The notes: generated from the sequence alone by a model not told the origin. 64,000 nt of DNA from Candidatus Aminicenantales bacterium (GCA_049512315.1 JBEKXF010000010.1:62001-126000); one strand, 5' to 3'; counted from the first letter of the stretch, positions 1 through 64,000 are shown. Numbers and translations are program-made.

Positions 1-309
1 CGTGGCCTGGGCGACGATGAAGATGACGAACCCCATGATGAGGAGGCTCAGGGCGATCAGGGCGACCGCCTTGGCGTTCGAGACCTTCCGGGCGAGCCCC
101 TGGGGGGCGAGGGCGTCGAAGGCCCATTTCCCCACGAAGATGATCATGATCGTGATCCCGAGGGCGAGTCTGTAGCCGTATTCTTCTCCGTGGGCGTAGC
201 TCGAACGGGTGATGTGGAAGAAGGGCGAGACGAGCCAGATGGCGAACAGGAGCATGATAACCGTCAGGGTGGTGCCGACGATCTTCTGGCTCTGGGTCTG
301 GGTATTCAT
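1..309 (-). CDS. Integral membrane protein, unknown function (3' end runs off the window)
   Basis: Manual translation from ATG 309: MNTQTQSQKIVGTTLTVIMLLFAIWLVSPFF...; three hydrophobic segments, open to the window edge; absent from the ORF track because it has no stop. Confidence 0.7.
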   Translation of the reverse strand, partial: MNTQTQSQKIVGTTLTVIMLLFAIWLVSPFFHITRSSYAHGEEYGYRLALGITIMIIFVGKWAFDALAPQGLARKVSNAKAVALIALSLLIMGFVIFIVAQAT

Positions 310-402
310 CCCGGCTCATTTTACTCCATCGTCCATGAAATAAATAGGTCCGGGACCGCCACAATTACCCATCCGACCCCATGGATCCCCATGAAAAACG
401 CC

Positions 403-431
403 TTGCGGTTTTTACGGCACCCGACTATAAC
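403..431 (+). promoter_or_regulatory. Putative sigma70-type promoter of the 497-4817 operon
   Basis: TTGCGG-N17-TATAAC about 65 nt upstream of ATG 497. Confidence 0.5.
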
Positions 432-496
432 TTGAGGCATGGCGCGCGCCGCTAGGGACAGGGGGGAACGGCTTTAATTTAGCCTGTGAGGTGTTC

Positions 497-1930
497 ATGA
501 AAAAAGCTGCACGGACGCAGAGAATCTTGTTCGTTTCCGCCCTGCTGGTTCTTTTCGCGGCGTCGCTCGCCGCCGACGAAACGACCGACAAGGTCGACAA
601 ACTCTTCGCCACGTGGGACAAGACGACGTCGCCCGGGGCGACCCTGGCGGTCATCAGCGACGGCCGGATCATCTACAAGCGGGGCTACGGGATGGCCAAG
701 CTCGAGGACGGGATCGTCATGACCCCGGACAAGATCTTCGATATCGGCTCGGTCTCCAAGCAGTTCACAGCAACGTGTGTTGTAATGCTAGTGCGCGATG
801 GGAAGATCTCGCTTGACGACAACGTCCGGAAATTCATCCCCGAGCTCCCCGACTATGGAACGCCGATCACCGTCCGCCATCTCCTCCACCACACGAGCGG
901 CTTCCGCGACTACAACGCTCTGCTCGAGCTGGCCGGGTTCCGGGACGATTCCGACTGCCCGACCGTCGAGGAGGCCCTGGACGCCATCTGCCGCCAGAAA
1001 AAGCTCAATTATCCCCCCGGCCAGGAATATTCCTACACGAACACTGGCTACTTCCTGCTGAGCCAGATCGTCGAGCGGGTGAGCGGGAAATCGCTCAACG
1101 CCTTCGCCCAAGAGCGCATTTTCAAGCCCCTCGGCATGGAGCATACCCTCTACCAGGACAACCACACCCAGGTCATTAAGGACCGGGCGACCGGTTACGA
1201 TCCCGACGACCAGGGCTTCAAGATCGACATGAGCAATTGGGACGAGACGGGCGATGGGAACGTCTACACGTCGGTCGAGGACCTCTATCTCTGGGACCAG
1301 GCCTTCTACAACAACAAGCTGGGCAAGGGTGTCATGGACATGCTCCACACGACGGGCACGCTCAATAACGGGAAGCCGATCGATTACGCCTTCGGCCTAG
1401 TCGTGACAGAATACAAGGGCCTCAAGGTCGTCGAGCACGGCGGCGCCTGGGCGGGGTTCCGGGCGGGGATCGTCCGCTTCCCCGATGAAAAATTCTCGGT
1501 CATCTGCCTGGCCAATCTGGGCACGGTGGACCCGTCGGGGCTGTGCTTCAAGGTGGCCGACATCTATCTCGCCGGAAAGCTCAAGGAGCCGGAGAAGAAG
1601 GAAGAGAAAAAAGCCGAGGCCGCCGCCGTCCCGGAAAAGGACCTGGCACGGCTCCGCCCTCTCACGCCCGCCATGCTCAACGATTACGCAGGCACATACG
1701 TCAGCCCCGAACTCCTCGACGCGCGCTACCAGATCAGGGTCGACAAGGACAAGCTCGTCCTGAAGACGAGGACGATCCCGCGAGCCGAAATGAAAGCCAT
1801 GGCGCCGGATAAGTTCATCGAGCCCGAAAGCGGGGCCAACATCGAGTTCGTCCGCGGCAAGGGCGGGAAAGTCACGGGCTTCAAGCTCGCCGTCGGCCGG
1901 GCCGCCGGCATCGAATTCGTCAAGAGATAA
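497..1930 (+). CDS. Secreted serine hydrolase, beta-lactamase class C / peptidase S12 family
   Basis: Signal peptide; SxxK (GSVSKQF), LLHHTSG, YxN (YSYTN), HGG; GAGGTG RBS before ATG 497. Confidence 0.9.
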
Positions 1931-1940
1931 AGAAGGGGCC

Positions 1941-3134
1941 ATGGCAAAAATAACAATGCTCGGGACGGGGCTCATCGGCATGTTTTACACCCGGACGCTC
2001 CACGGCCTGAGGGGCCGCGACCGGGTCGTCAACGTCTATTCGCGGAGCCCGGAGCGGGCCAAGGAATTCGCCGGAGCGCACGGCATCCCGCGCTGGAGCT
2101 CGGACCTCAAGGAGGCCATCCTCGATTCCGACTCGGACGTCGTCGTCGTGGGCGTCCCGAATAACATCCACCGGGAGGCCGTCCTGCTCGCGGCCCAGGC
2201 CGGCAAGGCCGTTCTCTGTACGAAACCCCTCGGCCGGAACGCCCGGGAGGCCCTCGACATGCTCGAGGCCGTGGAGAAGGCCGGCGTCTTCGCCGGCTAC
2301 CTCGAGGACCTCGTTTACACGCCGAAAACGCTCAAGGCCCTCGAATCCGTCCGGAACGGGGCCCTGGGCCGGGTCCTCTGGGCCAGGTCGCGCGAAACCC
2401 ACCCCGGGCCTCACAGCGCCTGGTTCTGGGACCCGGAGCAGTCGGGCGGCGGGGCGATCATCGACATGGGCTGTCACTGCATCGAGATCGCCCGGAGCTT
2501 CATCGGCAAGAACATTCGCCCGGTCGAGGCCTTCTGCTGGGGCGCGACCCAGGTCCACCCCATCGAGGCCGAGGACCAGGCTATCGGCCTCGTCAAGTAC
2601 GCCAACGGCGCTATCGGCCAGTTCGAGGTCAGCTGGACCTTCCGGGGAGGGATGGATTTGCGCGACGAGGTCGCCGGCACCGAAGGGACGGTTTGGCTCG
2701 ATCATTTTTTGCGGACGGGATTCGAGATGTTCACGGCAGCGGGCGAAGGCGGCTACGTCGCTGAAAAGGCCGAAGGCCAGAAGGGCTGGCTCTTCCCGGT
2801 CGGCGACGAGGCCCATGAACTGGGCTACGTCCACATGTTCGCCGACATGCTCGGCGCGCTCGAGGGCCGCCGGATTCCCATGGAGACCTTTTATGACGGC
2901 TACATCGTTAACGCCATCATCGACACTTGCTACCGCTCGATGAAGTCGGGGCGGTGGGAGCCGATCAAGCTCGAGGTCTGGCGGGGGAAGGAAGACGCGT
3001 GGAGCAGCGGCTCGCCGGCCGAGGGCGGCGAGCGTTTTGCCCTGATCAAGAAGGAAAAAATGCCCGACGGCCGGACCAAACTTATCCTCAAGGAGAGAGA
3101 AACCGGCCGGGTCATCCAGAAGATCGAGGAATAA
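1941..3134 (+). CDS. Gfo/Idh/MocA family oxidoreductase
   Basis: GTGLIG Rossmann motif, CTKP (EKP variant), [11 protein letters not shown]. Confidence 0.9.
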
Positions 3135-3144
3135 AGAGGCGCGG

Positions 3145-4077
3145 ATGACGGCTGCGATCACGGTGAACGATTTACGCAAGACCTACGGCCCTCTCACGGC
3201 CGTGGACGGAGTCGGTTTCGAGGTCGGCCCCGGCGAGATCTTCGGCATGGTCGGGCCCAACGGCGCGGGCAAGACGACGACGATCGAATGCCTCGAGGGG
3301 ATGCGGTCGCCGGACGCGGGAGATATCCGGATCCTGGGCCTCGACCCTCGCCGCGACGGCTACGAGCTCCGGGAGCGAATCGGCGTCCAGCTCCAGCAGA
3401 GCTCGCTCCCCGACGACATCAAGGTCTGGGAGGCCCTCGACCTCTTCGCCTCCTACTATCGGAAGCCGGCGCCCTGGGAGCCGCTCCTCGACGAGCTCGG
3501 GATCGCGGATAAGCGCGAGGCCCGTTTCTCCAAGCTCTCGGGCGGACAGAAGCAGCGCCTCTTCATCGCCCTGGCCCTGGTCAACGACCCCGAGGTCGTT
3601 TTCCTCGACGAGCTCACGACCGGGCTCGACCCCCACGCCCGGCGGGCCATGTGGAAACTCGTCCGGGCCATCCGGGACCGCGGCAAGACCGTCTTCCTGA
3701 CGACCCATTACATGGAGGAGGCCGAACACCTCTGCAACCGGGTTCTGATCATCGACCGCGGCCGCATTGTGGCCCTGGACACTCCTGAGAAGCTCGTCGC
3801 CAACCTGAAGGCGGAAACCCGGATCGTCTTCACGGCCGCGGAGCCGGACTACGACCCCGCGCCACTCCGGGCCGTCGCAGGCGTCACCCGCGTCGACGTA
3901 GCCGGCGACAAGGTCACCGTCACGGGGCGGGGCGACCGCCTCGTTATCCTGGTCGTCAACGCCCTGGACGCTCAGCAGGCCCGGTTCCGCGACCTCCGCA
4001 CGGAACAGCCGAGCCTCGACGATGTCTTCATGGCCATGACCGGGGACGAAATGAAACCCGACGGAGGCGCGAAATGA
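3145..4077 (+). CDS. ABC-2 type exporter ATP-binding subunit
   Basis: Walker A GPNGAGKTT, LSGGQ signature, FLDELTTGLD, TTH switch. Confidence 0.95.
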   Translation: MTAAITVNDLRKTYGPLTAVDGVGFEVGPGEIFGMVGPNGAGKTTTIECLEGMRSPDAGDIRILGLDPRRDGYELRERIGVQLQQSSLPDDIKVWEALDLFASYYRKPAPWEPLLDELGIADKREARFSKLSGGQKQRLFIALALVNDPEVVFLDELTTGLDPHARRAMWKLVRAIRDRGKTVFLTTHYMEEAEHLCNRVLIIDRGRIVALDTPEKLVANLKAETRIVFTAAEPDYDPAPLRAVAGVTRVDVAGDKVTVTGRGDRLVILVVNALDAQQARFRDLRTEQPSLDDVFMAMTGDEMKPDGGAK

Positions 4078-4817
4078 AAGGCCTCGTGAAGCTCATCTGG
4101 GTCGAATTCAAGCTCTACATGCGCCAGCCTCAAGCCGCGTTCTTCACCCTGGCCTTTCCCCTGCTCCTTCTGTTCATGTTCGGGAGCATCTACGGCAACA
4201 AGCCGACGCCATTTTTCGGCGGGCGCGGCATGGTCGACGTCAGCACCCCGGCCTACATCGCCATCATCATGGGCTCGACGGGGCTGATGTCCATCTCGAT
4301 CGTTGTCAGCACCTATCGCGAGAAGGGCGTTCTGAGGCGGTTCCGGGCGACTCCGCTGCGGCCGGCGGCCATTCTTGGCTCCCAAGTGGCGGTCAATTAC
4401 GTCATGACCCTCGCCGGCACCCTGATCCTCGTCGCCGGGGCCAAGCTCGTCTATCACATGCGGTTCAACGGTGCAGTCGGGGCGGTTTTCCTGGGCTTCA
4501 CCCTGAGCACGCTGAGCTTTTTAGCCGTCGGCTTCCTCATCGCCAGCGTGGCCCGGACGTCGCGCGTGGCCTCGATCCTGGGGATGCTCTTCTACTTCCC
4601 GAATATCTTTCTATCCGGGGCGACGGTGCCGAAGGAGATCTTCCCGGGGGCCATGCGGTCGTTCAGCAAGGTCCTGCCGATGACTCACGTCGTCAACCTC
4701 CTCCAGGGGCTCTGGATCGGCAACCCTTGGGGAAAGCACATCACGGAGCTGGTGGTGCTGGCGGGATTCCTGGTGGTAGGGGTGGTTGTTTCGGCGAAGG
4801 CGTTTCGGTGGGAATGA
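4074..4817 (+). CDS. ABC-2 type exporter permease
   Basis: About 6 TM helices, REKGVLRRFRATP motif; ATGA overlap with the ATPase gene. Confidence 0.9.
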   Translation: MKGLVKLIWVEFKLYMRQPQAAFFTLAFPLLLLFMFGSIYGNKPTPFFGGRGMVDVSTPAYIAIIMGSTGLMSISIVVSTYREKGVLRRFRATPLRPAAILGSQVAVNYVMTLAGTLILVAGAKLVYHMRFNGAVGAVFLGFTLSTLSFLAVGFLIASVARTSRVASILGMLFYFPNIFLSGATVPKEIFPGAMRSFSKVLPMTHVVNLLQGLWIGNPWGKHITELVVLAGFLVVGVVVSAKAFRWE

Positions 4818-4920
4818 TGAGGCCTGAATTTAAGAAGTTACTATGAGATCCCGATAACTCCCGCGTTTCGCAAGCCGGCTCCCGGGAATGACGGTGAGCA
4901 AGTTTCGCGCGGGCTCGGCG

Positions 4921-5844
4921 TCAGCGCCCTGGCGCGATAGCGATCATCCCCCGGAGCGTCTTGAATCCCTTGAGATAATCCTCGGATTGGAAGGCCACGG
5001 TCCGGGCGTTGACCCGCTGGACGTTCGGGAAGTACATGGCCATGTCCGCCTGGGCCGAGATATAGAACTGGAGCTCGAACTTACAGGGCGCCGCGATCTT
5101 GAAGGGCTTGACCTGGCCCAGCTTGCGGAGGGCGTCGGTCACCCGGTCGCGGATGCCGCGGCGGGCCTCGGCGAAGGGGACAAGGCGGGCGGCCGTGCGG
5201 CCGATGCCGTCCTTTACGGGCGCGGTGATGACCTCGCTGCCGAGGATGGCCTTCGCCTGGCGGCAGACGGCGACATCTCCGCTGACGAAGACGACGGGTA
5301 CGTTGTAGGCCCCGGCGATGGCCGCGTTGAGGCCTAGCTCAGGCAGCTCCGTCCCGTTAACCTTGATGCTCTGGACGACGCTCGAGGAGATCGTGTGGTC
5401 GAGGACCGCGTCCAGTGTCCCGGCGGCGGCGTGATAGCCGATGAAGAGGACGGCGTTGTAGGATTCGTCGATCCCCTGCATCATCGAGAGCGGCTTGGGA
5501 TACCCGGAGATGAGGATGGCCTTGGGGTGGAGGTCGCCGGGGTCGATGTTGCGCTGGCTGCCGTGGGAATCGTTGACGACGACCTCGGTCGCGCCGGCGC
5601 GGAAGGCGCCTTCGACGGCGGCGTTGACGTCGTCGGCCATCCATTTCTTCGCCGCGACGTATTCGGGCGTGCCGGGGGTCGTCTGTTCGACGGAGACGAC
5701 GCCGGTGATGCCTTCCATGTCGACGGAGATGTAGACCTTAAGCTTCTGGGTCTGCTGCTGGGCGGGGAGATGGACCGAAAGAAGGGGGAAGATAAGCGCG
5801 GCGACGGCCACGAGAATGATTAAGCCGAATAGTGTTTTTTTCAT
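4921..5844 (-). CDS. dppA: Peptidase M55 (DppA-like D-aminopeptidase) with N-terminal signal/anchor
   Basis: YISVDMEG, NDSHG, FIGYHA, LDHT motifs. Confidence 0.88.
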   Translation of the reverse strand: MKKTLFGLIILVAVAALIFPLLSVHLPAQQQTQKLKVYISVDMEGITGVVSVEQTTPGTPEYVAAKKWMADDVNAAVEGAFRAGATEVVVNDSHGSQRNIDPGDLHPKAILISGYPKPLSMMQGIDESYNAVLFIGYHAAAGTLDAVLDHTISSSVVQSIKVNGTELPELGLNAAIAGAYNVPVVFVSGDVAVCRQAKAILGSEVITAPVKDGIGRTAARLVPFAEARRGIRDRVTDALRKLGQVKPFKIAAPCKFELQFYISAQADMAMYFPNVQRVNARTVAFQSEDYLKGFKTLRGMIAIAPGR

Positions 5845-5881
5845 CGTACCTCCTCAGGAAATGGAAAAGTCCCTATTTATT

Positions 5882-5908
5882 GTCATTGCGAGCGCAGCGA
5901 AGCAATCT
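5882..5908. repeat. REP-like palindromic element
   Basis: GTCATTGCGAGCGCAGCGAAGCAATCT; ATTGC/GCAAT arms; resembles the widespread GTCATTGCGAG...GCAATC intergenic repeat; single copy here. Confidence 0.45.
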
Positions 5909-6597
5909 CATCCTTTGTGCTCGTCCTGTTCATACTCAATCGCTAGTTCCGCATCGTAGGGCATCCGCCGGGCGGGGCAGGCATCTCGCTCGCAGAGCTG
6001 GCAGGACGAAAAGCCCTCCTCTGAGGGAAAGAAAATGCCCGAGATCGACTTCCGGGGGACCATGAGCATGCTGTCCGTTAGATGCACTCCGATGAGGCGC
6101 TCGGTGTCGCCGAAAATGGAGAAGAGCTTGGGCTGCTCGGTGATCGGCCAATCCTCGAGCGAACCTGGGTCCATGCTGGCAAGATTAGAGAAACCGAAGC
6201 GCGCTTTGAGGCGCTCGGCCAGCCACGCGGCGCCGTTCTCGAGGGCGATATTGGCCATCTCCTCGAGATAGTACTGTTTGAGGAGGTCGCCAGCGGAAAA
6301 CGCAGCGGCTTCGAGCTCGGGCCCGGCTGTCATGATGAACGGGAAGGCTTTCTGGGCCTGGTCGAGGTTCCGGCGGAGGATCCGGCTATGGAAGGTCACG
6401 CCGGCGACTTCGACCGTCTCCTCGCCTTTCGTCCCGGTGTAAGAGATCTCGTAGACTGCACGGAGGTGGATAAGGGAATGGGCTTGGCCCAGGAGCTCGT
6501 CGAGGTTTATGGCCCCCACCCGGGCCGGGTTGTGACGGAGCCGCTTGGCCACGGCCTCGGGGTCGAGGGCAACTGCGATCCGGTCGATGACTTCCAT
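5908..6597 (-). CDS. Stand-alone B12-dependent methionine synthase activation-domain-like protein
   Basis: PGSLEDWPITEQ, IGVHLTDSMLMVPRKSISG, C-terminal CQLC..CPAR cluster. Confidence 0.8.
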   Translation of the reverse strand: MEVIDRIAVALDPEAVAKRLRHNPARVGAINLDELLGQAHSLIHLRAVYEISYTGTKGEETVEVAGVTFHSRILRRNLDQAQKAFPFIMTAGPELEAAAFSAGDLLKQYYLEEMANIALENGAAWLAERLKARFGFSNLASMDPGSLEDWPITEQPKLFSIFGDTERLIGVHLTDSMLMVPRKSISGIFFPSEEGFSSCQLCERDACPARRMPYDAELAIEYEQDEHKG

Positions 6598-6862
6598 GGC
6601 GTCCCTCTATGATTACCCCAAAAGGGAGGGATTAATCAACCCTGCGTACGCGGAAAAATGGTGTTGCATCGGCGCCCGTCCTCTGGAAAGACGCACCCAA
6701 AAACGCTCGATCTCGGGTTCCGGTCGGGAACCCGACAGGTTCAGGAAGGAAATGGGAATCGACCCGTGGAAAGCAGAACGCGAACTTGGCCAGGGAAGTT
6801 AAGATGATGCCGGCCAGCCCCTGCATCAAAGCCTGTGAATCCCGGCTCGGGTCGATATGCGC

Positions 6863-6891
6863 TTGACTCTGGAAGAACGAATTTGCATAAT
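6863..6891 (+). promoter_or_regulatory. Putative sigma70 promoter of cassette A (LbH-ACP-ligase-NadE)
   Basis: TTGACT-N17-CATAAT. Confidence 0.65.
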
Positions 6892-6907
6892 AATGCTCAG
6901 CATTATT
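6889..6907. promoter_or_regulatory. Perfect 9-1-9 palindromic operator, Fur-box-like
   Basis: AATAATGCT-C-AGCATTATT; 14/19 identical to GATAATGATAATCATTATC; overlaps the -10 element and expected start site. Confidence 0.55.
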
Positions 6908-6945
6908 TAAGGTTGCGTGTAGAATTCTCAGAAAGGAACCTGGAT

Positions 6946-7464
6946 TTGTCTTTCATCTCCGGTTGGCGGCAACGGCTCCTCCGGCGGATGGCCTATGGTA
7001 TGCCGGGAGGTTATACGTTACGGCCCATGCTCCACAAATGGAGAGGTGTGAGGATCGGCAAGAGAGTCTGGATCGGCCAGTACGTCTATATCGACGAGAT
7101 TCACCCGGAAGCCGTCTCGATTGGGGATAATGTAACCATAGGACTCGGAACCTCCATCATCGCCCACCTATACTGGGGGAAAACCCGTGACAAAGATGGA
7201 GCAGGCCCGGTCACCATCAATTCCGACGTTTTTGTCGGTCCTCATTGCGTTATCCTTCCGGGCGTCTGTATCGGTGCCGGAGCGGTCATTCAAGCCGGCT
7301 CGGTCGTTTCCCGCGATGTCCCGCCGCACGTGCTTTTCGGCCATCCCCCGGCTCAACCCCTGGCAGAAGTCATGACTCCATTGATAGCGGACCATTCTTA
7401 TGTAGAATTTGCCCGCGGCTTGCGTCCCCTCAGGAAGAAAGGGGTTCCTCATGAGCGTCGATGA
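6946..7464 (+). CDS. Left-handed beta-helix (hexapeptide repeat) acyltransferase
   Basis: IGKRVWIG, IGDNVTIG, ILPGVCIGAGAVIQAGSVV repeats; TTG 6946 follows an AAGGA RBS and lies downstream of the promoter (the 6835 start would precede it). Confidence 0.85.
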   Translation: MSFISGWRQRLLRRMAYGMPGGYTLRPMLHKWRGVRIGKRVWIGQYVYIDEIHPEAVSIGDNVTIGLGTSIIAHLYWGKTRDKDGAGPVTINSDVFVGPHCVILPGVCIGAGAVIQAGSVVSRDVPPHVLFGHPPAQPLAEVMTPLIADHSYVEFARGLRPLRKKGVPHERR

Positions 7465-7699
7465 GATCAGGTCGTTTATTGTCGAAACGTTCCTTTTCGA
7501 GGACGATAAAGAGCTGTCCGAGACGACACCTCTTTTAGAAAAGCATATCGTCGATTCCACCGGAGTCTTGGAAATCGTCTCGTTCCTGGAGCAGCGCTTC
7601 GGGATCCGCGTCGAAGACGCTGAGCTGATACCCGAGAATTTGAACAGCATCAGGAATATCGCGAATTATATAGCGAAGAAAAGCGCGACTCTCGTTTGA
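7451..7699 (+). CDS. Acyl/aminoacyl carrier protein (DST-type)
   Basis: 82 aa, acidic, IVDSTGVLE phosphopantetheine motif, ELIPENL. Confidence 0.9.
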   Translation: MSVDEIRSFIVETFLFEDDKELSETTPLLEKHIVDSTGVLEIVSFLEQRFGIRVEDAELIPENLNSIRNIANYIAKKSATLV

Positions 7700-9288
7700 T
7701 GAAATTCGACCCCGTCCTCGTTCACGCCTGGCTCTCGCGAACGGCCCAACGGTTTCCCGACAAAACGGCATTAGTGTGCGACGGCAAGCGGTTATCTTAC
7801 ACTGAGATCGATCAAGCCTCCACCCGGCTGGCCCGGTCGATCGTCAACAAGGGCCTCGAGAAGGGTGACCGTGTGGTCGTTTTCATGGAAAATAGTGCGG
7901 AAGCAGTCATCGGGATCTATGGAATTCTCAAGGCGGGCGGGATCTTCGTTGTGGCGGAAGCGGCTTCGACGTCCTCCTCGTTGAAGCATGTCCTGCGCGA
8001 CTCGGGGGCCCGGTTCGTTATGACCCACATCGATAAAGCAAAGGTTGTCGAGAGCGTCCTGTCGGACAGAAGCGTCGATATCCGGGTGGTCTGGGCCGGG
8101 AAGCCCGACCCGGCCTCGGCTTTTTCTCCGGCGGGCCTCGAATGGGAGGTTTTGCTGAGGGAGCCCAATCTGGAGGTCGCCCTTCCGCGGGTCATCGATG
8201 TCGACCTGGCGGCCCTGATCTACACATCGGGCTCGACGGGCCGGCCGAAAGGAATCATGTGTACACACCATAACATGGTATCGGCCGCCAGGAGCATCCT
8301 CCAATACATCGGAAATGACGAGAACGACGTGATCCTCAATGTTTTGCCGCTGGCCTTCGACTACGGCCTCTATCAGGTCCTCATGGGCTTCATGTTCGGG
8401 GGAACGATCGTCCTCGAGCGCGAGATGGGATTCCTCGAGCCGATGATCCGGGCCATAGAGAAAGAACGCGTCACCGGGTTCCCGGTAGTCCCTTTGATAA
8501 GCGCCATTCTATTGAAAATGAAGAGGGTGCCGGTGGAACGGTTTTCGTCACTTCGCTACGTGACGAGCACCGGAGCCTTGTGGCCGGCTGCTCATATCCG
8601 TCAATTCCGAAAGCTCCTGCCGAACGTCACATTTTTCTCCATGTACGGTCTAACAGAATGCAAGCGTGTCGGGTTCCTCCCCCCCGAATTTATCGATTCG
8701 TATCCTGAGTCGGTAGGCCGCGCGATGCCGAATTGTGAAGCCCTGGTCATCGATGAAAAGGGAAATCCTGTCCGGCCGGGAGAAACGGGGGAGCTGGTCG
8801 TCCGCGGTTCGAACGTCATGCAGGGTTACTGGAACGACCGCGAGACGACGGAGCAGTTCTTCAGGGCGGGCCGATATCCGGCCGACCGGGTCCTCCACAC
8901 GGGCGATTGGTTTCGTCTGGGCGAGGAAGGGCTTCTGTATTTCGTGGGCCGCAGAGACGATTTGATAAAATCTTTCGGCCGGAGGGTGGGTCCGCGGGAG
9001 GTGGAGGATATCATCGTCTCGATGCCGGGAATCGCGGAGGCCGCGGTTGTCGGAGTGGCGGACGAGATCAATGGCCAAGTTCCTGGCGCATTCGTTGTCA
9101 CAAAAAAGGGGTCGGGCTTGGATGAATCCGGGATCAAGATCTTTTGTGGGAAACACCTCGAGCCCTACAAGGTCCCCCGGTATCTCTGGTTCGTCGATTC
9201 TCTCCCCAGGACGCCGAATGGGAAGGTCGATAAAAAGAGCCTGAAGGATCAGGCTTCCGCCAGCCTGGGGAAGAGGGGATCATCTTGA
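7699..9288 (+). CDS. ANL-superfamily AMP-dependent ligase (adenylation enzyme)
   Basis: YTSGSTGRPKG, YGLTE, HTGD, GRRDD, PRTPNGKVDK; TGATG coupling to the ACP gene. Confidence 0.92.
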   Translation: MKFDPVLVHAWLSRTAQRFPDKTALVCDGKRLSYTEIDQASTRLARSIVNKGLEKGDRVVVFMENSAEAVIGIYGILKAGGIFVVAEAASTSSSLKHVLRDSGARFVMTHIDKAKVVESVLSDRSVDIRVVWAGKPDPASAFSPAGLEWEVLLREPNLEVALPRVIDVDLAALIYTSGSTGRPKGIMCTHHNMVSAARSILQYIGNDENDVILNVLPLAFDYGLYQVLMGFMFGGTIVLEREMGFLEPMIRAIEKERVTGFPVVPLISAILLKMKRVPVERFSSLRYVTSTGALWPAAHIRQFRKLLPNVTFFSMYGLTECKRVGFLPPEFIDSYPESVGRAMPNCEALVIDEKGNPVRPGETGELVVRGSNVMQGYWNDRETTEQFFRAGRYPADRVLHTGDWFRLGEEGLLYFVGRRDDLIKSFGRRVGPREVEDIIVSMPGIAEAAVVGVADEINGQVPGAFVVTKKGSGLDESGIKIFCGKHLEPYKVPRYLWFVDSLPRTPNGKVDKKSLKDQASASLGKRGSS

Positions 9289-9315
9289 ATCAGGCACTCC
9301 TGTAGAGGAGGCGGC

Positions 9316-10296
9316 ATGAAAGAGCAGGCACGCAAAACACAGTTCACTTTGGACGCTCTCAAGATCGATTGCGAAGCCGAAAGCCGGCGCCTCGCCTCTT
9401 TTATCAGGAACGTTCTGAGCGACGTCCTGCATAAACGGGGAGTCGTGGTCGGTGTCTCCGGTGGCATCGACAGCAGTGTCACGGCAGCCCTATGCGTGCG
9501 GGCTATCGGAGCCGAGCGAGTCGTCGGCATCCTGATGCCGGAGCGGGATTCCAACCCCCGCACCCTGGAATGGAGCCAGTTGGTCGCCGATAGCCTGGGG
9601 ATCCGAACCTTCCATCGCGACATCACAACCACCCTGGCGGCGCTCGGTTTCTATCACGAGCATGCGGAGGTGGTCCGGAGTTTGGTCCCGGAATATGCGG
9701 AGGGCTGGAAGATGAAAATGGTCATCTCCGACCCGACCGCCAATACCGAGTTCGCGTTTTTTTCAATCGTGGCCCAATCGCCCGAAAAGGCCACGATCAA
9801 GAAAAGGCTCCCGGCGGAGGCCTTCCTCAAGATTGTCGCCCTTTCCAATTTCAAGCAACGGACGCGAAAAATGCTGGAGTATCACTACGCCGATAGACTC
9901 AATTACGCTGTGGGAGGAACGTCCAACCGGCCCGAGACCGATCAGGGTTTTTTTGTGAAGCTGGGAGACGGCTCGGGCGACTTCAAGCCGATTGCTCACA
10001 TGTATAAGACCCAGGTTTTTCAAATGGCGGAATATCTCGGCGTGCCCGAAGAGATCAGGAACCGCCCGCCTTCTGCCGACATCCACTCGCTGGCGCAGGG
10101 ACAGGACGAATTTTTCTTCGTCCTACCTTACGAGAAGATGGACGCCTGCGTCTTTGGTCAATTGAACGGAATTCCCGCAGAGGAAGTCGCGGCCGCCATC
10201 GGCTTGGATGCCGGCATGGTCACCCGGTTTTATCGCAGCATCGCCATCCGCCGGGCCCGGACGGAGTACCTGAGGGCCCAGCCGATTTATCCCTGA
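9316..10296 (+). CDS. nadE: NH3-dependent NAD+ synthetase-like protein (divergent copy)
   Basis: PP-loop SGGIDS, NFKQRTRK, FFVKLGDG, KPIAHMYKTQV; no glutaminase domain. Confidence 0.8.
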   Translation: MKEQARKTQFTLDALKIDCEAESRRLASFIRNVLSDVLHKRGVVVGVSGGIDSSVTAALCVRAIGAERVVGILMPERDSNPRTLEWSQLVADSLGIRTFHRDITTTLAALGFYHEHAEVVRSLVPEYAEGWKMKMVISDPTANTEFAFFSIVAQSPEKATIKKRLPAEAFLKIVALSNFKQRTRKMLEYHYADRLNYAVGGTSNRPETDQGFFVKLGDGSGDFKPIAHMYKTQVFQMAEYLGVPEEIRNRPPSADIHSLAQGQDEFFFVLPYEKMDACVFGQLNGIPAEEVAAAIGLDAGMVTRFYRSIAIRRARTEYLRAQPIYP

Positions 10297-10668
10297 GCCA
10301 TATGACGGTTCCCCTCCGATAAAGCTCTTTCGTTGTCCGCGAACAAAGGGGAAACGTGAAATTCTCCCCAAAAAATGGACAGGGGGATAAGGTGCATATT
10401 GGCCTGCCATAACTCTGATGGCCTTATTCCCCGTTCCGGGCTTAGCTATACGGCCCCTTCCGCCGAAAAACGTCACACGATACCCGTATGGGGAGCAGGG
10501 GGGATTGCGTGATGAGGGCCCTCTGGCGCGCGTTTTTTGCCCAAAGGAGGCAAATACCCACTCCTCCCTTGGTGCACACCCAATCCGCATACCCCCCCCA
10601 AGGCACTCGCAGATGTGCCGATCTGCTCTCGGATAGGCGATAGTTTTCAGAGCATATAAGCTCACTCC

Positions 10669-10695
10669 TTGACATCGCATGATTAGTGGCATAAT
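10669..10695 (+). promoter_or_regulatory. Possible promoter at the 5' edge of the Wzc relic
   Basis: TTGACA followed by TGgCATAAT (extended -10), but spacer only 15 nt. Confidence 0.35.
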
Positions 10696-11232
10696 AATTG
10701 GCATATACAAAGCAGTGCGGGCGCCACCACCATCGCTGCCGGTCTGGCGGGTGCGCTTTCGGAGACAGGCGGTGGCAAGGTGCTGCTGGTGGATTCAACC
10801 GGGAAGCAGGGGGCGGCGCATCACTTCTCCTAGCGCAAGCCCGTGTGTTCTCTGTTCGATATTCTGCGCGAGAAGAAATGCGAATCCCCGGCGCCCCAGC
10901 AACGGTTCCAGGTTGTGTCGGTGCGCGATTTGAATGGGAGCTTGTATCCGGCTCGAACCAAGCCGTTCGATACGCTAATACCCAAGCTGAAGGCCAGCGA
11001 TTATGATTTTGTCGTTTTCGATCTGCCGCCCTTGCAGCCCACCAGCATCACGTTTCGCCTGGCCGGTTATCTGGACCAACTGCTGCTCGTGGCCGAGGCG
11101 GAACGAACCCATTGTGACGCCCTGAAGCATGTGGTTTCCACGCTCCAGGACTTCAATACCAACGCGAAGTTCGCCATCGTGTTGAACAAGAGCGGTCAGT
11201 ATCTGCAGACCTGCATAAAAGCATCGGCCTAG
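10687..11232 (+). pseudogene. Relic of a Wzc/CapB-type BY-kinase C-terminal domain; 5'-truncated, with in-frame TAG
   Basis: One frame reads SSAGATTIAAGLAGALSETGGGKVLLVD...HHFS*RKPVCSLFD...YDFVVFDLPP...LDQLLLVAEAERT...VLNK; TAG at 10831-10833; no start codon for the N-terminal part. Confidence 0.75.
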
Positions 11233-11255
11233 GGAAACGCCGGAGGGGAAAGGAT

Positions 11256-11924
11256 ATGAATGTTTTGAGATGGGCCTGGAAGACCACCCGGGAAAAAGAC
11301 ATTGTTCAAACCGTAAAGATTGCGAGCAACTTCGTGCTGGACCTTTTCTTCGATTGGAGGTACGGCACGGACACCATGCGCAGGCTACATCGCGATACCC
11401 TGGATGCGCGATCCGAGAATCAGTCGCATTCCTCTTCGTACGGGGCGACCAAGGTGGGTCCCTTCCTGCGTTTGTTGACCCAACTCGACCTGCCGAGGGA
11501 CAGCAACTTCGTGGATATCGGAGCAGGTAAGGGCCGGGTGCTGTTGATGGCCGCACAATACGGATTTCGCAAAGTCATCGGCATCGAATTTGCCGGGCGA
11601 CTCTGCGCGATTGCCCGCAACAACGTGGAACTTTTTCGCCGGAAGCACAAGTTGCTGTCGCCGATCGAAGTGATTGAAGCGAACGCGATCGAATATTCGT
11701 TTCACGCCGAAGATCGAGTGTTCTTCATGTATAATCCCTTTGACTCCTTTATTCTCGCCCAAGTCCTGGACAATTTGCGGCGCTCGCTGGAAGAAAAACC
11801 GCGACCCATCTGGCTCATCTACAATACGCCCAAGTACGACGACGTGGTCAAAGCCTCCCGTCTTTTCAAGTCAGATTCTTTCTTTGAGATCGGGGGGAAC
11901 CAGTTCCGGGTCTATATGAACTGA
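11256..11924 (+). CDS. Class I SAM-dependent methyltransferase
   Basis: FVDIGAGKGR, VIGIEF, FFMYNPF. Confidence 0.88.
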   Translation: MNVLRWAWKTTREKDIVQTVKIASNFVLDLFFDWRYGTDTMRRLHRDTLDARSENQSHSSSYGATKVGPFLRLLTQLDLPRDSNFVDIGAGKGRVLLMAAQYGFRKVIGIEFAGRLCAIARNNVELFRRKHKLLSPIEVIEANAIEYSFHAEDRVFFMYNPFDSFILAQVLDNLRRSLEEKPRPIWLIYNTPKYDDVVKASRLFKSDSFFEIGGNQFRVYMN

Positions 11925-12019
11925 GAAAAGAATTCTATTCGCGCGAACCCAGGCTTTTGTTCCCGCGTGTCCAAGCTCTCTTTCCGTAGTGGTCTTCCCC
12001 CGAAAAAACGGACACGCTG

Positions 12020-12252
12020 TTAAGCCTGCATCGCCTCACGATAATACTCCAACGGAGTTTTGTGATTCAAGGACGAATGCCTTCTCTGCACTTCTGAACT
12101 GGCATATTGCCCCCTCGATCCGAATGGAAGATCAATCCGGCTTGGGGCGTCCGAGTGCGAAGCCCTTTCTGCAAGGATTCAACTCCCAGGACCTGGCACA
12201 TCTTCATCACCTCAAACCCGGAGCTGATTCTCTCCATGAAGCGATATTTCAT
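12020..12252 (-). pseudogene. IS3 orfB integrase remnant with two internal deletions and a frameshift
   Basis: Only the N-terminus MKYRFM...VLGV, the LIFHSDRG / QYAS segment and the C-terminus RRHSSLNHKTPLEY remain. Confidence 0.8.
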
Positions 12253-12533
12253 CTGGGGTGTTTGGAGAAGATAGCCAACACTTTTTTTAGGATCTCCCGC
12301 TCCTGCTCGAGATCCAAGCCCTTTTTCTTCAACCTCATCAGCTCTTCCTCATGGGGCTTCATATGCCCCTTCCCGGGAAAAGAGCTCTCCTGATCTGCTA
12401 AATAATCGTTCTTCCAGCGATGCAGCACATTTTCGTGGAGCCCCAGTTCTCGGCAAACGTCCCGGATCCCCCGGCCCCCTTCTAAGACGAGCCTCACCGC
12501 GTCCCTTTTGAACTCCGTGTCGAAGACCCGCAA
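12249..12533 (-). CDS. IS3-family transposase OrfA (HTH plus leucine zipper)
   Basis: FDTEFKRDAVRLV...ELGLHENVLHRW...LEQEREILKK; stop overlaps the orfB ATG. Confidence 0.85.
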   Translation of the reverse strand: MRVFDTEFKRDAVRLVLEGGRGIRDVCRELGLHENVLHRWKNDYLADQESSFPGKGHMKPHEEELMRLKKKGLDLEQEREILKKVLAIFSKHPR

Positions 12534-12551
12534 CCACCGCCCCGGGAGGCC

Positions 12552-13403
12552 CTAGAGGTCGATGCCGCTCAGCCCGGAACTCAAAGCCCAGAGTTTATCT
12601 TGGAGCGCTCTATCATGCGACATATCGGAAGACTTCTTTTCTTTCATGTCCTTAAAAAATGTTCCGCTAATTCCCTCGACATCGTCGGACGACGCCAGAT
12701 AAACGATCGTTTCCGCCCCCTCCGCGGGAGTCAGGAGCTGCCTTTTCATGAGATAATACAGTCTATGCTTCAGCCAATACGCCAACCCGTTATTACGCGC
12801 GAAATTTGTGGCCACCCCGCCGGGATCGACCGCGTTTACAGTGATTTTTGTGTTCTTCAACATCCCCGCGAGCGTATATGTAAACTGGACATTGGCCAGC
12901 TTCGAGTTTGAATATTGCTTTCTGCCGTCATAGTCCTTCGCGGACAAGACGTTTTCGATGACCCCGGTAGCCGCCTCATGTGCTCCCGATGAAACGTTGA
13001 TGATCCTCGCTCGCTCAGATCTTTTAAGCGTATCGATCAAGGAAAGCGTGAGCACGAAGTGGCCCAGATGGTTCGTGGCCAGGGTCATTTCTATCCCCTC
13101 TTCGGTCAACTCGTGCTGGAGAAACCTCGCCCCGGCGTTATTGATCAGGACATCTATCCGAGGGTGGTCTTTTTTTATCCTGGCAGCTAAGCCGCGTGCA
13201 TCCCGGAGCACGGAGAGATCGCAAACATCGTAGCCCACATTCCCATTTCGCGATTTTTGCTTGACCTCTTCACAGACCCGTGCCGCTTTCGTCCCATTCC
13301 TTCCCACGAGGATGAGGCGATAATTCTTCTTTGCCAGGCCCAGCGCGGCCGCTTTGCCGATTCCGGATGTCGCACCGGTTATGAGGCATATATTCTGGTT
13401 CAT
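12552..13403 (-). CDS. Short-chain dehydrogenase/reductase (retinol-DH/WWOX-like)
   Basis: TGATSGIG, NNAG, NHLGHF, YSNSK. Confidence 0.9.
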   Translation of the reverse strand: MNQNICLITGATSGIGKAAALGLAKKNYRLILVGRNGTKAARVCEEVKQKSRNGNVGYDVCDLSVLRDARGLAARIKKDHPRIDVLINNAGARFLQHELTEEGIEMTLATNHLGHFVLTLSLIDTLKRSERARIINVSSGAHEAATGVIENVLSAKDYDGRKQYSNSKLANVQFTYTLAGMLKNTKITVNAVDPGGVATNFARNNGLAYWLKHRLYYLMKRQLLTPAEGAETIVYLASSDDVEGISGTFFKDMKEKKSSDMSHDRALQDKLWALSSGLSGIDL

Positions 13404-13439
13404 GCGAGGTCCTCGCCAATAATCTTCCCGTCGCTGTGT

Positions 13440-14462
13440 TCAGTCCAGGTGCTTTTTTATCCTCGTTTCAAGCTCAATTTCCGGGACCGTCGTCACTAAT
13501 ACCGGAGGCAGATGCAGGTACTGCGTCGCCGCTCGTTTTCTATCAATATCCTGATAGATGGTGCTGACCCGGCCGGGAGGCAGGCCCGTATGGCGGCTGA
13601 TGACCTCCGCGCCGAGGCCATGGTTCTTGCCGTACAGGCAGAGGTCCATGACCTCGGTGGGAGCGGAAAAGAAGAACTCGTCCTGACCCTGGGGAAGCGA
13701 ATACGTATCGGTCGTCGGCGGCCGGCTGATGATGGCTTCCGGCAAGCCAAGATAGCGTGCCATCTGATAAACCTGCGTCTTGTACAGATGAGCGATGGGT
13801 TTGATATCGGCTGCGCCGTCGCCCTGTTTGACAAAAAATCCCTGGTCATATTCGAGCCGGTTGGGAGTGCCCGCGACCGCGTAGTTGTGCAAATCGGCAT
13901 GGTAATACTCGAGCATCTTTCTCGTGCGCTGCTTGAAATTCGTCGAGGCCACGATCGCCAGATATGAATTCAGCGCCAGCCGCTTTTTGATCACCCGGCC
14001 GTCCGGCGAGACGGCGACGACCGAAAACAGCGTATAGGCCTTGTCTTCGGCGATTTCGGACACGACGATTTTTGACTTCCATTCCCGGCCATAGCCGGGA
14101 ATGGCCGACCGGACGGCATCGTCATACTTGTCATAAAAACCGACGGCCTCGAGGATGCGAGTGATATCGATAGGGACCTTTCGAATCTCCAAATGGTCCG
14201 CGATGAGCGAGCTGAGGTCCATCGTGTCCTCCGCCGAATGCCGCTCGGGCATCTGGAGGCCGATGACTCTGTCCTTGCCCACGGCTTGAACGCACAAAGC
14301 GGCGGTCACGCTGCTGTCAATGCCGCCGGAGATGCCGACGATCAGACCCCGCCTGTGCAGTTTTTTTCCAAGCGCATCCCTGATCGCCTGGGATATCGTG
14401 GTCAGCTCGCTCGCGCAATCGATATTGAGAAGCTCGGGTGAAAAGGAGGCCTTGTCATTCAT
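13440..14462 (-). CDS. nadE: NH3-dependent NAD+ synthetase-like protein (second copy)
   Basis: SGGIDS, NFKQRTRK, GTPNRLE, GDGAAD, PPTTDTYSL. Confidence 0.85.
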   Translation of the reverse strand: MNDKASFSPELLNIDCASELTTISQAIRDALGKKLHRRGLIVGISGGIDSSVTAALCVQAVGKDRVIGLQMPERHSAEDTMDLSSLIADHLEIRKVPIDITRILEAVGFYDKYDDAVRSAIPGYGREWKSKIVVSEIAEDKAYTLFSVVAVSPDGRVIKKRLALNSYLAIVASTNFKQRTRKMLEYYHADLHNYAVAGTPNRLEYDQGFFVKQGDGAADIKPIAHLYKTQVYQMARYLGLPEAIISRPPTTDTYSLPQGQDEFFFSAPTEVMDLCLYGKNHGLGAEVISRHTGLPPGRVSTIYQDIDRKRAATQYLHLPPVLVTTVPEIELETRIKKHLD

Positions 14463-14492
14463 GTGACCCTCGTTGAGACAATGGGTGCTCCG

Positions 14493-16472
14493 TCAGCGGG
14501 CTCTTTTGTCAATGTGAATGTCCCACTTCATGTCCGCCGCCTCGGAGCCCGCCTGTCTCTCGATGTATTGCCCAAACAATAATTGCGTCGAAATGATCCC
14601 AGCGAGGGCCATCCCCTCTGTCTCACTAGTGCTCGCTCCGGAATCCAACTTTTTAAAAAGCTTTGTGACTTTTTCCGGGTCGAAGATCCCGGCCTCCTTA
14701 ATTTTCCCCTCCAAGAGCATGCCCTGATAACCGTCGGATTGGAGCCGGCCGATAAACGCTTTCTGAATCGGCGCGCGATAAGGGTGCTTGGTCCTTTTCG
14801 TGATGGACGGCGGCAGCACGGAACTCAGCGTCCTTTTCAGGATATGCTTCTCATCGAGGCCGAGGATTTTCCATCTCGGGGAAACCCGCGACATGAAATC
14901 AATGATCCGGAAATCCAAGTAGGGCGGGCGGATTTCCACGGAATGGGCCATGGCCATCCGGTCCCCCTGGGACGTCAGCAGATAGTTGCTCAAGAACAGC
15001 TTGTCTTCCAGGTACTGGGCCTTGGCAAGCGTGTCCCGGCGCTCGAAATCGGCGGGGAGCGTGCGGGTGAGTTCGTCGGTCGCCGAATAGCCGCTGACCT
15101 CCAGCTGCATGTTTTTTGAGAACAACTGCTTGATGCGGGCCGTGTTGTTCCAGCGGACAAGGTGAGAGAAAAGCGGGTCCCGGATCCCGGCAGAGTCATG
15201 AAGCATGAACTGCCGGTATGACTTTTTTTCCCGGGCCGTTTTGAATATCTGAGGATACAGGTGTTCGAAGAGCAGCGCGCGGAATTTTGAATCAGGCCGC
15301 CGCAGGACGAATTGCCGGACCAGGGCCTCGCGGAAGATGTCGTAGCCCCCGAACACCTCGTCCGCCCCCTCTCCGGTGCAGACGACCTTGATCCCCTGCT
15401 CATGGACGAATCGCGAGAGAAGATACATGGGTACGGGCGCGGTCCTCAGGACAGGCGTCTCACAGTGCCAAACAATGCAGGGAAATGTTTCGGCGATGAG
15501 CGCATTCCGGGCGTTCAATTCGTGATGCTCGACCTGGAGATAGGCGGCCATCTCGTTTTGATAGCCGCCCTCATCGAATTCCTGCGCCTCGAAACGGACC
15601 CCGAAGGTGCGCACATGCTTGTTGAAATGCTGCGAGATCAGGGCCGTGATGCCCGAGGAATCCAACCCCCCGCTGAGATAGGACCCGACCGGCACGTCGG
15701 CGCGAAGGCGGATTCTCGTCGCGTCCATGAGCAGGGTCATGATCTGCTCGCTAATTTCCCGGGGAGCGTCTTGCGTATAAGAACCGGGCGGCTGATAGGG
15801 AATATCCCAGTATTTGCGCAGGTGCTGTCCATGCGCGTTGATGGTGAGAGCATGCCCGGGCTTGAGTTCCTGAATGTTATTGAATACGGTCACGCCCGGC
15901 AGGGTTGTCCAAAAGGTAAACACCTGATCCAGGGCCCGCGGGTTCAGGGAAGGTGCGGGAAGCAGCCTGGAAGCGATCAGGGATTTGATTTCCGAGGCGA
16001 AGAGGAACCGGCCGTCATGCTCCGCGTAGTATAAGGGGCAAATCCCGAAATGGTCCCTGGCGAGAAAGAGGGCCTTTTTGTTAGCGTCCCAGATGCCAAA
16101 GGCAAATTGCCCGTTCAGCTCGTCGACACAATCCGCGCCCTTTTCCTCATAAAGATGAACGATGACTTCGGTGTCGGTATTCGTGTGGAACCGGTGCCCT
16201 TTCATTTCGAGCCACGTCCTCAGCTCCGGATAGTTATAGATTTCCCCATTCAGGACGATCCAGACCGTCTCGTCTTCGTTGTGGATCGGCTGGCCGCCGG
16301 TCGCGAGGTCGATGATGCTCAGCCGGGAGTGCCCAAGCCCGACATGCCCGTCGAGATAAATCCCTTTTTGATCAGGACCCCTATGCCCGATCGCGCGGAC
16401 CATGGACGAGAGGCTCGTGTCCGATATCCGGCCTTCGTCCCGAGTGTCGAATATCCCGGCTATACCGCACAT
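14493..16472 (-). CDS. asnB: Asparagine synthase (glutamine-hydrolysing)-type amidotransferase
   Basis: N-terminal MCGIAG Ntn cysteine, RLSIID, NGEIYN, LSGGLDS, TGEGADE. Confidence 0.93.
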   Translation of the reverse strand: MCGIAGIFDTRDEGRISDTSLSSMVRAIGHRGPDQKGIYLDGHVGLGHSRLSIIDLATGGQPIHNEDETVWIVLNGEIYNYPELRTWLEMKGHRFHTNTDTEVIVHLYEEKGADCVDELNGQFAFGIWDANKKALFLARDHFGICPLYYAEHDGRFLFASEIKSLIASRLLPAPSLNPRALDQVFTFWTTLPGVTVFNNIQELKPGHALTINAHGQHLRKYWDIPYQPPGSYTQDAPREISEQIMTLLMDATRIRLRADVPVGSYLSGGLDSSGITALISQHFNKHVRTFGVRFEAQEFDEGGYQNEMAAYLQVEHHELNARNALIAETFPCIVWHCETPVLRTAPVPMYLLSRFVHEQGIKVVCTGEGADEVFGGYDIFREALVRQFVLRRPDSKFRALLFEHLYPQIFKTAREKKSYRQFMLHDSAGIRDPLFSHLVRWNNTARIKQLFSKNMQLEVSGYSATDELTRTLPADFERRDTLAKAQYLEDKLFLSNYLLTSQGDRMAMAHSVEIRPPYLDFRIIDFMSRVSPRWKILGLDEKHILKRTLSSVLPPSITKRTKHPYRAPIQKAFIGRLQSDGYQGMLLEGKIKEAGIFDPEKVTKLFKKLDSGASTSETEGMALAGIISTQLLFGQYIERQAGSEAADMKWDIHIDKRAR

Positions 16473-16479
16473 GGAGCTT

Positions 16480-16725
16480 TCAAGCGGTCTTTTTGCTCAA
16501 GTACGCGCAGATGTTGGCGATCGTGTCGAGGTTTTCGGGCACCAACTCGTCATCGTTCACTTTGATCATGTAATGCTCTTCGAGATAATTGATGAGTTCG
16601 AGGATGCCCGTCGAGTCGATGATCCCCGCTTCGAGCAGGGAATCCTCGTCCCCCAGCTGCCTGTCGTCCCCGAAGAGGAACCTATCGGCGATAAATTGAC
16701 GGATTTCGATTTCAAGACCGGCCAT
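16480..16725 (-). CDS. Acyl/aminoacyl carrier protein (DST-type), paralog of 7451-7699
   Basis: IIDSTGILE, ELVPENLD. Confidence 0.92.
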   Translation of the reverse strand: MAGLEIEIRQFIADRFLFGDDRQLGDEDSLLEAGIIDSTGILELINYLEEHYMIKVNDDELVPENLDTIANICAYLSKKTA

Positions 16726-16756
16726 GTTCCTTGTCCTAGAGGTCCATTATAACTGA

Positions 16757-18334
16757 TTATCCCTGTTTAGGTTCGCTCTCAAGAAAGATTTGGACACTCT
16801 TGGCCCGGTCGGGCTTTCCACTGCTCGTTTTGGGGATGGAGTCGACGAGCCGCAGTTCTTCCGGAACCTCGAACTTGGGCAATTTCGCGGCGCAATACGC
16901 GAGGATATTTTTCTCCGTATCCGGGATCGGCCTTATCGGGACGACCAGTCCGGCCAAGCGCCGGCCCTCCAGGGGATCCGCGATCCCGAAAACGATGCAT
17001 TCGGCGGCCTCGCCGGATTCGACGATCTTGTCCTCGATCTCCTGGGAGTTGACACGGCGTCCGCCGACTTTGATCTGATCATCCTTCCTGCCGGTCACGA
17101 AAAGAAATCCTTCGTCATCACAATATCCCAAATCGCCGGTATGATACCCGTGTTGGTCAAGGACCTTTTTTGTCGCCTCTTCGTTTTTGTAGTACCCGAG
17201 CATGATATTGTCGCCCCGGGCAACGAGCTCGCCCGGTTCGCCGGGCCCTAACTGTTTGCCCTCGGGGGACATGACGCTCATCGTGACGCCAGGGATAGGG
17301 ATGCCGATCGAATCGATCTTGGAGTCCAAGCGCTCGGGGGGGACATAGGTCAGGCGGGCCGAGGCCTCCGTCGCCCCGTACATGATGACGAGCCGGGTAT
17401 GGCTGGGCAATATCTTCAAGAGCTCGAGCTTGACGCGACGCGGCATGTGCCCGCCCGCCTGCGAGCAGTAGCGGAGCGCGGGGAGCTTGTCGCGGTACTG
17501 GGCCAGCGGCGATTTGAACAGCAGATGGGCATAGGTCGAGGGAACGCCGGAAAAGCCGGTGACGTCCTCCTCGGCCATCTGTTTCAGAACCGAGGCCGTA
17601 TAGGCGAATTTATTGTTGATGACCACGGTCCCGCCGACGGCGAAATGAGTGTTGAGGAGGGACTTGCCCATGACGTAAAAGAAAGGCAGGACGACCATCT
17701 GGACATCGCTCGAGGTGAGCTCGAGGTACTCAATGACGGCCCGCGTGTTGGCTGCGATATTGGCGTGAGAGAGCATGGCCCCTTTCGGCTTTCCTGCCGA
17801 CCCGGAAGTATAAATGATCGCCGCGCACGAATTCGGGTCGATAGCCAGGCCGGGATTTGCGTCGCGTTGGGCGACCGCCTCTTCGGGGAGCGATAAGACG
17901 GCATCTCCCGGACTCTGCCCGGCCCGGCGCGGACCAATGACCATAAGCCGGGCAGCCTGCAACACCGACGCGTCGAGCGCTCTGACGGTCTTTTCGAGCT
18001 TCGACGATACGACCAGGGCCTTTGGCTCCAGTTCCTTGACGAGCTCCGCCAGGCCTTCGGGTTTGATGTCCGTGTTGAGAGAGGCGACGATGCCCCCGGC
18101 TTTGAGGATGCCGTAGTAACAAAACACGTATTCAATACTGTTTTCGCACAGAAGGACGACCCGGTCCCCGGGTCTAACACCCGCCTTGATGAGGTTGTGA
18201 GCCAGCTGATTGGCCCTCTTATTGACTTCGGAATATGAGGCGCGGCCCCGCTCGTGGACGACGGCAACCTTGGTAGGAAACAACCCGGCGTTCTTCTCGA
18301 GAAAATGGTGGACAAGACAACTCGTCGTTTTCAT
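16757..18334 (-). CDS. ANL-superfamily AMP-dependent ligase (second copy)
   Basis: YTSGSAGKPKG, YGATE, HTGD, GRKDD, PKTSSGKPD; ATG 18334 lies downstream of the predicted promoter. Confidence 0.92.
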   Translation of the reverse strand: MKTTSCLVHHFLEKNAGLFPTKVAVVHERGRASYSEVNKRANQLAHNLIKAGVRPGDRVVLLCENSIEYVFCYYGILKAGGIVASLNTDIKPEGLAELVKELEPKALVVSSKLEKTVRALDASVLQAARLMVIGPRRAGQSPGDAVLSLPEEAVAQRDANPGLAIDPNSCAAIIYTSGSAGKPKGAMLSHANIAANTRAVIEYLELTSSDVQMVVLPFFYVMGKSLLNTHFAVGGTVVINNKFAYTASVLKQMAEEDVTGFSGVPSTYAHLLFKSPLAQYRDKLPALRYCSQAGGHMPRRVKLELLKILPSHTRLVIMYGATEASARLTYVPPERLDSKIDSIGIPIPGVTMSVMSPEGKQLGPGEPGELVARGDNIMLGYYKNEEATKKVLDQHGYHTGDLGYCDDEGFLFVTGRKDDQIKVGGRRVNSQEIEDKIVESGEAAECIVFGIADPLEGRRLAGLVVPIRPIPDTEKNILAYCAAKLPKFEVPEELRLVDSIPKTSSGKPDRAKSVQIFLESEPKQG

Positions 18335-18383
18335 GTTCGGCACGGGCTCATCGATTCTCAAAAAACGAGCTCTCAGGGGCCTT

Positions 18384-18412
18384 ATGATAAAACCAACGCC
18401 TTTCTTTGGCAA
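18384..18412 (-). promoter_or_regulatory. Putative sigma70 promoter of cassette B
   Basis: Minus strand TTGCCA-N17-TATCAT. Confidence 0.55.
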
Positions 18413-18639
18413 GCCCTTGTTGACGGGAGTGGAAGGGACAAGCAAGTTCTTCCGTATACATGGGTTCCGGCATCAGGAGTGCCCCCCACATGAGCTAGGA
18501 TCTCCCTCAATCGCATTGTTCCCCGTTCTGAAGAAATGTGTTACGATACTGTCGAGAGCGTCATGTAGGAAAATACAAGGATAGGCCACAGTCGACGGCC
18601 AAGGGAGCCTCATCTCACCTATCAAGGATTAAGGGACTC

Positions 18640-20025
18640 ATGAGAGCGGACCTTCTCAGCCAACTCCTGTGCCCCAATTGTGGTGGAGCGCTTACGGCGA
18701 GCGTAAGATCCCCCTCCCAAGGGAGCGAGATCGAATATGGGATTCTGACGTGCGGCTGCAATGAGTACCCCATCATCGGTGGAATTCCGATTTTTAAGGT
18801 TGAAGGCCGGGTCGATGTCATGCGGCAAACGGCTGATTCCGTTTTACAATATGGACCTAACATCAAGGAACTAATCAGCCTTGTCCGGGCCGGCCAATAT
18901 GAAAAAGCGCTTCTATTGCTCTTGGTCATTCCTAAACGAACCGTCAACAAGCTATTGGCATTCGTCGATTACGCACCCCAAAAGGCTAGGGCGGGAGTCC
19001 AGGCCCTAGCTAGGCGCCTGTGGTCAAATCAGCAACAGAAGAACCGGGAACTGCTGGTCAATATTGAGAAAGGGACAACGGCTCATGATTTAATCAGCTT
19101 CTTCTACCGGGATTCTCTGCGCAGCGAGGATTACAACTATTTTTATTACAGATTTTCTCAGCCTCGCCACCTCGCTCAGCTCTCCTTGGCAAGCCTCTTG
19201 CCGGTTTCCGAAAAGCCCATTCTGGATTTGGCCTGCGGGTTCGGACACGTCATGCATTACTGGATCATGACTCATCCCGGGCAGCGAGTCGTCGGCGTCG
19301 ATCGCAATTTTTTCCAACTCTACGTCGCAAGACATTGGGTGGCCCCGGGCGGGGATTTCATCTGCTCTGAGGCTGATCTCAAGCTTCCGTTTTCTTCGCA
19401 CAGTTTCTGCGGTGTGTTTTGCGGGGATGCCTTTCATTGCTTTCTGAGGCGATGGCAGTGCGCTGAGGAGATGAAACGTGTGATCGAGCCGGAGGGATTG
19501 ATCATTCTGGCGCGCTTCGGTAACCGTCAGGCCGGACCACGAGAAGGGTATGAATTATCCGTGGAAGGCTATTTGAAGCTGTTTGAAGGCCTCCGCTGGC
19601 GAATGCTGTCCGAGGACGATCTCCTGCAGGGGTACCTCAAACGACTTGGCCCTCAGCTGGAAGAGCCATCGACCTTGTCAGGTTTAACTCCCCTTAAATG
19701 GCTTTATCTCGTGGCCTCCGAGAGGGCTGAGAGGTTTCGGAATTACCCAAGATTCGAGACCTGGCCTCACAGTGTGGGCCGGTTAAAATTGAACCCCTTA
19801 TATAGAGAAGTGAACAAGGACCCCGCCGGCAATATGACGGTTGAGTTCCAGTTTCCATCGAGCTGGTATGAATTTGAGAACTCAGCCTGCTCACAATATA
19901 TGCCCAAGACGGCCATCATCAGCACGAGTACTCTCAATGCCCTGTCGGCGGGGACATGGTCCGATGAAATCGAATCTCTCGTCCGACAATGCGTTATCAT
20001 TGGAGTGCCTGACCGTTATTTATAG
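18640..20025 (+). CDS. Trm112-like N-terminal Zn ribbon fused to a class I SAM methyltransferase domain
   Basis: LLCPNCGG...GILTCGC..YPIIGGIP; ILDLACGFG, VVGVD; AAGGGA RBS before ATG 18640. Confidence 0.75.
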   Translation: MRADLLSQLLCPNCGGALTASVRSPSQGSEIEYGILTCGCNEYPIIGGIPIFKVEGRVDVMRQTADSVLQYGPNIKELISLVRAGQYEKALLLLLVIPKRTVNKLLAFVDYAPQKARAGVQALARRLWSNQQQKNRELLVNIEKGTTAHDLISFFYRDSLRSEDYNYFYYRFSQPRHLAQLSLASLLPVSEKPILDLACGFGHVMHYWIMTHPGQRVVGVDRNFFQLYVARHWVAPGGDFICSEADLKLPFSSHSFCGVFCGDAFHCFLRRWQCAEEMKRVIEPEGLIILARFGNRQAGPREGYELSVEGYLKLFEGLRWRMLSEDDLLQGYLKRLGPQLEEPSTLSGLTPLKWLYLVASERAERFRNYPRFETWPHSVGRLKLNPLYREVNKDPAGNMTVEFQFPSSWYEFENSACSQYMPKTAIISTSTLNALSAGTWSDEIESLVRQCVIIGVPDRYL

Positions 20026-20079
20026 GAGAGGAGTCATCCTCCCAGCGCCGCCAGGTGCCGGAGCCATCAGTGAGGCCGC

Positions 20080-20238
20080 ATGGACCTGCAAATTGTCAAC
20101 CCCATTGATTACGCCGGATGGGACGCCCTTTTGCTGAGAAGCGGCGACCATTCGTTTAGACGTGCAGAGGCACGACCTCGGGCAGGTATAGATCGGCCGG
20201 GTAATCCGGCGGACAGTGTACTAATTTTGGACATATAA
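20080..20238 (+). pseudogene. N-terminal stub of a FemAB/GNAT-like gene
   Basis: GAGG RBS then MDLQIVNPIDYAGWDALLLRSGDHSF, then unrelated sequence; resembles the W-D...S-F-F-H start of polysaccharide-locus GNAT proteins. Confidence 0.5.
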
Positions 20239-20423
20239 GAATTTCGTCCTTCCCCACCTCTTACAAAAAGGTCCCTCCATATGGGGGAAAATGGACGGCT
20301 AGCTGCCGCCTTGATTTTCGAGCTCAAAAAATGTTAGTGTATTTATGAAGAAGGGCCAAGGATCATAGGGGTCATAGGAGGAAAGGAAAAATGCCAGGAA
20401 TCAATTCATATAAAAGAGCTCGT

Positions 20424-21833
20424 ATGAAGAGCGGATTGAAGTTGGCAATATTGGTTTTTTCATTTTTGGCGTTGCTTTCTGCCTGCGTCTCGACCAGCAA
20501 CAATACACCGCCAGAGTCAACTCATGGATGGACCTGGGTATCCGGCAGTAATTCCGCAGGTCAGGCGGGCATTTACGGCACCCAGGGCACAGCCTCTCCG
20601 TCAAATGTCCTCGGGGCAAGAGAGTATCCTGTATCCTGGCTCGATTCCAGCGGCAAACCCTGGCTCTTCGGGGGACATGGCTATGATTCGGCTGGCAATG
20701 GCGGCGATCTCAATGACCTGTGGAAGTATGACCCGACAACCCTTGAATGGACCTGGGTATCCGGCAGTAGTACCGCAGGTCAGGCGGGCATCTACGGCAC
20801 CCAGGGCACAGCCGCTCTGTCAAACGTCCCCGGGGCAAGATCTGGTGCTGTATCCTGGCTCGATTCCAGCGGCAAACTCTGGCTCTTTGGGGGAAAGGGC
20901 TATGATTCGGCCGGCAACAACCGGTATCTCAATGACCTATGGAAGTATGACCCGACAACCCTTGAATGGACCTGGGTATCCGGCAGTAATACCATAGATC
21001 AGGCTGGCATCTACGGAACAAAGGGCACAGCCGATTCGTCAAACGTCCCCGGGGGAAGGTATGGGGCTGTATCCTGGCTCGATTCCAGCGGCAAACTCTG
21101 GCTCCACGGGGGATGGGGCTTAGATTCGGCCGGTGCAAACGGCGATCTCAATGACTTGTGGGAGTATGACCCGGCAACCCTTGAATGGACCTGGGTATCC
21201 GGCAGTAATACCATAGATCAGGCGGGCATCTACGGAACAGAGGGCACAGCCGCTCTGTCAGACATCCCCGGGGGAAGGGATACGGCTGCATCCTGGCTCG
21301 ATTCCAGCGGCAAACTCTGGCTCTTCGGCGGCGGAGGCTATGATTCGGCTGGCAATCTAGGCCAGCTCAATGACCTCTGGGAGTATGACCCGACAACCCT
21401 TGAGTGGACCTGGGTATCCGGTAGTAACACGGCAAATCAGGTGGGCATCTACGGCACCCAGGGCACGGCCGCTCCGTCAAACGTCCCCGGGGGAAGGTGT
21501 GGGGTTGTATCCTGGCTCGATTCCAGCGGCAAACTCTGGCTCTTCGGGGGAAAGGGCTATGATTCGGCTGGCAATCTAGGCGAGCTCAATGACCTCTGGG
21601 AGTATGACCCGACAACCCTTGAATGGACCTGGGTATCCGGCAGTGAAATAGCAAATCAGGTGGGCACGTACGGTACCCAGGGCAGACGCGCTCTGTCAAA
21701 CGTCCCCGGGGGAAGGGAATATGCTGTATCCTGGCTCGATTCGAGCGGCAAACTCTGGCTCTTCGGGGGAGCGGGCTATGATTCGGCTGGCCGTTACAAC
21801 TATCTCAATGACCTGTGGCATTACACCCGATAA
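20424..21833 (+). CDS. Kelch-repeat beta-propeller lipoprotein (6 x 73 aa)
   Basis: Lipobox LLSAC; six repeats WTWVSGS...GxR...W.DSSGK.WL.GG...LNDLW.Y. Confidence 0.88.
   Translation: MKSGLKLAILVFSFLALLSACVSTSNNTPPESTHGWTWVSGSNSAGQAGIYGTQGTASPSNVLGAREYPVSWLDSSGKPWLFGGHGYDSAGNGGDLNDLWKYDPTTLEWTWVSGSSTAGQAGIYGTQGTAALSNVPGARSGAVSWLDSSGKLWLFGGKGYDSAGNNRYLNDLWKYDPTTLEWTWVSGSNTIDQAGIYGTKGTADSSNVPGGRYGAVSWLDSSGKLWLHGGWGLDSAGANGDLNDLWEYDPATLEWTWVSGSNTIDQAGIYGTEGTAALSDIPGGRDTAASWLDSSGKLWLFGGGGYDSAGNLGQLNDLWEYDPTTLEWTWVSGSNTANQVGIYGTQGTAAPSNVPGGRCGVVSWLDSSGKLWLFGGKGYDSAGNLGELNDLWEYDPTTLEWTWVSGSEIANQVGTYGTQGRRALSNVPGGREYAVSWLDSSGKLWLFGGAGYDSAGRYNYLNDLWHYTR
20529..21830 (+). repeat. Six near-identical 219-bp intragenic tandem repeats
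   Basis: TGGACCTGGGTATCCGG starts at 20529, 20748, 20967, 21186, 21405 and 21624. Confidence 0.95.
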
Positions 21834-21954
21834 GGGATGTCAGATATTTTCGTGCAGAGGCGCCCAGGCGCGGCGATTACCCTAAGAAGCTCTTTTCATT
21901 GGCTCCGGCGGGCGTCCGTCGCATCATCGGTCGCGTCTTCTACAGGCACATCGG

Positions 21955-23265
21955 CTAAGAATTATATTTTCTGAACACGGGTTTTACGGACTCCCCGACC
22001 AGGTACTTCTCGATGCCCTCATTCAGCGCCTTTTTGTAGACGACCAGGGCTTCTGCGATTCTTTCGACGGTTTGTTTGATATCCCGGTCCGAATGCGAAT
22101 ACGAGACGATGCTGGAAGGCATCAAGAGTCCCCGTTTCATGGTCTCCTGCAGGAACAGGGTCCTGAAGGGCTGAGAGGGCTTCCCGTCCTGGTCGCGGCT
22201 CGTGTAGACGGAACAGCAGTCCGGCCCGATGATGGACACCTGTTCCCGGAGGCCAAGCTCTCCGGAAACCCGATTGACTCCCTCCGCAAGCTTATGTCCC
22301 TGTCGGTAGAGAGTCTCGATGACCGGGTTCTCCTTGTAGAACTTCATGGTCGCCAGCGCCGCCGCCAGGGCATGATTTTCGGCGCCGTGCGTGGTCGATA
22401 TCAAGAAGACCCTCTCCTTATCATGGCGCAGCCCGCCGAGCTCCATGATCTCCCTTTTTCCCGCCAGCGCGGAAATGGCGAAACCGTTTCCCAGGGCTTT
22501 GCCGAAAGCGGACAGGTCGGGCACGATGTCGTATTTTTTTTGGGCCCCGCCGAGGTGCCAACGGAACCCGGTGATCATCTCGTCGAGGATGAAGACGGTC
22601 CCGTTCTCGTGGGCGATCTTCTGAAGCTCGTGCAGGAAGTTGTCCTTGGGCGGGTCGTACTTCTCGGCCTCGAGAATGACACAGGCGACCTTGCCGGGAT
22701 GCCTGTCGAAAAGCTCTTTGACGCTTTCGATATCGTTGAAGTGAAACTTGACGGTGAGCTCCTTGGTGCAATCGGGGATGCCCGCCGACATGGGCGTGCT
22801 TCCGATGAACCAATCGTCGACCGAGAAAAAGGGCTGATCCCCGCAAATGGCCACCAGATCCCTTCCGGTAAAAGCCCTGGCCAGCTTAACCGCCCCGCTC
22901 GTCGCGTCGGAGCCGTCCTTGCAGAATTTCACCATGTCGGCGCCGTCGATGATGGATAGGAACTCCTCGGCGCAGTCCAACTCGATCTTCGCCGGCCTGA
23001 CGAAGTTGTTGCCCAGCAGCATCTGCCCATGGGCCGCCTCGACGACAGGATCGAACGCGTGACCTAAGGTGACGGTGCGCAACCCCATCCCGTATTCGAT
23101 GTATTCGTTGCCGTCGATGTCCCAGACGTGGGACCCCTTGCCCCGGGAGATGTATACGGGCATGCCCTGGGGATATTGGTCATCCCCTTTCGCGTAGGTA
23201 TGACATCCGCCGGGAATGATCTCGTTGAACCTTGTCTGGATTTTTAGGGAACTCTGCAGCTTCAT
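21955..23265 (-). CDS. Class III PLP aminotransferase, glutamate-1-semialdehyde aminomutase-like (polysaccharide-locus type)
   Basis: WDIDGNEY, FILDEMITGFR, AFGKALGNG. Confidence 0.85.
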   Translation of the reverse strand: MKLQSSLKIQTRFNEIIPGGCHTYAKGDDQYPQGMPVYISRGKGSHVWDIDGNEYIEYGMGLRTVTLGHAFDPVVEAAHGQMLLGNNFVRPAKIELDCAEEFLSIIDGADMVKFCKDGSDATSGAVKLARAFTGRDLVAICGDQPFFSVDDWFIGSTPMSAGIPDCTKELTVKFHFNDIESVKELFDRHPGKVACVILEAEKYDPPKDNFLHELQKIAHENGTVFILDEMITGFRWHLGGAQKKYDIVPDLSAFGKALGNGFAISALAGKREIMELGGLRHDKERVFLISTTHGAENHALAAALATMKFYKENPVIETLYRQGHKLAEGVNRVSGELGLREQVSIIGPDCCSVYTSRDQDGKPSQPFRTLFLQETMKRGLLMPSSIVSYSHSDRDIKQTVERIAEALVVYKKALNEGIEKYLVGESVKPVFRKYNS

Positions 23266-23322
23266 GGTCCCTGGTCGGCTCCTTTATGCGGTTTCGCGAC
23301 CAATGCCGCCCCGCACGAAAAG

Positions 23323-23352
23323 ATGTTAGTCCGTGCTCCGCACCGATGTCAA
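23323..23352 (-). promoter_or_regulatory. Putative sigma70 promoter of the aminotransferase
   Basis: Minus strand TTGACA-N18-TAACAT. Confidence 0.55.
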
Positions 23353-23457
23353 GACCGATGAGCCCGCCCACGCTCGGAGCCTGAACCTAGACGAAGTGCT
23401 GACTTCAGCAGAGCACGACGCCGTCGAAGCTGAAAAAAACGTCCGCCATCCCGTCTC

Positions 23458-24612
23458 CTAGTCCTTCGGAGGCGTCATGCTGATCCGATAGGTCGCGGGG
23501 GAGGTTTTCGCGGCTCTCCGGTAGACCCGCTTGACGAGTCCTCCCAACATGACCCGATCGATATCCTTGAAGAGCCGCGTGCGTTCGTGCCTTCGCAGGC
23601 AGGCCTTCAAGGCATCGCGAAGGGCTTTGTCACCCGTCCGCGTGGCGAGGTCGTAATTTTCCTTGAAAAAGATCATTTCGATATCGTTGGCGATTCGTAT
23701 TTTCTTGATCTTGGAAAGGGACGGAAACGGCGGGAAGGCGGGGGTGGATACGCCGAGCAGCTGCAGGGGGATCATCGTCCGAAGGCATTTTTCGCAATGA
23801 CCGCAGTTGCGGGTCACTTCATGAGCGCAGACCAGCAAATTCGCCAGGGCGGAAGGGCTTTCGGCGATCTTGATGACCTTGTCCACCCTCCGGGCTTCGG
23901 CACCCTCGTGGATGATCTCGACTCCTTCGGTCGACCACAGGGGGTCCGTGAGCGGATGTGAGCCCAAGGGAACGAGCTGGCTGTACGAGTAGGCCGACGA
24001 CACGTAGGTGCGTGGGAATCCCAGGAGCAGGGCGATGCTGGCCAGGGCGCTTCCCTGGGTGAGCAGGATGCTCAGGTTGTGATGATAGCCGAAGGCATTG
24101 GAATTCGTGCCGACCGGGATGACGGTCTTGCCGAAGCCTCGCACGAAGGATGCGTTGCGCTCGAAGGCCGTCCTGAAGCTCGCATCGTCAACGAGGAAAT
24201 CGAACCCCTGGATGTAAACCACGTGACTGATCTCCTCGCGGCGTTTCAGGAGCGTGAACATGCTGTCCACGCCGCCCGAAAAGAAGGATATGGCCCCATC
24301 GTTGAGCGGTCCGGCCACCCGGGTTGCGGCGTCGATGAGGACGACCTTCAACACAGGATTCCAGGCATGGTGGATGTCCTGAAAGACCGAACAATTCCGG
24401 AGGAGTTTTGGAGAGATGGGCAAGCTCGCGTCGAACTCGAGCTTTTCCCCTTTCGCCATCGCCGGGAGAAGCGCCGCGGCCAGGAACGGGTCGCCGGCGT
24501 GGGAGACGGGAATGGACTTCGGCACTCGGAACCAGAGCCGGAAGTCGTCTATGGCGGCGGAGACTTCCTGGATGTCTCCCTGCTCTTTGATTTCCCAGTT
24601 CTCAATGCGCAT
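23458..24612 (-). CDS. QueC-like PP-loop ATP pyrophosphatase-fold protein, paralog 1
   Basis: FFSGGVDS; C-x7-CxxCxxC (VCAHEVTRNCGHCEKC); GSHPLTDPLW. Confidence 0.7.
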   Translation of the reverse strand: MRIENWEIKEQGDIQEVSAAIDDFRLWFRVPKSIPVSHAGDPFLAAALLPAMAKGEKLEFDASLPISPKLLRNCSVFQDIHHAWNPVLKVVLIDAATRVAGPLNDGAISFFSGGVDSMFTLLKRREEISHVVYIQGFDFLVDDASFRTAFERNASFVRGFGKTVIPVGTNSNAFGYHHNLSILLTQGSALASIALLLGFPRTYVSSAYSYSQLVPLGSHPLTDPLWSTEGVEIIHEGAEARRVDKVIKIAESPSALANLLVCAHEVTRNCGHCEKCLRTMIPLQLLGVSTPAFPPFPSLSKIKKIRIANDIEMIFFKENYDLATRTGDKALRDALKACLRRHERTRLFKDIDRVMLGGLVKRVYRRAAKTSPATYRISMTPPKD

Positions 24613-24642
24613 GTTCTGCTCACCCTTAGGGAAGAGGCACGG

Positions 24643-26109
24643 TCAAGAGCGTTGGATTTTAATATGCCAGTTATCCGGTTCGATGAAATCCAGGTCGGGC
24701 ATCATTTTGTGATAGTCGCGGGCCAAGTCCTTCGTATTCCAGTCCGGGATATTCGACGAAACGACGACCGGCCCCGCGTTGATGAGCCATTGTTCTTTCC
24801 GGGCATTCCTCATGAGCGGAATTTTCTCATGGTCGAAGCCCATCAATCTCGTCGCCGTCAGATCGACGGCATAGGGGTTATGCCCTCCCACGAGTATTCC
24901 GGCGGGCTTTTTCAGGCAGCACAATGGGCCGTTCTTCTCTCCGCCGACGATGCCGTCGATGACATTGAAAATCCTTCGCTGCAGGCCGTTTCCCATGACG
25001 CCGTTCTTATCCGCGAACAACATGATCCTGTTGAGATCGAGAGCCACGCGCCAGATAGTATCATTCCCTTGCCAACAGCCTTTGGGGGGCTTGACCAAGC
25101 GATATTTGGTTTCGATCCTTCTTATGAAACCGGCCTTATCGCCAGCCAGGTTCGAACATAAATAGAGAAACTTCCGTTTGAGGTCGTTTTTATGCCGCTT
25201 CATCTTGCCCCCGATTTTTTCCATCAGGCCATAGTCCGGGGTTTCATCCCCGTTTCTGCTGGGGGGGCCTTTCCTCAGATGGGGAATATAGGATTTATTC
25301 GTGGCGAGACCGACGAGATTCTTCAGGCTGAGCGTGACTCCCGCCTTGTAGTGGGTTTTCAGCTTCGGCACATTGATGAAGACGTCCGCGTCCAGGAACT
25401 CCCGGGCAATCCGGTATTTATTCGCAAGACGATTGTGGACTTTGGCCATGAAGGAATTGTCTTCATAGAGGTACGTGAGATTCTCCAGCTCCTTGTCGCT
25501 GAAGAGATCCAGGAACGAGTCCTGTTTCAGGTCGATTTCGATTCCCAGATGATCGAATTCGTGGAATTCTTCTTCGCTGCCTCTAGCGAATCTCATATCG
25601 ATGAGCTTGATATCGAATTTCTCACTCCGATAAAGATTAGTCAGATAGCCGATCGTGGGCTGCAGATGATTCTTGTTGGTTATGATTTGAAAATTGGCCT
25701 CCGGAACCGGGGCATCGCCGACGACGATTTCCCCGCGCCCTTCAAGCGCCAAATGGACATAGTCGATGATCGGCCTGATGACGCTGGCGTGGGTGACCAT
25801 GGAATTCATGTCCTGGCCGATCCCATTGTTCTCCCTGACCAGATTCGGCTTGATGAATACTTTATTTCCCGGGACGATCAATCCCGAAAGAGGGTTCCAT
25901 TTCCCGCTATCGATACGTTCCTTATCCAATTCAAGGGCGATGAAGAGCTTCCTGACAGAATCATAGATCGGGTTGAAGCCGCTCATTTTGCTATTCTTCG
26001 TGCCCGAGAATTCTGGATAAAGGGCCGGCGGATCGAAGGGGACTTCCACGTCATAATGATCGATCGTTTTGATCACGGCCACTTCATTCTTGTAGAAGAG
26101 CTCGTTCAT
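24643..26109 (-). CDS. DUF362-domain protein
   Basis: KVFIKPNLV, VVGDAP, NVPKLKTH..GVTLSLKNLVG, IDGIVGGE.NGP. Confidence 0.8.
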   Translation of the reverse strand: MNELFYKNEVAVIKTIDHYDVEVPFDPPALYPEFSGTKNSKMSGFNPIYDSVRKLFIALELDKERIDSGKWNPLSGLIVPGNKVFIKPNLVRENNGIGQDMNSMVTHASVIRPIIDYVHLALEGRGEIVVGDAPVPEANFQIITNKNHLQPTIGYLTNLYRSEKFDIKLIDMRFARGSEEEFHEFDHLGIEIDLKQDSFLDLFSDKELENLTYLYEDNSFMAKVHNRLANKYRIAREFLDADVFINVPKLKTHYKAGVTLSLKNLVGLATNKSYIPHLRKGPPSRNGDETPDYGLMEKIGGKMKRHKNDLKRKFLYLCSNLAGDKAGFIRRIETKYRLVKPPKGCWQGNDTIWRVALDLNRIMLFADKNGVMGNGLQRRIFNVIDGIVGGEKNGPLCCLKKPAGILVGGHNPYAVDLTATRLMGFDHEKIPLMRNARKEQWLINAGPVVVSSNIPDWNTKDLARDYHKMMPDLDFIEPDNWHIKIQRS

Positions 26110-26183
26110 TTTTTTCCCCTGTACCCAAATGCGCGCAAATCGCCTCTCTTGGCCTAGGGCTCGATCAGTCCTCGCAGGCCATG

Positions 26184-26213
26184 ATCATAGCCGGGGCCTC
26201 GTGGCAATGTCAA
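26184..26213 (-). promoter_or_regulatory. Putative sigma70 promoter of DUF362 plus QueC-like paralog 1
   Basis: Minus strand TTGACA-N18-TATGAT. Confidence 0.65.
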
Positions 26214-26219
26214 ACGGGA

Positions 26220-27743
26220 TCAGTCACTCGGAGGGGTGGTATCGATCCGTTGGATCCCCTCCGCGGCATTCGCTCTGGCCCGGAGGACGCGTCTGACGAG
26301 GCCGCGCAAGATCACTCGATCCGCTTCCTTGAAGAGCCGCTGGCGCTCATAGCGTGCCAGGCAAGATTGCAGGGCGTCCCGCAGCTCGTCATCTCCCGAT
26401 TTCAGGGCCAAGTCCAAATTATCCTGGAAAAAATTCAGCTCGATGTCGCCGGCGATTCGCATCTTCCTGATGACCTCGGTCGGAGGGAGAGGAGGAAAGG
26501 GGCCAGTCCCGGCCTGCAGCAATTTCAGCGAGATCATGGTGCGCAGGCATTTTTGACACTTGCCGCAATTGACATTCATGTCGTGGAAGCAAACCCTCAG
26601 GTTGGCCAGCGCGTGCCCGTCTTCGGCGATCCTCATGACCTTGTCCACCCGCCTTGCTTCCGACCCGTCATGGGTGATCTCCATGCCTTCATTCGCCCAC
26701 AGGGGATCCGTCAGGGGATGCGAGCCCAAGGGGAAAAGCTGGCTATAGGAGTAGGACGACGGGACGAAAACACGCGCGAAGCCGAGGAGCAGGGCCACGC
26801 TGGCCAAAGCCCCCCCCTGGGACAGGTTTCGGCTCAGGTTATAGCGATAGCCGAAAGGAAAATGGTTGGTCTCGACGGGGATGAGTGTCTTGCCCAAGCC
26901 GCGCGCAAAAGAGGCGTTGCGTTCGATGGCCGTCGGATAGACCTCGCTTTTCTCCCTCGCGATCTCCAACGGATAGGCATCCTCCAACAGCAGGCGGTTC
27001 AACCGCTCCGGACTCTCCCCCTCCAGGGCCCGCTCCAGCAGGCGCCGTGTTTCCGGCCGCAGTCTGATGCCGGCGAAGCGCTCGTCCCGATATATCGTCG
27101 GCCCGGCGATGATCTTGCCGAGGTCCGCGGCCAGGGCTTTTTCCAGCGCGCCCGGATCCGAGCCCGAATCCCGGTATCTCGACAAGACCTGCCGTGTCGA
27201 CTCCGAAAGGGCGCTCATGACAAAAACGGAGACGGCACCGCTCGCGGCGTGCAGCTTGCAGGCGATCTGGGCCAGGTCGCTGATATCGGCCGCGGAGAAT
27301 GGCAGGTCCTGGCCGCGGCCCGCAAAGAAATCGAATCCCTGGATGAAAACGATATGACTGATCTCCTCGATCCTTTTGAGCAGAGTGTAGGTGCTGTCCA
27401 CGCCTCCGGAGAAGAAGGACATCGCTCCCGGGCGGAGGGGCTGGCTGGCTGATGTCTGTGCGCTGACCGGGATGATCTTCAAAACGGGATTCCAGCTATG
27501 GTGGATCTCCTGCAGCACGGCCAGATTCTTGAGAAGCTTCGGTGATACGGGCAACCGGGGGTCGATCTCAAGTTTTTCCCCTTGCAGCATCGCCGGAAGA
27601 AGCGCCGCCGCCAGAAAGGGGTCGCCCGCCCTGGTCACCGGATAGGATCGGGGTAACCGGTACCATAAGCGGAAGCCGTCAATTTCCGCGGAGACTTCTA
27701 CGGTATCTGTCTGTTCGCTGATTTCCCAGCCCTTGACCTGCAT
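26220..27743 (-). CDS. QueC-like PP-loop protein, paralog 2, with a ~123-aa internal insertion
   Basis: Colinear with 23458-24612 (AGDPFLAAALLPAM, FFSGGVDS, GSHPLTDPLW, CGKCQKCLRTM) except for the insert after IQGFDF. Confidence 0.7.
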   Translation of the reverse strand: MQVKGWEISEQTDTVEVSAEIDGFRLWYRLPRSYPVTRAGDPFLAAALLPAMLQGEKLEIDPRLPVSPKLLKNLAVLQEIHHSWNPVLKIIPVSAQTSASQPLRPGAMSFFSGGVDSTYTLLKRIEEISHIVFIQGFDFFAGRGQDLPFSAADISDLAQIACKLHAASGAVSVFVMSALSESTRQVLSRYRDSGSDPGALEKALAADLGKIIAGPTIYRDERFAGIRLRPETRRLLERALEGESPERLNRLLLEDAYPLEIAREKSEVYPTAIERNASFARGLGKTLIPVETNHFPFGYRYNLSRNLSQGGALASVALLLGFARVFVPSSYSYSQLFPLGSHPLTDPLWANEGMEITHDGSEARRVDKVMRIAEDGHALANLRVCFHDMNVNCGKCQKCLRTMISLKLLQAGTGPFPPLPPTEVIRKMRIAGDIELNFFQDNLDLALKSGDDELRDALQSCLARYERQRLFKEADRVILRGLVRRVLRARANAAEGIQRIDTTPPSD

Positions 27744-27776
27744 ATTAGATACTCTCTAAGAATCCCATCGATGACG

Positions 27777-28574
27777 CTAAAAGACGAGTTTCAGTCCTCC
27801 GCCGAGCCTGAGCCCGCCTAGCGCGAGATTCAATTGAGGAATTCCACTCGAGGGCTGGAAACCGGCTTTTGCCCAGAGATATCGGGCCGTAATAAAAACG
27901 GCAAAATTCTTGCTGAGATATAAATTCACGCTTGATCCCGCATTGAGGCCTATGACATTTTTCCTTAGTTTTTCGGTCTGGGGGGTGATGCTGATTGAGT
28001 CATAAGGATACGCGGATTCCGTATAGGCGATGGCGCCCGTTAGTTCGGCACTCGTAATAAAATAGGTCGGGCCTGCATAGAGGTCCAGTCCAAGTTTGCC
28101 GAAAGGAATACTGTAGATCAGATCGAGAGAGAAAGCGCTTTCCTGTATTTTGCGGCGCTCCGTGCTATCTGCCTCTCTTGGAGAATTAAAATAAAGCGGG
28201 TGAGGAATAGAAGCCCTGTTTCCCGCGATAAGATTCCGTGAAGCCAAATCAAAGCCAAGCTCAATCCCCACCTGATCCGAAAACCTGTAGCCCAGACCAA
28301 CACTCCATGAATGGCCTTTTCCAACATCATAATTTACAGAATAGGAGGCATTTTCCTGGTAAACAACCTGCGTCCAGGAGATGGATTCGTTGACTTTTAA
28401 AAGATCCGCGCCGTAAGCGAATCTGAGAGAGATCTTTGGAGATCTTGGAATTCTGGGAGCGGTTGTTTGAAAACCAGGCTTTTCCTGGAAGCCCAGCTCT
28501 TTGGTTTCGCTGGAGAACGAAACAGACGAAATGAATAATGCGGAGACGAGCAATACTCCTATCTTCTCCGTCAT
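27777..28574 (-). CDS. Outer-membrane beta-barrel protein
   Basis: Signal peptide, alternating amphipathic strands, C-terminal LKLVF. Confidence 0.7.
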   Translation of the reverse strand: MTEKIGVLLVSALFISSVSFSSETKELGFQEKPGFQTTAPRIPRSPKISLRFAYGADLLKVNESISWTQVVYQENASYSVNYDVGKGHSWSVGLGYRFSDQVGIELGFDLASRNLIAGNRASIPHPLYFNSPREADSTERRKIQESAFSLDLIYSIPFGKLGLDLYAGPTYFITSAELTGAIAYTESAYPYDSISITPQTEKLRKNVIGLNAGSSVNLYLSKNFAVFITARYLWAKAGFQPSSGIPQLNLALGGLRLGGGLKLVF

Positions 28575-28585
28575 CGTCTCTTTTC

Positions 28586-30268
28586 TCAATTGAACGTCCA
28601 CCCGATAGCTTCCATCGCGTTAATCGTCTGGGCATATTCGTTACTGCTTGCCCCATATAAATCACCTGCGGATTGAAGCAGGCCATTTGCCGCGTCCAGA
28701 AAATTAGCCGTCGGCGTCAGATAAAAGGTCCAAGCGCGATAAAATATCTTTGTTGCTTTTTCAATTCCGAGGCCCGAAACGCTGAGACCGGACACTTTGT
28801 TCGTTCCTCCCGCGGCCAGCAGATAATAGGCATGCGAATAGAGGGTCGAATTGAAATGGACGCCCCCAAAATCGCTTACCGGATTCTGGAAAATGCGGAC
28901 CTGCGATAAATGGCATGGATAAGGGTACTTCACGCCTGAATATTCCCAGGTTGTGGAATTTGGGTCAGATAGATCTCTAAGGTAGCTCGTAGCACCGTAA
29001 TATTGATTGCCAATATACGGCGGGTCAATATCCTCTCCGATAAGCCAATCAGCTTTGTCGAATCCCTGTCCTTCAGGTTGCCAGTAGAATTCAACTGCGG
29101 TGCCTATGATATCGGAGAAACCCTCATTCAGCGCGCCGGGCTGAGCGACGTCATCGCAGTAGTACGCCAGGCCGGATGAGTATTGGGTAATTCCATGCGC
29201 ATACTCATGGGCAACGATATCCAGAGCACCCGCCGTAGGGGTATCAACGAACATCTCGCCGCCGGTCCAGAACGCAATGTTTGCAGTGGGAAAATGAACG
29301 TGAGCAATGAGAGCCTTTTGATTGGTATCATCAAGCCCGGCTCTGCCAAGCACGGAATAACAATAATCGTAGGTCAAGCCGACGTAGGCATGGACACTCA
29401 CCAATGCTCCGTCACTATCCCAAATGTTGTCAGCATCCGAGGCGATATCGTCGGAATTTCCGTAATCACGCGTTATTTGATTGACCGGCCGCACTCGACT
29501 GTAGTCTGCAAGCCAATACATATTATTCGCATGCGTTGTCGGCAATTTAAATTGTTCGCCATGCACGCCTGTGCCTAAACCGATGGTCAGGCCGTCATAA
29601 TTCACATTGGAATATTCCTTGAGAACCTCGCCGCTCCTGGCGTCTACGATCCCTGTCATGCTGTAGGTGATCCCCTTGTTCATCGTCAGCCGATAAGCGA
29701 GCCGATAATCCCCATCATTCACCGGGTAGATGATCAGCGTCGGGCCCTCTTTATTCTCCGTGAGGTCAGGCTCTGCTAAATGCATCTGAAAGAGTTGACT
29801 CGCTGTGTTTGCGCCTATGAGAGGCGTCATCTCAACCTCGATCCCCTCATAATATTCGCCGGTCGTACTGATGACTCTTCCTTGCTTGAGGTGTTGAATG
29901 ACCTGCGCTCCCAGGACTTCTGCTCCTTTGTAATATTGCGTATATCTGCGGTGTTCCATCCGGGCGAGGCGATCGATCTCGACTCGCTTCAGCAGGAGAT
30001 TGCCCTTGCCGATTTCCCTGGCGATATTTGTCAGCGATTTCCGACTTCCGGCTGAGATGGCCTGTTTTACGAATAACGGGCTTTCTCGAGATGTACGGAT
30101 CCGCGGCAGGTCCAAGGCGGCTGGCGCCTCGATTCTTTCGCCGATTCTCTTCAATCGATTCCCGTCAGCGGCTCGGAAATAAACTTTGCCGACATACTCA
30201 CTCCGCAGGAAAGAAAGCCCGAAAAAAACGCACAGAACAAGTCCGAAAACTTTCTTCATCCGGCTCAT
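28586..30268 (-). CDS. Peptidase M4 (thermolysin family) preproprotein
   Basis: Signal peptide, FTP/PepSY-like propeptide, HEYAH, GALNEGFSD, GGVHFNS. Confidence 0.92.
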   Translation of the reverse strand: MSRMKKVFGLVLCVFFGLSFLRSEYVGKVYFRAADGNRLKRIGERIEAPAALDLPRIRTSRESPLFVKQAISAGSRKSLTNIAREIGKGNLLLKRVEIDRLARMEHRRYTQYYKGAEVLGAQVIQHLKQGRVISTTGEYYEGIEVEMTPLIGANTASQLFQMHLAEPDLTENKEGPTLIIYPVNDGDYRLAYRLTMNKGITYSMTGIVDARSGEVLKEYSNVNYDGLTIGLGTGVHGEQFKLPTTHANNMYWLADYSRVRPVNQITRDYGNSDDIASDADNIWDSDGALVSVHAYVGLTYDYCYSVLGRAGLDDTNQKALIAHVHFPTANIAFWTGGEMFVDTPTAGALDIVAHEYAHGITQYSSGLAYYCDDVAQPGALNEGFSDIIGTAVEFYWQPEGQGFDKADWLIGEDIDPPYIGNQYYGATSYLRDLSDPNSTTWEYSGVKYPYPCHLSQVRIFQNPVSDFGGVHFNSTLYSHAYYLLAAGGTNKVSGLSVSGLGIEKATKIFYRAWTFYLTPTANFLDAANGLLQSAGDLYGASSNEYAQTINAMEAIGWTFN

Positions 30269-30399
30269 GAGTCGCTCCTTTCGGAAATGCGCATTCTGTT
30301 CATTTCTTTGAGGTCTTGGGAGAGGGGGGAAATCGCTTTTTTACAGCATCTAAACCCAAGCACTCCTCGTCCCGCCGCTGCGACTCCTGTCGCTCATCG

Positions 30400-30429
30400 A
30401 TGATATTCCGCGACCTCTCTTTCTGTCAA
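30400..30429 (-). promoter_or_regulatory. Putative sigma70 promoter of the M4/beta-barrel pair
   Basis: Minus strand TTGACA-N18-TATCAT. Confidence 0.6.
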
Positions 30430-30468
30430 GAACAAAAGGCTTGGGCTTAAGATAGGGCCAGGCCTCGT

Positions 30469-31545
30469 TCAGTCTCTGACGCTGAAGAACCGGATGCCGT
30501 AGCGCCTGAGGAAGAGAGCGATCTCATCCCCCAGCTCATTGGTTGAAACAGAATGTTCTTTATTCTCGACATCAAACCACATGATATTCAGACCGTTGAG
30601 CTTTCTCCGGTCTTCGACGGAAATTTTCTTGAGGCTTAAGAAAACATCGACATTTGCGGGCAATGGGTTGACGATTCTTTCTCCGGCGGACTCGACGGCG
30701 ACGCGAAGCCGCCAGCCTTTTGTCCCCTTCAGGCCGCGCTTTTTCGTCCGGAATATCGTATAGTCGGGGCCCGGTCCTTCGCATCTCAGGCCCGAACCCT
30801 GGAAGAAGAGGATCATCTCCCGGACCATGTTTTCGAAAAGCCTGGCCTTCTCCTCCACGGACAGGTCTTTGGGGAATTCCGGAAACTTGCTCACGACGCG
30901 GGCCGGATAGCCGATAGCCAGGCATCTGGGCGGAATATTCCGATTCACGAGCGAATTGGCCCCGATCACCGCGCCATCCCCGATCTTGGTCCCGGGAAGG
31001 ACGAACACCCGCCAGGACAGGGAAACGCTTTTCCCGATCTCGATGGGCTCGAAGTCCACCGCGTACCCTTCGAGTTGGCTCAACCAGGAGGTGTGACCGA
31101 AAAGAAGGCAATCCCCGCCGATGCCGCTGTCGTCGCCGATCGTGATCGACCGGCAGGGGTTGATGAACGACATCTGCATGATCTGGCAGTTGCGGCCGAT
31201 GACGAGCTTGGAATCCGGGAACTGCAGGCCGCCGACGAACACCTGTTCATTGATCTTGCTGCCGTCGCCGATTTCGATAAATGGAGTATCGATAAACGTC
31301 GTCGCTCCGATCTGGACGTGGTCGCCGATCTTGATGTGCCGGCCTCGGACAAACGACAAGAAGCTGATCGAGGCATGATCCCCGATGGTGACATCATCCC
31401 CGACGATGACCGACCCAAAGCCTATCGAGACGTTTTTCCCGATCCGATAGCCCTTCAGCCGGTAGACGAGCTTTTTCAGGAAATTGGGCAAGCAGCCCAT
31501 GAGAACCATTTGCCTAATGGGAAAGCGGGGCCTGGGGATCAGCAT
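30469..31545 (-). CDS. Long left-handed beta-helix acyltransferase with an extra C-terminal domain
   Basis: Many hexapeptide repeats (IGKNVSIG, IGDHVQIG, IGDGAVIGANS) plus ~130 aa non-repeat tail. Confidence 0.8.
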   Translation of the reverse strand: MLIPRPRFPIRQMVLMGCLPNFLKKLVYRLKGYRIGKNVSIGFGSVIVGDDVTIGDHASISFLSFVRGRHIKIGDHVQIGATTFIDTPFIEIGDGSKINEQVFVGGLQFPDSKLVIGRNCQIMQMSFINPCRSITIGDDSGIGGDCLLFGHTSWLSQLEGYAVDFEPIEIGKSVSLSWRVFVLPGTKIGDGAVIGANSLVNRNIPPRCLAIGYPARVVSKFPEFPKDLSVEEKARLFENMVREMILFFQGSGLRCEGPGPDYTIFRTKKRGLKGTKGWRLRVAVESAGERIVNPLPANVDVFLSLKKISVEDRRKLNGLNIMWFDVENKEHSVSTNELGDEIALFLRRYGIRFFSVRD

Positions 31546-31546
31546 C

Positions 31547-32311
31547 CTACTCCCCCACCAGACTCAGGCCGCCGTCCACGACCAGGGTGTGGCCGACGAT
31601 GCCCTGGGCCGCGTCCGAGCAAAGAAATTGAGCCGCCCAGGCCGTTTCTTCCAGGGTCGTGAGCCGTTCGAGGGGTGATCTCTTGAGAGCCCCAGCGAGC
31701 CGGGCTTCGCCGTCCGGCATGACTACCCAAGCCTGGGTGCGTACCGGCCCCGGAGAGAGGATATTGACCCGTATTCCCTTCGGGGCCAGCTCTACGGCCA
31801 TGTGACGGGCCAGGGATTCTAGGGCCCCCTTGGAGGCGCCGACCAGGGAATAGGCGGGGACGACCTGTCGGGCGCCTTGGGAAGACATGGCCACGATGGA
31901 CGCTGGCGCCTTGAATCTCGGCAACATCAGCTTGACCAGCTCGAAAAAAGCCTGCACATTCAGGGCGAATGTCCAGTCAAAATGCCGCCTGTTCAGCTCC
32001 GCCAACGGCCTGTGAACCCCGGTGGCCGCGCAAAAAATCAGCCCGGATAGGGATTCCAGATTGGCCCCGATGTCCTCATCGAGATGGGCCAGGCCCTTGG
32101 CGCTCGTCAGGTCGGCCCGGCATATCGAAAGAGCGAGGTTCTCCCGCTCGGCCTCTTCCCTAAGCGCTTGGGCCGAACGCTCGTCGCGCACGTAGTTGGC
32201 GACGACCCGGGCCCCGGAGCGGGCGAATTGGACCGATATCGCCCGCCCGATGCCCCGGGTCCCACCCGCCACAAGAAAGGATTTTCCTTCGAGAGAGAAC
32301 ATTTTGTCCAT
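31547..32311 (-). CDS. SDR oxidoreductase, FabL/FabI-like enoyl-ACP reductase
   Basis: GGTRGIG; catalytic Y-x6-K spacing (YSLVGASK); GGAGG RBS before ATG 32311. Confidence 0.75.
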   Translation of the reverse strand: MDKMFSLEGKSFLVAGGTRGIGRAISVQFARSGARVVANYVRDERSAQALREEAERENLALSICRADLTSAKGLAHLDEDIGANLESLSGLIFCAATGVHRPLAELNRRHFDWTFALNVQAFFELVKLMLPRFKAPASIVAMSSQGARQVVPAYSLVGASKGALESLARHMAVELAPKGIRVNILSPGPVRTQAWVVMPDGEARLAGALKRSPLERLTTLEETAWAAQFLCSDAAQGIVGHTLVVDGGLSLVGE

Positions 32312-32315
32312 GACC

Positions 32316-32777
32316 TTAGCCTCCTCCAGATTGCCGGGAAGCCAGGAAGGATTCCAAGACTTCGTCGCGGTAGCCCGGGGCGAACTCTCCGAGCGGCAGG
32401 AACGAGAAGAGGAGGTCGGCCGTGCAGACCTTTGCCCCATTGACTTTGATCGAGCACACAGCCGTGGCATACTGGGCCTGACTTGTCCGGATCTCCGCCG
32501 TGATCAACGCGGTCGCACCCGGCCTGACCCACTCCCGGAAAGATGCCGAGCGAATCTGGGCCAACATGGCTTTCCCCTTCCCCTTATCCTTGCCCTCGGC
32601 ATCCAGGCACTTACCGGCTGCCTGGGCCATCATCTCCGTAAGCAGGACCCCGGGCACTACCGGAAATCCAGGAAAATGGTCCCGGAAAAAATCCTGGTCG
32701 CCGGAAATGTGGTATTCCGCCTTGATGGATTTTCCCGGCTCAAGCTCCAGGATCCGGTCTACGAACAGGAAGCGCAT
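32316..32777 (-). CDS. fabZ: FabZ-like 3-hydroxyacyl-ACP dehydratase
   Basis: FLFVDRI, HFPGFPVVPGVLLTE. Confidence 0.85.
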   Translation of the reverse strand: MRFLFVDRILELEPGKSIKAEYHISGDQDFFRDHFPGFPVVPGVLLTEMMAQAAGKCLDAEGKDKGKGKAMLAQIRSASFREWVRPGATALITAEIRTSQAQYATAVCSIKVNGAKVCTADLLFSFLPLGEFAPGYRDEVLESFLASRQSGGG

Positions 32778-32784
32778 GCCTTGA

Positions 32785-33033
32785 TCAACCGTCCACGAGC
32801 TTGCCGTGTTTGCGGAGAAGATCCAGGATGTCCGCCACGGAATTCATCTGCTGGATCTCCTCATCGGTGAGCAGGACCTGGAAGTCCTCGTCCAACCGAG
32901 CCATCAGGGTCATGATTCCCAGGGAGTCCCAAGCCTCGATATCCTCCCTTTTCGTTTCCGACCGGATTTTCTCGACGGGACTCTCAAAGATATCCGCGAC
33001 CCAGGCCAGAATTTCGTTCGCGTCCTTAGCCAC
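32785..33033 (-). CDS. Acyl carrier protein (DSL-type)
   Basis: AWDSLGIM, acidic ~82 aa; GTG 33033 (alternative TTG 33042) after GAGGAG. Confidence 0.88.
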   Translation of the reverse strand: MAKDANEILAWVADIFESPVEKIRSETKREDIEAWDSLGIMTLMARLDEDFQVLLTDEEIQQMNSVADILDLLRKHGKLVDG

Positions 33034-33083
33034 GGCTCTCAAATCTCCTCAATCGGCAATATATCCGCCATTGCCGTCCAAAA

Positions 33084-34124
33084 TCAACACCGGTTGTCGA
33101 ATTCCACGTGTCCCAGAGCCGCATCCGGTTCCAGCCGGACGAGCGCCGAGCCCCAGGACAGCCCCACGCCGTAGCCGACGAGCATCAAGGTCAGGGGGCG
33201 GCCGGGCGGCCGGTCCAGCCCCCCCTGGACGACCGTCAGAGGGATCGAGGGGCCGCCCGTATTCCCGTAATCCGCGAGCGTCATGGGGACTTTGGCTTCC
33301 GGGATCCCCATTTTCTTGCCCAGATGGCGCATGATGAACTGGTTGGATTGATGGAGAACGTAATAGTCCACGTCCTCCTTCTTCAACCCGGCGAGATCCA
33401 AGGTGTCCTGGATGATGGTGGGAACGCGCTTGATCGAGAAATTGAAGATGTTGGCCCCGTTCATCGAGACGCAATATCTCCGCATATCATTCGGGAACCG
33501 CTCTCGAAATCCCCCTCCGCGAATGATCAGGTCCTCATAGCCGCTGCCGTCGGTGTGGAGGACGAAAGACCAGGGGTCCGCGCCTACGGGACCGCCCATC
33601 TCCAGGGCGGTGGCCGACCCGGCATCGCCGAAAAGGAGCGAGACTGACCGGTCGCTTTCGTCGGCGAACCGGGCCGGAGTTTCCCCGTGCAAGAGCAGGG
33701 CCCTTTTGATCCCGCCGCCGGAGACCATGAGGGAACCCAGCCAAAGGCCGTACGGATAGCCCGAGCAGCCCAGTCCGACATCGAAAGCGGCACAGGTATT
33801 GGGGAGCCCGAGCTTCATCTGTAAAAGGCAGGCCGTGGAAGGCAGAAGATAGTCCGGTGACTGGGTGACCATGATCAGGGCGTCGACCGAATCCCGTTCC
33901 CAGCCGATTCTTTCGAGGAGCGATTCGGCCGCCGCCTGGCAGAGGTCGCTGCTGCAGACGGATTCGCCGGCCATCCGCCGGCTCTTGACCCCGGCCATGC
34001 CGACGACCTTGCGGACTTCGTCTTTGGTGAATCCCGCGGCGTCCTTAAGGTTGTCGAACTGCCGCGATGGGACCGCGGACATCACTCCCCTGATTGTTAC
34101 GCCTTGGATCGTGCACTTGGCCAT
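33084..34124 (-). CDS. fabH: 3-oxoacyl-ACP synthase III-like
   Basis: Cys-His-Asn triad: LGCSG, LHQSN, YGNTG; GYGVGLSW. Confidence 0.9.
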   Translation of the reverse strand: MAKCTIQGVTIRGVMSAVPSRQFDNLKDAAGFTKDEVRKVVGMAGVKSRRMAGESVCSSDLCQAAAESLLERIGWERDSVDALIMVTQSPDYLLPSTACLLQMKLGLPNTCAAFDVGLGCSGYPYGLWLGSLMVSGGGIKRALLLHGETPARFADESDRSVSLLFGDAGSATALEMGGPVGADPWSFVLHTDGSGYEDLIIRGGGFRERFPNDMRRYCVSMNGANIFNFSIKRVPTIIQDTLDLAGLKKEDVDYYVLHQSNQFIMRHLGKKMGIPEAKVPMTLADYGNTGGPSIPLTVVQGGLDRPPGRPLTLMLVGYGVGLSWGSALVRLEPDAALGHVEFDNRC

Positions 34125-34175
34125 GTTATTGTATGCGCTTTCGTATCTTTCTGCGCCCCGCTTTCCACCGAAAAA

Positions 34176-34204
34176 ATCTTAATTCATGGCCCCGGCGATG
34201 TCAA
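34176..34204 (-). promoter_or_regulatory. Putative sigma70 promoter of the fabH cassette
   Basis: Minus strand TTGACA-N17-TAAGAT. Confidence 0.65.
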
Positions 34205-34228
34205 GGACGCCTGGGCCAGGCGTCTGTG

Positions 34229-35602
34229 TTATTGCGCTTCGAGAACCAACACCCAATCCCCGGCGCCGTCGGCATGGACGCCGGGGGTCGTAAAGGTTTG
34301 AGAGGCGGTGTTGGGGAAGGGCGACCCGGCGATCGGTTGGTAGCTTCCGGTGGTCGGGTCATACCAACGGGCGGTGATAGCGCCGGAAAGGCGGGCCAAA
34401 TCGACGGTGACCGTCCGGGCTGAGGGGACATAGACGAGAGCGAGCTTGCCGTCGGGAGTCGAGCCGGCGGTGACGTAGTCGTTTAAGCTGATGCCGGAGC
34501 TGGGCGTGCCTCCGGACCAGAACGTGCCATAGCCGGCCGTGACAAGCATGTGCGCTTGGTCCGGAACAAGGGTGGACCAGGGACGGGATTGGAAAAGGGC
34601 CTTACAATAACCCAGCTGAGTCACACCTGTCGTGTCGAGATTGTCCTTCCATCCAGCGATCATCGGCCAGACAAAGGCGCTTCCATACACGTAGCCGCAG
34701 GAGCCGGCGATGAATGACCAGTAATCCTGACGCCGCAGACGCTCGGGGTCAGCTCCGTTTTCGAACTCGTAATCGGACTCGACCAGGAAAACAGGGACGA
34801 CCGGCGTCCGGTTGTAATCCTTGAGCACCTCGGCATAGGCCGGGTAGTAGGTATAGGCGGCGTTGAGCGTGACCAGGTCGGACCAAAGGATGTCATCGAG
34901 CGAACTGCTGACGAAGTAGTCGAGCTGTAAAGTATGGATATGGCGGCTGTCGGTTTCCCTGATCCCGTCGGCGACGGCCTTGACCACGGCGTTGTCGCTG
35001 GGATCGCTCCAGGTTTGGAAGTCGCAACCGAACCACCATATCAGGTTGTCAAAGCTCTTGTATCGGTTTCCGAGATAGCGGCCATAGGCCTCACATTTGT
35101 CCACGCCGTTCGCATGCATCATGCTAATGAAACCAGCAGCCTCGGCGGGGTTCAGCATGACCGTGATGCCGTGGCTCGCTGCGGAGCGGATCATTTCATC
35201 GCACCGGGCAAAGTATACCTCGTTCGGAGTAGAAAGGTCGCCGGCCGTGGTGAACGGCATTAGGCCGTCGAAGGTGCTGGCGTCGGCACGCCCGCCGCCA
35301 TATTCATCGCAGATGAGCTCGATCTCGACGATGTTGAAGCCATGGGAGGCACGATTGGCCAGGTAGTATTCGGCGTCGCTCAGAGAGCCGTTGACCATAA
35401 GCGAAGAGGCATCGTCGCCGATCATAAGGAATGTGGCGTTTTTCTGATCGACCAGGTAGCGGCCGCTGGAGCTGACCTTGAGCGGGTACACAAACCCGCT
35501 CGTCCCTCCCCCGCCTCCGCCGGTTTCGCAGGAGGCAAGGAGAAAGGCCAAACTGAGCACAACAACGGATAGCCGCTTCCTGAAATCTATCTGTTTCGTC
35601 AC
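34229..35602 (-). CDS. DUF4038 / GH140 (apiosidase-like) lipoprotein with C-terminal putative collagen-binding-like domain
   Basis: Lipobox LLASC, Gly linker, PLKVSSSGRYLVD, FLVESDYE, ARWYDPTTG, DWVLVL. Confidence 0.75.
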   Translation of the reverse strand: MTKQIDFRKRLSVVVLSLAFLLASCETGGGGGGTSGFVYPLKVSSSGRYLVDQKNATFLMIGDDASSLMVNGSLSDAEYYLANRASHGFNIVEIELICDEYGGGRADASTFDGLMPFTTAGDLSTPNEVYFARCDEMIRSAASHGITVMLNPAEAAGFISMMHANGVDKCEAYGRYLGNRYKSFDNLIWWFGCDFQTWSDPSDNAVVKAVADGIRETDSRHIHTLQLDYFVSSSLDDILWSDLVTLNAAYTYYPAYAEVLKDYNRTPVVPVFLVESDYEFENGADPERLRRQDYWSFIAGSCGYVYGSAFVWPMIAGWKDNLDTTGVTQLGYCKALFQSRPWSTLVPDQAHMLVTAGYGTFWSGGTPSSGISLNDYVTAGSTPDGKLALVYVPSARTVTVDLARLSGAITARWYDPTTGSYQPIAGSPFPNTASQTFTTPGVHADGAGDWVLVLEAQ

Positions 35603-35678
35603 AAAACAATCATATCACCCGCCGCAAATGGGGACCAATCAAATGTCCAATATCGTGACATACCATCAAGGGCGGCTC

Positions 35679-35707
35679 TTGAAAATTTATCGTTTTTTCG
35701 TTATAAG
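35679..35707 (+). promoter_or_regulatory. Putative sigma70 promoter giving a near-leaderless transcript
   Basis: TTGAAA-N17-TATAAG only 8 nt before ATG 35716; no SD visible. Confidence 0.5.
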
Positions 35708-35715
35708 AAAGAATC

Positions 35716-37794
35716 ATGAAGGCCATCGATTTCTACTACCAGATAAAGCCCGTCATCCCTCGGAGGCTCCAGATCTATATGAGACGGGTGATCGCAGCAC
35801 AAAAACGGAAGGTCACGACGGGCACGTGGCCGATCAACCCAGCCGCGGCGAAACCGCCCCAGGATTGGACCGGATGGCCCGAAAAAAAGAAGTTTGCCCT
35901 GGTCCTGCAACACGATGTCGACAGCCTGAGGGGCCTCACCCGGTGCCTCAAGCTGATGGACCTGGAAAGACAATTAGGTTTCCGGTCTTCCTTCAACTTC
36001 GTTCCGGAAGATTACCCCACGCCCTCCCGTGTGATCCGTACTCTTTCCGAAGCGGGTTTCGAAATCGGCGTGCACGGGCTCAAGCATGACGGAAAGCTCT
36101 TCAGGCAGCCGGCGGAATTCTGCGCCAAAGTGCCGCGGATCAATCACTACCTCAGAAAATGGGGGGGGGTCGGATTCACCTCGCCGTCGATGCTCAGTAA
36201 ATTGAATTGGATCGCGGAGTTGGATATCGAGCACGCCTGCTCGACATTCGACACCGATCCTTTTGAGCCCCAGTCGGGAGGCGTCAGCTCCATTTTCCCG
36301 TTCCTGGCAAGCAACGATGCCAAAACGAGAACGTACGTGGAGTTACCGTACACCCTGCCTCAGGACCACGGGCTTCTCGTCATCCTGAAGGAAGAGAACA
36401 TCGGGATCTGGAAACAGAAAATCGACTGGATCGCGGAAAACGGCGGCATGGCGGCGCTCAATACGCATCCCGATTACATGAGCTTCGATGGAGCGGAGCC
36501 GGGCCGGGAAGAATATCCCGTAGCGCACTACCTCGAATTTCTCAACTATATCCAGACGCGATACGCAGGCCAGTATTGGCATGTCCTGCCGCGGGACATG
36601 GCCCGATACTGGCGGACGACGGCCGCCGCGAAAAGCCAGGAAAGGCTGGCGACGAAAAAGTCCAAGCGCTTGCCGCCTGAAGGCCTGCTCCAGCGAAACC
36701 TGGGACCGGTGACGCCGGGCGTGAAGATCTGGATCGATCTCGACAACACGCCCCATGTCCCGTTCTTCATCCCCATCATCCGTGAATTGGAGCGGCGTGG
36801 CCACGAGGTGGTCCTGACTGCCCGCGACGCCTTCCAGGTCTGTGACCTCGCGGAAGAGAAGGGCCTGCGCTTTCTGAAGGTCGGACGCCACTATGGAAAA
36901 AACCCGATCATGAAGATCACCGGCCTGGTGTTGCGGTCGTTCCAGCTGCTGCCCTTCTATCTGCATCAGAGGCCCGGCCTGTCCCTTTCCCACGGGGCCC
37001 GCTCCCAGAACCTCCTCAGCAACCTGATGGGCGTGCCGACGGTCCTCATCGTGGACTACGAGCACGCGCGGACCGCGCCGCTCACTCATCCCCGCTGGAC
37101 GATCGTTCCCGACGCCTTATCGCCGGAAGGCCTGCCCTCGAATGTCAGTCACATTCGCTATTATCAGGGCATTAAGGAGGACGTCTACGCCCCCGAATTC
37201 AAGCCGGCGTCTTCGCTCATGGAGGAATTGGGCCTGCGGGATGACGAAATGATCGTCACCGTGCGTCCCCCGGCGAACGAAGCGCACTACTACAACCCCG
37301 AAAGCGACTTGCTGTTCCACGAGCTCATGGCAAGGATCTGCCAAACTCCGGGAGTCCGGGCCGTCCTCCTGCCGCGTAATGCCCAACAGGAACAAACCCT
37401 TCGGGCGAAATACCCGGGCTGGTTCGAAGACGCCAGGACGGTCATCCCATCGCGGGCCGTGGACGGGCTCGACCTGCTCTGGATCTCCGATTTCGTCGTC
37501 AGCGGCGGCGGGACCATGAACCGCGAGGCCGCCGCCCTGGGCATCCCCGTTTACAGCATTTTCCGCGGCAAAACGGGAGCCGTGGACCTCATGTTGGAAC
37601 AGCAGGGCCGCTTGAGCCTGATCCGCGACAAAGACGAGGTCTGGTCCAAGATCCTGTTCGTTCGTCGAGATAAGAATCGCCCGCCGGACAACGCGCCCCG
37701 GGCGGCCCTGAAGGACATCGTCGATCACGTCGAGGACATCATCCGGGTCGAGCGCGTGCGCCCCTGCGGCAAGGGGAAGGGCCGAAAGGCCTGA
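35716..37794 (+). CDS. Fusion of a polysaccharide deacetylase-like (CE4/NodB) domain and a DUF354 GT-B-like domain
   Basis: N half LQHDVD, EIGVHG, ELPYTL, NTHPDY; C half KIWIDLDNTPHV, SHGARS, SGGGTMNREAA. Confidence 0.75.
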   Translation: MKAIDFYYQIKPVIPRRLQIYMRRVIAAQKRKVTTGTWPINPAAAKPPQDWTGWPEKKKFALVLQHDVDSLRGLTRCLKLMDLERQLGFRSSFNFVPEDYPTPSRVIRTLSEAGFEIGVHGLKHDGKLFRQPAEFCAKVPRINHYLRKWGGVGFTSPSMLSKLNWIAELDIEHACSTFDTDPFEPQSGGVSSIFPFLASNDAKTRTYVELPYTLPQDHGLLVILKEENIGIWKQKIDWIAENGGMAALNTHPDYMSFDGAEPGREEYPVAHYLEFLNYIQTRYAGQYWHVLPRDMARYWRTTAAAKSQERLATKKSKRLPPEGLLQRNLGPVTPGVKIWIDLDNTPHVPFFIPIIRELERRGHEVVLTARDAFQVCDLAEEKGLRFLKVGRHYGKNPIMKITGLVLRSFQLLPFYLHQRPGLSLSHGARSQNLLSNLMGVPTVLIVDYEHARTAPLTHPRWTIVPDALSPEGLPSNVSHIRYYQGIKEDVYAPEFKPASSLMEELGLRDDEMIVTVRPPANEAHYYNPESDLLFHELMARICQTPGVRAVLLPRNAQQEQTLRAKYPGWFEDARTVIPSRAVDGLDLLWISDFVVSGGGTMNREAAALGIPVYSIFRGKTGAVDLMLEQQGRLSLIRDKDEVWSKILFVRRDKNRPPDNAPRAALKDIVDHVEDIIRVERVRPCGKGKGRKA

Positions 37795-37825
37795 ACGGAC
37801 CGAACGCGTATTGGAGAGCTTGTCC

Positions 37826-38938
37826 ATGAAGAGCATCAAGGTGATCGTGGTCGCGGGCGCGCGACCGAATTTCATGAAAGTCGGGCCTTTCATGAGGCAG
37901 ATCGTCTCGTACAACGAAGCCAAGGGCCCGCAAGCGCCGCGGGTCGATGCCGTGCTCGTGCACACCGGCCAGCATTACGACGAGAACATGTCCCAGGTCT
38001 TCTTCCGGGAGCTCGGGATACGCCGGCCGGACATCAACCTCGGCGTGGGCTCGGGAACGCACGCCTTCCAAACGGCCGGCATTCTGACAAGCTTCGAAGC
38101 CGTGTGCGGGCGGGAAAGGCCGGACTGGGTCGTGGTCGTCGGGGACGTCAACTCGACGATGGCCTGCACCCTCGTCTGCGCGAAAATGGGCATCCGCGTC
38201 GCCCACATCGAAGCGGGCCTGCGCAGTTTCGACCGGACCATGCCCGAGGAGATCAACCGCCTCGTCACTGATGCGCTGGCCGACTTGCTTCTGACCCCCT
38301 CGGAAGACGCCGGCGCGCACCTGCTCCGGGAAGGGGTGGCCGCGGAGAAGATCAAGTTTGTCGGTAACATCATGATCGATTCCCTGGTGGACAACCTCCC
38401 CAAGGCGCGCTCCAGCGGCACCCTGGGCCAGCTCAAGCTCGAGCCTGCCCGATATGTCTACGTCACCCTTCATCGGCCGGCCAACGTGGATGCCCGGTCC
38501 AACCTGGGGACCCTCATGGCCGGCTTGGAGGAATTATCGCGGCGTCTGCCCGTGGTCTTCCCCGTCCATCCCCGCACCCGCAAGATGCTCACGGAATTCA
38601 AGCTCATGCCTCATTCCGACAACCGGCTGCTCCTGCTCGAGCCCCTAGGCTATCACGCCTCGCTCTCCCTGACGGAGAACGCGAGGGCCGTCTTGACGGA
38701 CTCCGGGGGTCTCCAGGAAGAAGCTACGTTCTTTCGGACTCCTTGCCTCACCCTCCGGCCCAACACGGAACGGCCGATCACATTGACTTTGGGAAGCAAC
38801 CGCCTCACAAAGCTCGAGAGTCTTCTCGACGACATCGATCAGGTGCTTGACGGCCCGGAGCGCAAGGGACAAGTGCCGCCGCTCTGGGACGGCCATACCG
38901 CGGAAAGGGCGCTCAAGGAGCTGCTCGCGGCCGCGTGA
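37826..38938 (+). CDS. wecB: UDP-N-acetylglucosamine 2-epimerase (non-hydrolysing)
   Basis: GARPNFMK, HTGQHY, GDVNST, HIEAGLRS, PEEINR, TDSGGLQEE. Confidence 0.95.
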   Translation: MKSIKVIVVAGARPNFMKVGPFMRQIVSYNEAKGPQAPRVDAVLVHTGQHYDENMSQVFFRELGIRRPDINLGVGSGTHAFQTAGILTSFEAVCGRERPDWVVVVGDVNSTMACTLVCAKMGIRVAHIEAGLRSFDRTMPEEINRLVTDALADLLLTPSEDAGAHLLREGVAAEKIKFVGNIMIDSLVDNLPKARSSGTLGQLKLEPARYVYVTLHRPANVDARSNLGTLMAGLEELSRRLPVVFPVHPRTRKMLTEFKLMPHSDNRLLLLEPLGYHASLSLTENARAVLTDSGGLQEEATFFRTPCLTLRPNTERPITLTLGSNRLTKLESLLDDIDQVLDGPERKGQVPPLWDGHTAERALKELLAAA

Positions 38939-40155
38939 AGCTGAGAGACACGCGCGAAGTGAACAAGCCTCAAGACGCTTTGATGACCACGAAGAGCACC
39001 GCGCTCAAGCTGCTGGCCTATTGCCGGGCGAACGGATGGGCGGGCTACGATCCCTACGACGCCCTCAATAGCCGCGTCTTCAAGGCCCTCCCCTTCCTGA
39101 ATTTCAGGCTGGCCCGACTGGCGCTGACCCAAGGCGTCAAACGCTGCCCGGTCAACCTCAGACGGCTGTTGCTCGTGCCCAAGACGCCCAATCCCAAGGG
39201 GATCGCGCTCTTCCTGTCCTCGCTCGTCCGGTTGACGAAAAGCGGCCTGGCCGACGGAACCGAGTCGATCGGCCCGATGGCCGACAAGCTCCTGGCGCTG
39301 CGCTCGCCCGGCCGGCCCTCTTCGTGCTGGGGCTACAATTTCGATTGGCAGCAGAGGTCGGCGCTCGTTCCGAAGGCCTCCCCCAACATCATCTGCTCGA
39401 CGTTCGCCGGTAACGCCCTGCTCGACGCCCATGAGCAGGCGCCGGAGCCCTCGTGGCTGAGCGCGGCGGTGAGCGCCGCCGAGTTCATCCTGAATGACCT
39501 CTTTTGGCGGGAAGGCGGCTCGAAAGCCTGCTTCAATTACACGCTCGTGGGCCGGGACGAGGTCCACAACGCCAATCTCCTGGGCGCCGCGTTCCTATGC
39601 CGGGTCGGCCGGATCTCGGGCGAGAAGAAGTACATCGGGCCCGCCCTCGACGCCACGCGCTACTCCGTCGCCAGGCAGCACCCGGACGGCGCCTGGGATT
39701 ACGGCGAGGCGCCGGCCCAACGATGGATCGACAACTTCCACACGGGCTTCAATCTCGTCGCCCTGCGACGTATCCATGACTATACGGGAACAACGGAGTT
39801 CGAGCCAGCCATTCGCCGAGGCTTCGATTTTTACAGAGCCCATTTTTTCCGGGAGGACGGCGCGCCGCGGTACTATTACGACGGCACCTACCCGATCGAT
39901 ATCCACAGCGTCGCTCAAAGCTTGATCACGCTGACCGAGCTCCGGGATCTTGGGAAAGACAACGTCGACCTCGCACACTCCGTCCTCGGCTGGGCGCTGA
40001 GGAACATGTGGGACAACGGGGGTTTCTTCTACTTCCAGAAGCATGCCCGCTTTACGGTACGCACCTCGTTCATGAGGTGGTCCCAGGCGTGGATGCTCTT
40101 GGCGCTGGCCACCCTTCTCGATGGACCGGAGGGCCGGGGAGAGACAGTTCCATGA
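38935..40155 (+). CDS. (alpha/alpha)6-barrel protein of polysaccharide loci, function unknown
   Basis: GYDPYDALNS, WGYNFDW, VHNANLLGA, QHPDGAWDY, WIDNFHTG, MRWSQAW; six-hairpin-like helical repeats. Confidence 0.65.
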   Translation: MKLRDTREVNKPQDALMTTKSTALKLLAYCRANGWAGYDPYDALNSRVFKALPFLNFRLARLALTQGVKRCPVNLRRLLLVPKTPNPKGIALFLSSLVRLTKSGLADGTESIGPMADKLLALRSPGRPSSCWGYNFDWQQRSALVPKASPNIICSTFAGNALLDAHEQAPEPSWLSAAVSAAEFILNDLFWREGGSKACFNYTLVGRDEVHNANLLGAAFLCRVGRISGEKKYIGPALDATRYSVARQHPDGAWDYGEAPAQRWIDNFHTGFNLVALRRIHDYTGTTEFEPAIRRGFDFYRAHFFREDGAPRYYYDGTYPIDIHSVAQSLITLTELRDLGKDNVDLAHSVLGWALRNMWDNGGFFYFQKHARFTVRTSFMRWSQAWMLLALATLLDGPEGRGETVP

Positions 40156-41162
40156 TCGAGTGCATCTTCACGGTCGATTACGAGATTTACGGTAACGGCG
40201 AGGGTTCGCTGAGGGAATTGGTCCATGAGCCGGCCGAGAAGCTGAAAGCCGTTTTCCGGAAGTGGAACGCGCGCTGCGTGGTTTTCGTCGAGGCCGCGGA
40301 GCTGGAGATCATCGGATCCGAGCGCGCGGACCCGGCCATCGACCTGGTCGAGCGGCAGATCCGCGAATTCCATGGAGAGGGATTCGAGGTCGGGCTTCAC
40401 TTGCATCCGCAGTGGTACAACGCCCGTCACAACGATGCCCAATGGCAGCTTGATTATGGCGAATATAACCTGTGTCGTCTTTCCCCCGAACGGATCGACC
40501 AGATCATCGATCGCTCCATCGCGTATCTCCGAGGGGTCCTTGGGGCGCCCGGCTACAACCCCCTTTCCTTTCGGGCCGGAAATTGGCTCTTACAGCCCGC
40601 CGCGGCCGCGGCGAAATCCCTCGCTGGGCACGGCGTTAAGGTTGACTCCTCTGTCTTTAAGGGCGGACTGCAACACCAGCACAATCTCGATTACCGCAGG
40701 TCGCGCAAGAACGGATATTATTGGGCGTTCTCTGAAGACGTCAACGTTCCTGACCCCCGAGGGATCCTGCTCGAAATGCCGACGTTCACCAGGATGGTCC
40801 CGATATGGAAGATGTTCACCGCCAAGCGAATCGGCTTGCAGCAAAAGGGACCGGCGAGTGCCCAACGTCCCCAAAAACGGCTGGCCCGTCTGAGGGATTT
40901 CTCACGGTTCCGCCATCCGATGAAGCTCGATTTCTGCCGTTTGACGGCGGCGGAAATGATCCGGATGTTCGACCGGGAATTGGAGAAGGATCGAAGGGAT
41001 CCCGCTCTCTTCCGGCCCATCGTCGCCATCGGCCACACGAAGGACCTGGGCGAGCTCGACGCCGTCGAATCCTTCCTGTCCTATCTTCGAGGCAAGGGAG
41101 TCCCTGTTTCGACCTTCAGGGACGTCCATGATAAGATCATGAGGCGGAACGAACGATCATGA
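40152..41162 (+). CDS. Polysaccharide deacetylase-like protein
   Basis: FTVDYE, VGLHLHP, FRAGNW, VDSS, IGHTK; ATGA overlap with the upstream gene. Confidence 0.78.
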   Translation: MIECIFTVDYEIYGNGEGSLRELVHEPAEKLKAVFRKWNARCVVFVEAAELEIIGSERADPAIDLVERQIREFHGEGFEVGLHLHPQWYNARHNDAQWQLDYGEYNLCRLSPERIDQIIDRSIAYLRGVLGAPGYNPLSFRAGNWLLQPAAAAAKSLAGHGVKVDSSVFKGGLQHQHNLDYRRSRKNGYYWAFSEDVNVPDPRGILLEMPTFTRMVPIWKMFTAKRIGLQQKGPASAQRPQKRLARLRDFSRFRHPMKLDFCRLTAAEMIRMFDRELEKDRRDPALFRPIVAIGHTKDLGELDAVESFLSYLRGKGVPVSTFRDVHDKIMRRNERS

Positions 41163-41365
41163 CTTACGTCCTCATCACTCCGATCAATCAGATGAGCTCG
41201 AAGCTCCTGCTCCTCTCCGGGTTTCTCCTTCTGTCCGGATACTTCTGGGGGATGATCTCCCATCCCCCCAAGCCGGTCTCGGAGGAATTCGTCCGATTCA
41301 GGAGAAAAGAGCAAACGCGTTGGCTGAAAGACTACTATCGAAAGGCCTTGGCCCCTCTTCAATAG
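41159..41365 (+). pseudogene. Internally deleted GT2 glycosyltransferase (only extreme N- and C-termini left, in frame)
   Basis: MTYVLITP joined directly to a QMSSK...GYFWG...PVSEEFVRFRRKEQ tail; ATGA coupling kept. Confidence 0.65.
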
Positions 41366-41391
41366 AAGATTAAAACGGTGAGAAGGATACG

Positions 41392-42381
41392 ATGAGAGTT
41401 CAACCCGTCGAAATCAACTGGCACCCCGACCTTCCCATTTTTGCCAAGGAATCTTTCTTGAAGGCGGTCAGCGACGAATACGGCTGGCTTGGCGGATTTT
41501 CGGAACCGGGCGAGCTCAGATGCGTGCTGCCTTACACGATTATCCGCAAAGCGATTTTTCGCATGGTCCGCTTCCGGGTCGAGACGATTCCCATGGCCCA
41601 GGTTTTCGACGTCTCCGAGGAGAAGGACTTCTTAAACGGAACCATCAAATATCTCCGGTCGATCGGCGCCGACATGGTCATTCCGGCGACGACGAACACG
41701 ATTTTCCGGACTTATCCGGACGGGGCCGACGCCGCCCCCTATGGGAGTTATATCATCGACTTAAGCCAGCCCGAAGATGTCCTTTGGAGGAATGTTGCCA
41801 AAATCAGCCGCCAGAATATCGGCACCGCGACAAAAAGCGGCGTAACCATCCGAGCGGGGGCGGAGTACATTGACATCTCTTATGCGCTCGTAAGGGAAAC
41901 ATTCAAAAGATCGAAACTGCCGTTCATGAGCCATGCGGCATTCCAACGTTATGTGGCAGGGCTTGGCGAATATGGCAAGGTCACGGTTGCCGACTACCAG
42001 GGCACCGTTCAAAGCTCCACGCTGTACGCGTTCAGCAACCACTGCGCGTATGCCATCTATGGAGGTAATCTCGCTGAAACGCATCAAGGCACCATGAAGC
42101 TGCTTCAGTGGGAAGCCATGCGCCAATTTCAGAAGCTGGGAGTCCGGCGTTTTGATTTCGTGGGGGCAAGAATTAACCCGGAACCTGGCTCAAAGCAAGA
42201 GGCGCTCAACTCGTTCAAGAGGCGCTTTGGGGCAACTCTCAAACAAGGCTATATGTGGAAGTACTCCCTTCATCCCCTGAAATATCGCCTCTATGGCCTA
42301 GCTGCCCGTCTCCGCAGCGGTGGAGATATCGTCGATGCCGAGAGGCATAAGTTGAAAAGCTCCGGCACCGGAGACACATGA
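41392..42381 (+). CDS. FemAB/FemX-like GNAT-fold transferase
   Basis: GSYIIDLSQPEDVLW, LLQWEAM, RRFDFVG, FKRRFG. Confidence 0.82.
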   Translation: MRVQPVEINWHPDLPIFAKESFLKAVSDEYGWLGGFSEPGELRCVLPYTIIRKAIFRMVRFRVETIPMAQVFDVSEEKDFLNGTIKYLRSIGADMVIPATTNTIFRTYPDGADAAPYGSYIIDLSQPEDVLWRNVAKISRQNIGTATKSGVTIRAGAEYIDISYALVRETFKRSKLPFMSHAAFQRYVAGLGEYGKVTVADYQGTVQSSTLYAFSNHCAYAIYGGNLAETHQGTMKLLQWEAMRQFQKLGVRRFDFVGARINPEPGSKQEALNSFKRRFGATLKQGYMWKYSLHPLKYRLYGLAARLRSGGDIVDAERHKLKSSGTGDT

Positions 42382-42388
42382 GGCGTTG

Positions 42389-43509
42389 ATGGCAGGTCTA
42401 ATACCGACGGAACTCCGCCGGGGCTCGGCGATGGGATTCCCGTCAGGTCGGCGAGAGCGGCGGTGATCGTCGCCATCCAAGCTCTCGGCATCCGGCCGGG
42501 CTCGAAGATCGGAGTGCCTCTCTATTGTTGCCCGGTCGTATTCAAGGCCGTTAGGGCCGCGGGTTGCGTGCCCCGATTTCTCGACATAGATCCCGAGACC
42601 TTCTGTCTCTCCTCCGAGGACCTGCGGACGAAGCATTTGGGCATCGATGCCCTCATCGCGGTTCACATGTTCGGGAACCTCTGCGACATGCCGAAGGTCC
42701 TCGAGATCATGGAAGGCAAGCCGGTGATCGAGGATTGCGCCCAGTCTCTCGGAAGCACGCTCGACGGCCGGGCATGCGGGTCATTCGGAGATATTTCTTT
42801 CTTCAGCTTCCGGTCAGGGAAATACCTCTCCGTGGGCGAGGGCGGGGCGCTGTTTTCGGAGAATAAGGACCTCCGCGCCCGTATCTCCGAGCTGACCTCG
42901 GCCTTGCCTGTCCCCACCCGCGCCAAGGAGATAAAGCATGTCATTACGACCTATATCAGGTCGAAGCTCCGCAGCCGGCCCCTATGGGGACTGGTGGGTT
43001 CCCGGGTATGGGCCGTTTACAACAAAAGGACCGAGTTCGCGGACAAGTCGCCTATTGTCCTAAGCCGCGTCTTCGCATCGGACTTGGCAACGGCCCGCAG
43101 GCGGATGCCCCAACTGGATTCCATGATCGCATCGCAACGGGCCCACGCCGAATATTTCGAGCACAATCTGAAATTGGACCCTGGCATGCTGTGCCGCGAA
43201 AGGCCCCGGACCCATTACAATCGCTTTATGTATCCCATCATCCTTCCGTCCACCGCGCAGCGGGACATGATGGCGGCCTATCTCCGGAGCCATGGAGTCG
43301 GCACATCGAGACCTTACGAAGAAGTCATAACGGGCGCCGCCGAGCAATATGGCTATGAAGGCGATTGTCCGTCGGCCGAGCGCACGCTGAGAAGAACGCT
43401 GGTCATCCCCAGCTTTTACACACTCAAACCCAATGATATCGAGCGCATAGTCCGAAGTGTGAACCAAGGACAATCTAGTTCCGACGAAGATCCGGGAACT
43501 CATCCCTGA
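42389..43509 (+). CDS. DegT/DnrJ/EryC1 sugar aminotransferase; 5' end probably frameshifted
   Basis: AVHMFG, IEDCAQS, SFRSGK PLP lysine; the SD-supported ATG 42389 (MAGLIPTE) is out of frame with the body, whose first in-frame start is GTG 42463. Confidence 0.75.
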
Positions 43510-44437
43510 TCTTGTCGGAGACCATTTTAGAGAACAACCTCGCCCCCGGATCGTTCAAATGCCCGGAATCCGCGAAGAGTTCATAATGACCGAGAAAATC
43601 AGGGTTATTGATATAGCTGATTAATATAATAGAGTTTCTGTTGGTGATGGAGCGTATTTTTTCCACTGAATCATCCTGCGATGTATCGGTATATTCGAGA
43701 GTCGGCGAAAACGCAAATACGAGGCGGACATTCCTTTTCTTCGCGTTTAAAGCGAACTGTTCAAGCGCGGCAATCAAGTTCTTATCGAACGGCCTAGGCC
43801 TTCGCACCGGGGGTTGCTCGTCCTCCCTCCGGACCTGAACGGTTTGCTCCGGCCGCGGCAGTTGGACTAATGTCGCCTGGTACCCTTTCCGGTCCCTTTG
43901 CGGTGCGAGCCAGTACTTTACGACGTGAACGATCGTCGAATTATATTGATATAACCTTGATTTGAGAAAATACTCAGTCAGCCCAGACTTTAGCGCGAGA
44001 ACTTTCCCGATGATATCGGGGTGCTTATAGTAGAAGGGATGGAGATCGGACAGCCTATCGTAATGGTATGGATCTTGATAGAATCCCCATGTATCGATAT
44101 CCAAGATCATTATTTTAGGTGTCGTTCTTTGGAGCACGATTTCCTGCAAGGTCTTATGGACCAATATCTGTTGCCCAGCAACACCCGCGTTGTAGCAGGA
44201 CAGGCCCAGTTCCTTTTCAAATACGTCGGGAACATAGTGGGCGGCCGCGTGCGAGCTGCCAAAAATGATAACCTCGTCGGTCGATACATCCATCGTATAG
44301 TTGATCCGGTAGAATTTCCCCGATTTCTGCTGAAAAAAGACGTACCGTTGGATTTCGCCAAAAATAAAATCGATAAGAAATATGCAGACGATGACCTTGA
44401 TGGATTTTGTTACGAGGAGCAATATCTGCCTATTCAT
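43475..44437 (-). CDS. SGNH-fold AlgJ/DltD-like partner of the MBOAT
   Basis: N-terminal TM, FGSSHA, NAGVAG, DSGHLN (DxxH). Confidence 0.72.
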   Translation of the reverse strand: MNRQILLLVTKSIKVIVCIFLIDFIFGEIQRYVFFQQKSGKFYRINYTMDVSTDEVIIFGSSHAAAHYVPDVFEKELGLSCYNAGVAGQQILVHKTLQEIVLQRTTPKIMILDIDTWGFYQDPYHYDRLSDLHPFYYKHPDIIGKVLALKSGLTEYFLKSRLYQYNSTIVHVVKYWLAPQRDRKGYQATLVQLPRPEQTVQVRREDEQPPVRRPRPFDKNLIAALEQFALNAKKRNVRLVFAFSPTLEYTDTSQDDSVEKIRSITNRNSIILISYINNPDFLGHYELFADSGHLNDPGARLFSKMVSDKIRDEFPDLRRN

Positions 44438-44443
44438 CTTTGA

Positions 44444-45889
44444 TCAGAACTGCGCATAGATGAACTGCCCGCCGTCGAAAACTCCGAGTGAAAGGATAAG
44501 CGCGATGATCGCCGCGTAAGAGAATACCCGGACGAGCTCGCGTTCGTTGTTAAAGAAGGAAAACCAGGACGGAAAAAATTCCTGCTTGAGTTCCATCACG
44601 AGCAAGATGAGGATGGCCATGCCTGTATAAATCGGCGCGACAATATCCGAACCTTGTGGGATAAAAAGCGAACCCGGTTTGGTGAATATTTTGCCGACAA
44701 TGGCAAACGCATCAGAGATTGAGGCCGCCCGGAAAAATATCCAGGTGAATAGGACCAGGATGTACGTGATGCCGATGTTCAAGAGCCGGCGCTTTGTTTT
44801 CAATCCCAGGATATTCTCGACGGCCAGGTAGAAACCGTGCAGGCACCCCCAAGCGATAAACGTCCAATTCGCACCATGCCAAAGACCGCAGAGGAAGAAC
44901 GTGATAAAAATGGCACAGAAATAGATGATCCTGTCCGTCCGGATAGACAGATATTTTTCCTTTTTCAACATTCGGGAGAAAGAATAGGCCACAGGGAGAA
45001 AGATGTAGTCTCTCAGCCAAGTGGAAAGCGATATGTGCCATCTGCGCCAGAAATCCTTGATCGAGGCGGCAAAGAAGGGTCGGTTGAAATTCTGCAGGAT
45101 ATCGATGCCCAGAAGCTTGGCGGACCCGATGGCGACGTATGAATATCCGGCAAAGTCGCTGTAGATTTGAAAACTGAAGAATATCGTCGCGACTAGAAAG
45201 GTAAGGCCGGAGTGCTTACCAGCGTTGGCATAAACCGCGTTCACGTAGATCGCCGCCCTGTCGGCGACCACCAACTTGTAGAATAATCCCAGAATAATAA
45301 GCTTCGCCCCCTTGGAAATATTCTCGTAAGAAAAGACGATTTTGTTCTTACGCTCCAACTGCGGCAGCAGGTGTCCCGAGCGCTCGATGGGTCCTGACAA
45401 GACGATCGGGAAAAAAGAAACGTACACGGCGAACGTCCCAAAATGCCGTTCCGGTCTCACTCTCCCATGATAGACATCCAGGATATAGCCGATGGTCTGA
45501 AGAGTGTAGAAGGAGATCCCGATGGGCATGATGATATTCAGAAGAGGGCTCTTGACGAAGAAACCCGCTCCCCGCAGGATGTCCTGGATGGAGGCGGAGA
45601 AGAAGTTGAAATACTTGAAAAAAAACAGCAGCCCCAGGCCCGAAGCAAGCGATATCAGCAGGAACTTGCGTCTTCTCCTCTTCTCGTCCTGACGGGCCAT
45701 GACGACAGCGACAAAATAGTTGATGACCGTGGTCCCTACGATGACGAAGAGATACACCGGTTTCCAGGAGGCATAGAAATAATAGCTGGCCAATAATAAC
45801 AATACCCATCGATAGCGAGACCCGACCACGTAATAGAGGAGCACGACGATCGATAAAAAGGCCAGGTAATAAAGGGAGTTGAATTTCAT
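44444..45889 (-). CDS. MBOAT O-acyltransferase, AlgI/PatA-like
   Basis: PIGISFYT, FFP...GPIER, DFAGYS, FWRRWHISLS, GLWHGA catalytic His. Confidence 0.92.
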   Translation of the reverse strand: MKFNSLYYLAFLSIVVLLYYVVGSRYRWVLLLLASYYFYASWKPVYLFVIVGTTVINYFVAVVMARQDEKRRRRKFLLISLASGLGLLFFFKYFNFFSASIQDILRGAGFFVKSPLLNIIMPIGISFYTLQTIGYILDVYHGRVRPERHFGTFAVYVSFFPIVLSGPIERSGHLLPQLERKNKIVFSYENISKGAKLIILGLFYKLVVADRAAIYVNAVYANAGKHSGLTFLVATIFFSFQIYSDFAGYSYVAIGSAKLLGIDILQNFNRPFFAASIKDFWRRWHISLSTWLRDYIFLPVAYSFSRMLKKEKYLSIRTDRIIYFCAIFITFFLCGLWHGANWTFIAWGCLHGFYLAVENILGLKTKRRLLNIGITYILVLFTWIFFRAASISDAFAIVGKIFTKPGSLFIPQGSDIVAPIYTGMAILILLVMELKQEFFPSWFSFFNNERELVRVFSYAAIIALILSLGVFDGGQFIYAQF

Positions 45890-45920
45890 CTTCGCGAGTA
45901 TTCCAAACTTCGACAACCCC

Positions 45921-46574
45921 TTAAGACAGGATCAGCTTGCGATTATAGAATGCTTCGGCGTATCCGTCGGGTGCGTTCGATTCTATCCCCCGCAATCTCA
46001 TGATCGCCATGAATGTTTCCTTTGTGAACCACCGGTTTCCGGCCTGCGACTTGAAATATTTGAGGATAAGCCGGATTTTTGTCCCGCAGACGGTCTCGTC
46101 CAGGGGGACGAAAACGTTCGGGGCCCCGAGGTCGCCGTCGTACTTGGGGATTTCGTACTCCAGGATGAGATGGTCCCGGAAGGTGTTCCAGGTGAGCTCG
46201 GAAACCAGCCGATGGTCCTGGTGCAGGTCCGAACGGCCGTGCGTGAAAATCAGGTCGGGGTCGACCGCCAGCTTCAACTCCTCGAAGAATTCCTTGATCT
46301 CGCCGCCGGCATAAGGAAAGAATCCGTCTCTGAATTCCCTAACGACGACCGTCTTGTCTGCCACTCCCGCGAGGAAGGCCGCGGCGCTTGCCTCGGCTTC
46401 CTTTCTCCTTCTTTCATCGGCGCTGAGGACCACCCATTCGAAGGCGATCCTCTTCTGTTCTTCGATCAGCTTCAGGACCGTCCCGCCGCAGCCGATCTCG
46501 ATATCGTCGCTGTGGGCTCCGAGACAGAGAACCTTGAATGAATCCCCGCGTCGAGCGAGCTTCAGGTCCATCAT
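45921..46574 (-). CDS. PIG-L/LmbE family deacetylase
   Basis: GAHSDDIE, RRKEA, HQDH; ATG 46574 overlaps the rfbF stop. Confidence 0.88.
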   Translation of the reverse strand: MMDLKLARRGDSFKVLCLGAHSDDIEIGCGGTVLKLIEEQKRIAFEWVVLSADERRRKEAEASAAAFLAGVADKTVVVREFRDGFFPYAGGEIKEFFEELKLAVDPDLIFTHGRSDLHQDHRLVSELTWNTFRDHLILEYEIPKYDGDLGAPNVFVPLDETVCGTKIRLILKYFKSQAGNRWFTKETFMAIMRLRGIESNAPDGYAEAFYNRKLILS

Positions 46575-47359
46575 TTCTTTCCTCTCCAGACTTCCCACGG
46601 CATGTCGTCTTTGGCAACCATCTCGTCCAGGAAGAGCTTGTCCTTGAAGGTGTCCATGGCCATCCAGAAGCCCTGGTGCTTGTGGGTCATGATCCGCTTC
46701 TGCTCGATCAGCCGACAAAAGGGTTCCTTGACGAGGTCCTCCCCCTCTTGGATGTATTTGAAGATCTCTTTTCTGAAGATGAAATATCCCGCATTGATCC
46801 AGATCCCGGATTCGCCGAGAGGGCTGATCGAGGCAACCTGGCTGTCCTTCTTGATCGTTACGACATGGAAGCTCTGCGTCGGCTTGACGGCAAGAAAGGA
46901 GGCGATTTTGTCCCGGGCCAGAAACCGGGCCAGATAATCGGAGAAGTTGAGGTCCGCCAGGCCGTCCGCATAGTTCGCCAAGAAGATATCGTCGTCGCCC
47001 ACGTGTTTCTTGACGGCGCATAGTCTCTGCCCGATATTGGAATTCAACCCCGTGTCGACGAAGGTGATCTTCCAGTCACTGATATCGCTGTTCAGCAAAT
47101 TCAGATCTTTGCCCCCCTTGGTCAGGACGAAATCGTTGGAGACGCACTCGTCATAATTCACGAAGTACTTTTTGATGAGATCTCCCCGGTGTCCCAGGCA
47201 CAGGATAAACTCCTTGTGGCCATAGTGCGCGTAGTACTTCATGACTTGCCAGAGGATCGGCCGGTATCCGAGCACGACCATCGGTTTGGGGATGGTCTCC
47301 GAATACTCCCGAAGCCGCATTCCTAATCCACCGCAAAAGAGCACCACTTTCATGCCCAT
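46571..47359 (-). CDS. rfbF: Glucose-1-phosphate cytidylyltransferase
   Basis: GGLGMRL..PKPMV, FVDTG, NYADG, WINAG, FWMAMDT. Confidence 0.88.
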   Translation of the reverse strand: MGMKVVLFCGGLGMRLREYSETIPKPMVVLGYRPILWQVMKYYAHYGHKEFILCLGHRGDLIKKYFVNYDECVSNDFVLTKGGKDLNLLNSDISDWKITFVDTGLNSNIGQRLCAVKKHVGDDDIFLANYADGLADLNFSDYLARFLARDKIASFLAVKPTQSFHVVTIKKDSQVASISPLGESGIWINAGYFIFRKEIFKYIQEGEDLVKEPFCRLIEQKRIMTHKHQGFWMAMDTFKDKLFLDEMVAKDDMPWEVWRGKK

Positions 47360-47384
47360 CTCTCCCCTTCCATCCCATAAAATT

Positions 47385-48683
47385 TCATTCTGGCCGTTCC
47401 TCCAGGAGATTCGCTTTCGCCAACGAATTCGCCGCTTTCTTGATCACCGAGAACTCAAGTCCCGACCTTTCTGCGATGTCGAGCAGGCTGTTGCCGCCAT
47501 CGGACATGTTCAGGACCCAAAGCAACGCAAGCTCATTCACTCCAGCTGAAATATAGAGACCTCGTTTTCCCAGCTGGGGTTCGCATTTCTGATTCCGGCT
47601 CAGGCAAATTCGATTGCCTTCCAGCACGTTGAGGATGGCCAGGATTTTCTCATAGCTCTCCGTCAGGGAATCGGGGGACACGAATTCCAGGTTGTCCGCA
47701 GAGGTATGGTATTCGGGGTATTCTCCGTGAGGCGTTCTCGAGATTCTGCCGATGGGAAGGTTGAATCCCGGCGAACAATACTGCCGCTCGTCATAACCGT
47801 ACGGTTGAAAATCCAGCAGTCGATAGGGTCGGCCCGAATGCCCGAGGACGTGGGCGGCGGCCCGGTCTATCTCGGCGTTGCCCCGGCGGCTCTTCTTGTA
47901 AGTAATGTCCCCCCTGTCGCCAACGCCTGTAACGACCAGGCCGGCCTTTATATTTTTAGTTTTCTCTTCATTCAGGCTAAGCCATGCGATCGACCCGATG
48001 GTGCCGGGGATGAAAAGAAACCTGTAGGAGAAGCGGCGGCCGACGGTCCCCAGATGCTTGGCCAGCATCGTCGCCAGCCCGATCCCCGAGAGGTTATCGT
48101 TGGCCAAGGACGGATGGCAGGCGTGGGCCGAGATGAGGATTTCTTCCTCCTTTTCACCCGGGAGCAAGAGCTCCCCATAAGTCAGGAAGCCGTCTTCAAG
48201 CCCGGAATCGATGACGACCTCGTAATCCCCCTTGTCCAGAGTGAGGAATTGCCTGTGGCTCAGACAGAAGCCCCAGTTCTCCTCGTAGTAGGAGGTCTTG
48301 TAGGGGACCCAGTCCGGGTGTGCCGGCAGGGTGAAAAGATGCTCTTTCAGGGCTTTCAAAGAGATACGCTTCTTGACCGGGGTGCTGTAGCTCACGACGT
48401 GCAAGTTGGATTTCCGGAAGTCGATGATTTTCCTGCCTTTCGGATTCTTGATATAGGCGTCCCGGATGTTCCATTCCTTCGGCACGGTCCAGTCAAATAC
48501 TCGTGTTCCGGAAGGCACCTCACGGATCTCGAGAGGGACTTGCCGCCTGAGGATTTCCATGGTCTTGCGGAACCCGTCCCCCGTAATGCTCCGGCATATC
48601 GGGAAAAGCTCAGCCATCAACCGGTGGATCTGGAGGCCGACGCCAGTTTCTTTGGCCGGATACTTTGGAATCTTGGCGCGCAT
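47385..48683 (-). CDS. DUF4910/DUF2172 aminopeptidase-like protein with C-terminal HTH
   Basis: PICRSITGDG, FDWTVPKEW, HPSLANDNLSG, YGYDERQY, YHTSADN. Confidence 0.82.
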   Translation of the reverse strand: MRAKIPKYPAKETGVGLQIHRLMAELFPICRSITGDGFRKTMEILRRQVPLEIREVPSGTRVFDWTVPKEWNIRDAYIKNPKGRKIIDFRKSNLHVVSYSTPVKKRISLKALKEHLFTLPAHPDWVPYKTSYYEENWGFCLSHRQFLTLDKGDYEVVIDSGLEDGFLTYGELLLPGEKEEEILISAHACHPSLANDNLSGIGLATMLAKHLGTVGRRFSYRFLFIPGTIGSIAWLSLNEEKTKNIKAGLVVTGVGDRGDITYKKSRRGNAEIDRAAAHVLGHSGRPYRLLDFQPYGYDERQYCSPGFNLPIGRISRTPHGEYPEYHTSADNLEFVSPDSLTESYEKILAILNVLEGNRICLSRNQKCEPQLGKRGLYISAGVNELALLWVLNMSDGGNSLLDIAERSGLEFSVIKKAANSLAKANLLEERPE

Positions 48684-48698
48684 GGTTTCCGGCCTTAT

Positions 48699-49229
48699 TC
48701 ACCCGTTGAAGTCGGGATAATTCCGGTCCCGGTCCGAAATGATCATGACGTCCGATGGCCAGGCGATGCCGAAGGCCGGGTCGTTCCATCGGAAGCCTCT
48801 CGCATGGTCGGGCGCATGGAACTCCGAGATCTGGTAATGCACCTCGGTGTTGTCCTCGAGCGTCAGGAAACCGTGGGCAAATCCCTCGGGGACATAGAGC
48901 ATGGTCCTGTTGTCGGAGGTCAGGGTGACGCTCAGGTGGCCCTTGAAGGTCGGGAAATCCCGGCGCAAGTCGACAACGACATCGCACAAGGACCCCCTCG
49001 TGCAGCGGACGAGCTTGGCCTCCTCGAACGGCTTGACCTGATAATGCATCCCCCGGAGCGTCCCCTTCTTGGCGTTAAAAGAAATGCTGCACTGGGCCAA
49101 CCGGGGGTTCAGGCCGTGAACTTCGAATTCCCGCCGGCACCAGGTCCGGGCGAAAAACCCGCGGTCGTCCTCGCGCCTCTCGATGTCGACGATGTAGGCG
49201 CCCTTCAACTTGGTCTCGCGGAAGATCAT
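48699..49229 (-). CDS. rfbC: NDP-4-keto-6-deoxyhexose 3,5-epimerase
   Basis: DDRGFFAR, GTLRGMHYQ, PEGFAHGF, ISDRD. Confidence 0.92.
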   Translation of the reverse strand: MIFRETKLKGAYIVDIERREDDRGFFARTWCRREFEVHGLNPRLAQCSISFNAKKGTLRGMHYQVKPFEEAKLVRCTRGSLCDVVVDLRRDFPTFKGHLSVTLTSDNRTMLYVPEGFAHGFLTLEDNTEVHYQISEFHAPDHARGFRWNDPAFGIAWPSDVMIISDRDRNYPDFNG

Positions 49230-50464
49230 TCGTAGACCTTGACTTCGGGGATGGGCACGATGAACTTCCCGCCCCAATCCCGGATGTAGGACATCTGCCC
49301 CATGATCTCGTCCTTGAAATTCCAGGGCAATATGAAAAGATAATCCGGCCGCGTTTCACGGATTCTATCGGGGGAAAAGATCGGAATATGGGTTCCGGGT
49401 GTGAACTTCCCCTGTTTGTAGGGGTTGCGGTCGACGGTGTAGTCGAGGAAATCCACGCGGATCCCGCAGTAGTTGAGAAGGGTATTGCCCTTTCCCGGCG
49501 CGCCGTAGCCGCAGATGGTTTTTCCCGCGCGTTTAGCTTCGATCAGGAATTCCAGCAGTTTTCGCTTGGTCTCCCTGACCTTTTCCGAAAATGCGGCATA
49601 GGTCTCCATCCGGGCGAGGCCCGCCGTCTCTTCCCTTGTCCTGAGGCCGGCAATTCTCTCCGTCACCGGCTTTGTCCCGTCCTCGGCGTGCCTGGCGTAT
49701 ATTCTCAATGACCCGCCATGGGTGGAGAGCTCTTCGACGTCGAAGATCGTCAACCCGTGGGCGGCAAAGATCTTTTCCGCCGCGAGGAGCGAAAAATACG
49801 AGAAGTGCTCGTGGTAAATGGTGTCGAACTGGTTCTCGTCCATGAGCCGGGCCAGATGGGGAAATTCCATGGTGATGACCCCACTGGGCTTGAGCAGGAT
49901 TTTCATGCCCCAGACGAAATCGTTGAGCCCCGGGACCTGGGCCAGCACGTTATTCCCGATGATGAGGTCCGCTTTCCTTCCCTTCGAGGCCAGGCCCGAG
50001 GCCATCTTTTCTCCGAAGAACTCGACGCGCGTCGGGATGCCCTTTTGGATGGCCACCTGGGCCACGTTGCGCGCCGGTTCGACCCCCAGGACCGGAACGC
50101 CTTTCTCGACGAAATACTGGAGCAGATAGCCGTCGTTGCTGGCCAGTTCGACGACAAAACTCGAGGTGCCGATGCCGAAGCGCTCGGCCATCAGGTCGGT
50201 GTAATTTTTGGCGTGCTTCAGCCAGGAATCGGCGTAGGAAGAAAAGTAGGCGTATTCGGTGAAGATCTCCTCCGGGCTGACGTATTCCTCGAGCTGGGCC
50301 AGGTAACACCTATCGCATACGTAAACGCGCAGGGGATAAAAGGGCTCCATCCGGTTTAACTGTTCGGCGCTCAAGTAGCTTTCGCAGAGAGGGGACATGC
50401 CGAGGTCGACGAGCGTGTGCCCCAAGGGCGAGGCGCAGAATCTGCAGAGGGGTTCCGGGCTCAT
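49226..50464 (-). CDS. NDP-hexose C-methyltransferase (Zn-binding, SAM-dependent)
   Basis: CRFC...CDRC, ELASNDG, FDTIYHEH, THGGS, YGAPGKGNTLL. Confidence 0.9.
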   Translation of the reverse strand: MSPEPLCRFCASPLGHTLVDLGMSPLCESYLSAEQLNRMEPFYPLRVYVCDRCYLAQLEEYVSPEEIFTEYAYFSSYADSWLKHAKNYTDLMAERFGIGTSSFVVELASNDGYLLQYFVEKGVPVLGVEPARNVAQVAIQKGIPTRVEFFGEKMASGLASKGRKADLIIGNNVLAQVPGLNDFVWGMKILLKPSGVITMEFPHLARLMDENQFDTIYHEHFSYFSLLAAEKIFAAHGLTIFDVEELSTHGGSLRIYARHAEDGTKPVTERIAGLRTREETAGLARMETYAAFSEKVRETKRKLLEFLIEAKRAGKTICGYGAPGKGNTLLNYCGIRVDFLDYTVDRNPYKQGKFTPGTHIPIFSPDRIRETRPDYLFILPWNFKDEIMGQMSYIRDWGGKFIVPIPEVKVYE

Positions 50465-51510
50465 GCCCCCGTCCACTCCAATTTGTCGTTCAGGAGCCCC
50501 TTTTTTCGAAGCTCCATCAAAATATTGAGCCGCATATACTTCGAATCGCGGAACTCCCCATCCCGGAATCCCATGGATTCCAGCCCGGATTTCAATTCCC
50601 GGATGGACTCCGTCAATCCGACGGCGGGCTGATGCGCCGGAGCGAGCTTCTTGTAGAGGTCGAAGTTGACCCTGTACGATCGCTTATCCGGTTGAGCATC
50701 TTTGTTGATGGAAACGCGAGTCCCGGGAATGGCCGAAGCCACGGCCTCGGCCAGATGTTTGACCTGGTAATTTCCCGACTCGTGCCCCACGTTGACCGCC
50801 AGGAAGTCCCCCCCGCTCCTGTCGTCGCGGGAGATCGCCCAATCGATCGCCCTGGCCATGTCCTTGACGTCGATCAGCGGCCGCCACGGCGACCCGTCGC
50901 TGAGGATCGTGATCTCGCCCGAGGCCACGGCCCCCGCGACGAAATCGTTGAGGACCAGGTCCAATCTCAACCTGTCGCTCCAGCCGCAGGCGGTCGAAAA
51001 CCTCAACGACGTCACCTTGAACGATTTGGAGGCTAGCGGTTCCAGGTCCCTTTCCGTATAAACCTTGGATTTCGCGTAGGCCGTCAGGGGGTTCAACCGC
51101 GACCGCTCTGTCCTCGCGCTGTCGTCGGCCGTGCCGTACATGCTGCAGCTCGAAGCGAAGATGAACGACCTGACACCCGCATCTCTTGCCCTCCGGGCGA
51201 GGCCGATGCTGGCCCGATAGTTGATGTCAAGCGTCACTTCCTCGAACCTGTCCCCGATGGGGTCGTTGGAAATGGCGGCTAGATGGACGACGGCATCCAC
51301 CCCTTGAAGGACCTCTTCGGGGAGCCTCCGGACGTCCGCGAAATATTGAATATTCAGCTTGCGCTCGGCGAGCGCCCCCATGCCCGTCGTACAATTGCCG
51401 TAATAACCGATGTCCAGTCCGGCCAGAATGGAGTCCGGATGCGACGCGCGGAGCTGATTGACAACGGCCGGCCCGACATAACCCAGATTTCCGGTGATGA
51501 GGATCTTCAT
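50461..51510 (-). CDS. NAD-dependent NDP-sugar epimerase/dehydratase
   Basis: TGNLGYVG, HLAAISND, SSCSMYG, YAKSK. Confidence 0.9.
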   Translation of the reverse strand: MKILITGNLGYVGPAVVNQLRASHPDSILAGLDIGYYGNCTTGMGALAERKLNIQYFADVRRLPEEVLQGVDAVVHLAAISNDPIGDRFEEVTLDINYRASIGLARRARDAGVRSFIFASSCSMYGTADDSARTERSRLNPLTAYAKSKVYTERDLEPLASKSFKVTSLRFSTACGWSDRLRLDLVLNDFVAGAVASGEITILSDGSPWRPLIDVKDMARAIDWAISRDDRSGGDFLAVNVGHESGNYQVKHLAEAVASAIPGTRVSINKDAQPDKRSYRVNFDLYKKLAPAHQPAVGLTESIRELKSGLESMGFRDGEFRDSKYMRLNILMELRKKGLLNDKLEWTGA

Positions 51511-51530
51511 GGAGGTCCCTCTCCTCATAT

Positions 51531-51559
51531 AAACTATGTGATTCCCGGTTCAGCGTCAA
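51531..51559 (-). promoter_or_regulatory. Putative promoter of the nucleotide-sugar operon (divergent pair)
   Basis: Minus strand TTGACG-N17-TAGTTT. Confidence 0.5.
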
Positions 51560-51573
51560 TCCCTTTTCTCTCC

Positions 51574-51603
51574 TTGAAACTCCCGGCTTGGGGGTGGTAT
51601 ATT
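51574..51603 (+). promoter_or_regulatory. Putative promoter of the wzy-GT-wzx-GT operon
   Basis: TTGAAA-N18-TATATT with TG extension. Confidence 0.55.
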
Positions 51604-51633
51604 GACGGGCGGAAAAGAGAAGAGGAGACATAC

Positions 51634-52977
51634 TTGTTGCCAACACTCGCATTAGCCTTATGCATAGTCTTCGTCCTTTTCCTGCTTCGACTCGAACACA
51701 AACAGAGCCCTGATATAACCAGAGCCCTCTGGGTCCCGACCGTCTGGGTGCTTTACATCGCCAGCAAGCCGCTGGGGATATGGTTCCAATCAGCGAGCGG
51801 CGCCCCTGAGGCGGGAAGCCCTTTGGACAGGACCTTCCAAATCTTTCTCATGCTGGTGGCCCTGGTCATACTCGTCCGGAGAGAATTCGACTGGTCCGGC
51901 GCTATAAAAGAGAATCCGTGGTTGGTTGCACTCATCCTCTTTATGCTCGTCAGCGTTATCTGGTCGGACCTGCCGACGATTTCTTTTAAACGGTGGGTAA
52001 GGGAGCTCCTGGCGGTCCTAATGGCCTTCGTCGTCCTCTCGGAGCCATCACCCCGGAAGGCCCTGGAAAGCATCCTCAGAAGGGCGACCTACGTCCTTAT
52101 TCCCTTCTCTCCCCTTCTCATCAAGTATTTCCATGAATACGGCGTCGAATACGGCCCTTGGTCGGGCGAGGAAATGTGGATCGGAGTTACCCTCCAAAAG
52201 AACAGCTTGGCCAGTCTGTGCATGATTTCCATCGTTTTTCTGATCTGGTCACTTATCAGGAGATGGCAGGGACACAACGCCCAGGTTTGGAAGTATCAGA
52301 CTCTCATGGAGATATTCGTTCTGGGGTTAGCTTTTTGGCTCATGGGCGGGCCCAGGGGCAATATTTTCTATTCCGCCACATCGGTCTATGCTCTTAGTGC
52401 GGGCCTCCTGGTTTACGGAGGATACTTTATAGCGAAGAGATATAACAGGAGGATATCGTCCGGCGCATTAAGATCCGCCGTGATCGTCATCATTGTTTTT
52501 GGAGTCGTTTCCGTGTATACCGGTGGGTCGAGGTTGAGATTCTTCGCCTCTTCAGCGGGGCGGGATGCGACCTTGACCGGCAGAACTGAAGTGTGGGCAT
52601 CGCTGTTGCCCGTGGTGATGAGGAGCCCGCTTATCGGAGGTGGATTTGGGGGCTTTTGGACCCCAAGAACCCAGGAGCTATTCCGGATCACCGGAGCTCA
52701 CAGCGGATATCTGGACGTCCTCATAGGCCTCGGCTTCGCCGGGGTAGTGCTCGTTTCCTTATTCTTTTTATCTTCGTGCCGCAAAGCCCACCAAGAACTT
52801 TCCCGAGACTTCGATTGGGGAATCCTCTGGATTTGCTATATCATCATGTCCGTGGTTCACAACATCGGCGAGTCTTCAATGGATTCTTTCACGAGTTATC
52901 TGACCGCGATCGTCCTGTTTTTTACTGTTTCTTCTTCGCCTATCTTTCGCGCTAAGAGCGACTCCGTTGGAAATTAG
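51634..52977 (+). CDS. O-antigen ligase / Wzy polymerase family membrane protein
   Basis: Polytopic; QKNSL, GRDATLTGRTEVW, GAHSGYLD..LG; TTG after AGGAG. Confidence 0.85.
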   Translation: MLPTLALALCIVFVLFLLRLEHKQSPDITRALWVPTVWVLYIASKPLGIWFQSASGAPEAGSPLDRTFQIFLMLVALVILVRREFDWSGAIKENPWLVALILFMLVSVIWSDLPTISFKRWVRELLAVLMAFVVLSEPSPRKALESILRRATYVLIPFSPLLIKYFHEYGVEYGPWSGEEMWIGVTLQKNSLASLCMISIVFLIWSLIRRWQGHNAQVWKYQTLMEIFVLGLAFWLMGGPRGNIFYSATSVYALSAGLLVYGGYFIAKRYNRRISSGALRSAVIVIIVFGVVSVYTGGSRLRFFASSAGRDATLTGRTEVWASLLPVVMRSPLIGGGFGGFWTPRTQELFRITGAHSGYLDVLIGLGFAGVVLVSLFFLSSCRKAHQELSRDFDWGILWICYIIMSVVHNIGESSMDSFTSYLTAIVLFFTVSSSPIFRAKSDSVGN

Positions 52978-52988
52978 AATCTGACGCC

Positions 52989-53900
52989 ATGAAAGACCAT
53001 ATCTCCGTCTGTATTTGTACGTTCCATCGTAACGAAATGTTAGAGCGACTGTTGCATAGCCTGAGGCCGCAGGAAACTGCCGGCCTATTCGATTTTTCGG
53101 TTGTAGTTGTAGACAACGACGCCGCGGGGCCAGCCCGGGATACGGTTTCGCGGCTGAGTGCCGAGCTCGGTTTGGATATTGTCTACGGCATCGAGCCGGA
53201 GCAAACGATTCCCGCTGCCAGAAACCATGCCTTGCGGCTCGCGCGCGGCAACTACATCGCCATCATCGATGATGATGAATTCCCGCCGCAAACCTGGTTA
53301 GTCACGTTGTACCGGGCCATCCAGACGTTCAGAGTGGATGGGGCCCTGGGGCCGGTGCATCCATTTTTTAGCGGACAACCCCGGGCATGGTTGTTAAAAG
53401 GGCGCTTTTGCGAGCGTCCGGTTTACAGGACCGGCACCCTCCTGGATTGGAGACAAACCCGGACCGGCAATGTCCTTTTGAAGAGAGGCGCCTTTGACAG
53501 CCATCAACTCCGTTTTGACTTGAAGTGCAGGACGAGCGGCTCGGACCGCAAATTCTTCAAGCAGGCGATGGAGTTGGGCTACAGGTTCGTCTCCGTGAAA
53601 GAAGCTCCGGTTTACGAGGTTGTACCTCCCGAGCGTTGGACCAGAGGCTTCTACGTGAAGCGATCTCTCCTTCAAGGGCTCAACGCGCATAGGAACTTCG
53701 TCGGAGAGTGGCGCGGGACTTCGCGCATTATCGCGCCCGTGAGATCGGTCGCCGCCCTAGCGGGCTACGCTGTGGCCCTTCCTTTAGCGGCATGCATGGG
53801 AGCCCACCTCTTGACGAAGTGCTTGGCAGGGGGCGCCTACCATCTCGGCTGGTTTTCATCCATGCTCGGCATCGAACTGGTCAAGAAACGGGATTTTTAG
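52989..53900 (+). CDS. GT2 glycosyltransferase
   Basis: ISVCICTF, VVVDND, AARN, IDDDE. Confidence 0.92.
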   Translation: MKDHISVCICTFHRNEMLERLLHSLRPQETAGLFDFSVVVVDNDAAGPARDTVSRLSAELGLDIVYGIEPEQTIPAARNHALRLARGNYIAIIDDDEFPPQTWLVTLYRAIQTFRVDGALGPVHPFFSGQPRAWLLKGRFCERPVYRTGTLLDWRQTRTGNVLLKRGAFDSHQLRFDLKCRTSGSDRKFFKQAMELGYRFVSVKEAPVYEVVPPERWTRGFYVKRSLLQGLNAHRNFVGEWRGTSRIIAPVRSVAALAGYAVALPLAACMGAHLLTKCLAGGAYHLGWFSSMLGIELVKKRDF

Positions 53901-55225
53901 TGAAGCTTTTCCTGCTAAGTCTCCTCGCCAAGCTAAGGAAATCCTTATTCTTCAAGAACATGATGGTCGTCATGGCCGGCACGGGCATGGCCCAAGTCAT
54001 CGGTTTCCTCCTGTCTCCGGTAATCAGTCGCCTATTTTCCCCTTCGGACTTTGGTGTGTCCGGCTCCTTCGCGGCTGTAGCCGGCGTTATTATGGCTGGC
54101 GTGACGTTGGGATATGACACGGCGATCATGCTTCCGAAAGACAAAGAGCACGCTTTCAACATTTTTTCTCTTTCGATCCTCTGCACGGTCATTATTAGCT
54201 TCATAAGCCTGTTGTGGTGCCTGATTGCTCCCGCAACCGCGAACGGCTTGATGAAAACCCAAGGCGCTTGGCCATTGGCACTGCTCGTATTATCGATTAT
54301 GGTTTATGGTATCAATTCGTCATGCCAGGCCTGGTCGGTAAGAGCCAAGGCTTTCAAGGCTATATCGGCATCGCAGCTGATTCGAAGCGTATCCGCAAAC
54401 GGATCGAGACTCGGCTTTGGCCTGTTAAAGGGGGGTGCCCAGGGCCTCATTATCAGCGGCATTCTGGGCGATTCGTTGGCCAGCATCAACCTTGTTCGTG
54501 TGCTACTTCCCGACGTTGCGGCCATGCGAGGTCGAGTTCGATGGGGTTTGATTAAGGGATTGGCCAAAGAATATCGCGATTTCCCCTTATATATGGCTTC
54601 TCAGAATGTCATCAATGCTCTATCGGGGGGGTTGCCGATTTTCCTCTTAGCTCACTTTTTCGGCATAGCAATAACCGGGGCTTACGCCTTCGGCATAACC
54701 GTTATTAGCACGCCGATGGGGCTCATAACAGGTGCGCTTCGGCAAGTGCTCTTTCAGAAGGCCAGCGAATGTCAGCACCAGGGCGGAAGCCTGGCCGCGC
54801 TCTATGTCAAGGTTACGGCCGTTCTATTTGCAATGGCCCTCGTGCCTTCGGCTATCTTGATCATCTGGGCACCTCAGCTGTTCACGTGGATATTCGGATC
54901 CCAGTGGCAACTGGCGGGGGAGTTTGCGAGAAGCTTGATCATTTGGCTGGCAGTCGTATTCTGCAACGTCCCGGCGGTCCTGTTCGCAAGGATCATCAGG
55001 ATCCAACGCTTTGTTTTCTTCTATGATTTGGGACTGCTGGCCGCGAGGACCTCGGCCTTGGTCTTAGGAGGCTTGTTGCTCAATGCCCACCAAACCGTTA
55101 TGCTGTTCGCGCTTGCGGGCGCGGCGATGAATGCGTTCCTGATTTTCTATGTGGGCCGCGCCGTGATGAAGAAAGAGGGATCTATTAACTTGGACAGCGT
55201 ACGGGATTTACTCATAAAAGAATAG
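53900..55225 (+). CDS. wzx: Wzx oligosaccharide flippase
   Basis: About 12 TM, PVISRLFSPSDFG, YRDFP, GITVISTP; GTG overlapping the upstream TAG (alternative ATG ~53960). Confidence 0.85.
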   Translation: MKLFLLSLLAKLRKSLFFKNMMVVMAGTGMAQVIGFLLSPVISRLFSPSDFGVSGSFAAVAGVIMAGVTLGYDTAIMLPKDKEHAFNIFSLSILCTVIISFISLLWCLIAPATANGLMKTQGAWPLALLVLSIMVYGINSSCQAWSVRAKAFKAISASQLIRSVSANGSRLGFGLLKGGAQGLIISGILGDSLASINLVRVLLPDVAAMRGRVRWGLIKGLAKEYRDFPLYMASQNVINALSGGLPIFLLAHFFGIAITGAYAFGITVISTPMGLITGALRQVLFQKASECQHQGGSLAALYVKVTAVLFAMALVPSAILIIWAPQLFTWIFGSQWQLAGEFARSLIIWLAVVFCNVPAVLFARIIRIQRFVFFYDLGLLAARTSALVLGGLLLNAHQTVMLFALAGAAMNAFLIFYVGRAVMKKEGSINLDSVRDLLIKE

Positions 55226-55301
55226 CTTCGGAGGAAGAACATGAGCTACTTTTATGCCGGATACAGAACCGATATGTCCGCGACTCCTGAAGAGGGAATT
55301 C

Positions 55302-56213
55302 ATGGGTGACCACATCTCGGTCTGCGTCTGCACATACCGCAGGAATTCCATGCTTGCTAGACTACTGCGGAATCTGGCTCTCCAGGATACGCGTGGTCGG
55401 TTCACCTTTTCTGTGGTCGTGGTTGACAACGATCCTTCCGGGCCGGCGCGGGCGGAAGTTGCGCGACTAAGGTCGGAAGTGAGCATGGAGATTGTATATG
55501 GCGTTGAGCCTGAGAGAACGATCCCTGCGGCCAGAAATCATGCCATTCGCCTGGCGAAAGGCAACTTCATCGGGATCATGGACGATGATGAATTCCCTCC
55601 TCCTCATTGGTTAATCACACTCTACCAAGCCGTGCGAACTTTCGAAGTGGACGGCGCTTTAGGGCCCGTCATTCCTTTCTTTGAACAACCCCCCCCGGCA
55701 TGGCTCAAAAGGAGTGGGCTGTGCGACCTTCCGCAGTGGCGTACCGGAACATTACTGCAGTGGCAGCAAACCCGTACAGGAAATGTCTTGCTCAAGAAGG
55801 ACGTATTTGACCGATATGGGATTTGTTTTGACGAGACATTCAGAACCGGCGGGTCGGACCAGGCCTTCTTCAGACATGCGATGGGATTAGGTTTTCGGTT
55901 CGTTGCAGTTGAGGAGGCTCCTGTTTACGAAATCGTGCCTCCCGAACGCTGGAGCAAGAGTTATTTCTTACGTCGAGCGCTCGTAAACGGTTTCAATGCC
56001 CAGAAATACCTGGCAACCGAGGGCCGTAAACTGAAGTCGATCACTGCTATTCTCAAGTCGGCTATTGCCGTATCGGTCTATACGGTAATTGCTCCAGTTT
56101 GTGCCTGCATAGGAACTCACGTATTGATGAACTGCATGGAAAGGGGATTCTATCATCTGAGCAGGCTTTCGGCCGCGGTCGGAATCGAGCTGTGGAAGAA
56201 GCGGGACTTCTAA
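55302..56213 (+). CDS. GT2 glycosyltransferase, paralog of 52989-53900
   Basis: DHISVCVCT, MDDDEFPP, TRTGNVLLK, C-terminal KKRDF. Confidence 0.92.
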   Translation: MGDHISVCVCTYRRNSMLARLLRNLALQDTRGRFTFSVVVVDNDPSGPARAEVARLRSEVSMEIVYGVEPERTIPAARNHAIRLAKGNFIGIMDDDEFPPPHWLITLYQAVRTFEVDGALGPVIPFFEQPPPAWLKRSGLCDLPQWRTGTLLQWQQTRTGNVLLKKDVFDRYGICFDETFRTGGSDQAFFRHAMGLGFRFVAVEEAPVYEIVPPERWSKSYFLRRALVNGFNAQKYLATEGRKLKSITAILKSAIAVSVYTVIAPVCACIGTHVLMNCMERGFYHLSRLSAAVGIELWKKRDF

Positions 56214-56237
56214 CAAGGCTCCTCCTTCCCTAGATGC

Positions 56238-56264
56238 CCTAAGCCTACCCGAGAGGGTCTTAGG
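56238..56264 (+). other. Stem-loop after the GT2 stop (possible terminator or stability hairpin)
   Basis: CCTAAG-cct-ACCC-GAGA-GGGT-CTTAGG with GNRA loop; no U-tract. Confidence 0.35.
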
Positions 56265-56292
56265 TGCAAACCGCGTCTGTCAGTTTTAGAAG

Positions 56293-56322
56293 TTGACACT
56301 TGCCCTCAGCCGGGACTATTAT
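56293..56322 (+). promoter_or_regulatory. Putative sigma70 promoter with a ~280-nt leader
   Basis: TTGACA-N18-TATTAT. Confidence 0.6.
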
Positions 56323-56605
56323 CATTTCGTAAGAGGTAGTGAATTCCCGCGGCTTGATGTATGTCACCACGGTGTATGGCGAAATATGATGCTCCTATCA
56401 GAACTGCCGTGTCGGGGGCTATCTGCCAACAATGCCCAGAGGGGCCATCTTCATTCCCTTGGCCCAAAGTAGCAGTGGACATCAAGAGGCTTTGACCTCG
56501 ATCGCACGTTGGTAAAGCGTATGACGTATCTGAGGTCGAGTTACTTCGGCTCTACCGGCTGTACCGAGTTCGTAAACTCGCCTTTTGATAAAGAGGGATA
56601 TAATT

Positions 56606-57649
56606 ATGGATGAAGATTGGATAGTTAGCCGAAGTGATCCCGTATTGGTTACGGGGGCTGCCGGATTCGTCGGCTCGCGCGTGGTAGATTCATTGCTGCG
56701 CCTTGGTTTTAAGGACGTACGCTGCTTTGTGCGCCCGGCGAGTGAGAATGCTCTGTTGAAGGCTGTTTTACTTAAGCACCCAGAGAATCATTGTCAGATA
56801 ATCCAAGGTAACCTCCTGTCGCAACAGGATTGCGCTAGGGCGGCCGACGGAGTTGCGGTTATCTATCACCTAGTAGCCGGGCGGGGGAAGTCGTTCCCCG
56901 GATGCTTTCAGGGTTCCGTCATCACCACCCGCAATCTTTTAGACGCCGTGGTTCGACACAAGAGGTTACGTCGTTTCGTAAACGTGAGCTCCTTTGCGGT
57001 TTATTCTAACCTTCGTCTGAGACGAGGTGCGATCTGGGACGAATCCTGTCCGTTGGAAGAGAATCTGGAAGAGCGCTATGATGCCTATGTCTATGGTAAA
57101 ATCAAGCAGGATCAAATCGTGCTTGCCTATCATCAAAAGCATGGGATTCCATATACGATTATCCGTCCAGGCATTGTTTTTGGCCCCGGCAAGAAGGCGA
57201 TTCCGGGATCTATCGGAATGGATACATTTGGAATCTTCATACGCATTGGCGGGGCCGGCCGGATTCCGTTGACATACGTAGAAAATTGCGCAGATGCGAT
57301 CGTCTTAGCAGGGCTTATTCCAGGCGTGGACGGAGAGGTGTTCAATGTCATGGACGATGATCTCCCCAAGAGCAGGAGATTTCTACGTGAATACAAGAAC
57401 CGAGTTCGTCCGTTTCGGTCCATCTGGATTCCTTATTGGCTAACCTACTTCCTCTACTATCTCTGGGAGCGCTATTCAGCGTGGTCCGCTGGACAATTGC
57501 CGCCGGTGTTTAACCGTCGCACCTGCTCCTTTTCCTGGAAGGGACATCTATATTCCAATAGCAAGTTAAAGGAACGCCTCGGTTGGGAGTGCCGAGTGCC
57601 CATGGGGGAAGCATTAGCCCGGTATTTTAGGTATCAAAAAGATGGATGA
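56606..57649 (+). CDS. NAD-dependent epimerase/dehydratase
   Basis: TGAAGFVG, SSFAVY, YVYGK, IRPGIVFGP. Confidence 0.88.
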   Translation: MDEDWIVSRSDPVLVTGAAGFVGSRVVDSLLRLGFKDVRCFVRPASENALLKAVLLKHPENHCQIIQGNLLSQQDCARAADGVAVIYHLVAGRGKSFPGCFQGSVITTRNLLDAVVRHKRLRRFVNVSSFAVYSNLRLRRGAIWDESCPLEENLEERYDAYVYGKIKQDQIVLAYHQKHGIPYTIIRPGIVFGPGKKAIPGSIGMDTFGIFIRIGGAGRIPLTYVENCADAIVLAGLIPGVDGEVFNVMDDDLPKSRRFLREYKNRVRPFRSIWIPYWLTYFLYYLWERYSAWSAGQLPPVFNRRTCSFSWKGHLYSNSKLKERLGWECRVPMGEALARYFRYQKDG

Positions 57650-58790
57650 ACAAATTATGACAAGGGTGGCGATCATCGGGTGTGGATTTATCGCGGATCA
57701 GCATGCGGCTCAGCTTCGTACATTACCGTCCTGTGCGCTCATCGCCGCGTGCGACACCGAGGAATTGATGGCAAAACAGCTTGCCGATCGCTTTCACATC
57801 CAGCATGTGTTTACGGATGCGGAGGAAATGCTTCGGAAAATCCAGCCGGATGTGGTGCATATCACGACTCCCGCTCAGACGCACTTTCCATTGGGACGGA
57901 TGTGTCTGGAAGCCGGATGCCACGTCTACTTAGAAAAACCGTTTACTGAGACAACGGCTGAAGCAAAAGCCCTTCTTCATCTCGCGCAGGAGAAACAGCT
58001 TCGGATTACGGTGGGGCATAACCTCCAATTCAGCCCAGAGGCCATCCGGATGCGGGAACTTGTCAAAGCCGGATTCCTTGGCGGACCACCGATCCATATG
58101 GAGTCCATACAGTGTTACTCACACGATGACCCAACTTATGGCAGGGTTGTCTTGGCGGATTCCAATCATTGGGTTAGACGTCTTCCCGGCTCGCTTCTAC
58201 AAAACCTCATCAGCCACGGGATTAGCAAGATCGCAGAATTCCTAGTTGGCGATAATCCCAGCCTTATTTCCCTGAGCTTCAGCAGCGCTTTTTTGAGGGA
58301 ACTCGGACAGAGCGATATCATCGATGAGGTGCGTGCGACCATTCAAGACGAGCAAGGCACAACGGCATTTTTCCTCTTCACCACGCAATTTGGGGCCGGA
58401 TCCAACGAATTGCGTCTTTATGGGAAATCGGGAATCCTGGTTATGGATAATACATACCGCACCGTTTTGCGCTATGGCCCTTCGCATTATAAAAGCTACT
58501 TGCGTTACTTTTTTGCCCCATGGACCCATGCCCGGGAGCTTGCGCGCAATTCATTCCGCAACATGAAGCTCTTTGCAAGAAACGCTTTCCACATGGATTA
58601 CGGGATGAAAAAACTGATGGAGCTTTTCTATGCCGCCATCAGGGATAACAAGCCCGATCCCATTTCGGCCGAAGAGATCCTGAGGACCTCTAGGATTATG
58701 GAAAATATTTTCGAGCAGATGCCGAAACGCAGCGAACAAAAGTCCCTTCTTGACGCTTCGAGAGACCATGACCTATCTCATCCTGAATGA
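57642..58790 (+). CDS. Gfo/Idh/MocA oxidoreductase (NDP-sugar oxidase-like)
   Basis: IIGCGFIA, ITTP..H, YLEKP. Confidence 0.88.
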   Translation: MDEQIMTRVAIIGCGFIADQHAAQLRTLPSCALIAACDTEELMAKQLADRFHIQHVFTDAEEMLRKIQPDVVHITTPAQTHFPLGRMCLEAGCHVYLEKPFTETTAEAKALLHLAQEKQLRITVGHNLQFSPEAIRMRELVKAGFLGGPPIHMESIQCYSHDDPTYGRVVLADSNHWVRRLPGSLLQNLISHGISKIAEFLVGDNPSLISLSFSSAFLRELGQSDIIDEVRATIQDEQGTTAFFLFTTQFGAGSNELRLYGKSGILVMDNTYRTVLRYGPSHYKSYLRYFFAPWTHARELARNSFRNMKLFARNAFHMDYGMKKLMELFYAAIRDNKPDPISAEEILRTSRIMENIFEQMPKRSEQKSLLDASRDHDLSHPE

Positions 58791-59892
58791 CATTCCGACC
58801 CCCTGGCGAGAGCCTGTGTTCGAGCGGGTCTATCATTCTCTGTCGGGTGCGGTTCAGGTGGTATATTTTAAGAGCAACGAAAAGCGCCGGCTTTGGAGCT
58901 TCAGCTTAGGGAACCATCCGAAAAATATTTTGCGTGGCATCACGATTACCACCCGTGACACAGAACGGTTCTTCAATCCGGGTATTTTGCCACTTCTCTT
59001 GCGCGAGCGGCCGCGTGTCGCGCTAATCTCCGCGAGCATAAAGGATCCTACGGCGTGGCTAGCGTTGGTAATTTGTAGGGTGCTAAGGACGAAAATAGCT
59101 CTTCTGGATGACACTTGGTTCGGCCGTGATCGGGGGATCAATGCTCTGCAGAAGCTGGCCAGGCGTATCGTCTATAATGCTTTTGGAGACGCTTTTGTGG
59201 GCACCAGCCGGCAAACCCTTGCATTGTTTAGACATTACAACCGTCGTATCCTGCCGGAACAATTATTCTTGAGCCCCCTGGTCGCGGATAATGACTTTTT
59301 CCAAGAGCGGCTCGGCGGCAACCGACTTGAGCGGGGCTTTGATGTGATGTTTTCCGGCCGAATTGTCCCGGTAAAAAACCCCGAGTTTTTCGCTAAAGTC
59401 TGTGCCGGCGTCAAGGCACGGCTTGGAAGCTGCCGCGTTTTAATTATTGGCGAAGGCGATGAGCTCCTCAAGGCGGGCATGCGGGCAATATTCGAGAAGC
59501 ACGGTGTAGAATATGAGTTTGCGGGCTTTATTCCACATAATATGCTTCCAAATTACTATGCACAGTCAAAATTGCTGTTATTACCAACCTCGGGCGACTG
59601 TTGGGGTGTGGTCATTAATGAGGCGATGTTGGCGGGAACCCCAGTGGTAACGACCGATATGACAGCAGCCGCAGGAGAACTGGTTCTAAATGAGCAGAAC
59701 GGCTATGTTCTACCTTTGGAGGTTGATACGTGGACTCAAGCGGTTGTCGAGATGCTCTCGAATGACGAAAAGTGGGAAAGGTTTTCAAAAAATGCGCAGA
59801 GCAAAGTGCAGGAGTTCAATTTCGACACAGCTGCTGCAGGAATATTAGCGGCATTCAATTATCTGGAAGCTCAAAGGGGAGGGTCGGGTTAA
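58768..59892 (+). CDS. GT4 glycosyltransferase
   Basis: FSGRIVPVK, DCWGVVINEAMLAGTPVV, QNGY. Confidence 0.9.
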   Translation: MTYLILNDIPTPWREPVFERVYHSLSGAVQVVYFKSNEKRRLWSFSLGNHPKNILRGITITTRDTERFFNPGILPLLLRERPRVALISASIKDPTAWLALVICRVLRTKIALLDDTWFGRDRGINALQKLARRIVYNAFGDAFVGTSRQTLALFRHYNRRILPEQLFLSPLVADNDFFQERLGGNRLERGFDVMFSGRIVPVKNPEFFAKVCAGVKARLGSCRVLIIGEGDELLKAGMRAIFEKHGVEYEFAGFIPHNMLPNYYAQSKLLLLPTSGDCWGVVINEAMLAGTPVVTTDMTAAAGELVLNEQNGYVLPLEVDTWTQAVVEMLSNDEKWERFSKNAQSKVQEFNFDTAAAGILAAFNYLEAQRGGSG

Positions 59893-62139
59893 CGTCGGTC
59901 AAATTCATGGGCTCCAATATCGGGAGCCGTCTCATAAAGAACACGCTTGCCACTAGAATTACTGAAGAGCCAAATCTTAGCGTTGTCGGCCCAGGTCATC
60001 GGCGAGGCCAATGTGATCGCGTTCGTGTCATAGTTGATGGACGAAATTTGGACGACGTTCCCAACCGTCCCTATCGCTATCCAGTCTGGGAACAGCGTCA
60101 CGCCACGGGCCAAGTTCGACCCCCAAGTTCCATCCTGAAAGAACATGGCGTTAGCCACGGTCAAGGAAACGGCGCTTGAGCCGGAACTAACTGCGACGGT
60201 CAGATTGGTTCCCGCATTTATGCAGGGAGAGCCGCTTTGGAGAGTGAAATTGGGAGCCGTCAAACTGAACGGGTCGGTCAAGGTCGTGTTAACGAAAAGC
60301 GGGTCGCCTCTCGCCGGCAAGAAGTTGTTGGCTATCGTATTCACCGTGGGGTCCATGTCAATGTCGTAGTGCCCGCGGATAGAGTTTATGATGTTGTTGA
60401 TTACTACGTTTCCAATGCGCACATAAAGAGCTGCGTTCCAGGGCGCGAAAATCCCATCTCCCTGCCAGTTGCCATACGGCGGGATGGAGTTGTCGTAGCG
60501 ACCGGCATTGTAAATCGTGTTGTTGTAGAAGGTGTTGTAGTCCCCCCAAAGGCTATTGGGCCGAGTTGCCCCCTGCTTAAATAGGACCGCGTTGTTTGGC
60601 GGGTTGAACATATCGTTGTAGCGGATGATGTTTCCAGGAGCGGCGATCCCCATGCACTCACCTCCGGGGGTCTCTCCCGCTGTGCCGGGATTTCCGAGGC
60701 GGTTATTTTCTACGAGTATATACATCCGGTCGTAGGCCCCAGTCCAACTCTCTATAATGAAGTCACGATGACCCCACAGATTCGGAGCGGCGGCCGGCGG
60801 AACGGTGTCGGGCAGATAAGACGCGGGCGTGTGGCCGGAATTGTTGGTCAACCACCCTTCGTTGTGCATGAAGTTGTTTTTGATGACGCTGTAGAGGCCG
60901 CAAAACTCAAGGTTGGCATGACCGTTGTGATGGAAGTCACAATCCTCAATCGTGGTATAGTTGCATCCGTCCTCGAACTGTGGCCCGACAGTTTGGTCAA
61001 CTAAATCGTTGCTTCCATAATACATAGACCCGATGTTGTGAAACGTGCAGTTGTGTATCCAGTTGTGAAAGCAGGGGCGTGTATTTGAGGCGCTTCTCCA
61101 TGTAACGCGCCCACCGCCGTTCCCGTCGATGTCCATGTTTTTGAACTCGTTATAGTTGCAATCGTACCAGACCGCCAGGACCATCACGTTGTCGCCGTTT
61201 GCGCTAGGCCCGGTATAATCGGCCTTGATGTTGATTCCGTCGAAAACTTGCCAACTTATCGCCCACAGCAGAACGTTGTAATAATAGTAACCGTCAAAGC
61301 CGGTGTTAACACTGATGAGGACGTATTCGCCGTTGTAGTTTCTCCATGTTATTTTTGCCCCAGATGTGCCGGAATGTGAGGGAACAAGGGGAGTGCGATA
61401 TGTGCCGGCCCGCAGAATCACCGTGTCCCCGGCCGAGGCGTTAGCGTTTGCTGTAGATAGAGAGCAACAGGAGGCTCCAGAAAGGGGGGTTGCGCTTTTA
61501 GCATTTGCCCAAGTTGCCGCCCCAGTGAGACCCGTAGGCATTGCTCGCGACCAGGGCCACGTTATAGTGCCCGGAGTTAGAGAAAACATGGCTTGGATTG
61601 CGGTCGCTGCTCGTCGACCCGTCATTGAAGTTCCATTGCCAGGAGGTAGGAGAGCCCGTCGACGTGTCTGTGAACTGCACTGGCTGACCGGCCGAGGGTG
61701 AGGTTGGGCTATGGGCGAAGGAGGATGCTAATGTGGGCGCGGACGTTGCCGCCGACACGTTAAGCGTGCGGCTTTCTCTTTCGGGACCGGAGATGGTTCC
61801 GGTGACCAAAGTCACTGTATATAACCCCGCGTCCTTGTAGGAGTGGCTCGCGTTTCGGGCGGTCGACGTCGTCCCGTCGCCGAAATCCCACTCCCCGTAT
61901 GTCGCCTGGGCTTTAAGACTATCGGTAAACTGAACCGCCTTCCCGGCCTCTGGATAATTAGGCCGGTACGTGAAAGAGGGTTGATTCTGGTCGCCCCTCT
62001 TAAGAAGGATGTTTGAGGAACCGATGGATCTGATTTGCGCGAGGGCCAAAATAGATACCATCGAGAGGAATACAGAAATGAGCAGCCAAAACGAAAAACA
62101 TTTTAAGGGGTTGCGCGACCGGGTCGAGCATTCTTTCAT
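59889..62139 (-). pseudogene. Secreted PKD-PKD plus right-handed beta-helix protein, split by a frameshift/deletion near 61530
   Basis: ORF 62139-61498: signal peptide and two PKD domains (WDFGDG, WNFNDG); ORF to 59889 has AGDTVILRAGTY, Asn-rich parallel beta-helix and APDIGAHE but no signal peptide; frames switch after ASNAYGS. Confidence 0.75.
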
Positions 62140-62189
62140 ACTTCCTTCCTCACTCCCCGAGTTAGATTGCTCCTCTGTTTCTGCGCTGG

Positions 62190-63090
62190 TGGTCATGACC
62201 CCCATTTTTCGAACCACTTAGAGGGCTAATTTCCGTTAACATATCAGCCGGGTCTTTTGCCCTTCTCTTTGAGATATCGAATCGGCGATTGGTTCTCAAG
62301 CGCCGAGTGTCGACGAACGTGATTATAATACCGGATCCGCTGATCGACAACTTTTTTCAACGAGGGGAGATCTTCCTGTTCCCAAAACAACAGCCGATTC
62401 TCGGCTTTGAATCGGGAATTAAACGACTCCATGTGGACGTTTCCTTTGGCGCCATTCTCCGAATAGGAAACGCGCACTTTATCCAGGACAGCAAGTTCAT
62501 GGAGCCAGCCATGGCCTAAATAGACACCATCCTGATCATGATGAACGATCAGCCCTTCCGTTTTCCGTCCGTATCTTCGAAGCGTCGTCTTCGCCTTGCG
62601 CCAGGCGTCCAGGGCCAACTCCGTATTATCCGCCTCCCCGAAAGCATGGCCCACGACAAGCTTGCTCGAATGATCTACCAACGGCATCAGCTGGGCTTTC
62701 GCCCGGCCTCTCCGGCAAAGGATCTCCGTAAAATCCGTATAGACGACCTCAAAATCATCGATTTCGCTCAGGCCGGCCACGAGATTGATCTTTGACCCGG
62801 TTTCTTTGAGGAGCTTGGTCATGGAGCTTGCTTTCGGCTTCCTCACCCGTCGAATCACGGCCAGATCCCAGGCTCCGTGCAGCCGGGCCACGACTTTCCG
62901 ATTGACGTGGATCCCTCGATCCCGGAGTTCGGCATTCCTCCTCCGGTACCCGTATTCCGGATATGTTCTGGCAATCTCGAGCAACGGTTTCCTCAGAGCC
63001 TCCTTCAAAGGCTTTCACCCGGCTGATGATGTCCATTATAACACCCTTATTTTAGCACTCCGGGTGGTTCAAATTTTGGGGGTCAGTCCG
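62190..63090 (-). mobile_element. IS3-family element, ~0.9 kb, internally shortened
   Basis: Imperfect IRs TGACCCCCA-N6-GAACCAC at 62196 and (reverse complement) ending 63085; DDE integrase inside; exact ends uncertain by ~5 bp; no clear target duplication. Confidence 0.82.
62244..63036 (-). pseudogene. IS3-family DDE transposase, N-terminus disrupted
   Basis: YGYRR, YTDFTE, HHDQDG, ESFNSRFK, YYNHVRRHS; ATG 63036 out of frame with the body; no orfA. Confidence 0.75.
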
Positions 63091-63091
63091 G

Positions 63092-63763
63092 GGAACCCAT
63101 TATCCAGGGCTCATGCGCTTTCCGGACGAGGACTGCAGGAAGACGATTTTCGCGTTGGCGAACGAGGCTTTGGAAGATGTGCCGGACTTTCCCGTCGGCA
63201 TCAAAATCGACCACCTCCTCCGCGTCTTTCAAACGTGCAGCTCGGGCCTGATTTTCAAGAATCCCCGCTATCTTCCATTCGCGACAAGGCGAATGACCGG
63301 TACCGTATACAGCCTGCCGCCGATTTATAAGCGGGGCGGCAAGCTCACGAAGGCCTGCACGGAGGTTCTGTTCCCCGAGCTGGCTTTCATAAAGACCCAG
63401 AAAGGCGGCCCGACGGTCAGGAAAACGCTGCTCAGGACCCATTTGTTCATGCCCGAATACCTGGCCACGGTAAAATCCATCGCCAGCGGCGCCCCAAGTA
63501 GGCTTTTAAAAGTGACGGAATCCAACAAGTCCGGGTTCAAGTGGAATACCAATGCGCCGGCCATCATTACGCTTCTCAACAGGCCGCCGTACGCCGACTG
63601 GTTCGCGTCATCGAAATCCATGATCACCGGACATTTATACGATGGCGGGGTCGTCGATTCGCTCATCGCCGACGCCAAGGGGGGCTCGAGCCGATACGCC
63701 CCGATCCTCGGCAGGATTTTCAATCAGGAATTGGCCTGTCGTTGGGTGTATCGCGAGAGATAG
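63092..63763 (+). pseudogene. C-terminal fragment of a gene cut by the IS; weakly asparagine-synthase-related
   Basis: Reading frame open from the IS boundary (GTHYPGLMRFPD...); DHLLR...PRYLPFA...KRGGKLTK...LFPELA resembles the Asn_synthase C-terminal region. Confidence 0.45.
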
Positions 63764-63774
63764 GCCGTAATTTT

Positions 63775-64000
63775 TCAGCGGCTGCGTCTTTTTTCCTTGG
63801 GCAATAAAGGCAGGGTGGCCAGCAGCCGAAAGGGGTTGAAGGGGTAGCCCAATTTTCGCAACGAGTCGAAATGGTAGCGCCAATACTCCCAGTTCCTTCT
63901 GAACTTAACCAGGTCTCTAGCCATCATCAAGTAATAATGCCGGAGATGCTTGCGGACGCAACGCTCGTATTCCGCGTCGGTCAAGAAGGCAGACCCGTGA
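63775..64000 (-). CDS. C-terminus of a probable GT2 glycosyltransferase (5' part outside the window)
   Basis: Open to the edge: HGSAFLTDAEYERCVRKHLRHYY...EYWRYH...LG. Confidence 0.55.
   Translation of the reverse strand, partial: HGSAFLTDAEYERCVRKHLRHYYLMMARDLVKFRRNWEYWRYHFDSLRKLGYPFNPFRLLATLPLLPKEKRRSR

Follow-up and report, generated by a model that had tools for sequence, protein, structure and literature searches.

Two facing ligase, carrier protein and NadE-like cassettes that may build amide-bearing groups for a surface polysaccharide in Candidatus Aminicenantales

An operon on pSymB of Sinorhizobium meliloti, composed of asnB, an acyl carrier protein (ACP; SMb20651), a ligase (SMb20650) and nadE, was described by Ramos-Vega et al. 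in 2009 (PMID 19118366), as cited in the accessible part of PMC7232532. The same part reports that the ligase acylates its ACP in vivo and is unable to replace FadD. Elsewhere, an AsnB homologue amidates a dicarboxyl-ACP, with GbnA/B/C in gladiolin and malonamyl-ACP in glutarimides, according to the available portion of a preprint (bioRxiv 10.64898/2026.04.24.720606). We analysed a stretch of 64,000 nucleotides (the window) from a Candidatus Aminicenantales bacterium, which holds two cassettes of related composition, A and B. The relation to SMb20649-52 proposed in the initial annotation proved to be true homology: the same four families stand in one operon in S. meliloti (strain RCAM1115 plasmid), are 44–53% identical to those of the window and include an ACP with the DSTG motif. 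We give about even weight to the reading that A and B are two independent copies of a widespread module of ligase, ACP and NadE-like protein, each likely making, on an ACP of its own, an acyl group with an amide that would decorate a surface polysaccharide.

Two facing cassettes

The nine cassette genes are real and intact, and their order, families, positions and strands are those claimed in the initial annotation (Table 1). The cassettes face each other, A on the plus and B on the minus strand, within 12 kb. Comparison with the nearest relatives gives dN/dS values of 0.05–0.28 for each of the nine genes, from 12 computable pairs out of 13. Each cassette had been credited with its own promoter; a sigma-70-like site does lie upstream of each, but as the scan returned eight sites against 5.1 ± 2.3 in shuffled sequences, the two fit by position only. 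The 2.2 kb between the cassettes, previously unmentioned, hold a broken Wzc-like kinase fragment, a DOT1-like SAM methyltransferase and an IS3 remnant. A 44% identical homologue of the methyltransferase adjoins a related cassette in another locus (L059).

Table 1. Features of the locus, in window coordinates
Feature	Position	Strand	Remarks
Sigma-70-like site, upstream of cassette A	6863..6891	+	10/12 matches, pattern match only
LbH (hexapeptide) acyltransferase, galactoside/maltose O-acetyltransferase type	6946..7464	+	Cassette A
Acyl carrier protein A (DSTG)	7451..7699	+	Cassette A
ANL adenylation enzyme A (ligase A), VinN-like pocket	7699..9288	+	Cassette A
NadE-like PP-loop enzyme A (PRK00876 subfamily)	9316..10296	+	Cassette A; 441 bits, cut-off 313
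Wzc-like tyrosine-kinase fragment, broken	10730..11232 (start approximate)	+	In-frame stop, no start; TIGR03018 and TIGR01007 below cut-off
DOT1-like SAM-dependent methyltransferase	11256..11924	+	Between cassettes
IS3-family remnant (orfA, truncated orfB)	11990..12533 (lower coordinate approximate)	-	Between cassettes
SDR oxidoreductase	12552..13403	-	Cassette B; best NCBIfam match PRK06197, below cut-off
NadE-like PP-loop enzyme B (PRK00876)	13440..14462	-	Cassette B; 479 bits, cut-off 313
AsnB-type glutamine amidotransferase	14493..16472	-	Cassette B; TIGR01536 503 bits, cut-off 267
Acyl carrier protein B (DSTG)	16480..16725	-	Cassette B
ANL adenylation enzyme B (ligase B), Y-type pocket	16757..18334	-	Cassette B
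Sigma-70-like site, upstream of cassette B	18384..18412	-	10/12 matches, pattern match only

The two ACPs are 52% identical, and both read D-S-T-G at the phosphopantetheine serine. The DST in place of DSL had therefore been read correctly, but it is not special to this locus: DSTG is usual in the family (81 of the 103 ACPs aligned) and also present in the S. meliloti ACP. The family ACPs are acidic, with a median charge of −11.

Ligases and the independence of the cassettes

Ligases of the ligase A kind, with a VinN-like aspartate pocket, are referred to as D-type and those of the ligase B kind as Y-type; they form separate clades in the FastTree phylogeny (47 tips, support 0.97, and 68 tips, support 0.81). 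The best solved-structure match of ligase A is VinN (3WV4/3WVN, 79 bits; the next match scores 36 bits). The pocket residues D221, Y222, T291, K322 and R323 provide the features of a VinN-type pocket, namely an amine-binding Asp, a bulky next residue, a Ser/Thr opposite and a short Lys-Arg loop; the VinN substrate residues are D230, F231, S299, K330 and R331 according to the accessible part of PMC11253843. Instead of the plain small acid proposed before, this pocket predicts loading of aspartate or 3-methylaspartate via the β-carboxyl. The exosortase A-associated ligase TIGR03098, although the best NCBIfam match, was rejected as an assignment for ligase A (437 bits, cut-off 592), as it was for ligase B (328 bits). 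The LbH enzyme, whose ATH motif retains its His, is a typical partner of the A type: of the ligases with a NadE-like neighbour, 26 of 44 in the D-type group and 2 of 67 in the Y-type group have LbH nearby, an association that derives almost wholly from one lineage.

Ligase B lacks the amine-binding Asp and the VinN-type pocket features. Y220, S225, Q292 and R327 are invariant, and Val occupies the Asp position of amino-acid A domains. The best matches are acyl- and aryl-CoA ligases, at identities of 29% or less, and a small, amine-free polar acid is the predicted cargo. Ligase B was also compared with the malonyl-CoA synthetase MatB and rejected as such: it is 28–29% identical to 4FUQ and reads MYGATE where MatB has ERYGMTE (motif from the accessible part of PMC7232532). 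The earlier suggestion that the two non-identical cassettes make two different substituents fits the differing pockets of ligases A and B. AsnB of cassette B starts with MCG (N-terminal Cys glutaminase) and has a PP-loop motif at 267; its second NCBIfam match is the exosortase-linked amidotransferase TIGR03108 (457 bits, cut-off 817). Homologues of the SDR adjoin B-type cassettes in four further loci (L012, L087, L155 and L297). No obvious transferase, LbH included, is present in cassette B.

The cassettes had been presented together as one candidate system, but by their distribution they are not a single designed system of two parts. D-type ligases occur in 29 and Y-type ligases in 28 of 301 genomes of the class, and both in only two, where about 2.7 would be expected by chance; in one of the two (G286) they lie on different contigs. 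Co-occurrence at chance frequency argues for independent modules. It is thus highly improbable that A and B are halves of one pathway, with A borrowing the AsnB of B or the NadE-like proteins forming a heterodimer. Their facing arrangement and the twin NadE-like genes that share one ligase in many relatives would suit such a pathway, but in the common twins a Y-type copy stands beside one from a divergent third clade, not A beside B, and a clade uniting NadE-like A and B with their closest relatives is rejected by the AU test (p = 0.0006). Furthermore, AsnB above cut-off was not found in nine A-type genomes of at least 90% completeness (seven with no match, two with weak partial matches), which leaves the NadE-like protein as the only candidate amide-former of the cassette there.

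Both ligase types are constantly accompanied by the NadE-like protein. Among ligases with such a neighbour, an ACP is found near 43 of the 44 of D-type and 51 of the 67 of Y-type; AsnB, near 9 of 44 and 34 of 67, is optional. Twelve long proteins include five fusions of ligase and NadE-like protein, four with an AsnB-type domain and one with LbH; in four of the eight fusion records that were read (P0003, P0008, P0009 and P0013) the junctions look frameshifted.

The NadE-like proteins and NAD synthesis

NadE-like A and B are 53% identical and fall into different clades of the tree, for which the initial annotation had called. The fold is that of NadE (Foldseek E 4e-21, TM 0.84 on the target), an N-type ATP pyrophosphatase fold with the SGGxDS loop and the Mg/ATP residues. 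S48-G49-G50-x-D52-S53, R182, R184, T202, N204, E207, D218 and K231 are kept in 99–100% of 140 family members, and the adenylation chemistry of the family, judged by these residues, appears intact. The NaAD site seems only partly changed. Relative to NadE, T becomes V214, A becomes Q181 and K becomes L319 (Lys in 0% of the 140) across the family, the C-terminal F/H-K-R motif becomes Y-L-H/R, and there is a large insertion, which in NadE-like A spans about 55 residues with a three-stranded element; K134, R164 and K180 are conserved basic residues in or next to it. The G-F-F-x-K-x-G-D-G motif resembles that of solved NadE enzymes. R182, K215, D222 and the aromatic residues 212 and 318, which we take, partly from the annotation of E. 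coli NadE, to be dinucleotide binders, are retained. The positions that stack nicotinate and adenine stay aromatic (F212 and Y318, mapped by motif reading rather than structure overlay). Such aromatic stacking in NAD synthetases is described in the accessible part of PMC6946656.

A separate housekeeping NadE, which the initial annotation had suggested looking for, is present in the same genome (G000:C30:50494-51312; PRK13980, 317 bits, cut-off 255). It is of the two-subunit type, with a nitrilase-type gene directly upstream, an arrangement classed as ‘type C’ in the accessible part of PMC3376133. PRK13980 is above cut-off in 39 of 41 relatives. By comparison, PRK00876 matches are patchy (60 of 301 class genomes), not the near-universal occurrence of a housekeeping enzyme that is usually the genome's sole source of NAD amidation. 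A separate, uninterrupted NadE is found in 47 of the 50 genomes reached via cassette loci (33 + 10 + 4) and was not found in the other three (G311, G312 and G338; completeness not given).

It is very unlikely that NadE-like A and B have remained isoenzymes of NAD (or NMN) synthetase that accompany the ligase and ACP genes, perhaps to provide sugar dehydrogenases with NAD while AsnB donates nitrogen. The fold, most active-site residues, the nearest solved structures (2E18, 1XNG and the NMN synthetase 3FIU), the curated annotation of PRK00876 (NF002048) as NAD(+) synthase and the three genomes above speak for it; redundancy with the housekeeping enzyme, patchy spread, ligase fusions, the V214, L319 and Q181 changes, the large insertion and the frequent two copies per locus speak against it. 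The earlier claim that these copies are not for NAD is thus made likely by redundancy and context, not by the active-site residues.

In the preferred scheme we infer all substrates, amidation on the ACP, the step of transfer and a glycan as acceptor. In cassette A, ligase A would load aspartate or 3-methylaspartate onto ACP-A through the β-carboxyl; NadE-like A would adenylate the free α-carboxylate, and ammonia would displace AMP to leave a β-aspartyl α-amide on the ACP. LbH would then transfer the amide unit to a sugar precursor or acetylate the unit destined for it. In cassette B, ligase B would likely load a different, amine-free dicarboxylic or hydroxy acid. The amide steps would fall to NadE-like B and to AsnB, which would draw on glutamine and act on either the tethered acid or a uronic acid; the SDR may be a tailoring enzyme. 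One of the two amide-formers of cassette B seems redundant, which counts against this scheme.

An alternative that we hold to be rather unlikely makes the NadE-like protein a coupling ligase instead of an ammonia-dependent amidase, one that would hold a nucleotide-sugar in the former NaAD site and link it to the unit carried by the ACP. Either a uronic-acid carboxylate would be adenylated and attacked by the amine of aspartyl-ACP, or the tethered carboxylate would be adenylated and attacked by an amino sugar; AsnB, LbH, the SDR and the methyltransferases would be optional tailoring enzymes. The constancy of the NadE-like partner beside an optional AsnB, the retained R182, K215, D222 and aromatic positions 212 and 318, and a cassette B devoid of an obvious transferase would be consistent with coupling. 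Against it, Y-type ligases lack the amine-binding Asp, so that their cargo would have no amine to give, and free ammonia is the substrate of single-domain NadE enzymes, according to the accessible part of PMC3376133.

If the preferred scheme, amidation on the ACP, is right, many NAD synthase annotations are misassigned, in this class alone in 60 of 301 genomes, and NadE joins the PP-loop enzymes that act on carrier-protein cargo. PRK00876 would then be a large, misannotated NadE offshoot working on carrier-tethered acids, the constant core of a modular set for decorating glycans in which two or more loaders (aspartate-type and amine-free) can be exchanged, and cassette A a minimal ACP-dependent amide synthase system; we rate this wider proposal as evenly poised. 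Cassette A separates the NadE-like step from AsnB, and two ligase-ACP-NadE sets in one genome permit cognate and non-cognate swaps.

Genomic context and comparison with known systems

The cassettes lie near a surface-sugar gene island, the nearest glycosyltransferase genes in the window being about 35 kb away. The survey of cassette neighbourhoods proposed earlier placed most relatives among polysaccharide and exosortase genes. At least one such marker occurs in 73 of 84 cassette loci (of at least 15 kb), at least two in 61 and none in 11; housekeeping nadE loci gave 0 of 20 and tiles of the genome studied here 14 of 143. The comparison favours the cassette loci, since the marker profiles were derived from them, and duplicated and related loci are among the 84. 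Many Thermodesulfobacteriota have the cassette immediately after the wza/wzc/wzz export genes.

Instead of a polysaccharide, the acceptor of the amide unit might be a lipid, a surface protein processed by exosortase or a small metabolite that is secreted, which we consider unlikely. In favour of such acceptors, the S. meliloti operon lies outside polysaccharide genes, genes for exosortase and FemAB-like proteins rank with the most frequent cassette neighbours in this lineage, TIGR03098 and, for the ACP, the ornithine-lipid ACP (62 bits, cut-off 130) come closest as family models, and VinN serves a macrolactam pathway (accessible part of PMC11253843). The marker counts and the wza/wzc/wzz linkage oppose such acceptors, and the 64-kb window contains no PKS/NRPS assembly genes.

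Compared with NadE (EC 6.3.1.5; PDB 2E18, 1XNG and 1NSY) and NMN synthetase (3FIU), the NadE-like proteins share the fold, the PP-loop, the Mg/ATP residues and part of the NaAD site; they differ in the insertion, the C-terminus, the T to V change in GFFTK, the patchy, redundant occurrence and the link to ACP and ligase. Loading of the β-amino-acid starter by VinN/VinL in vicenistatin biosynthesis (PDB 3WV4, 3WV5 and 3WVN) likewise relies on a stand-alone adenylation enzyme, whose pocket and short loop are matched by ligase A; ligase B, unlike VinN, does not have this pocket. Cassette A has NadE-like and LbH partners in place of a PKS or a VinO-type decarboxylase gene. Gladiolin and glutarimide amidation, as far as the available portion of the preprint describes it, is a model for cassette B, with a dedicated ACP and an asparagine-synthetase homologue placing the amide on a tethered dicarboxylate. 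There, however, the ACP receives succinyl from CoA through an acyltransferase and the product feeds a PKS, whereas cassette B has an ANL loader, a NadE-like protein and no PKS. The exosortase A/PEP-CTERM families TIGR03098 and TIGR03108 resemble ligase A and AsnB by score, both below cut-off (592 and 817), and exosortase genes are frequent near the cassettes.

The S. meliloti operon, which sits among transport and minCDE genes, has the gene set of cassette B (AsnB, ACP, ligase and NadE-like) and shares three genes with cassette A. Its ligase has the VinN-like pocket of ligase A and is just 37% identical to ligase B, of another pocket type. S. meliloti thus joins a D-type ligase with AsnB, whereas the window combines a D-type ligase with LbH and without AsnB, and AsnB with a Y-type ligase and an SDR. 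The cassette family has been in print since 2009; to it this locus adds, as read from the sequences, two ligases of separate clades with different pockets, that of A VinN-like and that of B without the amine-binding Asp.

Gene content and independence of the two cassettes

The nine genes claimed for the two cassettes in the initial annotation are all present with open reading frames (table). Both NadE-like proteins (441 and 479 bits) exceed the cut-off of 313 for PRK00876, a NadE-like subfamily. The stretch between the cassettes holds a broken Wzc-like fragment, a DOT1-like methyltransferase gene and an IS3 remnant, and a Wzx/Wzy-type polysaccharide cluster is located at about 35.7-60 kb of the window. 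The G+C content of the cassette region (~0.53-0.58) is below that of the left flank (0.60-0.67). With dN/dS values of 0.05-0.28 against the nearest relatives, a decaying second copy was rejected. The genome has two phosphopantetheinyl transferase genes. For 13400-18400, no RNA holder was listed, a result with no bearing on expression. The DST motif, singled out earlier in both ACPs, is the norm of the family (81/103 ACPs) and was rejected as a special feature of the locus. A promoter-like site does lie 5' of each cassette, as had been proposed, but the total of such sites (8 versus 5.1 +/- 2.3) is near chance.

Features of the cassettes and of the surrounding island in the window
Feature	Position	Strand	Support
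LbH, cassette A	6946-7464	+	Pfam and NCBIfam agree
ACP, cassette A	7451-7699	+	Pfam and NCBIfam agree
ANL ligase, cassette A	7699-9288	+	Pfam and NCBIfam agree
NadE-like, cassette A	9316-10296	+	Pfam and NCBIfam agree
ANL ligase, cassette B	18334-16757	-	Pfam and NCBIfam agree
ACP, cassette B	16725-16480	-	Pfam and NCBIfam agree
AsnB, cassette B	16472-14493	-	Pfam and NCBIfam agree
NadE-like, cassette B	14462-13440	-	Pfam and NCBIfam agree
SDR, cassette B	13403-12552	-	Pfam and NCBIfam agree
Trm112-like/methyltransferase gene	18538-20025	+	
Class III aminotransferase	21955-23265		
First PP-loop-like paralogue	23458-24612	-	
Second PP-loop-like paralogue	26220-27743	-	
Third carrier-protein cassette	30469-34124	-	
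MBOAT and membrane-anchored protein	43475-45916	-	DltB-like, below cut-off; weak DUF1574 match
Sugar-nucleotide block	45921-51528	-	
Interspersed ORFs, Kelch-repeat lipoprotein to transposase-like	20391-21833, 28586-30268, 34229-35602, 59889-61625, 62244-63008		

The counterparts in A and B are 35% (ligase), 52% (ACP) and 53% (NadE-like) identical. A tree of both NadE copies, as the initial annotation proposed, was built with IQ-TREE from 34 sequences picked from 175; copy A clusters with cassettes whose ligase has a VinN-like pocket (D-type; 100/100) and copy B with those that have the pocket class of ligase B (Y-type; 100/99). A topology that unites A and B with their nearest relatives was rejected (p-AU 0.0006). 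Given this result, the identities and the lack of long repeats, a recent tandem duplication was rejected. Among the 301 genomes of the class, 29 have a D-type and 28 a Y-type ligase; both occur only in the genome under study and G286, with 2.7 such genomes expected by chance if kin are counted as independent, which they are not. Judged from the sequences, A and B are independent modules, and it is very hard to see them as one pathway.

NAD synthesis and the NadE-like proteins

A separate housekeeping nadE, which the initial annotation had suggested looking for, was found on another contig, C30. This third, uninterrupted NadE scores 268 Pfam bits and 317 bits with PRK13980, the housekeeping family, and a nitrilase-type gene lies immediately 5' of it. 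The pair matches the clustered two-subunit NadE type described in passages of PMC3376133, in which PRK00876 paralogues are not mentioned. PRK13980 is above cut-off in 39/41 relatives, and PRK00876 has matches in 60/301 genomes of the class. Of the 80 genomes to which the cassette loci led, 50 were covered: a separate NadE was identified by Pfam in 33, as a long glutamine-dependent form in 10 further and as a divergent short form in 4 further genomes; none was found in three (G311, G312 and G338).

The structure model of the NadE-like protein (pLDDT 94) has the NadE fold. ATP and Mg residues are retained in 99-100% of 140 PRK00876 family members. The family also retains R182, K215 and D222, and the places that stack nicotinate and adenine, assigned by motif reading, are still aromatic (structures shown in parts of PMC6946656). 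The family alignment shows about 55 inserted residues; V214 takes the place of T, Q181 that of A and Y318-L319 that of the C-terminal F-K. These residues appear less decisive on NAD synthesis than redundancy and context. The argument that the two copies are not for NAD thus comes from the separate housekeeping NadE and the gene context, not from the only partly changed active site alone, and it probably holds; that both are true NAD or NMN synthetases is improbable.

Ligase pockets, partner genes and a proposed amidation

Among solved structures, 3WV4/3WVN are the best match to the pocket region of ligase A (79 bits; next protein 36). These are structures of the vicenistatin enzyme VinN, which recognises 3-methylaspartate or aspartate, as a beta-amino acid, through D230, F231, S299, K330 and R331 (passages of PMC11253843); the corresponding places in ligase A are D221, Y222, T291, K322 and R323. 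Ligase B has Val where ligase A and VinN have Asp, and a normal-length loop with an invariant R327; Y220, S225 and Q292 are invariant across 66 aligned relatives. The closest solved structures to ligase B are acyl- and aryl-CoA ligases (at most 29% identity), its structure model and a fold search gave no substrate lead, and the 120 homologues listed of 2516 have generic names or none. Assignment as MatB was rejected. D-type (47 sequences) and Y-type (68 sequences) ligases each have a clade of their own in a tree from which partial sequences and small duplicate loci were left out. A glutamate mutase E gene (G000:C10:28241-29563), on the same contig 40 kb before the cassettes, could be a source of 3-methylaspartate. 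A further cluster of ANL ligase, ACP (DSF), PPTase and class II PLP enzyme is located on another contig (G000:C6:63628-66020).

The order LbH-ACP-ligase-NadE-like is kept in many relatives. On six-frame translations, an A-type LbH lies near 26/44 D-type versus 2/67 Y-type ligases, and AsnB near 9/44 versus 34/67 (same strand within 5 kb, so the AsnB counts may be low); an ACP accompanies 94/111 ligase-NadE-like pairs. No AsnB above cut-off was found in nine A-type genomes with a completeness of 90% or more (seven no match, two weak partial); G267, which was searched as a tenth, differs in its cassette and contains two full-length AsnB genes. The NadE-like protein is therefore the sole candidate amide-former of cassette A. 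Twelve matches to longer NadE-like proteins comprise five ligase fusions, four AsnB-type, one LbH and two without a second Pfam family; of eight junctions read, those of P0004, P0006, P0007 and P0010 look clean and the other four frameshifted.

The most likely reading, to which we give about an even chance, is that the ligases load a dicarboxylic unit on ACP and the NadE-like protein amidates its free carboxylate with ammonia. Each ligase would charge its own ACP; the NadE-like protein would adenylate the free carboxylate, which the pantetheine arm would hold in the NaAD groove, and displacement of AMP by ammonia would give the amide. The product of cassette A would be beta-aspartyl alpha-amide-ACP, which the LbH enzyme may pass on or acetylate; aligned with sugar O-acetyltransferases, this LbH still has the His of their ATH motif. 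In cassette B, a further amide step, with glutamine as donor, would come from AsnB, with a precedent in GbnC acting on succinyl-ACP (bioRxiv 10.64898/2026.04.24.720606). That the NadE-like protein is instead a ligase that couples the cargo to a nucleotide sugar is unlikely.

Several relatives vary this arrangement. Several close B-type relatives (L087, L010 and L216) carry two further genes between ligase and ACP, one for an LbH and one for a methylmalonyl-CoA-epimerase-like VOC protein. They hint that the alpha-carbon of the Y-type cargo is epimerisable; these genes are absent from cassette B and were not found in the genome with those queries. In L179-L188, L192-L194, L061 and L085, twin NadE-like genes ~2 kb apart share one ligase; one copy belongs to a divergent third clade, and a GDSL/SGNH-like lipoprotein gene is often between or beside them. 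The twins could form a heterodimer or perform two successive amidations. A variant cassette (L196, L197, L206, L209, L210, L212 and L294) reads ACP, D-type ligase, third-clade NadE-like and, in place of AsnB, a WbuX-like PP-loop protein (TIGR03573, below cut-off).

Glycan neighbourhood and comparison with known systems

A survey of the cassette neighbourhoods for polysaccharide genes largely bore out the expected association. Of 179 loci, 84 are 15 kb or longer, and 73 of these have polysaccharide or exosortase markers (two or more in 61), versus 0/20 housekeeping nadE loci and 14/143 tiles of the genome under study; the contrast is inflated, since duplicates were included and the test loci supplied the marker profiles. 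Around the Sinorhizobium meliloti operon (SMb20649-52 type: asnB, ACP, ligase, nadE), such genes are lacking for 9 kb. An acceptor other than a glycan is, on balance, doubtful; the OlsH/OlsI ornithine-lipid link is based on a sub-cut-off ACP match.

The gene set of a third carrier-protein cassette of the island (FabH-like, ACP, FabZ-like, SDR and LbH) recurs next to NadE-like cassettes in L057, L059, L071 and L195, which suggests a common glycan-acylation toolkit. Two paralogues with a PP-loop-like motif are 62-66% identical, apart from some 120 residues inserted in the second; neither matched a Pfam family, and the match to QueC was faint. They are accompanied by the class III aminotransferase and a DUF362 gene, and in L087 the B-type cassette is flanked by such a pair. 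The MBOAT and the adjoining membrane-anchored protein are a possible outward acyl-transfer pair. Divergent from cassette B is a gene for a Trm112-like zinc-ribbon and class I methyltransferase, with no homologue among the other loci fetched. The sugar-nucleotide block consists of epimerase, C-methyltransferase, RmlC-like, DUF4910 protein, nucleotidyltransferase and PIG-L protein; in L092 and L093 its counterpart immediately adjoins cassette A. Interspersed in the island are a Kelch-repeat lipoprotein, a thermolysin-like M4 peptidase, an apiosidase-like glycosidase, a Pfam-less protein and a transposase-like ORF.

The S. meliloti operon type was published as early as 2009, with no product assigned; a malonyl-ACP result sometimes credited to Ramos-Vega 2009 has no part in the reading above. 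No description of the cassette function was found in the open-access literature searched. The ligase of S. meliloti belongs to the D-type and shares 47% identity with ligase A and 37% with ligase B; it is reported to acylate its own ACP in vivo and to be unable to replace FadD (passages of PMC7232532). To this, the present locus adds a side-by-side pair of pocket types, the Y-type loader and a minimal cassette free of AsnB.
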